Assembly: GCA_964187785.1 (NCBI GenBank)
Contig: OZ076418.1
Location: forward strand, 58,528,001 to 58,592,000
From: Amphiscolops sp. MND2022
Taxonomy: Eukaryota
Reading direction: 5' to 3'
Length of the DNA: 64,000 bases
The position numbers were made by a program, and so were the translations under genes. This document shows positions 1 through 64,000 of the stretch, piece by piece. The notes beneath the pieces are model-generated. The model searched no databases. It saw nothing but the letters and a program-made list of their open reading frames with translations, and was not told where the DNA came from. The first letter of the stretch is position 1. Every line of letters begins with the position of its first letter.

Positions 1-469
1 CTTTTTAACTCAACTAATCTTCATTAAAATCCTATACAGGTGATACAAATTTCTCAATTTTCATTCCTCTGGTACACTTTGGCAAATCTTTTTGAACTAC
101 CTTATAATTAACAACCCTATTCGAACTTTTCTGAATGAACTCTCAGGAATTTTCTACTCTTATGTTACATAGCCTTTCTTCTTACTATGGTACATGAAAA
201 CATTAACATTTCTCTGCCTATGTTATATATAAACTATGATACAAGACGTCTTAAACAATATATACTAGCTAGCACCAAAATATGATACATAAAAGCATCA
301 TCTTCGTAGTACAACTATTGACTCGTTGTTGTCAATCTTCTTACACTTCTTTTGTTTTAGAAACATCTACTTTTCTTCCTCCTCCATCCACATTCATTCA
401 GAACCCACCCACTCTCTCGTCGTTCTATCAAGACTTCCGTCCAAATGTTGGCCCCCGATTCTGAAACAG

Positions 470-866
470 AAGAAAATGTCACAGTGACATCGAACTTTTC
501 AAAAGTCCAAAGTTTAAAGGCTGCCATGTTCCATACAATGGCATTCAAGCTTTCCTGAAAATTGCTTTTCTGAAAGTTCTTTATCACGTCGCTAAAGTAA
601 AGAAAAATAAAATTACTTTCGAACAAAATTCGCGACTACATCTAGATGGCCCAAAAATTGCAATTCGTGAGACCTCATCGAACGTGGTTTTCGGTCTAAA
701 CTCTTCTTTTGCCTCAAAAGACCATTAATTTCGCGCTGCAATCGACGAAGCAATGACTGCTTTTAATAGCACATTACAAGAACTTGGATGTACACAGACT
801 CTCGAGTATTACGACCCACAAGCACATCAAAAACATCCCCCGCAACAACACCCTTTCTATCACTAA
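470..866 (+). pseudogene. Degenerate family A accessory ORF of unknown function
   Basis: Frame 558-866 reads KIAFLKVLYHVAKVKKNKITFEQNSRLHLDGPKIAIRET...KDH*FRAAIDEAMTAFNSTLQELGCTQTLEYYDPQAHQKHPPQQHPFYH*; homologs at 20.9, 39.4 and 45.8 kb. Confidence 0.7.
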
Positions 867-1057
867 TTGACACGAACTTTTGCACTTTTACTCAATGCTT
901 ACCTTTCATCACTCTCTGGATACATCTCTTCTTATTCCTTCATCTTTCCTTGATGATGCTTGCAGATGTTTTCCATTGATCACTCCACCTGAACTTCTTT
1001 ACAACTGAAACACTTCACTGCTCTACGCGCTTCTTTTGATGGTCAACAACATCCATC

Positions 1058-1178
1058 GTCCACATCATCACTATGGTCAGCACTACCCGTCCACATCGTC
1101 ACTTTGGTCAGCACTACCGGTCCACATCGTCACTTTGGCTCATCTCTGGTCAACACCACCCGTCAACATCGTCACTTT
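1058..1178 (+). repeat. Minisatellite, ~30-bp unit x ~4
   Basis: GTCCACATCGTCACTTTGGTCAGCACTACC repeated imperfectly. Confidence 0.85.
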
Positions 1179-2884
1179 CGTCGGCAGCCCACACTGTTTC
1201 TCTGTTGCTCACTTTTCTAACTACCAGTCAACTGTTCCAATACCCGTCAACAAAAGTATTTCAAACTGAACTAATAACTTGTAACAAAAACTAAACTTTG
1301 TAATAATCTTGTCTTCGCATAACCACAAATTTTAATTTCTAAAAAAATTCTAATTATCTCTTGTATAATCTTTTACCCCCCCCCCACCACAATGCTATTA
1401 ACTCCTATATGATGCTATTAACCTTTATTCTAACCACAACTTGTTTTTGTACAGTTTATTTTAACCACAACTTGTAACTACATTATAATTATCTCGTAGC
1501 CAAAATTTGTAATCTCGCCTAATCTTTGGCAATATAAGTTGTATTTCATGTTATGTAATATCATGTAAAAATTCTAAGATTTTTTCTTCTTCCCCAAAAA
1601 ACTGAGCATAATACATTTTTATTGCACTTCTTTTTTCAGTACAAAAATTCTTCTTATCGTACAGAAAAATTTTTCTTCAAAGAACATTCCTATTTTACTT
1701 CATATTCAACATTTTTAGAGTTTGAGACACTTCAAAGTTGAATAAGTTCAAGGTCGAACAAGTTCTAAGATTTTACTTTCGCTCTACTCGTCACTTTTGT
1801 TGAAAACGAACTCTCACTAGAACCTTGACTTTCCAAAACTTCTTCGCTTTTGGTTCAAACAACCGCCAATGTTGGTTCACAACTCATTGACTCCAACAAG
1901 CTTTACTTCTTCAACTTGAAAAAGTTTTCAATTCTGACTAACTCATGTTGATGAACATTCTTTTTCAAACAAGCCGATGGTTGATACGAAAAAATAACAT
2001 GAAATAGTAAACAAGTTGTCAATAATAACTTGAATAAAACTGAAACCTTTTGCACCAAATGAATCATCTATGACGTAAGAAGTCAAATCGTCTTAGGTTG
2101 TTCTCACTCCTTAAGTATGGTACATTTCAGAACAAAACTCATGGATACTACATATGAAACAAATCCATCCATATAACATCTGAAACAAACACTTTAGAAC
2201 TTCTCAATCCCAAAGTGCAGACATAAAATTCTAAATTTCAAAATTCCCGGTTGATTGTGATGCCATGACACATGTCCTCAAAGATTCTATATTCTTGAAA
2301 TAAACCTGAACTCTTAACCCAAGTAAATAATAGATGTAATTCTATTTGGAAACTAATTATCTTTGAAGAAACTTCACTTGATACATCCTGTAACAAGCTT
2401 TTCAGATCCATCCTTTTACTGTCATCTCTTATTAATGTAAATGATTATAACCTACTTTAGTTTGATAGAATATATCTACTCGGAGAAACATAGAATCTGA
2501 TCTACTGAACGGTCTTCCTCTAAAAGAAAGAACTAACTGAGATCTCAGCAAGATTAGGCTTAGAATTAGCCAGCTAAACTGACTTGAAACAACGTTAATC
2601 TGACTTGAAGACTCTGCTGTTAAAATCTTAGACTTCTTATGTCTACAAAAAAGATCTGAAAATAATAACACATTGCATTTTTTACAGCTCAGGATGCGAT
2701 AAAATATATTGTAATTTCAGATTGTAACTAACTCAGCAGAAGAATAACGACAATCTTGTATTCAAGACGACTCCTCATCTAAGAGAGGAACACTAAAATC
2801 TGAGATCTCAATCTGACTTTACATTTGTAAAGGAAAAAGAAGCTAGCTAAGAAACGGTTTTGCTTAAGACTTAGAAACTGCTCA

Positions 2885-3425
2885 TGTATAACTTGAAAGA
2901 CCTAAAAAATATTACACAAATTTTAAGCAGCACATTTGGTGCGACCACAAAAACTATTCTCTTTCTTCTTTTTATTCCACAAACTCTCACCTCTTGCACA
3001 TCTTTTCTTCTCTTTTTCATCCGCTATTTTTTTATTCGACATACAGTCTCTCCACAACTTGGTATTATCTACAGCTATTATCTCCTCGTTCCAGCCAATT
3101 TTCCCTGAAAATTGATTCATGTTGATATTGTTCTGACTACGCACTATACGTAATATCAGTCAGTTAATTTCTTCAACGTTACAACCACTTTTAACAGTGA
3201 TACGTGTTGGTCATTCATTTCCGATCCAACCACAATAAACGTGATACGTGTTGGTAATATCTTTCTCCGTTCCAACAACGACAAACCCGTTTGGTGCTAG
3301 TTTTCCTTTCAACGTTCCAACCGCACACGTGCGATACGTGTTGGTTGCTTTTCAAAAAAGTGCTGTCCGACAATTCCTGCTAGTTTCTTTCTTTTCTAGC
3401 CGTTTGGGTCCTTAAAGTTGGCACA
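2885..3425 (+). repeat. Family A LTR (~541 bp)
   Basis: Starts TGTATAAC, contains TGGTGCGACCAC, ends GTTGGCACA; homologous to 60139-60595 and 17353-17809; three GATACGTGTTGG units at 3198-3345. Confidence 0.75.
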
Positions 3426-4479
3426 TCATCTTTAATTTTTTAAAAACTGGTACGAAAATAGATACAAAATAAACACAAAACTATTAGGCTCAAAAATCTT
3501 ATCCAAAACTATATTACAGGTATATTATACTATATTTTATAGAACAATCATAATAATACCATATTATCCATAGTATATAATATATCAGACGGAAAAAAAC
3601 TTTATAATACATTATCTTATTATTTGATAAATGCCTTCAGCCGATGAAGTTGTAAAAATTGTAATCAACCTTTTACGGATTTTCTTTGCATTCATTGCAG
3701 GTCTTGCATTAATATTTGATCTATTTTTGATTCCTTTTATACCCCAAGTTTAGAACAATCCTTCATTCTACATTTACAATACTTAAAATAGTACTACCTT
3801 TTTGTGGTCTTTTTGGAATATATTATACATTTTGTTCTCGTATACCATATGAAACAAACAGAATATTACTTTTCTTGTGTACTATCCATACTATTGTTGT
3901 TCAAATTCTGTTTGTAGAACAGTTCTTCCCCTATAATACAAATTTTAATACCGAACATCAACTCGTTCATTACATGTACCCTTTATTTAGAAACTATATT
4001 CTACAAAAGTGATTTACAACGATATTTTATATGATACACAATGCTTCCAGCTCCATTTCAAAATAACCTCACCTCAACATATGAACAACCGTTTCCTTGG
4101 TCAAGATATTAAACCATTCCTAAATAACATCATTTTACAATACACGAATCATGTTCCATTTAAAAGAGAAGCACACTCTGTACATACAACTCATTTTACA
4201 AGAACATTTAGATTCAAACTTGGTTTACATTAGATTCAAACTAAATTACATTAGATACAAAACATTGGTTATCAATACATCTCAAAACCCATTTCAAATC
4301 ATTTTAACCCTGTTCAAAACATTAATTTTTGAATAAATTATAGAACAATTCATTCACAAAGTATCCCATTTCCACTTGAGGATGTTTTACTGCAAACCTA
4401 AACAAACTCATAGAAGATAATGAAAATCTAGAACATCCCATATATAGACCTTCTCATCCAGAAAGTCTATGAGAAAAAA

Positions 4480-4700
4480 TCGAATATTTCGAAGTACATG
4501 ATAATGAAGCAAAGATCAAACGACAAGATAATCCTCACTATTGGTTACAACAAGATATTCTACAGAGAACCCAATTCCAGTACAGATTTTTCCAAAAGAT
4601 CATACTCAACGAAGATATTGTACATCAAATTGAAGGTTACTCTCAATTTTTGTTTAAAATTTTTAGCTTCAACTATCAGCTTCTATAAAAAAACAAGATC
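4480..4700 (+). pseudogene. Conserved domain upstream of the family A Gag capsid region
   Basis: HYWLQQDILQRTQFQYRFFQKIILNEDIVHQIEGYSQFL aligns with HHWLTTVILQIHHFQYKFFQNFTLNTETKEQIRIYSLFF at 16290-16480(-). Confidence 0.6.
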
Positions 4701-5629
4701 AGCCTGCTTTTAAAAATTTTCGACAAACATTAACACGTGCAGAATTTTTTCCTTTCGTCATTGACGATGAATACAAACACCCTATTTACAGAGATCCTAC
4801 AAAATTACAAGCACGGTATTTTGAAGTGTAATCATATGATACCAGTTTTTTCGTTGAACACTCAGAAACATCTGATAATAGACGATATTTACCATCTGAT
4901 ACCCATACTGACAATCCTTATTATGATTATGATACTACTACATCACAAAATGAGCAAATTGAAACACTTCATTACTCACAATAATTATTGATTGATACAC
5001 ATCAAAATACTTATGAACTTTTAGATTCGACCGCACAAATTCAAAATTTACTTACCTTTGAAATTACATAAAATTCTCCAGATGACAATAATACAGACGT
5101 CCAAGACACTAAAACTGATACCCATGGTTGCTAGAGTTACTACAGACTCTATCCTTCTTAATGTTGCAAAACGACAAATTGAACAAAAAAAAACGATGAA
5201 AACCAAACTACTTCAATGCAAAAAGACCCATCAACTATAATACGCAAAATTCTGATGATACGTCCCCTCCAACGCTTCCACAACAAATCACAAGAACTTA
5301 TGATCCATCTCCAGTACCTCATCAATTCTTTCCAAACAATACTCCTCATTACTCGCCACAACAAGATTCTCCAAATATGAATATTGTACCGTCTGTTGCT
5401 TCAACTCAATCTCGACATATCATTTTACGTACACCACCATACACCCTGCTCAATCTTGAAATATACAACCATCCAACTTCACTATAAATACAATCCACAC
5501 CAATCCACATAATTATCCTACATCTTCTAGAACACTGTCTGACCTCCATTACCTCTAAGCCCAAACAATCCACTTTCATACAATCATTGTAGTACAATTA
5601 TTCATAAGGGTCAACAACCTCCAACAATG

Positions 5630-6770
5630 TCACCTTGGATCATAACTATACACCCGAAGATTTTTTATAGCACATTGAAGCTCGTGTAACAATTTCACTG
5701 GTTTACAACCCTCAAATGAACATGAAAATAGATTCTGGCACGCTAGACGTATAGTTTTCATACAATGTTCTTTAACAGGTACAGCTCTCAGTTGGAATTT
5801 TTGCCTCCGTGATACTTACAAACAAGATTGATCCGCTTTTGTACAAGCATTCAAAAAACAAATTTCCTCACAAAAGAATGCATATTACGCTCAAGTCAAT
5901 GCTATTACACTTTTCAAAAAGGACAATGAAATAATCCGCCACTTTGCCCTCAAAGTTCAAAAACTAGTTGAAAGAGGCTGGTGTAATGAGAACGCCTCAA
6001 CAATCAACATTAAATGTAATGAAGTTTTCACAAAGGGATTACCAAAAATTCTTAAAGACTTTGCTAACAAAATACAAGTCAATCACACTTTTACTGTTTT
6101 AGAATCCCCAATACCTTTTCATACATTAGTTAAACTTGTTGATGCTGAGGAAATGAGGATATAGCTAATGATAAAATCCGTACATATGATCTTACTTTAA
6201 AAGTAAATAAAATTACGAATAAATTACAATCTCAAACTATTCAACAACAACCAGAACAACTTAAGTTCACCCAATCTAGAGATCCAAATATTAAAGCAAA
6301 GCCTGCATACAAGAAACACTGTTCATATTGCCACAGAACAAATCATTTTATTTCATCCTGTTTCAAAAAACACAGAGAGGGTTTTGATAAAAAAGACGCC
6401 TAAGTGAGATCCAAGTCTCCACAGAAATCTTTTGTACAATATTCTTGGTCTAACTCTACCAACCAATCAAACAGAACTGATGACAAGACAAATGATTATT
6501 ACAACCAATCACGTAGTCGAAGTACCTCACGAAACAACGATCAAAATGAAAATAACGTTTCATCATACGATCAAAAATAATAACTCACATGACAGATATC
6601 GTGCTTTATCACGAGATTGAAACCATTATGACACAAGTACTACTCCTCAATATTACACTCGTTCACGGTATGACAATTATAAACAAGACTCTCGATCGTA
6701 TCGTTCTCCTTACAGATCATATAGATCACCTTAAAGACGCAATTCTCATCCTAGATACAGATCCCGTTCT
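5630..6770 (+). pseudogene. gag: Degenerate Gypsy Gag (capsid, CCHC knuckle, RS-rich tail)
   Basis: LDHNYTPEDF..HIEARVT, QCSLTGTALSW, RHFALKVQKLVERGWCNE, FTKGLPK; CSYCHRTNHFISSC at 6320-6361; stops and frameshifts. Confidence 0.85.
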
Positions 6771-6799
6771 TTGAGATAACACTACACCTAACACTTAAC

Positions 6800-7010
6800 C
6801 TCTAAAACGTTAACCGTTGCTCACCAGACAGAAGTCCCTATATTACATTATGTAACTCTTACATTGAACACAGCTATTGATGCAAATTCTCGTCAAATCG
6901 TTATTCCATTTGCAGTTGCTGATATCAAACATAATACTCTTGGTATTCCATTATTCGAAGAATAAATACTAAACATTAACATACAAGACTTTACATTACG
7001 AAATAGACAC
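6800..7010 (+). pseudogene. pol: Aspartic protease C-terminal fragment
   Basis: TVAHQTEVPILHYVTLTLNT...IPFAVADIKHNTLGIPLFEE, paralogous to 9584-10135. Confidence 0.75.
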
Positions 7011-7125
7011 CTTTCTAAAGAATTTCCTAACCACAATAAATTCACTTCACTCCTGTCAAAAGATTATCCTCACTATAGAAATAACTCTAAAACACAAATT
7101 CGCTTGAAACCCATTTCTTATAAGA

Positions 7126-8187
7126 TTGCTCATTTTCGTATACAAAACTATTACAACCTTCATTTCACCACCATCTATCCTTTATGGCAAACCTACTATT
7201 CTGACTAGTCACTTCATAACAAAATGCTTCCTACCCGTCAGTTATTTTGAACAAATCAATCTCGACCATAATTTTTTTGTAGAACATTCTGAAACATCAG
7301 ACAATAGACCTTATACTACATCTAATGTCCTTCCTGAACCTACTTTAGAAGAACACAATCTTAATACAATACCACATTATACTCAACAGAATACTGTACA
7401 ACTCAACCAAGATGACTTCATGGATCATTTACAAACCCAACAATCTCAACAATTAAATCCAATACTTGCTCAGCAACAACAAGACCCTGCTACATTACAA
7501 CTAAATCCTTCTGAAACTGGTAAAATACAAAATGCATCAGAAAAAACTGTACATAATACACAAAGTTTTACACTAATCAGTGACTCAAATTTAATACAAG
7601 TTCCTATACATGACACAACACAAAATACAACTGATAACCAAACTCAAAATGACATTACTCAAAGTACAAATCAAGATAACACATCTACTTTATCCAAATC
7701 TTACACAAATATAACACAACCATTTCAAACACAACAAACATCACCTCAAAATTATGACCCACCTTCTCTTCCACTACAATATTCAACTCAAATCAGTCCT
7801 CATAACTCCCCTCAACAAGGTTCTTCAAATACACAAACTACAAATACAGTACATTTTCAAACAACAACTCCAACAACACAACCTATTGTACAAACTTTAA
7901 CATATGCTCCAGCTCCAAGTAACCAAACACAAAGTGCTCAAACCGGTTTAAACATTAAGACTCTTCATTCCAATCCAATGCCTAATTACACAACTTCTAG
8001 AAGTCTTTCTAGACCTCCATTGCAATCCATTCCGACTAATCCTTTATCATACAATCTTGCAAGCACAAATCCTGGTAATACACAACATTCTACGACAAAT
8101 AATAACGAACTCAATCCCTTAAACACTTTTCCTCCTTCTCTAATTAAACAACGAGAAATACACTACAAAACACTCGATTCCAAATAA
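7126..8187 (+). CDS. gag: 353-aa open frame, mostly the Q/T/N/S/P-rich low-complexity Gag linker
   Basis: Longest ORF in the window; lies directly upstream of the capsid at 8350; N-terminus probably chimeric with post-protease sequence. Confidence 0.5.
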   Translation: MLIFVYKTITTFISPPSILYGKPTILTSHFITKCFLPVSYFEQINLDHNFFVEHSETSDNRPYTTSNVLPEPTLEEHNLNTIPHYTQQNTVQLNQDDFMDHLQTQQSQQLNPILAQQQQDPATLQLNPSETGKIQNASEKTVHNTQSFTLISDSNLIQVPIHDTTQNTTDNQTQNDITQSTNQDNTSTLSKSYTNITQPFQTQQTSPQNYDPPSLPLQYSTQISPHNSPQQGSSNTQTTNTVHFQTTTPTTQPIVQTLTYAPAPSNQTQSAQTGLNIKTLHSNPMPNYTTSRSLSRPPLQSIPTNPLSYNLASTNPGNTQHSTTNNNELNPLNTFPPSLIKQREIHYKTLDSK

Positions 8188-8349
8188 CAAATGCTCCTTC
8201 AACAAATATCAGAACTAATGCTCACTTTAACACTACACTTACGAACCCTTTTATGAATACATCAAATAGGTCAAATATCTCAACATTACAGTACCACCAT
8301 CTACAATTCCTCACACAACAATTTCACAACCAACTTACATAAACTCTTC

Positions 8350-9580
8350 TACATCAATCTCTGAACCAATCAAATTTTTTGATGGCCTAGATCATAATAA
8401 TACAACCGAAGAATATTTACAACATATTGAGGCTTGTGTAACATTTTCATTAGGTTTACAACCTACGTCTGCTCATGAATATAAATTTTGGCACGCTCGA
8501 AGAATGGGTTTTATACAATGTTCTTTAACAGGCACAGCTCTTAGTTGGTACATCCGTTTAAATGACACTTATTAACACAATTGGCACGCTTTTGTACAAG
8601 CTTTCACAAAACAATTTTCCTCTCAAAAAATGCTTACTATGCTCAAGTCGAAGCTCTCAATGTAACAAAAAAGACAATGAAACAGTACTTCATTTGGCAC
8701 TCAAAGTTCAGCAGCTGGTTGAAAAAGGCTGGTGTAATGAGAATGCATCTACTATTAATCTCAAATGCAATGCAATTTTCACGAAAGGACTTCCCAAAAA
8801 TCTCAAAGACTTTGCTAAAAAAGACAAAGACAAGTGAAACACACCTCTACTGTTTTGGAACCTTCCATCTTTTTTCATTCATTGGTAAAACTCGTTGATG
8901 CTGAAGATATTGCAAATGATAAAATCAGAACACATGACCTTGCATTTGATTTTAAAAATATTACAAAACAACTACAAACTCAAACTCTTGACTCTTCACC
9001 ACAAAAACAACTTATGTTTACACATCAAACAACAAAAAAACCAGCATATAAAAAATATTGCTCATTTTGTCATAGAACAAATCACTCCATCTCTGCTTGT
9101 TTCAAAAAACAACGAGATGATGAAGATAAACGAGATGCTTATGCTCGATCAAAATCTCCACAAAACTCATTTGTACATTACTTTCGTTCTCCTTCTAATG
9201 ACAAAACAAAACGAAATAATACACATTTTAGAAGTAGAAGTACTTCACGGAACAACTCTTAGAACAAACATCATTCACAAAACAGATATCGCCCTACATC
9301 CAGTGATAGATTTAGTTATGACAAAAATACTACTCCGCCACAATACTCTAGATCACGACAAGATAATTATAAACGAGACTCAAGATCCTATCGTTCTCCT
9401 TACAGATCTTCTTATAGATCGCCTTACAGATACAACTCTTGTCCCAGATTTAGATCACGCTCATATTCAAGAGACAATAAAAATTTTACAAAATTTACAA
9501 CTTCATACAAACCACCTTCAAGACCAAGAGATTCTAGATTTTCTAGATCCCGTTCACACTCAAATTCTAGAAATAAAGTC
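8350..9580 (+). pseudogene. gag: Degenerate Gypsy Gag (second copy)
   Basis: IKFFDGLDH...EEYLQHIEA, QCSLTGTALSWY, KVQQLVEKGWCNE; CX2CX4HX4C (CSFCHRTNHSISAC) at 9059-9100; RS/YRSP-rich tail. Confidence 0.9.
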
Positions 9581-9583
9581 AAA

Positions 9584-10135
9584 ATGATAAATTCACAAAC
9601 CCACTCTGACCCAATGAACTTCGAAGTACACATGTATCATCCAACTGAAATGGCAAATGCTGTAACACCTACAAGCTGGTATTACACCCTATACGTACAT
9701 GCACCATCAAGTCAAATTCAACGTGATAGCCCATCACGAGTAGAGATCTCATTTCTTTTAGATAGCGGTGCTTCAATGTCATTGCTAAAATACCCCACTT
9801 ACATCACTCTTCCAAAACTCTTAAATGTTAAACAAAATAACACTCCTAATGCTTCAAAAACTTTGACTGTTGCAAACCAAACCGAAGTACCTATACTACA
9901 CTATGTTAATATAATCTTAAACACAACAATTGAAGACAGTTCCTGTCTCGTTATGGTACCTTTCGCAGTAGCGGACATTAAATTTAATACCTTTGGTACA
10001 CCCTTCTTTGAAGACAATATACAAAATATAAACATACAAGACTCTTCATTACAAATTAAATACCATTCGACAATACACCCCAACTATGCAAAATTCACAT
10101 CACTCTTATCTAAAGACTACCCAAATTTTTCATAA
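9584..10135 (+). pseudogene. pol: Retropepsin protease
   Basis: FLLDSGASMS active-site motif. Confidence 0.9.
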
Positions 10136-10407
10136 AACTATAGAATCAACTCTAAAACACAAAATCGTTCGAAACCTAATTCTTCTAAAATCGCACACTT
10201 CCCAATAAAAAACTATTATGCCCTTCATTTTACAACTACACCACAAAATCACTTCAATCCTACAAAACCTAACACTTCCTTTGCTACAAAGTTTCGTACA
10301 ACCTTCATTTTCATTGTGGTCTTAACAGATAAAACCCCAGACATCTGTGCGACTATCATAGAAAACACCTCAAAACATGTTGCAACATTACCTACAGGAC
10401 ATATTGG

Positions 10408-10560
10408 ATGTATCGAAGTTTCATTGGTGCACTCAACTTTTACACCAAATTTCTTGAAAAACTACATGTTAACCTGAAACCATTTTACAATCTTTTACAT
10501 GCGAATAATCCATGGAAATGGACTGATGAACATGAACGTCTTTTTCGCAAATTGAACAAA
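10408..10560 (+). pseudogene. pol: RT thumb/connection fragment after an internal deletion
   Basis: SFIGALNFYTKFLEKLHVNLKPFYNLLH..PWKWTDEHERLF. Confidence 0.8.
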
Positions 10561-11199
10561 CTTTTCCATCCCTTTTCATTTAAATCTGTGACTCGTTTTC
10601 AAAGCCCCTGTTAAAAAGAACAATAAATCCTTTCACCAACAATCTCTACTACTCATTGACACTGATATTACAAGTGATGACGAAGAACATATATATATAT
10701 ATATATAATAGAATTCCCAAACACGAATCTTCCTTTTCGACTGATAGAATTCTACAACAAGAAACTTAGTCTACGATAAAAAATTGATGTTTACTACTCC
10801 ATAAGAATCTACAGCTGCAATAAATGTACAAACAAATTCTAGATCTCTTACCAATTACTTACAAATAATGCCTTTTGTGACACTTCCTTTTTCATGTACA
10901 GAAACTATTTTCAAACTTTCTTTCTCCCCGATGATTACTCACTAGATATCAAAACACTTCAACAACAATCTCAAGATCCAGTTCTTAGAACTGTCTATTC
11001 TTGGATAATCCACAATGACAAACCTGCATCACTTACCCCAATCATCACTGGCACTCCTTTCTTACATGCATTTTACAAACGACTTTCACAACTTTTTATA
11101 GATGATTCTACAAATCTTATTAGCCTATATGTAACACCTTCATCTATTACAAGTCAATCTTCCCCTCCAGATCTTGTTCGTGCTACTATTCGAATCTGT

Positions 11200-11973
11200 C
11201 TTCTCTTTTGAATGTTTAAAACGGTCTTTAACAAACTTCATGGACACTCTCTCTCAGGTATCAAAATAACATAAAACACGTTTTCTCAATATTACTATAT
11301 TCCATATCTCGAAAAATGGCTCTCCATTTTCATACATTGAATACCAACGCAATAAACATTTCAATATGAAAATTCAAACTGCTCATACACAAACCTTTTA
11401 AGAACATGCTCCGTCTTTCAACTAACTATTTCTTTGGACACCAAAGGACCTATCAAACCTCCTTCACACAGGAAATCTTTTATACATGTCATAATTGATG
11501 AATTCAGTCACTTTGTTGTTACAGTACCAAATATAGCAAATAACGCTAAAACTGCAATCAAACCACTTTTACACCATTGGAATATTAAATTTGGACCACC
11601 CATATACCTTGTCACTGATCGTGGATCAGAATATGTCAACAAAGAAATGGCACACTTTCGTACACTCATGGGAATTAGTCACTCCCCTAAAACAGCTTGT
11701 TCTCCTTGGACAAATGGCCTTGTCGAAGTACAAAACAGAAACCTTGGTACTCATCTACGAATTTTGCTTCAAGACACTCATAACGACTGGGCTTTCCAAG
11801 TCCATATGTATGCTTACGCACACGATTCTCAACCTCTTTCAGAACTCAATGTTTCCCCTCATGAAATTGCCATTCACACACGACCCAGAATACAACTTAC
11901 GTTGGAATTAAATCTCAATCGAGATACATTCAAAACGTGTATTTCCAAATATCGTTCTCAACTTCCAGAATAA
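11200..11973 (+). pseudogene. pol: Integrase (family A)
   Basis: LHGHSLSG zinc-finger start; MDTKGP, IIDEFSHF, LVTDRGSEY, WTNGLVEVQN (DDE core). Confidence 0.92.
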
Positions 11974-12029
11974 TCTCATTATGACGAAACGGATCTAAGC
12001 CCTTTCATTTCAATAAAAAAATCAAACCT

Positions 12030-13050
12030 GCAATTGACTTTATGTATGCTTATGCACATGCTCCTCTAGATGACGAAACCATTTCTCTAACCATATTCTT
12101 CTCTGGAGATGAACTCTATGATTTTATTCGAGGATTCTACGGACCTAAAGGACTCTCAATTTATTTACCAAATAAATGTATACATTTTTCAAAAACTCAT
12201 TGATTGAGGCTTTGCCCTTGTTTATATTGACAATATTTTCTTTCTTGCTCACACCAAAACTCATATGTTAGACTTAATTGAACAATTACACCAGATCTGT
12301 AGCTCTAACAATCCTAAAGTGTTTCCTGAAAATTCCTCACTGTCAAATTTCTTGGACATCAAATTGGCAATACCAATATAAAACCAATTTCATCCGAAAT
12401 ACTTGGTTTAAAAAAACTTCCACCTCTAAAACTGAACTAATGATATGTATTGTTTCAATGAACTTTTACTCCAACTTTGTAAACAATCTCCTCATCTCTC
12501 TCAAAAGTTTTTACACTCTTTTCAATAATATTTCGTTTGAATGGACTGCAGAATTAGACAAACTCTTTATTGAAACTATAACATCCCTCTCAAAAGATGC
12601 TGAACTTGCAATTCCTAATACCACTCACCCTTTTTATATTACTCTTGACGCCTCCATAATTGGTCTAGATGCATTATAATTTCTACCCAAAAGCGACAAC
12701 AAAATACAAGTTATATCTTATAACTCTCGAATTTTGGCAACTCAAGACAAAAACTCTCTACCATTGGTTGAGAACTTTGCGCTATAACCTTCGCTCTTTC
12801 ACAATATGAATTTTTTATCATTGTATCCAAATTTCTAATGACGGTTTTTACAGATCATAGTCCTATCATTTTCCTCTTCACTCATAACAGCAATCTAACT
12901 CCAAGACAAGCTGAAACGCTATTATAAAAATTGTCCTCCAAGTTATTCATACCGCTGGTACAAATCTAACTGCTGCTGATATGCTCAGTCAAGATTTTTC
13001 CCAAATCACAAACAAACTGTGTCAATTACACAACACAAAACCATTCCTCC
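12030..13050 (+). pseudogene. pol: Degenerate RT and RNase H (family A, separate fragment)
   Basis: YAYAHAPLDDET...IRGFYG...LLYIDNIF; LAIPNTTHPFYITLDASIIGL; TDH motif; frameshifted. Confidence 0.8.
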
Positions 13051-13859
13051 TTGTAATGAATTTTTTCATCTCAAACCCAAAACAAATCAACTACCTTGTT
13101 AAACATGAAGATGTCTTACCAACTCGAAAAACGATTCCCACCCAATCCTAGTTAATTATGGTGATGTTCAATTCACACTCCGTATTTTAGACAACGGTAA
13201 CACTGTTACTAACACTCCTCTAGATTCTCATTTAAAACTGTCTCATCCCTTTTAAATGAATGTAAGAAACCCTTGAAGAAAAAAGTTGAAACAATACTCC
13301 AAGAAAACCCTATTATAAATGAAACTGATATATATGAGGATGATGATCCTGTTACTGAACGGACTCCCCACCAAAACTCACAGCAACCTCAATCATCTCA
13401 TATGATCCACTCTCTCCTAGCTTAAATTCAACACCACCGTGTTGACGATTCTCATCTCTCTCAAGGTATTCTAACCAATATCGAAAACTCTCTATTTTTA
13501 AAACCCAAAGTACTCCGCTCCATCTACTGAAATCTCTCATTCTAATGCTATTATCCAAACTACCATTAAATCTTCATCCACAAGTTCACTGCCATTCTTT
13601 GACCCCTCCGTCTTTACTCATTGTAAAGCTTTTGAAATTTCCTTTCTTTCCTCTGATACCTTTTTATCCATACCCATTCTTCTTCAAGCTCAAAAGGATG
13701 ATCTTGTCCTCTCTACTGGTTAAAACAAAAACAAAAACAAAAACCCCTTTTAACTCCAGTTAATGAAGCTAACTCTTTCCTCTATACCTACTAAAAACAA
13801 TTTCAACATTTATATTCTGATCCTAACTCACACCTCATCCAATATTATACCCCAAACTC

Positions 13860-14600
13860 TCAACTTTTCGAAGAAGGCTTCATCAGAACTCAACCGTCTG
13901 TTAATCAAACACTTATCTGTTTACCATTTAAATTCTTTTGTGCTCCTCTTGGCAAAACTTGCTCACATGGTCACTCCGGTGAAAAACTCGCCATTAAAAC
14001 TTTTAACCACTTTTACTGTAATCCTCGCCCGCCTTTATAGTTCTCTATTTTCATTCATGATTGTATTCAATGCCAAACAAACAAACATTTTTCTCTTCAT
14101 ATCTAATAACATCTCTCTCCCACTCCCATTTTTTGAAAATGCAACTCATTTTAACTATAGAATGTCTATGCATTCCAATCCTTAAAGGACCCATTCCTTC
14201 GTCTCAAGGGAATTTCTATTTTTTGTAATAATTGATGCTTTCAGTCATTTTGTTGTTACCAACCCTGCCCCTCAAGTATCCTCCAAACATGCTATCTAAA
14301 CATTGCTCCATCAATGGATTACTAAATTTGGTCCCCTCAATATCGCGTCACTGACCGAGGTACTGAATATATTAATCAAGCTATTACTCACGTTTGCTCT
14401 GTCTTTAGCATTAATCATTCGCCACGAACCCCATACTCCCCTTTGACAAATGGCTTAGTCGAAGTCCAAAATCGAAATCTTGGAACTCACTGCCGTCTAT
14501 TTATACAAAACGCTCCAAATGTCATCCAAACTCATTCCAAATTGAAATGTATGCTCATGCTTATAATACCACTGCTCTACCTCAACTTAAACTTCTCCCA
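13860..14600 (+). pseudogene. pol: Degenerate integrase (family A)
   Basis: AHGHSGEK, DCIQC, IDAFSHFV, TDRGTEY, TNGLVEVQNRNLG; inverted homolog at 62.9-64.0 kb. Confidence 0.85.
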
Positions 14601-14899
14601 TACCAAGTTGTTTTTCATTCTCCTCCTCGTATTCCGTTAACTTTTCTTTCTAATTAACCACGCAAATCCTCCAAATCTAGTACTGCAACATTTTGCAATT
14701 CATTTCCTCCTATTACACATTATATGCATTATATGTTGAAGCAGAACAATAAATTTTATGGTAAAAAGGGAACAATATTTTAACAGGTGAGGTTTAGATT
14801 TATTATTAGGATCAAATGCTTGTAATTGTGTAGTTGAATTATCTGTAACAGTGGCGTTTCAGTTTAAAGTATCAGTTAAAGCATTCATTTCAAGTGAAA

Positions 14900-15510
14900 G
14901 TTCTTGTCTTTGTTCTTTTTTTTAAAAGTGTAAAATCAACCACATTAACAAGGGAGTGAAAGGAAATAGAGGGTTCACGTGGACTTGAAAGATGTTTGAC
15001 TATGTTTGACGTTTGTTGGCGAAATCTGTTAAGTTTTTCGGGAGACCATGATGAAAATTTTCCTTACATTTAAGAATAATGGTATATGGATATTCATTAT
15101 ACCTTCCTTGTTTGCCAAGAAATTCAACGCGTAAGACATAATGCCTAACATACTCATTATCCTTTATGGAGAGAGAGAGAGAGCTTCAGGTTGAGCATGG
15201 TATGCAAGTTTTTGAGAGAAAAATTGTATATGAAAATTTGAGAAAGGAAAACCAATCTTTCTATAGACTTGAGGGAGGCGTCATAACAACTTGAGGCAGT
15301 TCCTGTGTAGAAACAGTGAAGAAGGGACATGCGTCTTGAGTGCCAAGTTAAATATGATTGAATATCAAGAGGTTGAGGTTCAAGTTAAAATGTTACACGT
15401 GCAGTGAAATGATCTAAGAACTTTTCCGGTGGATACTTGTGATCCAAGCCATCAACTAGATTTATGGGATCAAAGAGAGCAGCAAAAGGAACAGAAGAAG
15501 TCTTCGGGAA
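14900..15510 (-). pseudogene. gag: Degenerate family A Gag, reverse orientation
   Basis: Reverse complement: FDPINLVDGLDHKYPPEKFLDHFTARVTF...WHSRRMSLL...GTASS...KDNEYVRHYVLRVE...GLPKNLTDFAN. Confidence 0.8.
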
Positions 15511-17352
15511 AATTGCGGAGGAGGTTGAAGAGAAAGAGGATTGAAATGATAGGTAGGATTGGGTGGCGGAGGAGGGTTAGGAGGCAAAGTAGGAGGTTGA
15601 AAAGAGGGGGGAGGATCTTTATTGAAACCGGGTTGGAGTGATGCGTGTTGGTCATAAGATGTAGAGGAAGTATTTTGAGGTATGGAAAAGGATGATGGAG
15701 AGTTACGATTAGCAGAAAGAATTGATGGTAAATATGTTTGAGATGAATGAGATTGAGGTTGAGTAGCACTTACATTAGAAAATGAAAAAGGATTTTGAGG
15801 GAGATGTTGCTGAATTTGAGAAAGAGAGGGTTGAGTAGTAATAGTATTTAACGGAGGAGATTTAGAAGGAGTGATATTTTGAAGTGGTGAGTGAGAGGAT
15901 GAGGGTTGGGTAGTTATAGGCTTATTTTAAGAAGGCGGTGGAGGAGGATCAAGATTTTGAGGAAGGCTACCAGTATTGTGAGTCTTCACTGAAACATTAG
16001 AAGCAGAATGGATTTTTTGAAGACAAACATCAGAGGTTGTATCAAAAGAAGGATTTTGAGCAGTACGGGTGGCGTATGGTAAGAAAGCAGGAGGGAGTTC
16101 AAGACTTTATCAGAACTACAATTATCATGGGTGAGTTAGGTAAAATGAGATGCTGGAAATTTACGAAGGTTGTAGAAAAAAGATGGCGACTGTCAGAGGT
16201 AGCTAGAAAAGGTAAGAGTTCACATTCAGAGAATTGAGAAAGAAATTTAACACAAGTGTCTTGGCATTTAGAATCCCAAATATGTTGATATTTGTGTCAA
16301 AAAAAATTTCAAAAAAAGAGTGAGTAGATTCGAATTTGTTCTTTAGTTTCTGTATTTAGGGTGAAGTTTTGGAAAAATTTATACTGAAAGTGATGGATTT
16401 GAAGAATGACGGTAGTCAGCCAATGGTGGTGGTCATTTTCAATACTGCGAAGTTGTTCAAAATTGGGAAGGTCAAAAAGGGTTTCCTTTTGAAGGAGTGC
16501 TTGTATAGCAGTGGGAGTGAAAGCATGCTGAAGAAAAAAAACTATTTTTTGGAGAGGTTTTTGAGGAATGTTATTGAAAACATGAGTGATAGCAAAGTAA
16601 ATATTGGCGGGGTAGATGTTTTTACGAAAGTTTTAATTAAAGTTAAGAGGGCAAAGTTCCGTCAGGATTTTCGACCACAGAATTCGTGTCAATGTAATCA
16701 AGATATTAGCCGTGATATTCACGGATAAGAGGTATAGTGTAAATATCTTCAGGGTATATTTTAAGACAAAGGAGAATTCGAGGAGTCAGGGTGAATAAAA
16801 GATTCAGTGGGGAGTTGGTGAAAATATTGGTGGAGTTTGAGAAAGATATGGTGTGTGTGAGAAAAGAGTGAAATAATGTTTTTGAGAGAAGGATGAAAAA
16901 AATGATTATTTGTTGCGAAAGAAATGTGAAAGGGTTTGAGATTAGGGGGGGATATAGATAAAGGAGGGATATAGATAAATGAAAGGAGAGAGGGTGAAAA
17001 TTGGAGGTGTGGGTAAAAAAAATGAGGAGTTCAAGTTACAAAAAGTTAGAGTTTATGGAAAGGTGGAATTGGGGAAAGGTGTTTGTGATTGGCGGAAACG
17101 AGAGGTGATTATCATTTCAACGGGGGTCATAAAAAACAAGCTTGGCAAAGTTTTTTCAAACAAAACGATATTCGGTGAGAAACATTAGTTAGGAGGTGAA
17201 AAAGGTTTATCGTGGAATGAAATCAACCAAAATATTGTCGACAACGAGAAAGACGATCGCAAGTAGGCCAAAAAGTACAATAAAATCAATAAAATACAAA
17301 CGGAATTATTCAGAGAAGGCATTAAAATTATACAAAAGATGAGAAAAAGAGC

Positions 17353-17809
17353 TGTACCAACAGAATTGTGGAACCAAGAGAAATTAGGTTAGTACAGAAA
17401 AGAGTGCCTCGACAATAGTCCAATCGAAGAAGGTTAGTACTTATAGTTTACTGAGGAGAGTCGAACCAACTTGATTGATACAGAAACCAGCAGAAATCAG
17501 GTGTACCAGCACGAAACTGAATCATTTTTTTGTGATTAGTACAGAAGTTCAAGATGTACTAGCACGAAGTCGAATCACTTTTTTGTATTTAGAACACATG
17601 TTTGAGATGTACCGACTGCGATGTCGAACCACTTTAAAAGATGGTCCGTACAGCACAAACTTCATGTTGTACTGACACGTAACTGAATCACTATGTTGTG
17701 ATTGATACAGAAAGTTGTAAAACAAGGGGAAGGAAAGGAAGGAGATGTCCCGGTCGCACCAGTACTTAAGTTAAAGTACTTGTTTTTTTTTTGTTTAGAA
17801 GTTGTTACA
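17353..17809 (-). repeat. Family A LTR (457 bp) of the reverse-oriented element at ~14.75-17.8 kb
   Basis: Minus strand reads TGTAACAACTT...TGGTGCGACC...GTTGGTACA; same length as 60139-60595. Confidence 0.7.
17460..17710. repeat. Degenerate ~55-bp tandem array x ~5 inside the LTR
   Basis: Units start GTCGAACCA/ACTGAATCA and contain TGATTAGTACAGAA and GATGTACTAGCACGAA variants. Confidence 0.7.
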
Positions 17810-20544
17810 TGGTTTCCGATTTGAAGAGAAGGAAGGCGAAAGTACTTTAGGAAGACGCTAACGGAGCAGCAGTACTTAGGTCTTCAAAAACTGTGACAAA
17901 TTGATGGTGAGGACTTTATTTGAGCTGTGAACGATTATAAATCAGATAAGTGCTTAACCGTATAAACTATGGTATTGGATATAAATTAGATACATTAAAA
18001 TTCAAGATACAAAAAAAGACTGGACATTCATATAAGTGGTGGGGGATGGTGATTAAATTTGAGTATAGGTTAATCACTTTATTTGCTCAAACAAATCCAG
18101 AGCACGAAAACGTTCGACGTTACGTTTAGCCTACAGAACTCTAATTAAATTTACAAAAACATGAACCCTGTAATTTGTCTCCATGATGAGATATAGAAGC
18201 TCAAGTAGAAAAAAAAACAGAACGTTTTTTTTTTTAAATCAACTTTTTCGCCAGAAAAAAAGGCGTCATAGTTGTTGACGGAAACTTTGTTGGTCCAAGA
18301 AGTGGCGTACATCCGTGCTGTTTTTCTCTAAAGAGAATGGTTTTGAATCTTCTATCAGTATTGAGAAATATGAGCTACATATTTGAACACAAGTTCGACG
18401 ATATAGATTGCTTGATCAAGTTACGAAACCATAGACTCTGTATTTGGTCTCGGTTCTGAGATATGAGGAATCGAATATGGGAAATAGTTAAAAAGAGGTT
18501 TTTTCAAAATTTTCTAAAAAAAACTTATGAAACCGAATTTTTTCCGAATTTTTTTTCGACGAAGATGTAGCCTAGGATACTGCGCAACTTTTCGCGACAA
18601 CATGGTATCTATATCTATTCTTTGCTCTGAGAAATTTGCCTAACAAGTTTGAAAAGTTGACAGATGTCACAAAATCTGCGAAAAAACGTCACCATATATG
18701 CACCTTGCAAAACTCGAGCCTCAAAAAGCGAAAAGATTTTCAAAAATTAGTGTACACAGTTTTGAAGCGATATTCTTGGATACTGTCTAGCCTTGTAACT
18801 TGCGTTCTTGTTGCCTTTCAGAAAAAAAACAAGGAAGTTGAGCAAATTGTACTGATTCTGGATTTATTGGACTTGGGTGAGGCTGAGAAGAAAAAACTTA
18901 TAAAGTCACAAGGTGATCATCGTAAGATCCAGCCATTTTTCTGCGAAAGGCGCTAACTATATGAACACACTCATCAAAACAATGGTACACCTTTGTGCAC
19001 AAAACAAACTTTTTCCATGAGGTTGGTTTTATTCCATCCAATATTTAAACATCATAGACTGTTACCAGTGTACTGCTTAAAACTTATGTAATGTTTTTTT
19101 TGAGTTTTTCAAGTTATACATGAGAAGTTTCTAAGTCTTTAGCGAAACCGTTTCTTAGCTAGATTATCTTTCTGTACAAATGTATGTCAGACTGAGTCAG
19201 ACTGAGATCTCAGATTCTAGTATTTCTCTCTTAGATGAGAAGTCGTCTTGAATACAAATTCGACTTACTCTTCTGATGAGTTAGTTACAATTACTTCTGA
19301 GATTACAAGAGATTATATCGCATTCAGAGATTTACAGATAGATTACTTCTATGATGAAACCATTATCTAATGTCAAATCTAACAATGAAGTATTAACCTT
19401 GAACGAGATGACATCTGTCAAGTTATTAGGTCAAGAGGTTCGATATATTTCATGATTATGAAAATACTTGAGGACATGCATCATGACATCACAATCAACC
19501 GGAAATTTCAAATGAAAAAAAGTATCTGCACTTTTTGGAGTAGTGTGTCTCACAAGATTCTGGTTCAATTGAGTTTAGGTTCCTTTGTTCTAAAGAGCAT
19601 GTATCATACTTAAGGATTGAGAACAACCTAGGACGGTTTAACTTCTTATGTTTTTATACGTTTCACTTTGGTGCAACATTGTTGAGGTCAGAAGTTTTCG
19701 ACTGACAGTTTTGTTCAAGGTATTGTTTGACAACTTTTATTTTTCCTGAGTTTTGAGGCATGAAAGCATGTGAGTATATTATCTTTTCGTCGGTGTTGAA
19801 AACTAAAGAGGTTTTCTTCAAATGAGCAATCGTGAATGAAAACGTTTCGAGTTAAAGAAAATTGACAGAATTGTTAATGAGTTAGGAAACAACTTTTGCG
19901 GGCAGTGAACAAAAATTGAAGAAGTCAGTGAAAGCCAAAGTTCGTTTTTATTTTCAGCGAAAGTGAAGAGCAAGCAAGAGTCAGCGTTGAGAAAGTGTTT
20001 CAAACTTGGAGTGAAAAAATCTTAAGTAGTGTTGGGACAATACTAATTTATCAAAGTTTGGAAGTGGCTTTCAGAGCTTTTGTTTTGAGATGTACTGAAA
20101 ATTTGAAAAATTGTTTGCACCAAGAATGTAATAGGTGTACTAAAGATAAAATTTTGTGAATGTACCATACGTTGATAGTAAGATACACATTTTATACTTG
20201 GTTATTATTTTAAGATTACACTATAATAAAGTTTTAATAGTTAAGATAAGAGAATACAAGTTTGTTATTGAAGCTCTACATACGATTTCAAGAAAAATAT
20301 TTGAATATAGCACTTGAATACACTGTTAGGATTAGAATAACACTAATAGGATTATACAAGTATATTGGGTTATTAAATGAAGATGCTATGTTATTGACCG
20401 TGCATTATAAATGAAGCATAAATGGAGCATCATGATTATAGAAAAAGAAATTTGAAACAGTTTTTGAAGAGTGAAGTGTGGGTTATTGGCAAGGAGTGGT
20501 GACGAAACGATAACATCATTAGAGTTTTTGTGGAATAGTTGTGA

Positions 20545-20712
20545 CCCGTTGAAGACCAGAAGTGAAGAAGACCAGAAGAGGTGAAGACCAGAAGTGAAAT
20601 TGAAGACCAGAAAAGGTGAAGACCAGAAGTTAAGAAGACCAGAAAAGGTGAAGAACAGAAGTGAAGTTGAAGACCAGAAGCGTTGATGACCAGAAGTGAA
20701 GAAAACCAGAAT
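20545..20712. repeat. GAAGACCAGAAG minisatellite, ~10 units
   Basis: Direct reading. Confidence 0.9.
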
Positions 20713-20895
20713 TGAAGGAATGCTGCTGTAAAAACAACGGAAGCGGTAACGCGAGCCAGGCAGTAAAATGAGGCATTTGTGGAGGTTTGAAGGAGTTTAG
20801 TGAATTGTATGTCGACTTGCAGCATGATGAATACATACATCACGAAGGGGGCAAGACGAGAAGACACGAGTCAGTTAACTGACATTATGATTTTT

Positions 20896-21300
20896 TCATC
20901 CATATAGTGGACGTTGTTGCGGTACGTGGTAGTGATGTGTTGTAGGGTCAAAGGCTTCAAAATGTTGAGTGTAGCCGAAATCCTTCATTGTGGCATTGAA
21001 GGCATCAGAAGCTTCGGCGAGAGTGTGAAGGAAATAGTGGTCCATTGTAATAAAGGATGTGTTTTTGACAAAGTGCCTCAGAAGCGGTTCCGCAGATTGC
21101 GATCTTGGGACCGTCGAAATGAAAGCGGGGATATTGCTCAAAGTTTATATTCTTCTTTTTTTTTCATTTTGCAAACCTTATTTTGAACTTTGAGAAAAGA
21201 ACCTTTGGTAGAATTAGTAACATTGCCATGATTGATTTCAATGGCGAGTTTAAACACAAGCGTTTGAGAAATAGCGGCTTCAGGACTATTTTCATTTGTG
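20896..21300 (-). pseudogene. Family A accessory ORF (homolog of 470-866)
   Basis: SFLKVQNKVCK..NINFEQYPRFHFDGPKIAI...MDHYFLHTLAEASDAFNATMKDFGYTQHFEAFDPTTHHYHVPQQRPLYG*. Confidence 0.7.
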
Positions 21301-22340
21301 TTGAGGCAATTTTCAGTTTAGATGCCAGAAGATCCATGACGAGCGAATGGAAGATTGGAAGCAAGCGGAATGTCTTGACAAAAGAAGGTTGAATATGTCG
21401 ATAACGGCGTTGAAGAAGAAGAAGAAGATAAAGTGGACTGCAAAGTAGATGCAGCGTGTGTGACAGTGAGTGTAAGCCAAGAAGGCAACAAAGAAGGAGA
21501 TGGAGATAGAGGAGTTTCTGAAACAAGGGAAGTTTGGATACAGCGAATCATTTTGGAACTGTTTATGGTGTACTACATGGTGATATGAGTTTGTGTTCTT
21601 TTGAAGTTCTATTTGTACTTTGAAGTATCATACAAAAGAAAAAGTTTGTGTTCTATGAAAGGTTCCAAAAACAAAAGGAACATTATATTGTAACTTCAGT
21701 AAAAAAAAACTTGAGTTAAGTAGAAAAACCATAAAGGACTGTAAAAATGTAAAACCGTTACCTGTAGAATGGGTACAAATAAAAAAGGTGCCAGAAAATC
21801 CAAGGAGTTTCAAATATTTATATTGCCTGTATGAAGTTGAGATTAGTTACTTAGAGGAAAGAAGATTGTTCAATGCTTCAAGAGTAGATTGAACAGCTTG
21901 TGAAGACTGATTAAAGAATTGAGAGTCTAGATTCAAAGATGGAAGGAGTCTTGAAGTTCATGTATAGTGATCGACGAGTCCAGTAAGAGTTGTGGGAGGT
22001 GTTTTATTGTGTCTTTTGTACGTGTCGAGTTTTTCAGTCATTCCTTCGAGTGACCGAAGGCTGAGCCTAACAGTCATTTTGTCAGTAGTAATTTGTGAAT
22101 TTCGAGAACGAGGTCTATGTCGTTCACTGTGGGTGGATTTGTGTTCTATATTTTGTTCAGATTTGACCATAAAAGATATGACTTTTGCAGAGATGAAGAA
22201 TAGTTCATTATTTTAGTACAATTGTTTGGACAGAGCGGTATAATACGATGTATCTTCGTCACCAAGAGGTCATCACATAGGATTTTTAATCACAGTGCGC
22301 AGTTTGACTATTGTTGTAGGTATGTTGCAAGGCAACACAG

Positions 22341-25300
22341 AATCATTGAAGTGTATCATAGATTCTTGAGGTATTATCAATGATCTAGACGTATCATTGT
22401 GTGGAAGGAGGCAAAAGTTCTGTAGTAGTGTTTTATAGGGTCAAAGTTCCTGAGATATCCAGTGATTTTAGAGTGGTCAAGCGATCATTATAGAGATTGG
22501 TCATAGTGAAACAAGAACTATTGTTGCAGTTGGCGAAATTGTCATTTTGCGCTTTTTATAATGACGAAATTTCATATACGTTTGATTATGAGTGATTTTT
22601 TGTGCAACAGAGAGGATTGTAGGATCATGTTCGTCCGTTTTCAAGTCTACGATTGACGAACGAAGGTAGTTAAGTTGTAAAGAGAAGATTTTGACACCTT
22701 TATAAAGCCAATATTGATAGGGTGACATCATTTTAGAACCAATAGATGCTTGATTCTTGTCATTCAGTTTAAAGGTATAGTCAGTAGGATGCATGTACAA
22801 CAAAGTAAAATGAGACCTAAAAATAAAACGATCATGAGAGAGAAGTGGTATCAAGTGATCATCTCGATTAGTCTAGAGTGAGGGTTTAGAAGGTGAAGGT
22901 GTTCCATGAGAATGTTCCGATTGTTCATAGATATGCATTTCTGGAGATATTTGTGAATTCGAGGACAATTTCGTTCGCTATTCAGATTCTTACATTCTTA
23001 AGAGGGTTGGTCAGAAGTTGCATTGGAAGAATCTTGTTCCATGGCTTCGAGAAAAAGAACCGGAGAATCATTAAATAGAGTTGAGTTGAGAGATCAGTAT
23101 TATTTGTTTGTTGTTCAAGTTGACTATGTAGGTTTTGCATTATAAGTTGCGCTTGAGTCATGATAAAGTTTTTTTGAGGAAAAATTGTACTTACGAGTAG
23201 ATTTATCTTGTGTTTTAGGAGGAGGAGCAAATACTCCTACAATACATTTTTTTGTCAAGTAAGTACATTTTTTTGTCAAGGCGGAAAGAATTTTTTGTCA
23301 GAGAAGTAGCAGCTGTATATCAAGGAGTAGAGAGTCAGAATGACCAGTTCTAAAATGATGGCAGAGTAAAGGAGTAATTTGATTTGGAAATGATTTTGAC
23401 AGGACTTTCATTTCCATCATTGACAGATTGTGAAATTAAAAGATAATCATTGGGATTTGAATTGACAGTAGATGAAGGCAATATAGAACTTTGTAATGGA
23501 GAAGTATTGACAGTTGTGATAACATTATTAGTTAGTTGATTGATTTGAAGTGTATCATGACACAAAATCATTGACGTGTATCATAGATTCTTGAGGTATT
23601 ATCAATGATCTAGACGTATCATTGTGTGGAAAGAGGCAATAGTTCTGTAGTAGTGTTTTATAGGGTCAAAGTTCCTGAGATATCCAGTGATTTTAGAGTG
23701 GTCAAACGATCATTATAGAGAGTGGTCATAGTGAAACAAGAACTATTATTGCAGTTGGCGAAATTGTCATTTTGCGCTTTTTATGTTGACGAAATTTCAT
23801 GTACGTTTGATTATGAGTGATTTTTTGTGCAACAGAGAGGGTTGTAGGATCATGTTCGTCCGTTTTCAATTCTACGATTGACAAGCGAAGGCAGTTAAAT
23901 TGTAAAGAGAAGATTTTGACACCATTTTAAAGCCAATATCGATAGGGTGACATCATTTTAGAACCAATAGAAGTGAAATAGTCTTGATTCTTGTCATTCA
24001 GTTTGAAGGTATAGCCAGTAGGATGCATGTACAACAAAGTAAAATGAGCCTTAAAAATAAAACGATCATGAGAGAGAAGTGGTATCAAGTGATCATCTCG
24101 ATTAGTCTAGAGTGAGGGTTTAGAAGGTAATATCGGTGGATTTTTTGGTGAAGAAAAAATGCTGGATCTTTCAATATTTCATATCGTTTTTTTGAAGGTG
24201 AAGGTGTTCCATGAGAATGTTCCGATTGTTCATAGTTATGCATTTCTTGAGATATTTGTAAATTCGAGGACAATTTCGTTCGGTATTCAGATTATTACGT
24301 TCTTAAGAGGGTTGGTCAGAAGTTGCATTGGAAGAATCTTGTTCCTTGGCTTCGAGAAAACGAACCGGAGAATCATGAAATAGAGTTGAGTTGAGAGATC
24401 AGTATTATTTGTTTGTTGTTCAAGTTGACTATAAAGGTTTTGCATATTAAGTTGCGCTTGAATCATGATAAGGTTTTTTGAGGAAAAATTGTACTTACGA
24501 GTAGATTTATCTTGTGTTTTAGGAGGAGGAGCAAGTACTCCTACAATACATTTTTTTGTCAAGTAAGTACAATTTTTTGTCAAGGCGGAAAGAATTTTTT
24601 GTCAGAGAAGTAGCAGCTGTATATCAAGGAGTAGAGAGTCAGAATGACCAGTTCTAAAATGATGGCAGAGTAAAGGAGTATTTTGATTTGGAAATGATTT
24701 TGACAGGACTTTCATTTCCATCATTGACAGTTTGTGAAATTAAAAGATAATCATTGGGATTTGAATTGACAGTAGATGAAGGCAATATAGAACCTTGTAA
24801 TGGAGAAGTATTGACAGTTGTGATAACATTATTAGTTAGTTGATTGATTTGAAGTGTATCATGACACAAAATCATTGAAGTGTATCATAGATTCTTGAGG
24901 TATTATCAATGATCTAGACGTATCATTGTGTGGAAAGAGGCAATAGTTCTGTAGTAGTGTTTTATAGGGTCAAAGTTCCTGAGATATCCAGTGATTTTAG
25001 AGTGGTCAAGCGATCATTATAGAGAGTGGTCATAGTGAAACAAGAACTATTATTGCAGTTGGCGAAGTTGTCATTTTGCGCTTTTTATGTTGACGAAATT
25101 TCATGTACGTTTGATTATGAGTGATTTTTTGTGCAACAGAGAGGATTGTAGGATCATGTTCGTCCGTTTTCAAGTCTACGATTGACGAGCGAAGGAAGTT
25201 AAATTGTAAAGAGACGATTTTGACACCATTTTAAAGCCAATATCGATAGGGTGACATCATTTTAGAACCAATAGAAGTGAAATAGTCTTGATTCTTGTCA

Positions 25301-26170
25301 TTCAGTTTGAAGGTATAGCCAGTAGGATGCATGTACAACAAAGTAAAATGAGACTTAAAAATAAAACGATCATGAGAGAGAAGTGGTATCAAGTGATCAT
25401 CTCGATTAGTCTAGAGTGAGGGTTTAGAAGGTAATATCGGTGGATTTGTTGGTGAAGAAAAAAATGCTGGATCTTTCAATATTTCATATCGTTTTTTTGA
25501 AGGTGAAGGTGTTCCATGAGAATGTTCCGATTGTTCATAGTTATGCATTTCTTGAGATATTTGTAAATTTGAGGACAATTTCGTTCGGTATTCAGATTAT
25601 TACGTTCTTAAGAGGGTTGGTCAGAAGTTGCATTGGAAGAATCTTGTTCCATGGCTTCGAGAAAACGAACCGGAGAATCATTAAATAGAGTTGAGTTGAG
25701 GGATCAGTATTATTTGTTTGTTGTTCAAGTTGACTATGTAGGTTTTGCATATTAAGTTGCGCTTGAATCATGATAAGGTTTTTTTGAGGAAAAATTGTAC
25801 TTACGAGTAGATTTATCTTGTGTTTTAGGAGGAGGAGGAGGAGGAGGAGCAAGTACTCCTACAATACATTTTTTTGTCAAGTAAGTACAATTTTTTGTCA
25901 AGGCGGAAAGAATTTTTTGTCAGAGAAGTAGCAGCTGTATATCAAGGAGTAGAGAGTCAGAATGACCAGTTCTAAAATGATGGCAGAGTGAAGGTGTAAT
26001 TTGATTTGGAAAAGATTCTGACAGGACTTTCATTTCCATCATTGACAGATTGTGAAATTAAAGATAATCATTGGGTTTTGAATTGACAGTAGATGAAGGC
26101 AATATAGAACCTTGTAATGAGAAGTATTGACAGTTGTGATAACATTATTTGTTAGTTGATTGATTTGAAG
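22341..26170. repeat. Tandem triplication, units of ~1225, 1303 and 1302 bp
   Basis: AATCATTGA.GTGTATCATAGATTCTTGAGG at 22341, 23566 and 24869. Confidence 0.92.
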
Positions 26171-26188
26171 AACTTTTTTGTTTTGGAA

Positions 26189-26655
26189 TTAGATTAAATA
26201 TTGTCTTGTTGCTAAGTCTCTTTGGACGTTTGGTATAGAAAGGACGTGGTGAAATAATTCTAGAGTATCATAGTTTTTTGAAGCAAAGTTGTTGAAAGCG
26301 TTTATAGCTGGAAAGACATATGGTATTTCATGAGGATCTAGAACTAATTTATCTGAAAAATATCCATTTATTACTGAATGAGGATTTGGTAGTCCTGTAT
26401 GCATATTGAAACCAATGGTATATGTAACAAAGAGTTCGGAATATTGTATTGCATAAAGGGGTTCTCGTTTACCACAAAAAGTTTCGGCATGCTGAAATAT
26501 TTCGAAACGCGAAAGACCAGGGTTATGTGGGTTTTGTGCATGTGGAGCGCGGACATATGGGAAGCGAGTTCCTTTAATGCCTGATGTTGTAGCAGATGTG
26601 TTAGGTAATGAAGAGTGTACAAAACCTTCATTAGTTACAAAAGACGCCATTAGTT
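26189..26655 (-). pseudogene. env: Internal fragment of an env-like glycoprotein
   Basis: GIKGTRFPYV...FEIFQHAETFCGKREPLYAIQYSELFVTY; homologous to 49.8-50.1 kb; the listed ATG is probably not the true start. Confidence 0.6.
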
Positions 26656-26656
26656 A

Positions 26657-26940
26657 GTACAAAACATATAGCGGAGAAAAAGTTGTTCTGCAAACTGGAA
26701 TGCTCACAAGCCTACCACTGCCTCCAAATGGCAGACCAAAGGTCAGTAGAACTCCTTGCATCCAATTTTGCTACTAGAACATTTGCCTACCATATGCTTG
26801 CTTAAGGAATTAGCAGGGCCTTGTCAGCATTTTCAAGCATCGTGCGGGAATACCTCGACACAGTCATCAAAGCAGATCAGTGCGCCCAAAATGTGGATGA
26901 TATTGGCATAGCCGCCAACACAACGGAACAACTCATCAAA
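26657..26940 (+). pseudogene. pol: RT core fragment (family B)
   Basis: KKLFCKLECSQAYHCLQMAD...LA*GISRALSAFSS...CAQNVDDIGIAAN. Confidence 0.9.
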
Positions 26941-27450
26941 TTTTTGCACCAGTTGCCTTTGGATCACGCGCATTTTCCCCGTCACAGTTGAAAAGGACTA
27001 TATACTGCAAAAAATTCCTTGCAGTTTATCACGCATTCCTAGAATACAGCCACATTCTATGGGAAACGACACTACCGACCTTACATTACAGTGCATAGGC
27101 TAGCTATTTTGCTGCTTGTCGTGGAATACGGGAGGCGAAAATTGCGCTGTTTGTCCGTGGAGTGTTTGTCCGTGGAATCCGGGACTTTTGACGTAATTTG
27201 CCAATTTTGCACGTTGAAAGGTCTGGTCGTGGAATCCGAGGTATTGAAAGCACAAAGGTGCGCTTTGAGCAAATCAAGCTTGCCTATTCACTCTAATGTA
27301 GTACTAACGGACAACAGATCAGTGACAAGATTGTTCCAAACAAAGACCACACCACCCACTCTCTGCAATGCTTGCGACTACGTACTACAATTCAAGTTCC
27401 GCATCATGCACGTAGATGGATCTTAAAACACGGCCGCCGATTTCCTGACC
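26941..27450 (+). pseudogene. pol: RNase H (family B), interrupted by a MITE
   Basis: APVAFGSRAFSPSQLK...FLAVYHAFLEYSHILWETTLPTL|VLTDNRSVTRLFQTK; frame restored when the MITE is removed. Confidence 0.88.
27084..27298. mobile_element. 215-bp MITE, TA target duplication
   Basis: ~22-bp TIR CATTACAGTGCATAGGCTAGCT / AGCTTGCCTATTCACTCTAATG, flanked by TA...TA. Confidence 0.9.
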
Positions 27451-27779
27451 AGACTAGAATTAACACCAAAAGAAAAACAACGGGCAATCGACGAAAAAGA
27501 ACGACAATACCTATCTACAAAAGTGACGGAAACACTCCGCTTGCCACTCAACACAGCAGTTTATGCAATCGGAGCCATCAAAGAAAATGCGCGAATTGGC
27601 AACGAACAGGAGGCGTGCCCGATTTTGAAGGCCCTCAAACTACGTCTTCTACACGAGGAATATGATAAACATCTCCTAAAAACCGAACCTCGGGGCAGAA
27701 TCTTTTACGTCATGAAGAACGAATAGTAGTCAAAGACGGAGTTCTCATGCGTAAATAGTACGGAGAAGACGGCACAGAC

Positions 27780-29335
27780 ACACATAACCAAATACTCATA
27801 CCGGAACATATAGTAACAGAACTCCTATCAACCCTACACGGTAAAATGAACCAACACCCAGGAATAACAAATATGATCCAGGAAAGCCGAACAGAATACT
27901 ACTACCCGGGACTAGCGCGGAAGATTAGAGTTACAGTAATCAACTGCCCCGACTGCATAGCCAACAAACGCATCGACACCCGACAGATACGACCAAAAAT
28001 GCTAAGCAGCACATATATCACATTCAGACCGGGAGCTGTTTAGATGTTGATATCCTGCCAAATCTACCCTCATCAAACGGCTACAAACAAATCATAACAA
28101 GGATGGACGTTTTCTCCCGATACCTCTTCGCATACCCCACACAAGCCATGACAGTCAGGACAGTCGGCCGGTGCATAGTTGACGTAATGACTCGTCATTG
28201 TTATCTACCTACAGTGATTCCCACTGATAAAGGATCGCAATTCCGCTCAGATGTCGTAAACCAAAAAGCAAAGACACTCGACATTCGAATCAGCCACGCG
28301 TTTACGAAACACGCTCAAACCATAGGGATACTCAAAAGAACACGTGCATCGTTACAAACTTCCCTGAAAAATTCAACGGGAGAGCGCCGCTCAATGTGGC
28401 ATAAATACGTACAAATTGCAGTCATGAACTACAACACAAGCTATCATGAAAACTTAGGCTGCGAACCGACAACAGTGTTTCACGGACGAAAACTGTACAA
28501 CATTCTCGACATCAATCTGGGACTCAAAACAGAATGGAAAAAAAAGATGCCAAGGAAGACTTAACGGACGAAGTGTAGAAGCAAATAACTTCAATCCATC
28601 AGACAACCAAGGACAACTTTATGCAATCCTACTTGAAAGACAAGCGATACTATGAACGTCAATGACTATTGCTACGTCCTGATGCCGAAGGTTGATAACC
28701 AGTCAACAAAATTCGATTTCAAAGATTGCATTAGGACAGGACCATACTTTGTGGTCAAAGTCCTTTCTAACAACAACTACGTGGTAAAACGAACGGGAAC
28801 AAGATACACGCAAACCCTCCACAGAATTTGCCTAAGGCTATTTGCGCCCGAGCAACGAGTGCCTGACGTAACAGTCAAAATGGAAGATCAGCTTCCAGAT
28901 CCTGAGGTTTAAACAACCCACGAGGATTGGTACGGGCAAGCTGGGGAAACTGAATTCGGAGAAATTCTGTTCGGAAACACATCGGAAAAAGAAAATGAAG
29001 AAGCCACGATCACGGAAGTGCCAATTGATCACGGAACTGCAACGGAAAACGAAGCAGCTGTAACAACTGTCCAAGAAACTCCAGTCGAGGATAAAACATT
29101 CTCCGGAGATATTACGTCATTCAACTAGGACGTCAGTGATAACCCTTACATAATGACTCCACTGCCTTTGGACAGCCCGCCAATACCGCCTACTCTACCG
29201 CATATAGTGTTTGGATATAACCCCAGGAAAACAGGAAGATACAAAAGACGCCCTAACCCTAGACCTAACGCACACCCAGATTTCCGGATGCTTGACGCTG
29301 TTACTACGGACGAAGCACCTCAAATTCACGAATGA
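27780..29335 (+). pseudogene. pol: Integrase (family B)
   Basis: HGKMNQHPG...CPDC zinc finger; MDVFSRYLFAYP, TDKGSQF; GPYFVVKV (GPY/F); stops and frameshifts. Confidence 0.92.
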
Positions 29336-29389
29336 ATGAAAACAATCAGTTGACCAAACCGACCCCGAATGGTAACGTTAAATTCTGTA

Positions 29390-32300
29390 CTAAAATACAA
29401 CAACGACAAAGGGACAATAACAGTGCCCTAAAATACCAAACTCGCAGAGTCGGAATAATGTCAACAAAACAACATCAGTTACCAGAAGATCTATCAGGTT
29501 TATGATAAACCTCCGGAGCCGAATTATTCTCCGTAGACTTCTTCTTATTGCCTTATTGCCAGTTTTGGACGACCCGCCTTTAGCGCTTGACCATCCACCT
29601 CTCTTTAGACCACTCGTCGCAGCCTTTTTTGGCTTCGTCGCAATACCCCCAGCACTCTCGCTGCGACTAGTGCCAGCTCGTTGGTTGATCTGAGTCTGTT
29701 TATTACCCCGATTACACTCAACATATACTTCTTCAACAGGTTTACGTCGTTGAAACAAAAATTTTGTGAGTGAAGCCCTCACACCAGACACAAATGATGC
29801 AAACCCGGAACTACACCAGTCTTATAAAACACGCTTGCAACCTCGAGAGCATCACGCATAGCATCCAATGTTAATTCGGTGGAAAGCAGCTTAGAGCATA
29901 GCCTGGACTCAACACATAGGACTGAACCATCCGGACACAATCATCTACAGCTTTTCGATCCAATGAACTACCAGCAAGCTCCAAGAAAACGGAAGGATGG
30001 CGACTTTGGGCAAAACTTACGATCAAACAACACAATTTGAATACCCGAAGGACATGATGCGGTGACTGGAAAGATTAATTGCACAACAAATAGGTAACAA
30101 CATCAGAAAATTAACTTGCTGATCGGTCACTCCCGGCATACTGACGGCGTTTCTTCACTACATAACTGTAAAACTCGTCAACAGCAGTACTAGAAGACCC
30201 CAAAGGCAGCGCTCCGCAATCAACTAGTATCTTGCAGAGACCAGCAAACAGAACAAATATACCGTAAGTGTCTCCATCCAATAGAGTTCCGGGACCGAAA
30301 CAGTAGAGGCCACGAGAAGCTCCCGAAGCAAGCAATTTCCTGAATCAGCTCACCGAAGATTTTGCGACATATAACGCGGAATTCATGTACTTCGCTCGTC
30401 TTTCCGCTCAGCAATTCCTGGCCCAAATCGTAGTTAACGAGGAATACATCGGACGTTATAGCAGGGAAACTAGCAGCCTCATCCATGCTCATGTATCCAT
30501 CCCACTCATGAATGCCAGAGAGTCCGTGTGTTGAAGGGGTTTTTAACAGCAAGCAACACACGAAATTACAGATCTCCCCGTAACAACAGAACTCGTAGTC
30601 ATCAAATTGAACGAAGAACTTCACGAATTTGTTAAGAACTGAAATACACGAGATATCATACAAACGAGACAGCCCCGAAAATAAAGCACAAGCAAATCTA
30701 AAGCGGACACAACACGGAAACCAATACAATTAACAATTTCACTCAGAAGCAGTCAAGCTCAAGCAAAAAGACAACGAACAATCTTTGATACAATCCGTAA
30801 ACGCCAAACAAACCTCAAAAAACAAAAAAGGTAAAAAGAAAACTGAAAAATCAACTCTTACATGTGTTGAGCACCAGAAGTAGGAGCCCAAACTTGTAAA
30901 TAATTATGCCATCTGCAATGATGCTCCAATTTGCCCCAATGATGCTCTAACAACAACAAGAATGCCTTCAGAGAAAAAAAGAGACTCGCCATCTGACCAA
31001 AGATAAAACACTAACGCTGTCGACCCTCTCTTTAACACGTGGCAACCCTGTATAGCGTTTGAAGGGACGAACGTTTGCTCACAGCCCAACTATATTGTCC
31101 ACGACTCGGTGCAAAACTTCAACTGGAACGGAACCTTGTCGAATACTGCGGCGCAACACTATCTTCCCCTCAGTCCACGTCTCATGGAGGGCACTGCGCA
31201 TTCGCAACACGATGTATTCCACAACTGCCACGATCTCCAGCATCCCAAAAGTATTCTGGTGGGCTCGACGAAAGCACTCCAAGAACACCTCACTGATGAA
31301 ACGCTCGTGCGTCACGAAATGTTTACAATCGGAACGTGCATAAATGAGCACACGAACCAAAGTTGGGCTAGCGCTCCGGATACACAACGGAAACTGCGGG
31401 GGATCCAAACAATAAATCACACGAGAGAGCGGAACCATTTCAGCATCAGGCAATGATTGATCAAGCTACTAAACACTGACACACAATTTCTTCAGCAGCT
31501 GGACCTCCCACAAGACCACAAAGCAGAACTCGGCGTCGCCATCCTTCTCAAATTGTATCGAATACTCCTAGAACTTGACACTCCCATTCAGAAACAAACG
31601 GATAACTCGCGGAACAAGGCCCTGATACACGAAGGACTGAAACACAACCAACATCGAAACCACAACTCTCACAATGGAATTAAACACCCCCAGACTAGAG
31701 CGCTGCATACGGTTGATACCCCACTAAAAAACCCTAAAAACCCAACGTATTCTTATGCCCATACACCCGAATAATACTCACCAGAGTCTCGGATCGACTC
31801 TACTGCATTGAATACTCGAGTTTCCGATCACCCAACGAAGCACAGAAATGAGCAGCCTCATCCATGCTCATGTATCCATCCCACTCATGAATGCCAGAGT
31901 GTCCGTGTGTTGAACGGGTTTTTAACAGCAAGCAATACACGAAATTACAGATCTCCCCGTAACAACAGAAATCGTAGTCATCAAATTGAACAAAGAACTT
32001 CACGAATTTGTTAAGAACTGAAATACACGAGATATCATACAAACGAGACAGCCCCGAAAATAAAGCACAAGCAAATCTAAAGCGGACACAACACAGAAAC
32101 CAATACAATTAACAATTTCACTCAGAAGCAGTCAAGTTCAAGCAAAAAGACAACGAAAAAACTTTGATAAAATCTGTACACGCCAAACAAACCTCAAAAA
32201 ACAAAAAAGGTAAAAAGAGAAATGAAAAATCAACTCTTACATGTGTTGAGCACCAATCGTAGGAGCCCAAACTTGTAAAGAATTATGCCATTTGCAATGA

Positions 32301-34651
32301 TGCTCCAATTTGCCCCAATGTTGCTCTAACAACAACAAGAATACCTTTAGAGAAAAAAAAGAGACTCGCCATCTGACCAAAGATAAAACACTAACGCTGT
32401 CGACCCGCTCTTTAACACGTGGAAACCCTGTATAGCGTTTGAAGGGACGAACGTTTGCTCACAGCCCAACTATATTGTCCACGACTCGGTGCAAAACTTC
32501 AACTGGAACGGAACCTTGTCGAATACTGCGGCGCAACACTATCTTCCCCTCAGTCCACGTCTCATGGAGGGCACTGCGCATTCGCAACACAATGTATTCC
32601 ACAACTGCCACGATCTCCAGCATCCCAAAAGTATTCTGGTGGGCCCGACGAAAGCACTCCAAGAACACCTCACTGGTGAAACGCTCGTGCGTCACGAAAT
32701 GTTTACAATCGGAACGTGCATAAATGAGCACACGAACCAAAGTTGGGCTAGCGCTCCGGATACACAACGGAAACTGCGGGGGATCCAAACAATAAATCAC
32801 ACGAGAGAGCGGAACCATTTCAGCATCAGGCAATGATTGATCAAGCTACTAAACACTGACACACAATTTCTTCAGCAGCTGGACCTCCCACAAGACCACA
32901 AAGCAGAACTCGGCGTCGCCATCCTTCTCAAATTGTATCGAATACTCCTAGAACTTGACACTCCCATTCAGAAACAAACGGATAACTCGCGGAACAAGGC
33001 CCTGATACACGAAAGACTGAAACACAACCAACATCGAAACCACAACTGTCACAATGGAATAAAACACTCCCAGACTAGAGCAATGCATACGGTTGATACC
33101 CCACTAAAAAACCCTAAAAACCCAACGTATTCTTATGCCCATACACCCGAATAATACTCACCAGAGTCTCGGATCGACTCCACTGCATTGAATACTCGAG
33201 TTTCCGATCACCCAACGAAGCACAGAAATGACCCCACATGCGACGCAGCAAAGTGAGATCGCCACCACTCCGGAGCAGGTCACAGAAACAAGACACGAGG
33301 GTCATGAAAGGAACTCTACACTTCACTTGGGAATGTTTGGGGAATAAATCTTCAAGGAGTCTGCCAAATCCAACAGGACGAGCTCGATACTCTGCCTCCT
33401 GACTCTCTTGGAGCTCCATTGGCTCAAACAAACACGGGCAACCCCATATGAACGCGATAGGTTACGTCGCGATACCAGTGTCCATCAGAAGTGCCGTATG
33501 AATTCCCCAGAACCGTGTGCCTCCAAAGCCACATCACTTTACCGAAAAAAATTGGTCCCCAAACCATGCTTAGGTCCAGCAACAAACGACGGAAACTCGG
33601 GATGCAATCCCAGCATTCTTTTGTGAAAAACATTACGACTGCTGTACTTCCGGGTCCTTCTCTTCCCTAAGCGATCGTCCACCTTCCGAGCTAACTCGCT
33701 GAATCCTATAACAACGAAAGTAACACTTACAAAACGGCAGAACAACGGATCATCCAAAACTAACTTCAACAGAAAAATATAACGAAAAAAAGGTAAAATT
33801 AACAACTCGCCACTCTGAATTGTCCTCGAATTGCGGGTATCACATTCCTCCACTATATACCGGCTCCACTCTAATAGATAACCTGGACTCATTGTCATCG
33901 TCATCAACCCGATACGTTTGGAATCGAAACCAGCAGACAAACCATAATCAAAGCCCAAAGGTGGCTCGGGTGGGATCACTTTTTGTTTTTTTCGGGGAGT
34001 TTTAAAATGCACCACCATCTTTCGACCAGCCATTGATGGCGAAGCTAAAACATAGAAGCAGCCGTATAGCTCACGAAGAAAGATTCCACAGAAAAACTCC
34101 TACATACAAATACACCATGAGGAAAAGAAATATAGCCTTCCACCCCAAAAATAGTGACGTACTGACCTGTTTTTTGATCGGGTGCATCAGTCTCACCTCC
34201 TTAGGACTCGCTATCAGAAGTGGGAATAGCTTGAGACTCAGTGATCTTTTGAGATACATCAGCTCTAACAACAATGTCAACACCACCCGGAACGTCTTCG
34301 GGAGTATCAACCTCAACCTCCACAGTCTGAGACAGCACAGAAACCAAATCATCATTTACAGAACAACTATCTGTGGGAGGCAAGCTTGAAGAAATGACAA
34401 AAAGAGGGACCAACTCCAGGAACTGCGGAGGGAATGTCAGGTTGAGTTACTGAAAATCAAGATCTGGTTTGACGCGTCAGAGTTACGGGTAGGTCTATAA
34501 AGACTGAACTGCAAAAATAAATAGTCCAACTACCCATGGAAAGCAGAAAGATTTTACCAACCCAGGGCAGAAGGAACAGCCACCGCGTCCGAGAGAACAT
34601 CGTCACCGTAATAATCGAAGTTGGTCTCATGCCCACTGAAGGAGCCCGCAC
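29390..34651 (-). other. Cluster of candidate antisense ORF remnants in the family B 3' region
   Basis: Minus-strand ORFs of 94-169 aa, some joinable by single frameshifts; no recognised family. Confidence 0.35.
30472..33231. repeat. Tandem duplication, ~1379-bp unit x2
   Basis: AGCAGCCTCATCCATGCTC at 30472 and 31851; ends CACAGAAATG at 31850 and 33230. Confidence 0.95.
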
Positions 34652-34949
34652 GAGGAACGGTAGAGGATTATCCAGTCCGTTCGTCTTCGATAAGAGAACA
34701 AAATCTTCAAAAGCAATCTAAATAGAAAGAAAACAATCAGAGAAATAAAAGGACAACAACGAGAATACCCCATAAAATAAAAACAGGAGAAAAGCCAGTA
34801 GAGCCTAATTACGATCAGAGAAAGGAAATTACATTATTCATTTTTCACTTAGTCCTAAAAAGTCATTGATGGAAGCATATCGCTCTCAGGACTTCCAAAG
34901 TGAATCAAAGTAGGTGGAAACTCTAAAAAGTAAAAAAAAGCCATCTTAT

Positions 34950-35170
34950 AACTTATGACGTCATGCGGAACACTCTCGGAAAGAAATTGATGGCGCCATG
35001 ATGAAGTTTAGAAGTTGCCCTTCTCGGTTCAGCCAATCACAGCGCAGATGGAAGCAAAACGCTTTCCAAAGGAAAGACGGACCGGAACGAAGGAAGTAAG
35101 ACAACCAATAGAATTACAGGAAAATCACGAACAGAAGAAAGTTGACCTCTTCATTTGCCGTACAATAAAC
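34950..35170 (+). promoter_or_regulatory. Candidate internal Pol II promoter upstream of the 3' ORF
   Basis: TGACGTCA at 34956; CCAAT at 35033 and 35105. Confidence 0.4.
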
Positions 35171-35233
35171 GTAAAAAGCAGTTCGATTAAAACAACGTCA
35201 TCAAAACTTCAAACAAGAATCAACAGAAGCAGA

Positions 35234-35897
35234 ATGGACAATTATGCCCTTGCTATTGATATCTTCTCAGACGAAGAGAATAATAGATACAGCACTCCAA
35301 TCAAAACGCTACCTGTAAATATGGTGGGGAGGCTCAACCTCAGTTATTCCTCCGTAGAAGTGTGGCGAGGTAGCGAGACAGACCTCGAATCGACACAAGA
35401 ACCGGTTTCTACGTTCGACTCAGACCAGGAAGGGGTTTTCATCGTCGAAAACCGGGAAGTGATTCTGATGAATCTTTTGAATAGCCGGATTCGTCCCGGG
35501 AAATGCCTGAGCTGACTCGTGCCCCTGTACTTAAAGACATCACAAACACGAAAAAGTAAGAATACCCCCTGCCAAAATAGAAAAACTGAAAGACCTAGCG
35601 AACGTTCTATCGAAGAAATTGAAGAGACCCACGGACTTCAACTGGACGACCAATACTACTGCACAGCTGAGCGTGGAAATTCATTTACATCAGCAAGGAT
35701 TCAGAGAGCACATGAACAGCCCGTACGTGTCATTCGAGAAATCCCTCACTGCTCTGGTGGAGTATCTGCTTTCAGAGCCAGAGGTGCCCTGCCACGACCC
35801 GCTCTCGGTCGGTGTTCTACTTGCCACGAAGGAATACATAAAATCGCCTCTGGACTTGGTCATGGAGTCTTCAAAACGTAAAAACAACTTACCTTGA
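35234..35897 (+). pseudogene. Family B 3' accessory ORF (~220 aa reconstructed) running into U3
   Basis: MDNYALAIDIFSDEE...(fs)...EMPELTRAPVLKDITN(fs)RIPPAKIEKLKDLANVLSKKLKRPTDF...EKSLTALVEYLLSEPEVP|CHDPLSVG...SSKRKNNLP*; second copy at 41763-42426. Confidence 0.55.
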
Positions 35898-36305
35898 TCT
35901 CTTAAACTGTAGCACGACAAAATATCAAGGTTAAAAGGTTCTGAATGTCGGAAACGAAATGCTAAATATTTGAAAGTGATTTTTGAACAAAACAATACTT
36001 CCGGTTCAATGTTTTCACATGCAACCATTTTTCTCTACTTCCGGTTTCTTCTTCTGAAATTTCCATACTAATATAAAAAACAAAACGAGAACATTTCTTA
36101 ACATTAGGATCTTTTATCTTCGCCACCCAAAAATGAAACATCAAAAACATTCAACTTCGCAATCCTAACAGGATCCATACGATCTAAAACGGAAAGAACA
36201 TAAAAAGTAATATAGGAGTAACAAAATAAAGTAAAGTAATCTATTCAACTGACGTCACTAAGAATGACTTATTGCTCCGCTCTAGCTCCTCAGCTAGCAA
36301 GCTTT

Positions 36306-36438
36306 CTATACCTAATCTTAATACGTAGGGAGCATTTACGGAGCATTTACGGAGTGAATAGTAAAATGACGAGGCTATACCCAATCCTAATACGTAGGGA
36401 GCATTTACGGAGCGTTTACGGAGTGAATTGTAAAATGA
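36306..36438 (+). repeat. 69-bp direct repeat x2 in the family B LTR (enhancer-like)
   Basis: CTATACC.AATC.TAATACGTAGGGAGCATTTACGGAGC.TTTACGGAGTGAAT.GTAAAATGA. Confidence 0.8.
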
Positions 36439-37314
36439 TGAAAATGAAATCTATTCAAAATGAAATGGAATAATAACCATCTTTTCAAATAAAGGTCACA
36501 CCATACCGACTACTTCATGTCTCATTTGAAATAACTTAAATAGTCGTGCTGCTGGTTAAGACAAGGGAATGTTTAAACAAGCGCATTGTGATTGTATTTG
36601 AAAGATGCACCTTTTACCTTTGGAAAGGTATTTTGTATCTTGTTATTTTATTACGTTGTGATAATTGTTGAGGTAGTTGATCTAATCATTATGGTCTTGA
36701 GCATGTAAAGTTGATCCAGAATAGAACTGTATTATGATACATGCAAATTCAGTTGCAATTAGTATTGATCATCTTCCAGCATCGGTTGTTCTTTTCCATG
36801 GCTCAATTATTCTTGTACATTTATCTAAAATCATCCGTAATATCTCCGCAGCCGTCTTTCTGCTTGTCATTCTTTTGCCGCGAAAAAGTGCTTTTCACTA
36901 ATCTTGAGCTGAAGCATTGTTCACTCCGGCGTGTTTTCTTTGATAGAAACTCAACAATACATTTATTTTGCCGCCTTTTCCGCGATCAACCCGGATATGA
37001 AATTGTTGAACAAAACTGATTTCAACAAGTGCTCCGTAAGGGAGACATTACTCGGAATTTCAAACAATGAACAATCAATTGAAGGGCTGAAATAATAGAG
37101 ATGATTAAGCATTTTCAGAGAACAAAACCGATTTTAGGGATTTCTAGGAATTTTTAGGTGAGGAACAAATGATGCTGAGAAGGTATATATACCAAAACGT
37201 TTAAAATGAAGCAATCAATAATCTTTCTGTCACGATAATACTCCGCCTGTGAAAACTAAACTTTTCTTTGAAGAATTCGAAAATTCCAAAGAACTATCTT
37301 TCTCTCTTCTCAGA

Positions 37315-37667
37315 ATGACTACTAGAAGCCAGAAATGAAAAGCCGTAGAAAAACTAGTCTCTACCGAGAAAATAGATATCCCGTAGTGGAAACGAACACG
37401 TCTCCTAAAGTACAAACTGAAAATCTTACTGAGGAAATGAAATCCACTCTCAGAAAAGAGATCTTAGAAATCTTAGCTAAAAACCAAAAAAAATGTTGAA
37501 ACTAATTGCCGCATTGATTAAAAACAAACTGCATTAATTGTCCCGAGACAAACGAGACTAATTCCGAATACGAAAACGTCCCACGACAGCAACTTCAACA
37601 CCTATCAAAACTGAAACTACAGCGACTACACATAAAATTCTCTACACTCCGGTGAAAAGTCGTAACA
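37315..37667 (+). pseudogene. gag: Gag N-terminus encoded within the LTR
   Basis: MTTRSQK*KAVEKLVSTEK...SPKVQTEN...; homologous to 52703-53084(-); second copy at 43721-44083. Confidence 0.75.
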
Positions 37668-37899
37668 GGACGACAAACGGACCACCGGTCCTTTGAAACT
37701 GCGAAACTACGAAATTTTTTATTCATTATTTTTTACTTGTTGAATTTATTGGTCGATTGATGGAAATGTAAACTAAATGTCGTGCAAACAAGTAAAATTC
37801 GCTGAAAATGGAATAGCTTCTGCACAATGCATAAATAAAACTAAACTAGCAAGGTGAAAGGAAACGCGTTCATATTGTCTACCGCACTAGTCAGCTTGG

Positions 37900-39826
37900 A
37901 CGTGTAGTCCTTTGCTCTCTTAGCTAATCCGATGCTTCTCATTTACATTTTAGCTCAATTATTTGTTCATTCATTTATTCGCGCAAAGGGCTCATAAAAT
38001 TATATCTTTCAAAGGTTTACAGGAAGATTACTTCTAAAATGAAACTTAAATGAGATTGTTAGTAATTGTCAGCAACTCTAATTCTAAAGTGTTTAAATCG
38101 GTAATGTTATTGGGTTTAAGAGATCATATAACTTTCAAGATTATAAAAATGCTTGAGGACATACATCATACATCATGACATCACACCAATCTGAAGTTTG
38201 AAAGAAGTTCCTCAAACAAAACCTGTAGTAGAAACTCTTATCATTTCAAACTCTGAAACAAAAAACTTCTGAAACACCAGTTCAGAAGTTTTTTTGTTTC
38301 AGAGTTAAAATGACAAGAGTTTGTACTAAAGGTTTTGTTTTAGGGTGTCATGTACTTGATCTAAAGATTATGTTTGAGGTGTCTACAGTACTTGAGGAGT
38401 AAGAAGATTATTTGACGGTTTTAACTTCTATGTCATTTGACCGTTCACAATGGTGCAACGTTTCGGCAGTTTGAAATTTAGACTGGCAGTTTTGTTCAAG
38501 TTATTGATTGACAACTCTGGCTATTTGAACTTCTTCTGAAAGTCTACTCTAGTGTCTAGTCATCGGCCTTCAAAAAATGTTCTTCAACATGAGTTTTCAA
38601 AAGTGAACCCATATTGGCGGATTGTGAAGAAAGTGTGAAGAAGTCAGAAATATTCAAAGGTCTCATTCGAGATCTATTTCATTTTCAAACAAAGTAAGGA
38701 TAGTCGGCTGATAAATGTTTTTACTTTCCAAACTTTTTAGTAAACGGTGTTCAAAAAGGAGAGAATTTTGTTCTACAAAACCGAAAGACAGTCAAAAAGG
38801 TATTACAGTAAATAAGAAGTAAAACATGAAGGATTTTTGTACTAAGCACCAAATAAAATATATATTGATAGAAATAATGGTCAAAATAGTTACAAGATCA
38901 CAAGATTAAATAAGATTGTTGAATACACAATGAGCACTAATTATTGATACAAGTACGGATAATCATAAGATTATACGATTACACGAGTACAATAAGCTTA
39001 TAGTGACGATTATATGATTAAGAATTGTCAAGATTAAATGGTTATAGTTAAATTATAGTCAAACGTTTGAAGCATTGAGGAGTTGGCAGTTGACAAGAGA
39101 GTTCTGCAAGGTGATGGTGTCGAGAAACAGCGACGAACGTGACTACGATGCGAAGACATCTGGTTGTGCCAAAGAAGAGCGGTGGTGAGCTGAGGTCGTG
39201 AAGAGAAGTCCAGTGGAGTAGAGTTATCTTAGGTCATCAGTGGAGGTCAAGATGATGCAGCAAAGAAGTTGTCAACAGGGCAAAGAAGTGACGAATGCGG
39301 CAATGAAGTGGCAAAGAAAGTGAAGATAGTGAAAAGTACAATTGGAGCCATAAAAGGTCAGTACAGCGGATGTTGTTGAGGAGGATGAGTTTGATGTATA
39401 GTTGGATCATACTGCTCCAATTTTTGATGATCTCCAAAGTCAGGCATCACTTAATTAATTGCTTGTTAGGCTTCTTCTAGGGCAGCGTGGAAGAAGTGAT
39501 CTTTCTTGGTGAAAGTTTCTTGGTGAGAGTCGATAATAAAAACAGCATTCGATGTTTCAAAGATTGCAATGTTAGGTTGGTCCATATGTAATCGGTGTAT
39601 TGCTCAAACTTTATTTACTTTTTCTGGATTTTGCAAACGTTATATAAAACTTTGTGCCGTTGTGAAAGTTGGCGGCTTTCAAATTTTGAGCTGTGGTAGT
39701 AGATGAAAACATTTTAGGTGCATGGGGAGCCATTGCCTGGTTGATGCGAGAATGGAACTAACGAAGACAGAGGCAAGTCTTGGTAGAAAGGCGGGGCAGC
39801 AAGCCAAAGAGGGTCAAAGACGGTAG
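37900..39826 (-). mobile_element. Duplicated 3' fragment of a family A element
   Basis: Accessory ORF at 39358-39700 (KVLYNVCK..IKFEQ..RLHMDQPNIAIFET...LEQYDPTIHQTHPPQQHPLY*) plus 3' UTR. Confidence 0.7.
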
Positions 39827-42318
39827 ACATGAAAGGAACTCTACACTTCACTTGGGAATGTTTGGGGACTAAATCTTCAAGGACTCTGCCAAATCCACAA
39901 CAGGACGAGCTCGATACTCTGCCTCCTGACTCTCTTGGAGCTCCATTGGCTCACACAAACACGGGCAACCCCATATGAACGCGATAGGTTACGTCGCGAT
40001 ACCAGTGTCCATCAGAAGTGCCGTATGAATTCCCCAGAACCGTGTGCCTCCAAAGCCACATCACTTTACCGAAAAAAAAGGTCCCCAAACCATGCTTAGG
40101 TCCAGCAACAAACGAGGGAAACTCGGGATGCAATCCCAGCATTCTTCTGTGAAAAACATTACGACTGCTGTACTTCCGGGTCCTTCTCTTCCCTAAGCGA
40201 TCGTCCACCTTCCGAGCTAACTCGCTGAATTCTATAACAACGAAAGTAACACTTACAAAACGGCAGAACAACGGATCATCCAAAACTAACTTCAACAGAA
40301 AAATATAACGAAAAAAAGTTAAAATTAACAACTCACCACTCTGAATTGTCCGCGAATTGCGGGTATCACATTCCTCCACTATATACCGGCTCCACTCTAA
40401 TAGATAACCTGGACTCATCGTCATCGTCATCAACCCGATACCTTTGGAATCGAAACCAGCAGACAAACCATAATCAAAGCCCAAAGGTGGCTCGGGTGGG
40501 ATCACCTTTTGTTTTTTTTCGGGGGAGTTTTAAAATGCACCACCATCTTTCGACCAGCCATTGATGGCGAAGCTAAAACATAGAAGCAGCCGTATAGCTC
40601 ACGAAGAAAGATTCCACAGAAAAACTCCTACATACAAATACACCATGAGGAAAAGAAATATAGCCTTCCACCCCAAAAAATAGTGACGTACTGACCTGTT
40701 TTTTGATCGGGTGCATCAGTCTCACCTCCTTAGCACTCGCTATCAGAAGTGGGAATAGCTTGAGACTCAGTGATCTTTTGAGATACATCAGCTCTAACAA
40801 CAATGTCAACACCACCCGGAACGTCTTCGGGAGTATCAACCTCAACCTCCACAATCTGAGACAGCACAGAAACCAAATCATCATTTACAGAACAACTATC
40901 TGTGGGAGGCAAGCTTGAAGAAATGACCAAAAGAGGGACCAACTCCAGGAACTGCGGAATGAATGTCAGGTTGAGTTACTGAAAATCAAGATCTGGTTTG
41001 ACGCGTCAGAGTTACGGGTAGGTCTATAAAGACTGAACTGCAAAAATAAATAGTCCAACTACCGATGGAAAGCAGAAAGATTTTACCAACCCAGGGCAGA
41101 AGGAACAGCCTCCGCGTCCGAGAGAACATCGTCACCGTAATAATCGAAGTTGGTCTCATGCCCAGTGAAGGAGCCCGCACGAGGAACGGTAGAGGATTAT
41201 CCAGTCCGTTCGTCATCCATAAGAGAACGAAATCTTCAAAAGCAATCTAAAAAGAAAGAGAACAATCAGAGAAATAAAAGGACAACAACGAGAATACCCC
41301 ATAAAATAAAAACTGGAGAAAATCCAGTAGAGCCTAATTGCGATCAGAGAAAGGAAATTACATTATTCATTTTTCACTTAGTCCTAAAAAGTCATTGATG
41401 GAAGACATATCGCTCTCAGGACTTCCAAAGTGAATCAAATTAGGTGGAAACTCTAAAAAGTAAAAAAAGCCAACTTCTAATTTATGACGTCATACGGAAC
41501 ACTCTCAGAAAGAAATTGATGGCGCCATGATGAAGTTTAGAAGTTGCCCTTCTCGGTTCAGCAAATCACAGCGCAGATGGAAGCAAAACGCTTTCCAAAG
41601 ATAAGACGGACCGGAACGAAGGAAGTAAGACAACCAATAGAATTACAGGAAAATCACGAACAGAAGAAAGTTGATCTCTTCATTTGCCGTACAATAAACG
41701 TAAAAAGCAGTTCGATTAAAACAACGTCATCAAAACTTCAAACAAGAATCAACAGAAGCAGAATGGACAATTATGCCCTAGCTATTGATATCTTCTCGAC
41801 GAAGAGAATAATAGATACAGCACTCCAATCAAAACGCTACCTGTAAATATGGTGGGGAGGGTCAACCTCAGTGATTCCTCCGTAGAAGTGTAGCGAGGTA
41901 GCGAGGCAGACCTCGAATCGACACAAGAACCTGTTTCTACGTTCGACTCAGACCAGGAAGGGGCCTTCATCGTCGAAAACCGGGAAGTGATTCTGATGAA
42001 TATTTTGAATAGCCGGATTCGTCCCGGGAAATGCCTGAGCTGACTCGTGCCCCTGTACTTAAAGACATCACGAACACGAAAAAGCAAGAATACCCCCTGC
42101 CAAAATCGAAAAACTGAACGACCTAAGCGAACGTTCTATCGATGAAATTGATGAGACCCACGGACTTCAACGGGACGACCAATACTACTGCACAGCTGAG
42201 CGTGGAAATTCGTTTACATCAGCAAATATTCAGAGAGCACATGAACAGCCCGTACGTGTCATTCGAGAAATCCCTCACTGCTCTGGTGGAGTACCTGCTT
42301 TCAGAGCCAGAGGTGCCC

Positions 42319-44083
42319 TGCCACGACCCGCTCTCGGTCGGTGTTCTACATGCCAAGAAGGAATACATAAAATCGCCTCTGGACTTGGTCATGGAGTCTT
42401 CAAAACGTAAAAACAACTTACCTTGATCTCTTAAACTGTAGCACGACAAAATATTAAGGTTAAAAGGTTCTGAATGTCGGAAACGAAATGCTAAATACTT
42501 TCTTAACATTAGGATCTTTTATCTTCGCCACCCAAAAATGAAACATCAAAAATGACATTCAACTTCGCAATCCTAACAGAATCCATACGATCTAAAACGA
42601 AACGAACATAGAAAGTAATATTGGAGTAAAAAAAATAAAGTAAAGTAATCTATTCAACTGACGTCACTAAGAATGACTTATTGCTCCGCTCTAGCTCCGC
42701 AGCTAGCAAGCTTCCTATACCTAATCTTAATACGTAGGGAGCATTTACGGAGCATTTACGGAGTGAATAGTAAAATGACGAGGCTATACCCAAACGTAAT
42801 ACGTAGGGAGCATTTACGGAGCGTTTACGGAGTGAATTGTAAAATGATGAAAATGAAATCTATTCAAAATGAAATGGAATAATTAAAATCTTTTCAAATA
42901 AAGGTCACACCATACCGACTATTTCACGTCTCATTTGAAATAATTTAAATAGTCATGCTGCTGGTTAAGACAAGGGAATGTTTAAACAAGCGCATCGTGA
43001 TTGTATTTAAAAGATGCACCTTTTACCTTCGGAAAAGGTATTTTGTATCTTGTTATTTTATTACGTTGTGATAATTGTTGAGAAAGTTGATCTAGTCAGT
43101 ATGATATTGAGCATGTAAAGTTGATTCAGAATAGAACTGTATTATGATACATGCAAATTCAGTTGCAATTAGTATTGATCGTCTTCCAGCATCGGCTGTT
43201 CTTTTCCACGGCTCAATTATTCTTGTACATTAATCTAAAATCATCCGTAATATCTCCGCAGCTGTCTTTCTGCTTGTCATTCTTTTGCCGCGAAAAAGTG
43301 CTTTTCACTAGTCTTGAGCTGAAGCATTGTTCACTCCGGCGTGTTTTCTTTGATAGAAACTCAACAATACATTTATTTTGCCGCCTTTTCCGCGATCAAC
43401 CCGGAAATGAAATTGTTGAACAAAACTGATTTCAACAAGTGCTCCGTAAGGGAGACATTACTAGGAATTTCAAACAATGAACAATCAATTGAAGGGCTGA
43501 AATAATAGAGATGATTATTTTCAGTGAACAAAACCGATTTTAGGGATTTCTAGGATTTTTTAGGTGAGGAACAAATGATGCTGAGAAGGTATATATACCA
43601 CAACGTTTAAAATGAAGCAATCAATAATCTTTCTGTCACGATAATACTCCGCCTGTGAAAACTAAATTTTTCTTTGAAGAATTCTAAATTTCCAAAGAAC
43701 TCTCTTTCTCTCTTCTCAGAATGACTACTAGAAGCCAGAAAAGCAAAGCTGTAGAAAAACTAGTCTCTACCGAGAAAATAGATAACCCGTAGTGGAAACG
43801 AACACGTCTCCTAAAGTACAAACTGAAAATCTTGAGGAAATGAAATCCGCTCTCAGAAAAGAGATACTGTCTGATTTGACATAAATCTTAGCCAAAAACC
43901 AAAAAGAAGTGTTGAAACTAATTGCCCCATTGATTAAAAACAAACTGCATTAACTGTCCCGAGACAAACGAGACTGATTCTGAATACGAAAACGTCCCAC
44001 GACAGCAACTTCAACACCTATCAAAACTGAAACTACTGCGACTACACATAAAATTCTCTACACTCCGGTGAAAAGTCGTAACA
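42319..44083 (+). repeat. Family B LTR copy (1765 bp, internal deletion near 42500)
   Basis: Same termini as 35790-37667. Confidence 0.85.
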
Positions 44084-46999
44084 GGACGACAAACGGACCA
44101 CCAGTCGTTTGAAACTGCGAAACTACAAAATTTTTTATTCATAATTTTTTACATGTTGCATTTGATGGTCGATTGATGGAAATGTATACTAAATGTCGTG
44201 CAAACAAGTAAAATTCGCTGAAAATGGAATAGCTTCTGCACAATGCATAAATAAAACTAAACTAGCAAGGTGAAAGAAAACGCGTTCATACTGTCTACCG
44301 CACTAGTCAGATTGGACGTGTAGTCCTTTGCTCTTTTAGCTAATCCGATGCTTCTCATTTACATATTAGCTCAAACATTTGTTCATTCATTTATTTGCGC
44401 AAAGGGCTCATAAAATTATATCTCTTTCAAAGGTTTACAGGAAGATTACTTCTATAATCAAACTTTAATGAGATTGTTAGTAATTGTCAGCAACTTTAAT
44501 TCTAAAGTGTTTAAATCTGTAATGTTATTGGGTTTAAGAGATCATATAACTTTCAAGATTATAAAACTACTTGAGGACATACATCATGACATCACACCAA
44601 TCTGAAGTTTGAAAGAAATCCCTCAAACAAAACCTGTAGTAGAAACTCTTAACATTTCAAACTCTGAAACAAAAAAACTTCTGAAACACCAGTTCAGAAG
44701 ATTTTTTGTTTCAGAGTTAAAATGACAAGAGTTTGTACTAGAGGTTTTGTTTTAGGGTGTCATGTACTTGATCTAAAGATTATGTTTGAGGTGTCTACAG
44801 TACTTGAGGAGTAAGAACATTATTTGACGGTTTTAACTTCTATGTCATTTGACCGTTCACAATGGTGCAACATTTCGGCAGTTTGAAATTTAGACTGGCA
44901 GTTTTGTTCAAGTTATTGATTGACAAATCTGGCTATTTGAACTTCTTCTGAAAGTCTACTCTAGTGTCTAGTCATCGGCCTTGAAAAAATGTTCTTCAAC
45001 ATGAGTTTTCGAAAGTGAACCCATATTGGCGGATTGTGAAGAAAGTGTGAAGAAGTCAAAAAGATTCAAAGGTCTCATTCGAGATCTATTTCATTTTCAA
45101 ACAAAGTAAGGATAGTCGGCTGATAAATGTTTTTACTTTCCAAACTTTTTAGTAAACGGTGTTCAAAAAGGAGAGAATTTTGTTCTAAAAAACCGAAAGA
45201 CAGTCAAAAAGGTATTACAGTAAATAAGAAGTAAAACATGAATGACTTTTGTACTAAGCACCAAATAAAATATATATTGATAGAAATAATGGTCAAAATA
45301 GTTACAAGATCACAAGATTAAATAAGATTGTTGAATACACAATGAGCACTAATCATTGATACAAGTACGGATAATTATAAGATTATACGATTACACGAGT
45401 ACAATAAGCTTATAGTGACGATTACATGATTAGGAATGGTCAAGATTAAATGGTTATAGTTAAATTATAGTCAAACGTTTGAAGCATTGAGGAGTTGGCA
45501 GTTGACAAGAGAGTTCTGCAAAGTGATGGTGTCGAGACACAGCGACGAACGTGACTACGATGCGAAGACATCTGGTTGTGCCAAAGAAGAGCTGTGGTGA
45601 GCTCAGGTCGTGATGAGAAGTCCAGTGGAGTAGAGTTATCTTAGGTCATCAGTGGAGGTCAGGATGATGAAGCAAAGAAGTTGTCAACAGGGCAAAGAAG
45701 TGACGAATGCGGCAATGAAGTGGCAAAGAAAGTGAAGATATTGAAGAGTAAAATTGGAGCCCTAAAAGGTCAGTACAGCGGATGTTGTTGAGGAGGATGA
45801 GTTTGATGTATAGTTGGATCATACTGCTCCAATTTTTGATGATTTCCAAAGTCAGGCATCACTGAATTAATTGCTTGTTAGGCTTCTTCTAGGGCAGCGT
45901 GGAAGAAGTGATCTTTCTTGGTGAAAGTTTCTTGGTGAGAGTCGATAATAAAAACAGCATTCGATGTTTCAAAGATTGCAATGTTAGGTTGGTCCATATG
46001 TAATCGGTGTATTGCTCAAACTTTATTTACTTTTTCTGGATTTTGCAAACGTTATATAAAACTTTGTGCCGTTGTGAAAGTTGGCGGCTTTCAAATTTTG
46101 AGCTGTGGTAGTAGATGAAAACATTTTAGGTGCGTGGGGAGCCATTGCCTGGTTGATGCGAGAATTGAACTAACGAAGACAGAGGCAAGTCTTGGTAGAA
46201 AGTCGGGGCAGCAAGCCAAAAAGGGTCAAAGACGGTAGCTGAAGAGAAGAACTTTCTAAAACAAAAGAAGTCTGAATAGTGGATTTTTCGATGGCACTTT
46301 TGATTTGTACTATAAACGTTCAAGTGCTAAAAGTCCTTCATGACAGTGTTCCAATGTTTTTATGTTCAATCATTTATTTTAAAGTTCTAAAGACTTCTTT
46401 GGTGTTCAAAAGATAAAGAATGATCAATTGTGCCAAAAAGATAAGAAAAGATTATGTGAACTATACGTGAGAAACAGTTTTGAAATGTTACCTGCATTAC
46501 AGTGGAGTGTTGTTCCAAAAATCAATAACAGTTTGTATTACCTGTGTAGTTGTAACAATATTTTTGAGAAGAACAAAGATTATGCCCTGATTCTATGGCC
46601 GATTGAATTGCCTGCGAAGATTGAGAGCTTCGTTGTCAATCCAAATCAACATTTTGTCTAAAACGTACTAGAACGAGATCGATGGCGTTCAATATTGGTA
46701 TATTTAGGTTCTATATATTGATGAGATTTGACCATTAATGAAATGACCTTTGCTGATATAAAAAGGGGTTCATTACATGAATAGGATTGTTTAGTAGGTG
46801 GCGCAAAATTTGAAGTTTCTTTGTCGTCAAGAGGCGAAGGAACAAGATGACAAGATATTTGAAAACTGCGAGCGAATTGGTTTGACTTCTTGTGTAAGAA
46901 TGTTGCAGGGCAAGGGCAATAATAATATGTCTAAATGTATCAAACACTCTTGAGGTACAATAAGTGGGCGAGATGTATCATTATCAGGAATTAGACAGA

Positions 47000-47860
47000 A
47001 ATATTGTTTTCTGGGATCATAGTTTCTGAGATATCCGAGTGATCAATTGTATATAGATTGGTCATAGGGAAAGGGTTAGTGTACAAGTGAAGTACACTTG
47101 CCAGTAGCAAAATGGAGTCTTGTGGCTTTTTGTATTGAAGGAACTTCGTATATGTTTGACGATAAGTGGTTTTTTGTGCAACTGAGAGGAATGACGGATC
47201 ACTTTTATCCGTTTTCAAGTCAACTATTGACAGGCGAAGAAAATTGAATTTCAGAGAGAAAATTTTAACACCTTCGTCAAGCCAATATTGGTATGGTGAC
47301 ATTATTTGAGATGCAACAGAGGTGAAAAGTCTTGATTTTTGTCATTACGTTTGAAGGTAAAGTCTGTGGGATGCATGTAAAACAAAGTAAATTGCGATTT
47401 GAAGATGAACCACTCTTGAGAGAGGGTTGGTATCAAGTGATCATCTCATAGTAATTTTGGGGTGATCACGTGTATATTGATCTGTCATTGTGATAGGAGA
47501 AGTGAATTTGTAATTTGCCAAAATGTAGTTCTGTTGTTTTTTGTACTGAAGATATTTTGCATCTGGTTGATGATGGGTAGCTTTTTGTGAGATAGAAGGA
47601 AAGGAAGGGTCAGTTTCATCTGTTTCCAAATTGTATAAAGACGGGCGAAGCAAGTTATGTGTAATGAGAAAAATTTTACACCTTTTTCAAGTCAATGTTG
47701 GTAAGGAGGCATGGTTTCTGAAACAATCGAGGTGAAGAAATATTGATATTTAACATTCAGTTTGAAGGTGTAGTCAGCAGGATGCATATATAAAGAAATT
47801 AGTTGTGATTTGAATGTGAAGTGGTCGTGCGAAAGAAGTGGTATTAAATAGTTAAAAAGA
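47000..47860 (-). pseudogene. Two tandem copies of a ~130-aa module of unknown family
   Basis: LIP.LS...F.FKSQ....YMHP.D.TFK.N...LR.S...L.TD..DPSF.S..QK.T..Q...K.LQYKK. Confidence 0.55.
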
Positions 47861-48789
47861 TATATCCATTCGTAGAGAGTGAATGTTTCGAAGGTAGAAT
47901 AGGTTTTTATACAGGTGAAGAAAAAAACGCAGAATAGTTTCTTTTTTCGTACTTCTTTTTTGGCGGTAGTGGTGTTTCACGAGAATCATCATTATCTATT
48001 TCAGGAAGTGTACGTTTTTTCGGAGAGATAGTGTTTTGTTCCATTTGTTCGGAACTTGTAGTAGGTTCGTCTTGGTCCATTGTTTCAAGGAAAAGAACCG
48101 CGGAATCGTTAAACAAATAATGATTTATAAGATCAGTAGTAGTCTGTCCAAGACATGTCTGCAAGTCAATTTGTGCTTGAGGCATTTTTGAAGACTTAAG
48201 ATGAAATTACAGTAACGGGTGGCTTTGTCTGGAGTTTTGGGTGGATTTGCAAGTACACGAACTTTAATAGTAGGATCTACATATTGTCATTTCCAATAAT
48301 GGTGTGACTTCATGTGGAGAAAAGAGCTCAATTTTGGAAAGTGATTTTATTTGGAAAGATGAAGTTGTTTCGAAGTGGAGGTAGCTGGGTGATTTAAGTT
48401 GGAGTTTTAAAGAACATTGTTTAGTTGTTTATAGGAGATAGTGAAAAGTCAGTATGACTTGGTTTAAGAAGATGGCGGAGTTAAAGAGTAACTTGTTTTG
48501 GAATATATTCTAACAGGGTTTTATTTCATTTTTGTTAGGGGTGTTATTCGGAGGATACTCATTGGATTTAGTTTTGAAGTTGAATTATGAGCTACTGTAG
48601 AATTTGGTAGTGATGACGTAGTGCTACTGATGTCGTCCTTATTATTGGGTTTATTAAAAGATCTTTTTCGTTTAGGAAAGAGTTGAATTCGTGTCATAGT
48701 TGGAATTCGTTTTGTATAAAAATGTGGCGTTGAAATAATTCCAGATGGTTTAGTAGAGATATTTGTTAAATGATCTGAATTATCAGAAG

Positions 48790-50146
48790 ATTCATCTTAT
48801 GGCTGTTAATAATTGTTGACAGAGGAACTTTTTGTGAATTTTTAACGGTGGTAGTGGTTTTTTGGTATGATCATCACTTAGGTCATTGACTAATTCGTAT
48901 GTGAAAATGTTGAAAAATCCACGTGCAAGAGAGCTAAGGAAATTAATAGTTTGATTAGGATTAGGTTTTTTTAGAAATTTGTTCAAAAAATTTTACATTT
49001 AGTGTGAAAACGGTTTGTATGAAAAGTAATGTTGAGAAATAAATTCCACTTTTTCGAAGGATCTAACATGGGTAATAAAATAAAAGCATCAGAGACCGAT
49101 GCAGGAGTAAAAAGTGGAGTTAGATTAGGGAGATTATCATGTAGTCCATTACGTAAAGTACTGTAAGGATTATGATTGTCAATTGGGGGAGAAAGCATCA
49201 AAATTTGTAGTATCAGAGTGTTTTGAAAAGAGAATCCAGTTCCAAGGATGGTAAAGTAAGGCATTAGCATATGTACCAGCATCTTGGGCTGTCAAAGTAA
49301 TGGGGCGTATTGTATTTTTGATTCGAGTTGGTTTGAACATAAATGGTGGTTTAAGTTTAACTGATTCAGGTCTAAGAATGAAAAAAACTTGGTCATCAGA
49401 ATCAGGATCAAGTTCAATAATATTTCGTGGGTTGTTATCAGATGTTTTTGGAGTAGTATAGTCATAAGTTCGTCTTGTAATAGGATCGACCTACATGAGA
49501 TTATCCTTGAAGTGGATAGGTGTACGATCGAATCTTAAAGAAATACGGCAATTTGTGGATTTTGTACTGACGTTGCAAGTATTGTAAGGAGTTGATATCG
49601 TTCTGATTCGCATACTGTAATAAGAGTATTCAATTCATGTACTGTCATGAAGCGAAAAACATGATTAATTGCAAAATCCTAATTTGTATTAAAATGAGTA
49701 TCGTAGTATATTGTCTACTGTAGCAAAGTTGTTTGAATCGTTGAGTGCTGAAAATACATTTTAATTTTTGTGAGGATCTAAAACTTCTAAAAGTCGTGGT
49801 AACCTGAATCGGGATCAATTGTGTTGCATAAAGTGGTTATGGTTCAATACAAAAAGTTTGAGCATGTGGAAATACTTCAAAACGTGAAAGACTGGGGTTA
49901 TGTGGGTTTTGTGTATGTGGAGCATGGACATATGGGAAACGAGTTCCTTTAATGCCATATCTTGTATCAGGTTTATTTGGTATTGAAGACTGTACAAAAG
50001 AATCAGCTTCAATCCAAAATCAGTCTGCAATTTTTGTCATTCGTCCAATAAAGTCTTGTAATGGAAAGATGAGACAAATGTCATCACTAAACCAAACTAA
50101 GGTATAACGAGTTTCAGTGGTTGGTCTACAGAAACCATCAGCGAAT
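48790..50146 (-). pseudogene. env: env-like glycoprotein, class III fusion (herpes gB / chuvirus G-like), C-terminal half
   Basis: DGFCRPTTETRYTLVWFSDDIC; ELNTLITVCESERYQLLTILATSVQNPQIA; FDRTPIHF..VDPITRRTYDY; C-terminal region ending ARGFFNIFTYELVND. Confidence 0.65.
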
Positions 50147-50346
50147 NNNNNNNNNNNNNNNNNNNNNNNNNNNNNNNNNNNNNNNNNNNNNNNNNNNNNN
50201 NNNNNNNNNNNNNNNNNNNNNNNNNNNNNNNNNNNNNNNNNNNNNNNNNNNNNNNNNNNNNNNNNNNNNNNNNNNNNNNNNNNNNNNNNNNNNNNNNNNN
50301 NNNNNNNNNNNNNNNNNNNNNNNNNNNNNNNNNNNNNNNNNNNNNN
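50147..50346. other. Assembly gap (200 N)
   Basis: N run. Confidence 1.
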
Positions 50347-50990
50347 TGTTGTGCCGCATCGGAGAAGGTGCCGATGAGGTGGTTGTTGTTGATGTAGTCG
50401 TCAGAGATGAGGGCATTGATCTTTCGCAAGTCGACTAAAAGGCGCAGCTTTTGGTTGGGTTTTCTTTGCGCGAAGAGGGGGCTGGCATATTTGGAAAATG
50501 GGAGTGTAGCCTAAGCCGGATTGGTGTGTTTCCCCTCTGTATAATATGTTTGAGCTTTAGGTTGCATCTCTGCATTTCATCTGTTAGAGCTAGTGTGATT
50601 TGTATTTGCGGGAAGTCGATTGTTCCTTGTGTAGTATCGAGATTTGCGGAATGTTTCCGAAGGAACGCCAGGCCAACAATTGGTTAGGATGTATTGGTCA
50701 TTATGATGAAAGTTTCTTCAAACGTGTAATTTCAGATTTTAAACTTCATCGTGTATGTCGCATGGGCTTTTGCGAGTTCTGTGTTGGCGTTCCTTATTTT
50801 GAAAGATGGTGGTGGGGCTTTTCCGACTATGGATGCGCTGGATTCTTTTTGTATTTTGTCAGCATCTTACAGTTATCCCTTTCGCTGATGATATTTATGT
50901 AGGCCCCTGAATCAACTAGTGCTTCAAATCTTATTTTTTCGGAGTCAAGTGGAATAAAAAGCATTCGTCTTTTCTTTTTGAGAGTAATGG
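50347..50990 (-). pseudogene. pol: Protease and RT N-terminus (family B)
   Basis: FEALVDSGAYIN at ~50.9 kb; VDLRKINALISDDYINNNH...SDAAQ. Confidence 0.88.
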
Positions 50991-51799
50991 CTGACATTAA
51001 CGGAATGTAGTCGTCTTCTTCATCGTGTTGTATGAATTATTTGATGACATTGAGGTCATAAGGTAGCTGCTGTGGGTATTTCGTTACGTCTTCGTTGTCA
51101 TGATGAGTTGTACGGGTTGGTAGTTCGGTCGCTGTTTGTGGTGGTGGAGGGTAGGTGGTGTCAGTAGTGTTGTCAGCTTTTTTGGTGTATCATAGCGTCT
51201 TGTCCTCTAGGCGGCAAATTATGTCATCCGCGTTAATTGTGGTGGACGCGGTTGCTACGGGTGTTGGTTGTGGGGACTTCGGTTTTTTTCAAGATTTGCG
51301 AAGGCGGTTGTGGGAATTCCATGGTTTCCTCGTCAGTTTTTGGTGGGTTTTCGACATGGATTTTGAAAGATGATGAATTTGTGTCGTACATTTCCAGTTC
51401 TTCTCAAGGGTCAGAGCGGTAGTACATGTAATAGACGTACATTCGGTGGTCCGTTTTAGTTTCTGGTAGGTGGCGTTTTAGAGTGGCGTAGTTGCCTTGT
51501 GATTCCGTTATCCATTCGGGTAGTGGTTTGGGGTGGTCTGGGTGTCTGGCGTTGTTACGTAGGATCATGCCGACTTTCCATTGTTGTTTCCAATCTTGAG
51601 TCGGATCTTCATTGCAATCATTGATTGCGTCTTCTTCATAGCAATTTGGGGGATCTTCTATTGTGTACGCCGTCGCGTCTACCGTTTCCCCGAAGCGGAG
51701 GCGCGGCGTTCTAAGTTTTTTGGCTGGATCTCGACGGTGGGGATCGGTTGTTCGCTAATCTGCCTTGTAGGTATAGTGAACTCGTGAAGACTTTTTCCG

Positions 51800-53084
51800 G
51801 GATCATTTGCTGCGTTGGCTCCGTACCAGCATTTTTTGGCTTTGTGTGTTTTACCACATGTGTCACATTTCGGTTTAGGTGGTTCAGTTGTGTTGGTAAC
51901 GCCGTTCTGTGCTTTAGTTTCGTAGTATCGGTCTTTTCGTAATTTGTGGCATTGTGCTTTATAGTGGACTTATTTGCCACAATGGAAACAATTTCCTCGT
52001 TGAGTATGTTCTTTTCTCGTTTCCGTAGGTACGACGTCGACCGAGTTCATTGGTACCAGTGTGGTTTCGTCAGGAGCGCCCAAGCCATTGAAGCGCATCT
52101 CTCTTTCGAGACGTGGGACAATGTCGTTATACGGCTTGTCTTCGAGGTAAGCGCGATTGAGTTTCTTTTTGACATGGTCCGGCATTTTTGCGTACCTTGC
52201 CTTATCGATGATTTTTGCGCCTCTGGACCGAACGCTTCTTTAGCTGTTTGGTTGGGACAAAATGTAGCGAATCCCACTCGCATCTAGCTTTGGAAGACAA
52301 TTGAAACTCTCCAAAGCGCCGCTTGGATGCCGTAATTACTTCCTCATGATTATCTTTTTTGGCGTCTTCTAGGTTGCAATACGCTTGGAGTGCACTGCCA
52401 CGAAGTAGATATTGGAAGGAATTGATTTTTGGTATCTCGGTTAAGTGTGGATACATTTTTATATTGTTTCTGTTTAGGTCCTCGAAAAATTCGATATTTT
52501 CAGACTTACCATCAAACACAGGTAGCGATGCTGTGAGTGCTTTTGGCATAGGGGGGAGGTGAGGCGGTTGGTGGATCTCCGGTTGCGGCGCGAATAGAAG
52601 TATTGATGTCGAGGGGCCTTCGTTGGGTGGCTTTGTGGGCGATGTGGTCGTGTCTTCTTTTTCCCCAAATTCGTGGAGTCAATGAGGACTCATGTCACCA
52701 TGTGTTACGACTATTAACCGGTGTTATTTTATGTGTAGTCGCAGTAGTTTTAGTTTTGATAGGTGTTGAAGTTGCTGTTGCTGGGACGTTTTCGGTTTCA
52801 GAATCAGTCTCGCCTGGGACAGTTAATTCAGTTTGGTTTTTGGTCGCTGGGGCAATTAGTTTCAGCAATTCGTTTTGGTTTTCAACGAAGATTTTTGCCA
52901 AATCAGACATTATCTCTTTTTTGATAGCGGATTTCATTTCCTCCAGGATTTCAGTTTGTACTTTAGGAGACTTGCTCGTTCCTACTACGGGATTTAACTT
53001 TTGACTATTTCCAACCAAAGGAGTTTCATTCTTGGTAGAGACTAGTTCTTCTACAGCTTTTCCTCTAGGACTTTTAGTTGTCAT
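51800..53084 (-). pseudogene. gag: Family B Gag with two zinc knuckles
   Basis: MTTKSPRG...; MPKALTASLPVFDGKSE...LLRGSALQ; CFHCGK*VHYKAQC at 51949-51990; CDTCGKTHKAKKC. Confidence 0.88.
52686..52700 (-). promoter_or_regulatory. Primer-binding site, tRNA-Leu-like
   Basis: TGGTGACATGAGTCC 2 nt after the LTR end; resembles the complement of tRNA-Leu 3' ends as I recall them (TGGTGTCAGGAGT). Confidence 0.55.
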
Positions 53085-54756
53085 TCTGAGAAGAGAAAGA
53101 GAGAAAGAGATCTTTGGAAACTTAGAATTCTTCAAAGAAAAATTTAGTTTTCACAAGCAGAGTATTATCGTGACGGAAAGATTATTGATTGATTCAATTA
53201 CGAAACCTTTAGGTACATATACCTTCTCAGCATCTTTTGTTCCTCACCTAAAAATTCCTAGGAATCCCTAAAATCGGTTTTGTTCACTAAAACGCTTAAT
53301 CATCTCTATTATTTCAGCCCTTCAATTGATTGTTCATATTTTGATATTCCTAGACACGTCTCCCTTACGGAGCACTTGTTGGAATCATTTTTCAACAATT
53401 TCCTTTCCGGTTTGAGTTTATATCAAGGAAAACACGCTGACGTGATCAATGATTCAGCTCAAGACTAGCGAAAATCACCTTCTTGCGGCAAAAGAATGAC
53501 AAGCAGAAAAATGGCTGCGGAGATATTCCGGATGATTTTACATCAAAGTGCTAGAATAATTGAACCATGGAAAGGAACAAACGATGCTGGAAGATGATCA
53601 ATACTAATTGGCAATTGAATTGGCATGTATCTTAAAGCAGAACTGTTCAAAATCAACTCTACATGCACAAAGATCATAATGACTAGATCAACTAGCTCAA
53701 CAATTATCACAACGTAATAAAATAACGAGATACAAAATACCTTTTCCAAGGGATAAGGAGCACCTTTCCAATACAAGCACAATGCACTTGTTTAAACATT
53801 TCCCTTGTCTTAACCTGCAGCACGACTATTTTATTATTTCAAATGAGACGTGAATTATTCGGTATGGTGTGACCTTTATTTCAAAAGATTCTAATTTTCC
53901 ATAAAGATGTCATGCAATTTAGAAAGTATCAACATGAACTATAGTAATCTTGTTCTTTACCACTCGTTCCGCACGTGTTCTGTACGTATTAAGATTAGGT
54001 ATAGCCTCGACATTTTACTATTCACTTCGTAAACACTCCGTAAATGCTCGCTACGTATTAGGATTAGGTATAACGAGCTTGCTAGCTGCGGATCTAGAGC
54101 GGAGCAATATGTCATTCTAAAATCATTCTTAGTGACGTCAGTTGAACACCTCCCACCGGTTCGAGCGCAAATATACCGGCCTTAGCGGTGACGTTTTTGG
54201 TCCGTAAAATTAGAAACACCAGTTGCTTGTTTAGCTTAGTGACGCTGATATTGTGAATGCTCGCTCAAATCACTTAGCTGTAATTTGAGTGGGTATTTGC
54301 AACTACTTCAGCTATAGAAAAACAATCATCCTATATTACTTTCTATGTTCTTTTCATTTTAGATCGTTTGGATTCCGTTAGGATCGCGGCATTGAATGCA
54401 TTGATGTTTCATTTTAGTGTGGAGAAGATAAAAGATCCTAATGTTGAGAAATGTTCTCGTTTTGTTATTTAGATTAGTATGGAAATTTCAGAAGAAGCCA
54501 CCGGAAGTAGAGAAATATGGTTGCATGTGAAAACATTGATTCGGAAATTTTGTTTCGTTCGAAAATCACTTTCAAATATTTAGCGTTTCGCTTTCGCACA
54601 TTCAGAATCTTTCAACCTTAATATATTGTCGTGCTACAGTTTAAGAGAACAAGGTAAGTTGTTTTTACTTTTTGAAGACGCCATGACCAAGTCCAGAGGC
54701 GATTTTATATATTCCTTCGTGGCATGTAGAACACCGACCGGGAGCGTGTCGTGACA
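52703..54756 (-). repeat. Family B 5' LTR (2054 bp, with a ~168-bp insertion at 54147-54314)
   Basis: Minus strand TGTCACGAC...GTCGTAACA. Confidence 0.85.
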
Positions 54757-56799
54757 CCTCCAGCGTGGGGGAACTCCTGGTACTAAAACAAGTCGCCGCC
54801 ATTGTCAGGGGCTACCTGGTTCTGGTTGTTAGCGCAGGCGGATGCCTCCGACAGAAAGTTTCCCTTGCATCAACTGATATATATTTTCTAACTGTCCAGG
54901 GAATTGACAAAATTGAGCCACCGGCGCTCGTGGTGACAATCAGCGAGTGATCTGTCCTGCGAGCGGTCCATATTTGTATCCTGTTAGATGTGATGCAAAT
55001 TATCAAAGCACACAGAGTGATGCTCTATTGAGTTCCATGGAAATACTTATATCTCTCATGTCGATGTAAACTTGTAGACACGTCTCCCTTACGGAGCACT
55101 TGTTGGAATCATTTTTCAACAATTTCCTTTCCGGTTTGAGTTTATATCAAGGAAAACACGCTGACATGATCAATGATTCAGCTCAAGACTAGCGAAAATC
55201 ACCTTCTTGCGGCAAAAGAATGACAAGCAGAAAAATGGCTGCGGAGATATTCCGGATGATTTTACATCAAAGTGCTAGAATAATTGAAGCATGGAAAGGA
55301 ACAAACGATGCTGGAAGATGATCAATACTAATTGGCAATTGAATTTGCATGTATCTTAAAGCAGAACTGTTCAAAATCAACTCTACATGCACAAAGATCA
55401 TAATGACTAGATCAACTAGCTCAACAATTATCACAACGTAACAAAATAACGAGATACAAAATACCTTTTCCAAGGGATAAGGAGCACCTTTCCAATACAA
55501 GCACAATGCACTTGTTTAAACATTTCCCTTGTCTTAACCTGCAGCACGACTATTTTATTATTTCAAATGAGACGTGAATTATTCGGTATGGTGTGACCTT
55601 TATTTCAAAAGATTCTAATTTTCCATAAAGATGTCATGCAATTTAGAAAGTATCAACATGAACTATAGTAATCTTGTTCTTTACCACTCGTTCCGCACGT
55701 GTTCTGTACGTATTAAGATTAGGTATAGCCTCGACATTTTACTATTCACTTCGTAAACACTCCGTAAATGCTCGCTACGTATTAGGATTAGGTATAACGA
55801 GCTTGCTAGCTGCGGATCTAGAGCGGAGCAATATGTCATTCTAAAATCATTCTTAGTGACGTCAGTTGAACACCTCCCACCGGTTCGAGCGCAAATATAC
55901 CGGCCTTAGCGGTGACGTTTTTGGTCCGTAAAATTAGAAACACCAGTTGCTTGTTTAGCTTAGTGACGCTGATATTGTGAATGCTCGCTCAAATCACTTA
56001 GCTGTAATTTGAGTGGGTATTTGCAACTACTTCAGCTATAGAAAAACAATCATCCTATATTACTTTCTATGTTCTTTTCATTTTAGATCGTTTGGATTCC
56101 GTTAGGATCGCGGCATTGAATGCATTGATGTTTCATTTTAGTGTGGAGAAGATAAAAGATCCTAATGTTGAGAAATGTTCTCGTTTTGTTATTTAGATTA
56201 GTATGGAAATTTCAGAAGAAGCCACCGGAAGTAGAGAAATATGGTTGCATGTGAAAACATTGATTCGGAAATTTTGTTTCGTTCGAAAATCACTTTCAAA
56301 TTTTAGCGTTTCGCTTTCGCACATTCAGAATCTTTCAACCTTAATATATTGTCGTGCTACAGTTTAAGAGAACAAGGTAAGTTGTTTTTACTTTTTGAAG
56401 ACGCCATGACCAAGTCCAGAGGCGATTTTATATATTCCTTCGTGGCATGTAGAACACCGACCGGGAGCGTGTCGTGACACCTCCAGCGTGGGGGAACTCC
56501 TGGTACTAAAACAAGTCGCCGCCATTGTCAGGGGCTACCTGGTTCTGGTTGTTAGCGCAGGCGGATGCCTCCGACAGAAAGTTTCCCTTGCATCAACTGA
56601 TATATATTTTCTAACTGTCCAGGGAATTGACAAAATTGAGCCACCGGCGCTCGTGGTGACAATCAGCGAGTGATCTGTCCTGCGAGCGGTCCATATTTGT
56701 ATCCTGTTAGATGTGATGCAAATTATCAAAGCACACAGAGTGATGCTCTATTGAGTTCCATGGAAATACTTATATCTCTCATGTCGATGTAAACTTGTA
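53351..56799. repeat. Tandem duplication, ~1724-bp unit x2, spanning the LTR end and flank
   Basis: TAGACACGTCTCCCTTACGG at 53351 and 55075; TA microhomology; copies nearly identical. Confidence 0.95.
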
Positions 56800-58671
56800 T
56801 CTCAAAAGTAACTTTCAAATCAGAAAAATTGGAACAGTTCAAAAACGATTTACCTAAAGACAAATCCTTATGAAAACCATAGAACGCGTTAAATGGTTTT
56901 TATGTTTTATTAGACTTGTGTTACTTGTGTTGCAAGGGATATACTTTGTTTTAAAAAAGGATAGAATTTTCAAGCAAAGATGAGCTTATGTTTTTTTCCG
57001 AGTTGGAATCAGCTTCGAGTTGGTTTTAAACGTCGCTTGATATAGAACACTGCAGTGGCGGAAACTGACACCCAGCCATTAAATTTAAAATCCAGAGCAA
57101 CCACAGCAGCAACAGCTGCTGCAAAAACTCATACGACTCGACTTCTGAACTGACTACTAGTTTGTAAAACATCATCTTCTTCGACAACTCGACCAATTCG
57201 CTTCCAGTCTTTATTTTTTCTCAGACGTTCAAATTTCGTCAGTCAAAAATTACGGCATAAATGACTCTACTCTAAAATCTATAAGTTGACTGAAGTTGGT
57301 TAGCGTCAAAAGGGCAGTAAATATGATGGAAATGTCTCACACTTCTAAAACCATTATATTAAACTCCGAGTTTCAGATGCATCTCTTTGGACAGCTCGAT
57401 AGAATTCATTTGAATTGGGAATACGTGGGAAGTTTCTCGAGAATCTCTGATGATAAATCAGATTTCCAACCTACGAAAACTTGTGAAAGATCAAGACGCT
57501 GTAACGATGGTTTGGACCTTGGTGCATGGTTTGGACCTCGTCAAAGCTTAGAGTGTTCATCATATGTCCGATTTCAAAGCTATGCACGAGCAAAAACATG
57601 GATAGCTTCTTCTAAAAGACACATTGGGATGGTGTTCTTTCAGCAAACGAGGAACAAATGTCTTGATGGCAAAAGCTCTTCGGTAAAATTTTCAATTGAT
57701 AATATGTGAAAGAGAACATAAACCACTCATTGAACATGATGTAAGGCCACATCCTCAATGTTGTAAAATTTTTCACAATTATTCGATAGACCCATCACTT
57801 CTGAATGTAATAACTTAAACTGTTTTTTTATTTTATCCCGGTTCTTTATCCATCTTGAAAGTCCCAACTGCCCACAAACGTTTCAGACAAGTGAGATGTA
57901 CAACGGAACTGAAACAAAACTTTTTTTTCGATTTCGTTTGTTTTCATACGACGCTAAAAGATACAATGCCATCAAGTATACAAAACCCTTTCTTGTTCAG
58001 GACGCCATGAAGAAACGTTCAGTATCGGAATAAATTGCGCAATGATTGAAAACACTTTTTCAAGCTCAGTTGTTTACACGAACTAAAACTTCTTCCTTAT
58101 ATCCGGTATTGGGACTAGAAAAAAATTCGAATGTGTCGCAAAGTTTGGATTTCTCATCAAAAAAATAATCTCATACTGATTATTCAAATTAAATTATCTA
58201 AGTTTTCTCGAGTGTTTTCTGTAATTCACTCAGTTTTTTAGAAAAGAATTTATTTTTTTAAGCAACAGAGCTGGGGTTTACACAATCGTTTTTACGAAGA
58301 AAATTACAAGAGAAATTTTGAGTTAATTGACAGATATTTTTCTACTTCTCATCGATAAATTTCTAAACACATATTTTTGTTTTTTGTTAGGAAGTGTCTA
58401 ACCGCGTCAGCGTTCGCATTCTCTCGATCAGGAAACTTTTTTCACTGACATCGCGGGATGGACGCCCAATAACAGCAGTTCTGCTGTTTAGAGTCGGCTC
58501 CCTTTTGGATCACATCAAAGACATGTCCAAATGAATTCATGATCTTGAATAACTTGGTCAATTGTATAAAAGGACATTTGTATAAGCTTGTGTAAAAATT
58601 TGTACACTGTTGTTTCAAGCTTTTGATTTAAGTTCAACACTTCCAAATAGAAAGAAACTTGAAAATGATAC

Positions 58672-58866
58672 CTCGACAATAGATCTCAATTTCTGTGATA
58701 TAAAGTTCATTAGATGGATGTGAAAGCTTGATGAAGGATGCTCGTTTGTTACATATCACGGTCCCCCAGTAAAATTTATCAAGCTTTCCTACTGTCCCAC
58801 ATTTGGAACAGGACTCATCACTTGCATCCAAACATGCAAGAACTTCCGTGCCACTCGTTAGGTCAT
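58672..58866 (-). CDS. Probable host exon, C-terminal half of an F5/8C / fucolectin-like (galactose-binding-like) domain
   Basis: TTTTCGTTGTCTAG acceptor, GT donor, 195 nt, phase 1-1, no stop; GTEVLAC...CSKCGTVG...WGTVICNKRASFIKLSHPSNELYITEIEIYC. Confidence 0.5.
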
Positions 58867-59858
58867 CTAGACAACGAAAAATGACTATAATCTATTTTCA
58901 AACTCTGAAATGAATGAAATCTAAACATGAAGGAAGTTTAATTTAAATAATTATTGACAAAGCGAAGCATCTCCTACTTTTGATGCTGCAACGTCCATCA
59001 GCTTAGTAACTGAACAATACCGGCAAGGAGTATGGCACATAAACTTTCCGCATTGGAAGGTACCTATGATCAGTTTAGAACACCTCTAAGAGCACCCGAG
59101 CCCAGAGAGAAAGAGATACAGAACCCACACTCTCTGTATGATACAAAACATTTCCGTGTAGTGCCACCTTCTGCTATAGAACACATGCAGACGCCCTGTA
59201 ATGAATTAACACCCAGGAACTTTTGCATTGACTGTCATTCAAAAAGTCATTACAATGTTTAACTAATAAATCTCGCTGCGTTAATATTGCCTTTAAGGTG
59301 TAAGGAAAGTTATCATCTGTCAGATCCTTTATTTTGATCATGTAAGTACTAGTTTGACCTCACTCACTGGGGAGTAAGTATGAAGTCTCAGTTACTTGTC
59401 GGACGTGTCTGGACTTCGAATGTGTCAGCATGTCGTTGTGGATCTTGGAAATGAGAAGTCTCCTCGACCTTGAACCCCATAACCCCCCCATGGGGCATTC
59501 CCATGTAAAACAATTATTCTTTTTCTGCGTCAAAATTGTTTCTTCCTGGTTTCCGGCCGTGAAAGGTCCAGATCTAGAAAAAAGGTTTTGGAGAGTGCCC
59601 AGAATCTTCAATAACTGTCTCGAGGCTGTCACACTTGACCAGATATATGACCGCAAAAATTCTTATAGATCGACATCTTGACATCCGAAACCCACTTCAA
59701 GTTGATGTTTCATTACTTTGTAGTCTATAAATCTATTTAGCGATGCTTCTGTTATCCAGATTTTTTTATTATTTTGTAATTTACTAATATTTTTGATGAT
59801 GCTTCAACCGAGTAGTCTAAATTAATCTAGTTTCCACATAATCTAAAGTATACACCCT

Positions 59859-60073
59859 CATTACAGTGCATAGGCAAGCTATTTTGCTGCTCGTCGTGGA
59901 ATCCGGGACACGAAAATTCCGTTGCTTGTCCGTGGAATGCTTGTCCGTGGAATCCAGGACTTATGACGTAATTTGCCAATTTTGCACGGTTAAAGGTATG
60001 GTCGTGGAATCCGAGGTATTCAAAGCACAAAATTGTGCTTTGAGCAACTTCAGCTTGCCTATGCACTCTAATG
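59859..60073. mobile_element. 215-bp MITE (second copy), CT target duplication
   Basis: TIR CATTACAGTGCATAGGCAAGCT / AGCTTGCCTATGCACTCTAATG, flanked by CT...CT. Confidence 0.9.
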
Positions 60074-60138
60074 CTGATGACAGTTATATTGTATAAAAAA
60101 GATCGACCTCATACGAGACAACGGTTCATGGTTAAAAC

Positions 60139-60595
60139 TGTATAACTTTTTATGAACATATTTAATCTAATGAGATCAGTATTACATCCGTTTTAGGCAG
60201 TTTAGATGGTGCGACCACTGAAACTATTTTCTTTCTGTCTCTTTGCACAACTCTACTCTTCTTGTACACGTTTTCTCGATTTCATAGTTAGATATTTCAT
60301 GGTTCGACACACTGACTCTCCTCTTCTTTGACTCATCTACAATTTTTACCCTTCCGTTCCAACCAATTGTTCCGGGAAATTGATTCGTGTTGGAATGTCT
60401 CTGACTGCGTACCCAACGTAATTGCTCTCATTTTAAATCTCTGCTCCCTTCCAACGACTACCAAAGTGATACGTGTTGATTTTCTCTTCTATCGGACCAA
60501 CAACAGACGTTCCAACCACCTTCTCCAAATGACATCCAGTAACGACTCCTGCTAGTAAACTTGGTTCTAGCCAATCGGGTCAACTCCTTGGCACA
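60139..60595 (+). repeat. Family A LTR (457 bp)
   Basis: TGTATAACTT...TGGTGCGACCAC...GTGATACGTGTTG...CCTGCTAGT...TTGGCACA. Confidence 0.7.
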
Positions 60596-60819
60596 CAATC
60601 ACAACTCTCACGTCCTCATATAAAACTAACGTTTATACTCTTTAACTCTTTTTGACACATTATACCAACCCCTTTTTAATCACAAAAACCACTTTGATTT
60701 AACAGTGGGTGGTCCATAAACCTTCACATCAACCATAGACCGTTTTATGACCTTTTACACAAAAATACTCCTCGGACTTGGACCCAAGAATATAAAACTT
60801 TACTCCAAGAACTTGAAAA

Positions 60820-61400
60820 TGCACTTACTTCAGATACAGATCGTGCAAAACCAAGACAAACATCTTTTCTACACAAGCGTTGACGCCTACTTAATTGGAT
60901 TAGGAGATGTCATTTTTCATGCAAACAAAAATAAAACTCTCGCATACTCAATCATCAACACTAGGTCGTGAATTATTCGGCATAGTAAAATCCCTGCAAA
61001 CTTATGAGTTCCTTGTTATAGGATCTTCACACCTGGTCCATAAATTTACAGATCATAAGCCTCTTTTACCCTGCTTTACAAAAAAAGCAGTCTTAGTGCA
61101 CGCTTTTATCGAGCCCAAATGCAACCTACAAAATTCTTGTACATTAAAACCATTCATACCCTTGCAAACAACTAGTCTATTACTGACAAGCTTAGCCGTT
61201 ATTTCACTAAAAGAGATTTCCAACTTAATCAACCAGAACACAAACAACTCTCATCTCAAATCGACTTTGCTATCTCACATGATAATAGTTTACAACCCGT
61301 CCACTATCTAATTTAACATTAATTGAAGTATTACTTGCATCAAAATCAAGATTCTCAACCTATCCTCGCTGAGTATGAAACAGGTCAGTTTTTTTCCGTA
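60820..61400 (+). pseudogene. pol: RNase H fragment (family A)
   Basis: SVDAYLIGLG; STLGRELFGIVKSLQTYEFLVIGS; FTDHKPLL. Confidence 0.85.
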
Positions 61401-62289
61401 TAAACAGTAGAGGTAACGACGTAGTTTTCATTTCTCTAGACGCCTTTTCTTTTAATTCCATCTTCCCTTTCGAACCTAATTCAAACCACATGCTAAAAAA
61501 CAGTTTAACAGTAGGGCGGGTACACTACTTAAACTTTATTACAAGGGTCTTAAACATACACAAAACTAAAACGAAGAAAACAGCACCTTCACGACAAACA
61601 ACACATGTCTAATACACAGATTTTGTTGCTTTCTGTTGGCGCATTTGTACGTGTCGTTTTACTTCTTTGGTTTTGTTTTGGTCTTATAGCTATTGTTTTC
61701 CTTGTTTTTGATCACTTTCCTCTTTCGTATCCTCTTCATCCCAACGTTTTGAACTTACCATATGTTACGATGTTTATTACCTTACTTCTACTTCCTGGAC
61801 TTTTTAGTTTTTACCATACATTCCTAACCATATTAACATAAATATCACATATTAACACATATTAATTAACAAATTAATTAACACATATATTAGGAAACAT
61901 ATTAACACAAAATCTCTGAAAAAACAACCTCCATTTTTGATTACAACATCCAAAATCTCTGAACAAAACAATCTCCATTTGTGATAACAACAAGATTTTT
62001 TACACATAACAAAATTCCAGTATAAGTTTCCCAGAACACACTCAATGAGGACACGATTCAGCCTTTTCATCTAGTGCTTAAACTTTTAGTGCAAGTGGCG
62101 AACTGTTTCATTGTCTTTTTTGACAAGTTTTTTTGACAAGTTTTTTTGACAAGAGAGATAGTAGAAGTCAAGGCAAAATATGAAAACTTGTTATCCTTAA
62201 TTCGTACCGAGCAACACGGGTAATTGTTTTTGGAAAGGAGGTAAAATGATAGATAGGAATATGGAGCATTTCAAAATCTGAATCAGTAG

Positions 62290-64000
62290 AGTTAGAGAAT
62301 CATCAAAATGATCATGTGGAGAAGGTGAACGAGGAAGATTTCGATAAATAGGAGGAAGGTGAGATATTGGTTTTGATTAGCAATGGGTTTAATCGAGGTA
62401 TGAGGTTGAAAATTTTCAAGCGGATTATCATCATCAGGTGGAGGGGAGTTAAAACTAATATCTTGGTAAGAGTCAGTATCGTGGTTCTTCAAAACAGAAG
62501 GTGGTGAATGATATCGACGGAGATATGGGAAACTTTTAGATTCTTTGGGGTAGTAATGTAGAACATGGTTTCGATGGGTGTGGAATGTAGAACCATCTTG
62601 GGCCATAAGTTCAAAGGTAACATCAGAGAGATGTTGTATAATTTTATATGGACCCAGACCAAGGGGTTTGAGTTTATTGGAGACTTCGACAGGTTTAAAA
62701 TTGGCGTGTGTAACAAAGGTCTTAAGAGGGAAATGTTTTGGGTGTATGGTTTCAAAGGTGGAATTTTGTGAGTTTAGTTTATTTGTAATATGTCGATGGA
62801 CAGTAGAATAGATTTCTATTGTCGCATGTTCAGCTGGAAGGAGCCATAGAGAAATAGGTTTGGTTATGAGTGAATGAAAAAATAGACTAGGATCTTGATC
62901 CTCAAAATGTATGAGGAGGAGGTGAATTGCAATATGTGGCAGTAATATGTTGGGATGATTAGCATGTTAATTAAGGAGACAAGGTTGAAGGAAAACGAGG
63001 ATGAGTATGAGAAACAATTTAATTAGGGGAAAGTTTAAAATACGATAAAGGAGTGGTTTTTTGAGCATAAGCATACATTTGAGTTTGGAATGTCCAATTA
63101 TTTTGAGGGTTTTGTAAAAAACAGACGGAGTTGAGTTCCAAGATTTCGATTTTGGTTTTCCACTAAACTGTTTGTCCAAGTTGAATGGGAAGTTCGTGGT
63201 GGATGAATAATATTGAAGAGAGAGCAAAGGTGAGTCATATCTTGATTAATCAGTGACGAGATATTAAGATGGACCAAATTTAGTGATCCAATGACGGAAT
63301 AATGTTTAAATAGCATATTTAGAGGCGGTTTGAGGGGCAGGGCTGAAAGCATCAAGTTTTACAAAAAAAAAACAGAATTTCATTGGGACGAAAGAAAAAT
63401 AGGTCCTTCAGTGTCCATATTTATTCTATAGTTAAAATGAGTTGCATTTTCAAAAAATGAGAGTGGGAACATATTATTAGGTTTAATAGGAAAATGTTCG
63501 TTTGTTTTGCATTCAATACAATTATAAATGAAGCTAGAGAACCATAGAGGCAGTTGAGTAATATAGTAAAATTGGTTAAAAGCTCTGATGGAGAGTTTTT
63601 CGCCGGAGTGACCATGCGAGTCAAAAGCAGCATAAACGAGTTTAAATAGTGATCAGATACGAGTTTGGTTAACAGACGGTTCAGTTGTGATGAAGACTTC
63701 TTCAAAATTTTGGGAGTTTGTGGTACAATATTGAATGAGGTGTGGGTTAGGATCAATACATGGTAGGGTTAGAGGAAAGAGTTAGCTTTATTAACTGGAG
63801 TTAAAATGGGTTTTTGTTTTTGTTTTAACCAGTAGAGAGGACAAGATCATCCTTTTGATCTTGAAGAAGAATGGGTATGGATGAAAAGGAATCAGAAGAA
63901 AGAAAAGAAATTTCAAAAGCTTTACAATGAGTAAAGACGGATGGGTCATAGAATGGCAGTGAACTTGTAGATGAAGGTTTAATGGGAGTGTGGATAATAG
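62290..64000 (-). pseudogene. pol: Integrase with GPY/F module (family A), reverse orientation
   Basis: SHGHSGEK, NCIEC, MDTEGP, WTNSLVENQNRNLG; LGPYKIIQHLSDVTFELMAQDG at ~62.6 kb. Confidence 0.88.

Follow-up and report, generated by a model that had tools for sequence, protein, structure and literature searches.

ORF5, a selected and spliced orphan accessory gene of a gene-rich, env-carrying Ty3/gypsy element in Amphiscolops

The window analysed here, a 64,000-nucleotide stretch of contig OZ076418.1 of Amphiscolops sp. MND2022 (GCA_964187785.1, positions 58,528,001 to 58,592,000), carries four copies of a small reading frame, hereafter referred to as ORF5. The preliminary description had picked out a conserved peptide motif at four stretches, and this motif was found at all of them. 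With an open young copy of ORF5 from elsewhere in the same genome as query, tblastn matches lie at 448-863 on the forward strand (copy 1, E 6e-45) and, on the reverse strand, at 20902-21290 (copy 2, E 8e-23), 45773-46107 (copy 3, E 2e-21) and 39361-39695 (copy 4, E 8e-21); the lowest E value among 100 shuffled ORF5 queries was 0.024. It had also been proposed that the DNA is hard to align although the peptide is kept, and a comparison of the three distinct copies agrees with this, as blastn aligns at most 119 nt (E 5e-4 to 1e-12) and tblastx reaches E 1e-16 to 1e-26. The starts initially given for the frames are too late, the real ATGs lying upstream at 445, 21337, 46145 and 39733. The 39358 copy matches the 45770 one at 99% identity, both being part of a single 3.7-kb segmental duplication, and the window therefore holds three independent copies. 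Each of these has ORF4 upstream and a 3' UTR and LTR downstream, and all four copies are interrupted by stops or frameshifts. The features are listed below, with a slash marking splice junctions.

1..27, forward: 3' end of ORF4, copy 1, stop at 25-27 (tblastn -125..24, 78% identity; sequence)
40..360, forward: ORF4-ORF5 intron, copy 1, from donor D2 (CAG/GT, 12 nt past the ORF4 stop) to the acceptor TTTTAG/AAAC
360..464, forward: exon Y, copy 1, a 34-codon Ser/Thr/Pro-rich frame past the acceptor, overlapping the ORF5 ATG
445..866, forward: ORF5 copy 1, ATG to stop, with a frame change and about 13 codons missing near 555-561, and an internal stop at 726-728
867..2253, forward: 3' UTR, copy 1 (blastn against the 3' UTR of a young copy)
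2254..2643, forward: 3' LTR, copy 1, matched part (72% over 396 nt against a young LTR)
19073..19493, reverse: 3' LTR, copy 2
20896..21337, reverse: ORF5 copy 2, frameshifts near 21155 and 21071
21518..21761, reverse: D2 intron, copy 2, CAG/GTAAC to TTTCAG/AAAC
21853..25536, reverse: ORF4, copy 2, tandemly duplicated
23194, 24498 and 25804, reverse: donor D1 (CTC/GTAAGT), copy 2, preceding each ORF4 repeat
26267..26641, reverse: env fragment, copy 2
39358..39733, reverse: ORF5 copy 4, segmental duplicate of copy 3 (99%)
45770..46145, reverse: ORF5 copy 3, stops and a frameshift near 46006
46256..46541, reverse: D2 intron, copy 3
46703..48185, reverse: ORF4, copy 3
48967..50145, reverse: env, copy 3, ending at an assembly gap (N run, 50147-50346)

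Downstream of the 3' LTR of copy 1 follow the leader and gag of the next element. Elsewhere in the window, rearranged pieces of gag-pol belonging to this element family lie nested together, along with another integrase, at 4087-14723 (forward), 27929-28564 (forward) and 52202-52678 (reverse), and a weak DUF1759 match suggests a BEL/Pao-type element.

In its young copies, the host element is about 18 kb long, with the order gag-pol, ORF2, env, ORF4, ORF5 and 3' UTR, LTRs of about 420 bp that are 99-100% identical, and a 4-bp target-site duplication. One such copy possesses identical 421-bp LTRs with TG...CA ends, and a primer-binding site that begins TGG, 2 nt behind the 5' LTR. The products are gag-pol (about 2700 aa), ORF2 (about 420 codons), env (901-920 aa), ORF4 (442-473 aa) and ORF5 (150-159 aa), and the 3' UTR spans 1.1-1.5 kb. 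Pfam identifies gag, and a pol with RT, RNase H and integrase in Ty3/gypsy order. The RT is closest to that of Ty3 among solved structures (E 1e-37), and one relative is named Ty3-G Gag-Pol; foamy and gammaretroviral enzymes match at E 1e-18 or weaker. The env protein matches Monjiviricetes_fusion in Pfam (PF24664, E 2.9e-23, above the cut-off) and has an N-terminal hydrophobic segment, 16-17 Cys and 10-12 glycosylation sequons. By these features this is a Ty3/gypsy element whose env, placed after pol, is assigned by sequence to the gB/chuvirus type, with a class III-type fusion glycoprotein. It is very abundant, with 2819-3406 candidate places in the 1.07-Gb assembly by protein searches (150 scored each time).

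ORF5 begins with an ATG of its own about 2 kb past the env stop, and has neither homology to, nor frame continuity with, env or pol. It had been placed between env and the 3' UTR; it does lie directly before the 3' UTR, but the ~450-aa ORF4 intervenes after env. Elements with near-identical gag-pol starts and different ORF5 termini (L111-L122, L129-L130) hint at exchange of the 3' region. In the 5' leader (L041, about 5250-5400), two or three repeats with inverted ends are conserved in both young subfamilies, and are candidate packaging or protein-binding sites; Rfam gave no credible match for the leader and 3' region. An acceptor-like site in the 3' UTR, about 730 nt past the ORF5 stop, is conserved in all five aligned elements. 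A cluster of single-exon host genes flanks two element insertions (L035-L039, C2:4.205-4.253 Mb), and carries an N-terminal motif that I take to be RING-like.

Two further genes are found around env. ORF2 (L042:4470-5726, about 420 aa) fills 1.3 kb between pol and env, is strongly selected, and is without an early Met. A conserved CTG marks where its homology between subfamilies starts. The next base is G in 14 of 15 aligned rows, and A stands at -3 wherever the flank is visible, so that a CUG start is possible; the end of ORF2 overlaps the env start. ORF4 (L042:8621-9964, about 450 aa) is a second selected orphan, for which Pfam, PHROG and ESM Atlas gave no match and no longer relatives were found; a stretch of it may resemble an Sm/LSm barrel.

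ORF5 is a real accessory gene, kept by purifying selection. Between two young subfamilies, identity falls from 95% in RT to 82% in env, 74% in ORF4, 69% in ORF2 and 67% in the ORF5 core, where codon positions 1, 2 and 3 are 72, 83 and 44% identical. Synonymous sites are saturated in the pairwise dN/dS comparison of the young subfamilies. For the codon analysis, 98 natural open frames were reduced to 79 unique ones of 122 codons, with broken copies left out. The overall dN/dS is 0.107, not near 1 (LRT 2467 against 1), with 0.051 on internal branches and 0.183 on terminal ones, the latter biased downward by the exclusion of broken copies and by the use of protein similarity to find most of the set. 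In the comparison of the two young subfamilies, dN/dS is 2.4-2.8 when the sense frame is shifted, 1.5-1.8 in two of the antisense frames, and 0.23-0.28 in the antisense frame that shares third positions. The variants shared within the commonest subfamily comprise 19 non-synonymous and 111 synonymous changes, against a neutral expectation of 3.3 to 1. Site models show no class above 1 (0.06, 0.13 and 0.25), and M2a equals M1a, giving no sign of positive selection on ORF5. The gene had been described as formerly selected; selection stands, but it is not merely past, since ORF5 is intact in young copies with identical LTRs.

The region upstream of ORF5 carries the marks of an intron. An acceptor-like sequence, TTYYAG/RAA, lies 60-200 nt upstream of the ORF5 ATG in 93 of 130 copies (shuffles: mean 0.9, maximum 4), and 0-1 times in each of four flanking windows; in 69 of these 93 the first ATG past it is in the ORF5 frame. 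Likewise a donor, D2 (CAG/GTRA), is found 12 nt past the ORF4 stop in 82 of 130 copies, with 0 of 130 in a control window. As the copies scored had also supplied these patterns, I turned to intron-less copies as an independent test. Reverse transcription of spliced RNA is expected to leave such copies in the genome. A genome-wide search for the exon-start pattern without a preceding intron returned 15 matches, with none for the reversed control, and in every one of them D2 is joined precisely to the acceptor; with the intron present, the pattern has 694 matches. The ten D2-spliced copies examined whole all possess two LTRs, 98-100% identical. Mapped on a tree built from the neighbouring part of ORF4 (31 rows, left of 37 after removal of 6 that were less than 80% alike), the intron-less label requires 7 changes, at least 5 of them forced, and a single change in 0 of 200 bootstrap trees, although template switching could have spread one intron-less allele and inflated this count of independent losses. 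Two intron-less elements carry other large deletions, one within gag-pol and the other within the leader (L256-L257, L262-L263).

A second genome-wide pattern gave six matches, namely four point-mutated acceptors and two copies joined in another way. In the latter, which have two LTRs, a donor in the env-ORF4 gap (D1, C/GTTAGT) is joined to the same acceptor, removing 1743 nt that include all of ORF4. D1 was found in 25 of 32 elements, and reads C/GTAAGT before window copy 2. Neither ORF4-skipping copy has an ATG within 200 nt upstream of the junction, and downstream of it the ORF5 ATG comes first; by skipping ORF4, the D1 splice thus makes the ORF5 AUG the first nearby AUG. These copies show that two donors, one before and one after ORF4, are used with one shared acceptor, and demonstrate spliced element mRNA indirectly, from genomic DNA only, through precise intron-less copies. 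A donor-like site in pol is unjoined in all of the 30 matches examined, out of 42. A small hydrophobic ORF starting in the intron was considered and rejected, as the upstream ATG is present in only 8 of 60 copies.

The 87 nt from the acceptor to the ORF5 ATG show no selection when read in frame with ORF5, where dN/dS is 1.4-1.8 with 4 stops in 26 copies, while in the frame fed by D1 they give 0.44-0.54 and no stops. A wider set of this exon Y, preselected for openness, gives 0.51 versus 1.08 and 1.68 in the other frames. On the other side of the intron, 30-45 codons without an ATG precede D1 (exon X; 23195-23310 on the reverse strand of the window, with its repeats, and about 8400-8550 in L042). 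In 14 copies, exon X has a dN/dS of 0.27 with 1 stop, against 1.40 (18 stops) and 1.34 (55 stops) in the other frames, and it joins exon Y in frame. X-Y is therefore probably a hidden sixth gene of about 70-100 aa that lacks a visible AUG and is predicted to overlap the ORF5 start. An Ile codon followed by G, which stands near the exon X start in several subfamilies, suggests a non-AUG start, the alternative being an unseen upstream exon. Exon Y stops 14-20 nt past the ORF5 ATG in three subfamilies, and through an ATGA overlap in 5 copies of a distant one, an arrangement that suggests coupled translation.

The ORF5 protein is basic (pI 8.8-9.3), with a Lys cluster near residue 65 and 1-2 Cys. 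Its N-terminus reads Met-Ala-Pro and the maximum 19-residue hydropathy is 0.8-1.2, which indicates no membrane segment; a fusogen of the sORF2 or FAST kind was ruled out on the lack of a transmembrane segment and of an N-terminal myristoylation motif. The C-terminus is Pro/Gln-rich and aromatic, and its P-[FL]-Y ending is missing from the commonest young subfamily. Pfam, which finds no gag, pol or env domain, as had been proposed for this separate selected gene, has no match at all for the reference ORF5 and only scattered weak ones among 87 members. Searches of the PDB by sequence and by profile returned nothing significant, NCBIfam matches to ORF5 are weak and far below the cut-off, and the ESM Atlas gave no usable match. 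A PHROGs hit (phrog_13579, E 9.8e-5, residues 8-121) is probably due to chance, being found in 8 of 87 members and with phage tblastn at E 1-2.

Two structural models converge on two helices, a small sheet and a helix, and both are weak (pLDDT 69 and 67, pTM 0.43 and 0.41). At E 0.001 or below, Foldseek found no match for these weak models (model 1 against PDB and BFVD, model 2 against BFVD), and the best VIA scores were Z 5.7 (49 aligned, helical hairpin only) and Z 4.7 (62 aligned, rmsd 4.6). Since the models are weak, the absent fold matches do not establish a new fold. The alpha-beta-beta-beta-alpha order of the dsRNA-binding domain agrees with the secondary structure of weak model 1, but Pfam finds this domain in 0 of 87 members, hhalign against four host domains gives a probability of 0.4%, and it is absent from the fold matches of the weak model.

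A search for homologues gave 595 proteins, all of them unnamed ENA entries among the 120 listed, and 184 cluster representatives, of at most 316 aa among the 150 listed; two longer ORF5 forms that were matched, of 287 and 347 aa, are unnamed. Two distant homologues, searched back, match this genome at 98% and 100%; judged by these two, the family may occur only in this species or close kin. There was no ORF5 relative among 343 candidates from JGI metagenomes.

How ORF5 is expressed can be proposed from the splice sites. The D1-spliced RNA would be its mRNA, such that a subgenomic RNA would yield ORF4 if D1 is ignored and ORF5 if D1 is used. Ribosomes would reach ORF5 by leaky scanning past the AUG-less two-exon frame upstream, or by reinitiation after it. 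About 2% of the matching integrated copies derive from spliced RNA, a figure that counts copies and not RNA, and so the packaged genome is mostly unspliced despite live splice sites. The element must consequently carry unspliced RNA past working splice sites, and my tentative preference is that ORF5 acts here, as a regulator similar to Rev or CERV that would help unspliced genomic RNA escape splicing or leave the nucleus. This would fit with ORF5 being on the most fully spliced form found, and with a basic, soluble protein with a Lys cluster. Homology to Rev or CERV was not detected in Pfam or PDB, and the weak models have no clear fold match. ORF2, ORF4 or the X-Y peptide could be the regulator instead, or unspliced RNA could be exported by an RNA element alone. 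A broader proposal, which I think less likely than not, is that a Ty3/gypsy lineage has independently evolved a six-gene genome of the complex-retrovirus kind, with gag-pol, a possibly CUG-started ORF2, env, ORF4, a hidden two-exon non-AUG gene and ORF5, in which alternative donors would switch between ORF4 and ORF5, and ORF5 would be a regulator of RNA export or splicing with an undescribed fold.

Other roles have to be weighed against that of an RNA regulator. ORF5 follows a Monjiviricetes-type env, and its basic character and aromatic, Pro/Gln-rich C-terminus would suit a virion or assembly protein, a matrix-like adaptor linking the capsid to the envelope glycoprotein or membranes in budding. 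It is also in every element retrieved, though the elements were selected by having ORF5. This role is nevertheless unlikely, as no viral protein in BFVD or PDB matches the fold of the (weak) models, the AUG-less frame upstream would keep the protein at low abundance, and the commonest young subfamily lacks the C-terminal P-[FL]-Y.

Suppression of silencing is a frequent role of small, basic accessory proteins. If ORF5 countered a host defence (piRNA or RNAi silencing), this would partly explain the very high copy number of 2819-3406 candidate places, and its lower conservation than the enzymes (67% against 95% for RT between young subfamilies) would be consistent with such a role. I consider this improbable to a similar degree, since no site class is positively selected, the fastest being at 0.25, and the likeness to a dsRNA-binding domain is unsupported by hhalign (0.4% against four host domains) or by any fold match.

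A transcriptional transactivator of the LTR, comparable to Tat or Tas of complex retroviruses, would fit the position of ORF5 between env and the 3' LTR, its spliced expression and its basic soluble product, and the conserved leader repeats could serve as its binding sites; the protein has no acidic activation region, Cys-rich motif or known DNA-binding fold that could be found, which makes this role rather improbable. Finally, that the frame is non-functional, or a piece of env, pol or ORF4, is hardly credible: ORF4 and ORF5 are in frame after D2 splicing in 30 of the 37 copies scored, but the linker, with a dN/dS of 1.4-1.8 in the ORF5 frame, is not under selection there, and in one subfamily its young copies contain stops, so that an ORF4-ORF5 read-through is rejected, while ORF5 itself has a dN/dS of 0.05-0.11 and no env or pol match in Pfam.

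The comparison with known systems that follows draws on portions of the published reports. Errantiviruses with a gB/chuvirus-type env (Chary and Hayashi, PMC13524379) are described there with LTRs, gag, a pol of PR-RT-RH-IN and env downstream. The present element shares their multiple near-identical young copies and gag-pol-env order, but differs in its length of 18 kb, in the 1.3-kb ORF2 between pol and env, and in the genes after env. The prefilter described in PMC13524379 allowed POL-ENV gaps of up to 1 kb and regions of up to 10 kb, extended further by hand for some phyla, and a term search of its main text returned no passage on 'accessory' or 'extra ORF'.

In the sections of the reports considered, accessory proteins are found in other Ty3/gypsy elements. 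CERV of C. elegans Cer1 (PMC10309623) is made from a spliced mRNA and its role in export has been shown. As with CERV, ORF5 is spliced and belongs to a Ty3/gypsy element whose genomic RNA retains usable splice sites; judged by its description, CERV is a large protein of three domains that has a Cys loop, unlike ORF5 with its 150 aa, 1-2 Cys and no family match. The sORF1 and sORF2 of the Drosophila MDG1 group (PMC11952523) are small, selected accessory ORFs, as is ORF5, but are reported mostly upstream of gag, on the unspliced RNA of env-less elements, and sORF2 is a membrane protein, whereas ORF5 is located after env, spliced, and without a membrane segment. Further invertebrate LTR elements have a spliced or internally started env RNA, or captured extra ORFs, as described for the Tor elements of Oikopleura (PMC4402516) and the ORF3s of bdelloids (PMC5408684). 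Each of these has one third ORF, against three or four orphans besides env here, and the bdelloid ORF3s are recognisable enzymes or fusogens, unlike the present orphan genes.

No description of the element or of the ORF5 protein was found in the literature searched, which covered titles and abstract starts, with subscription journals outside. ORF5 is a selected, spliced orphan accessory gene of an unusually gene-rich enveloped retrotransposon. Complex retroviruses possess small genes around or after env (rev, tat, tas), alternative donors spliced to a shared acceptor, and a two-exon overlapping frame. The element described here likewise has small genes after env, alternative donors leading to one acceptor, and a probable two-exon overlapping frame, and because its RT is nearest to Ty3 and not to foamy or gammaretroviral enzymes, such a layout would be convergent. 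Alternatively spliced accessory genes are a hallmark of the complex vertebrate retroviruses, while in Ty3/gypsy elements accessory genes with a known role are single cases only (CERV, sORF2). If the reading is true, an abundant invertebrate-type element with env and three or four selected orphans would be a convergent complex retrovirus, and would offer a direct route to asking how the balance of spliced and unspliced RNA is set. The precise intron-less copies map its splice sites in an assembly without RNA data, an approach that is transferable to other elements.
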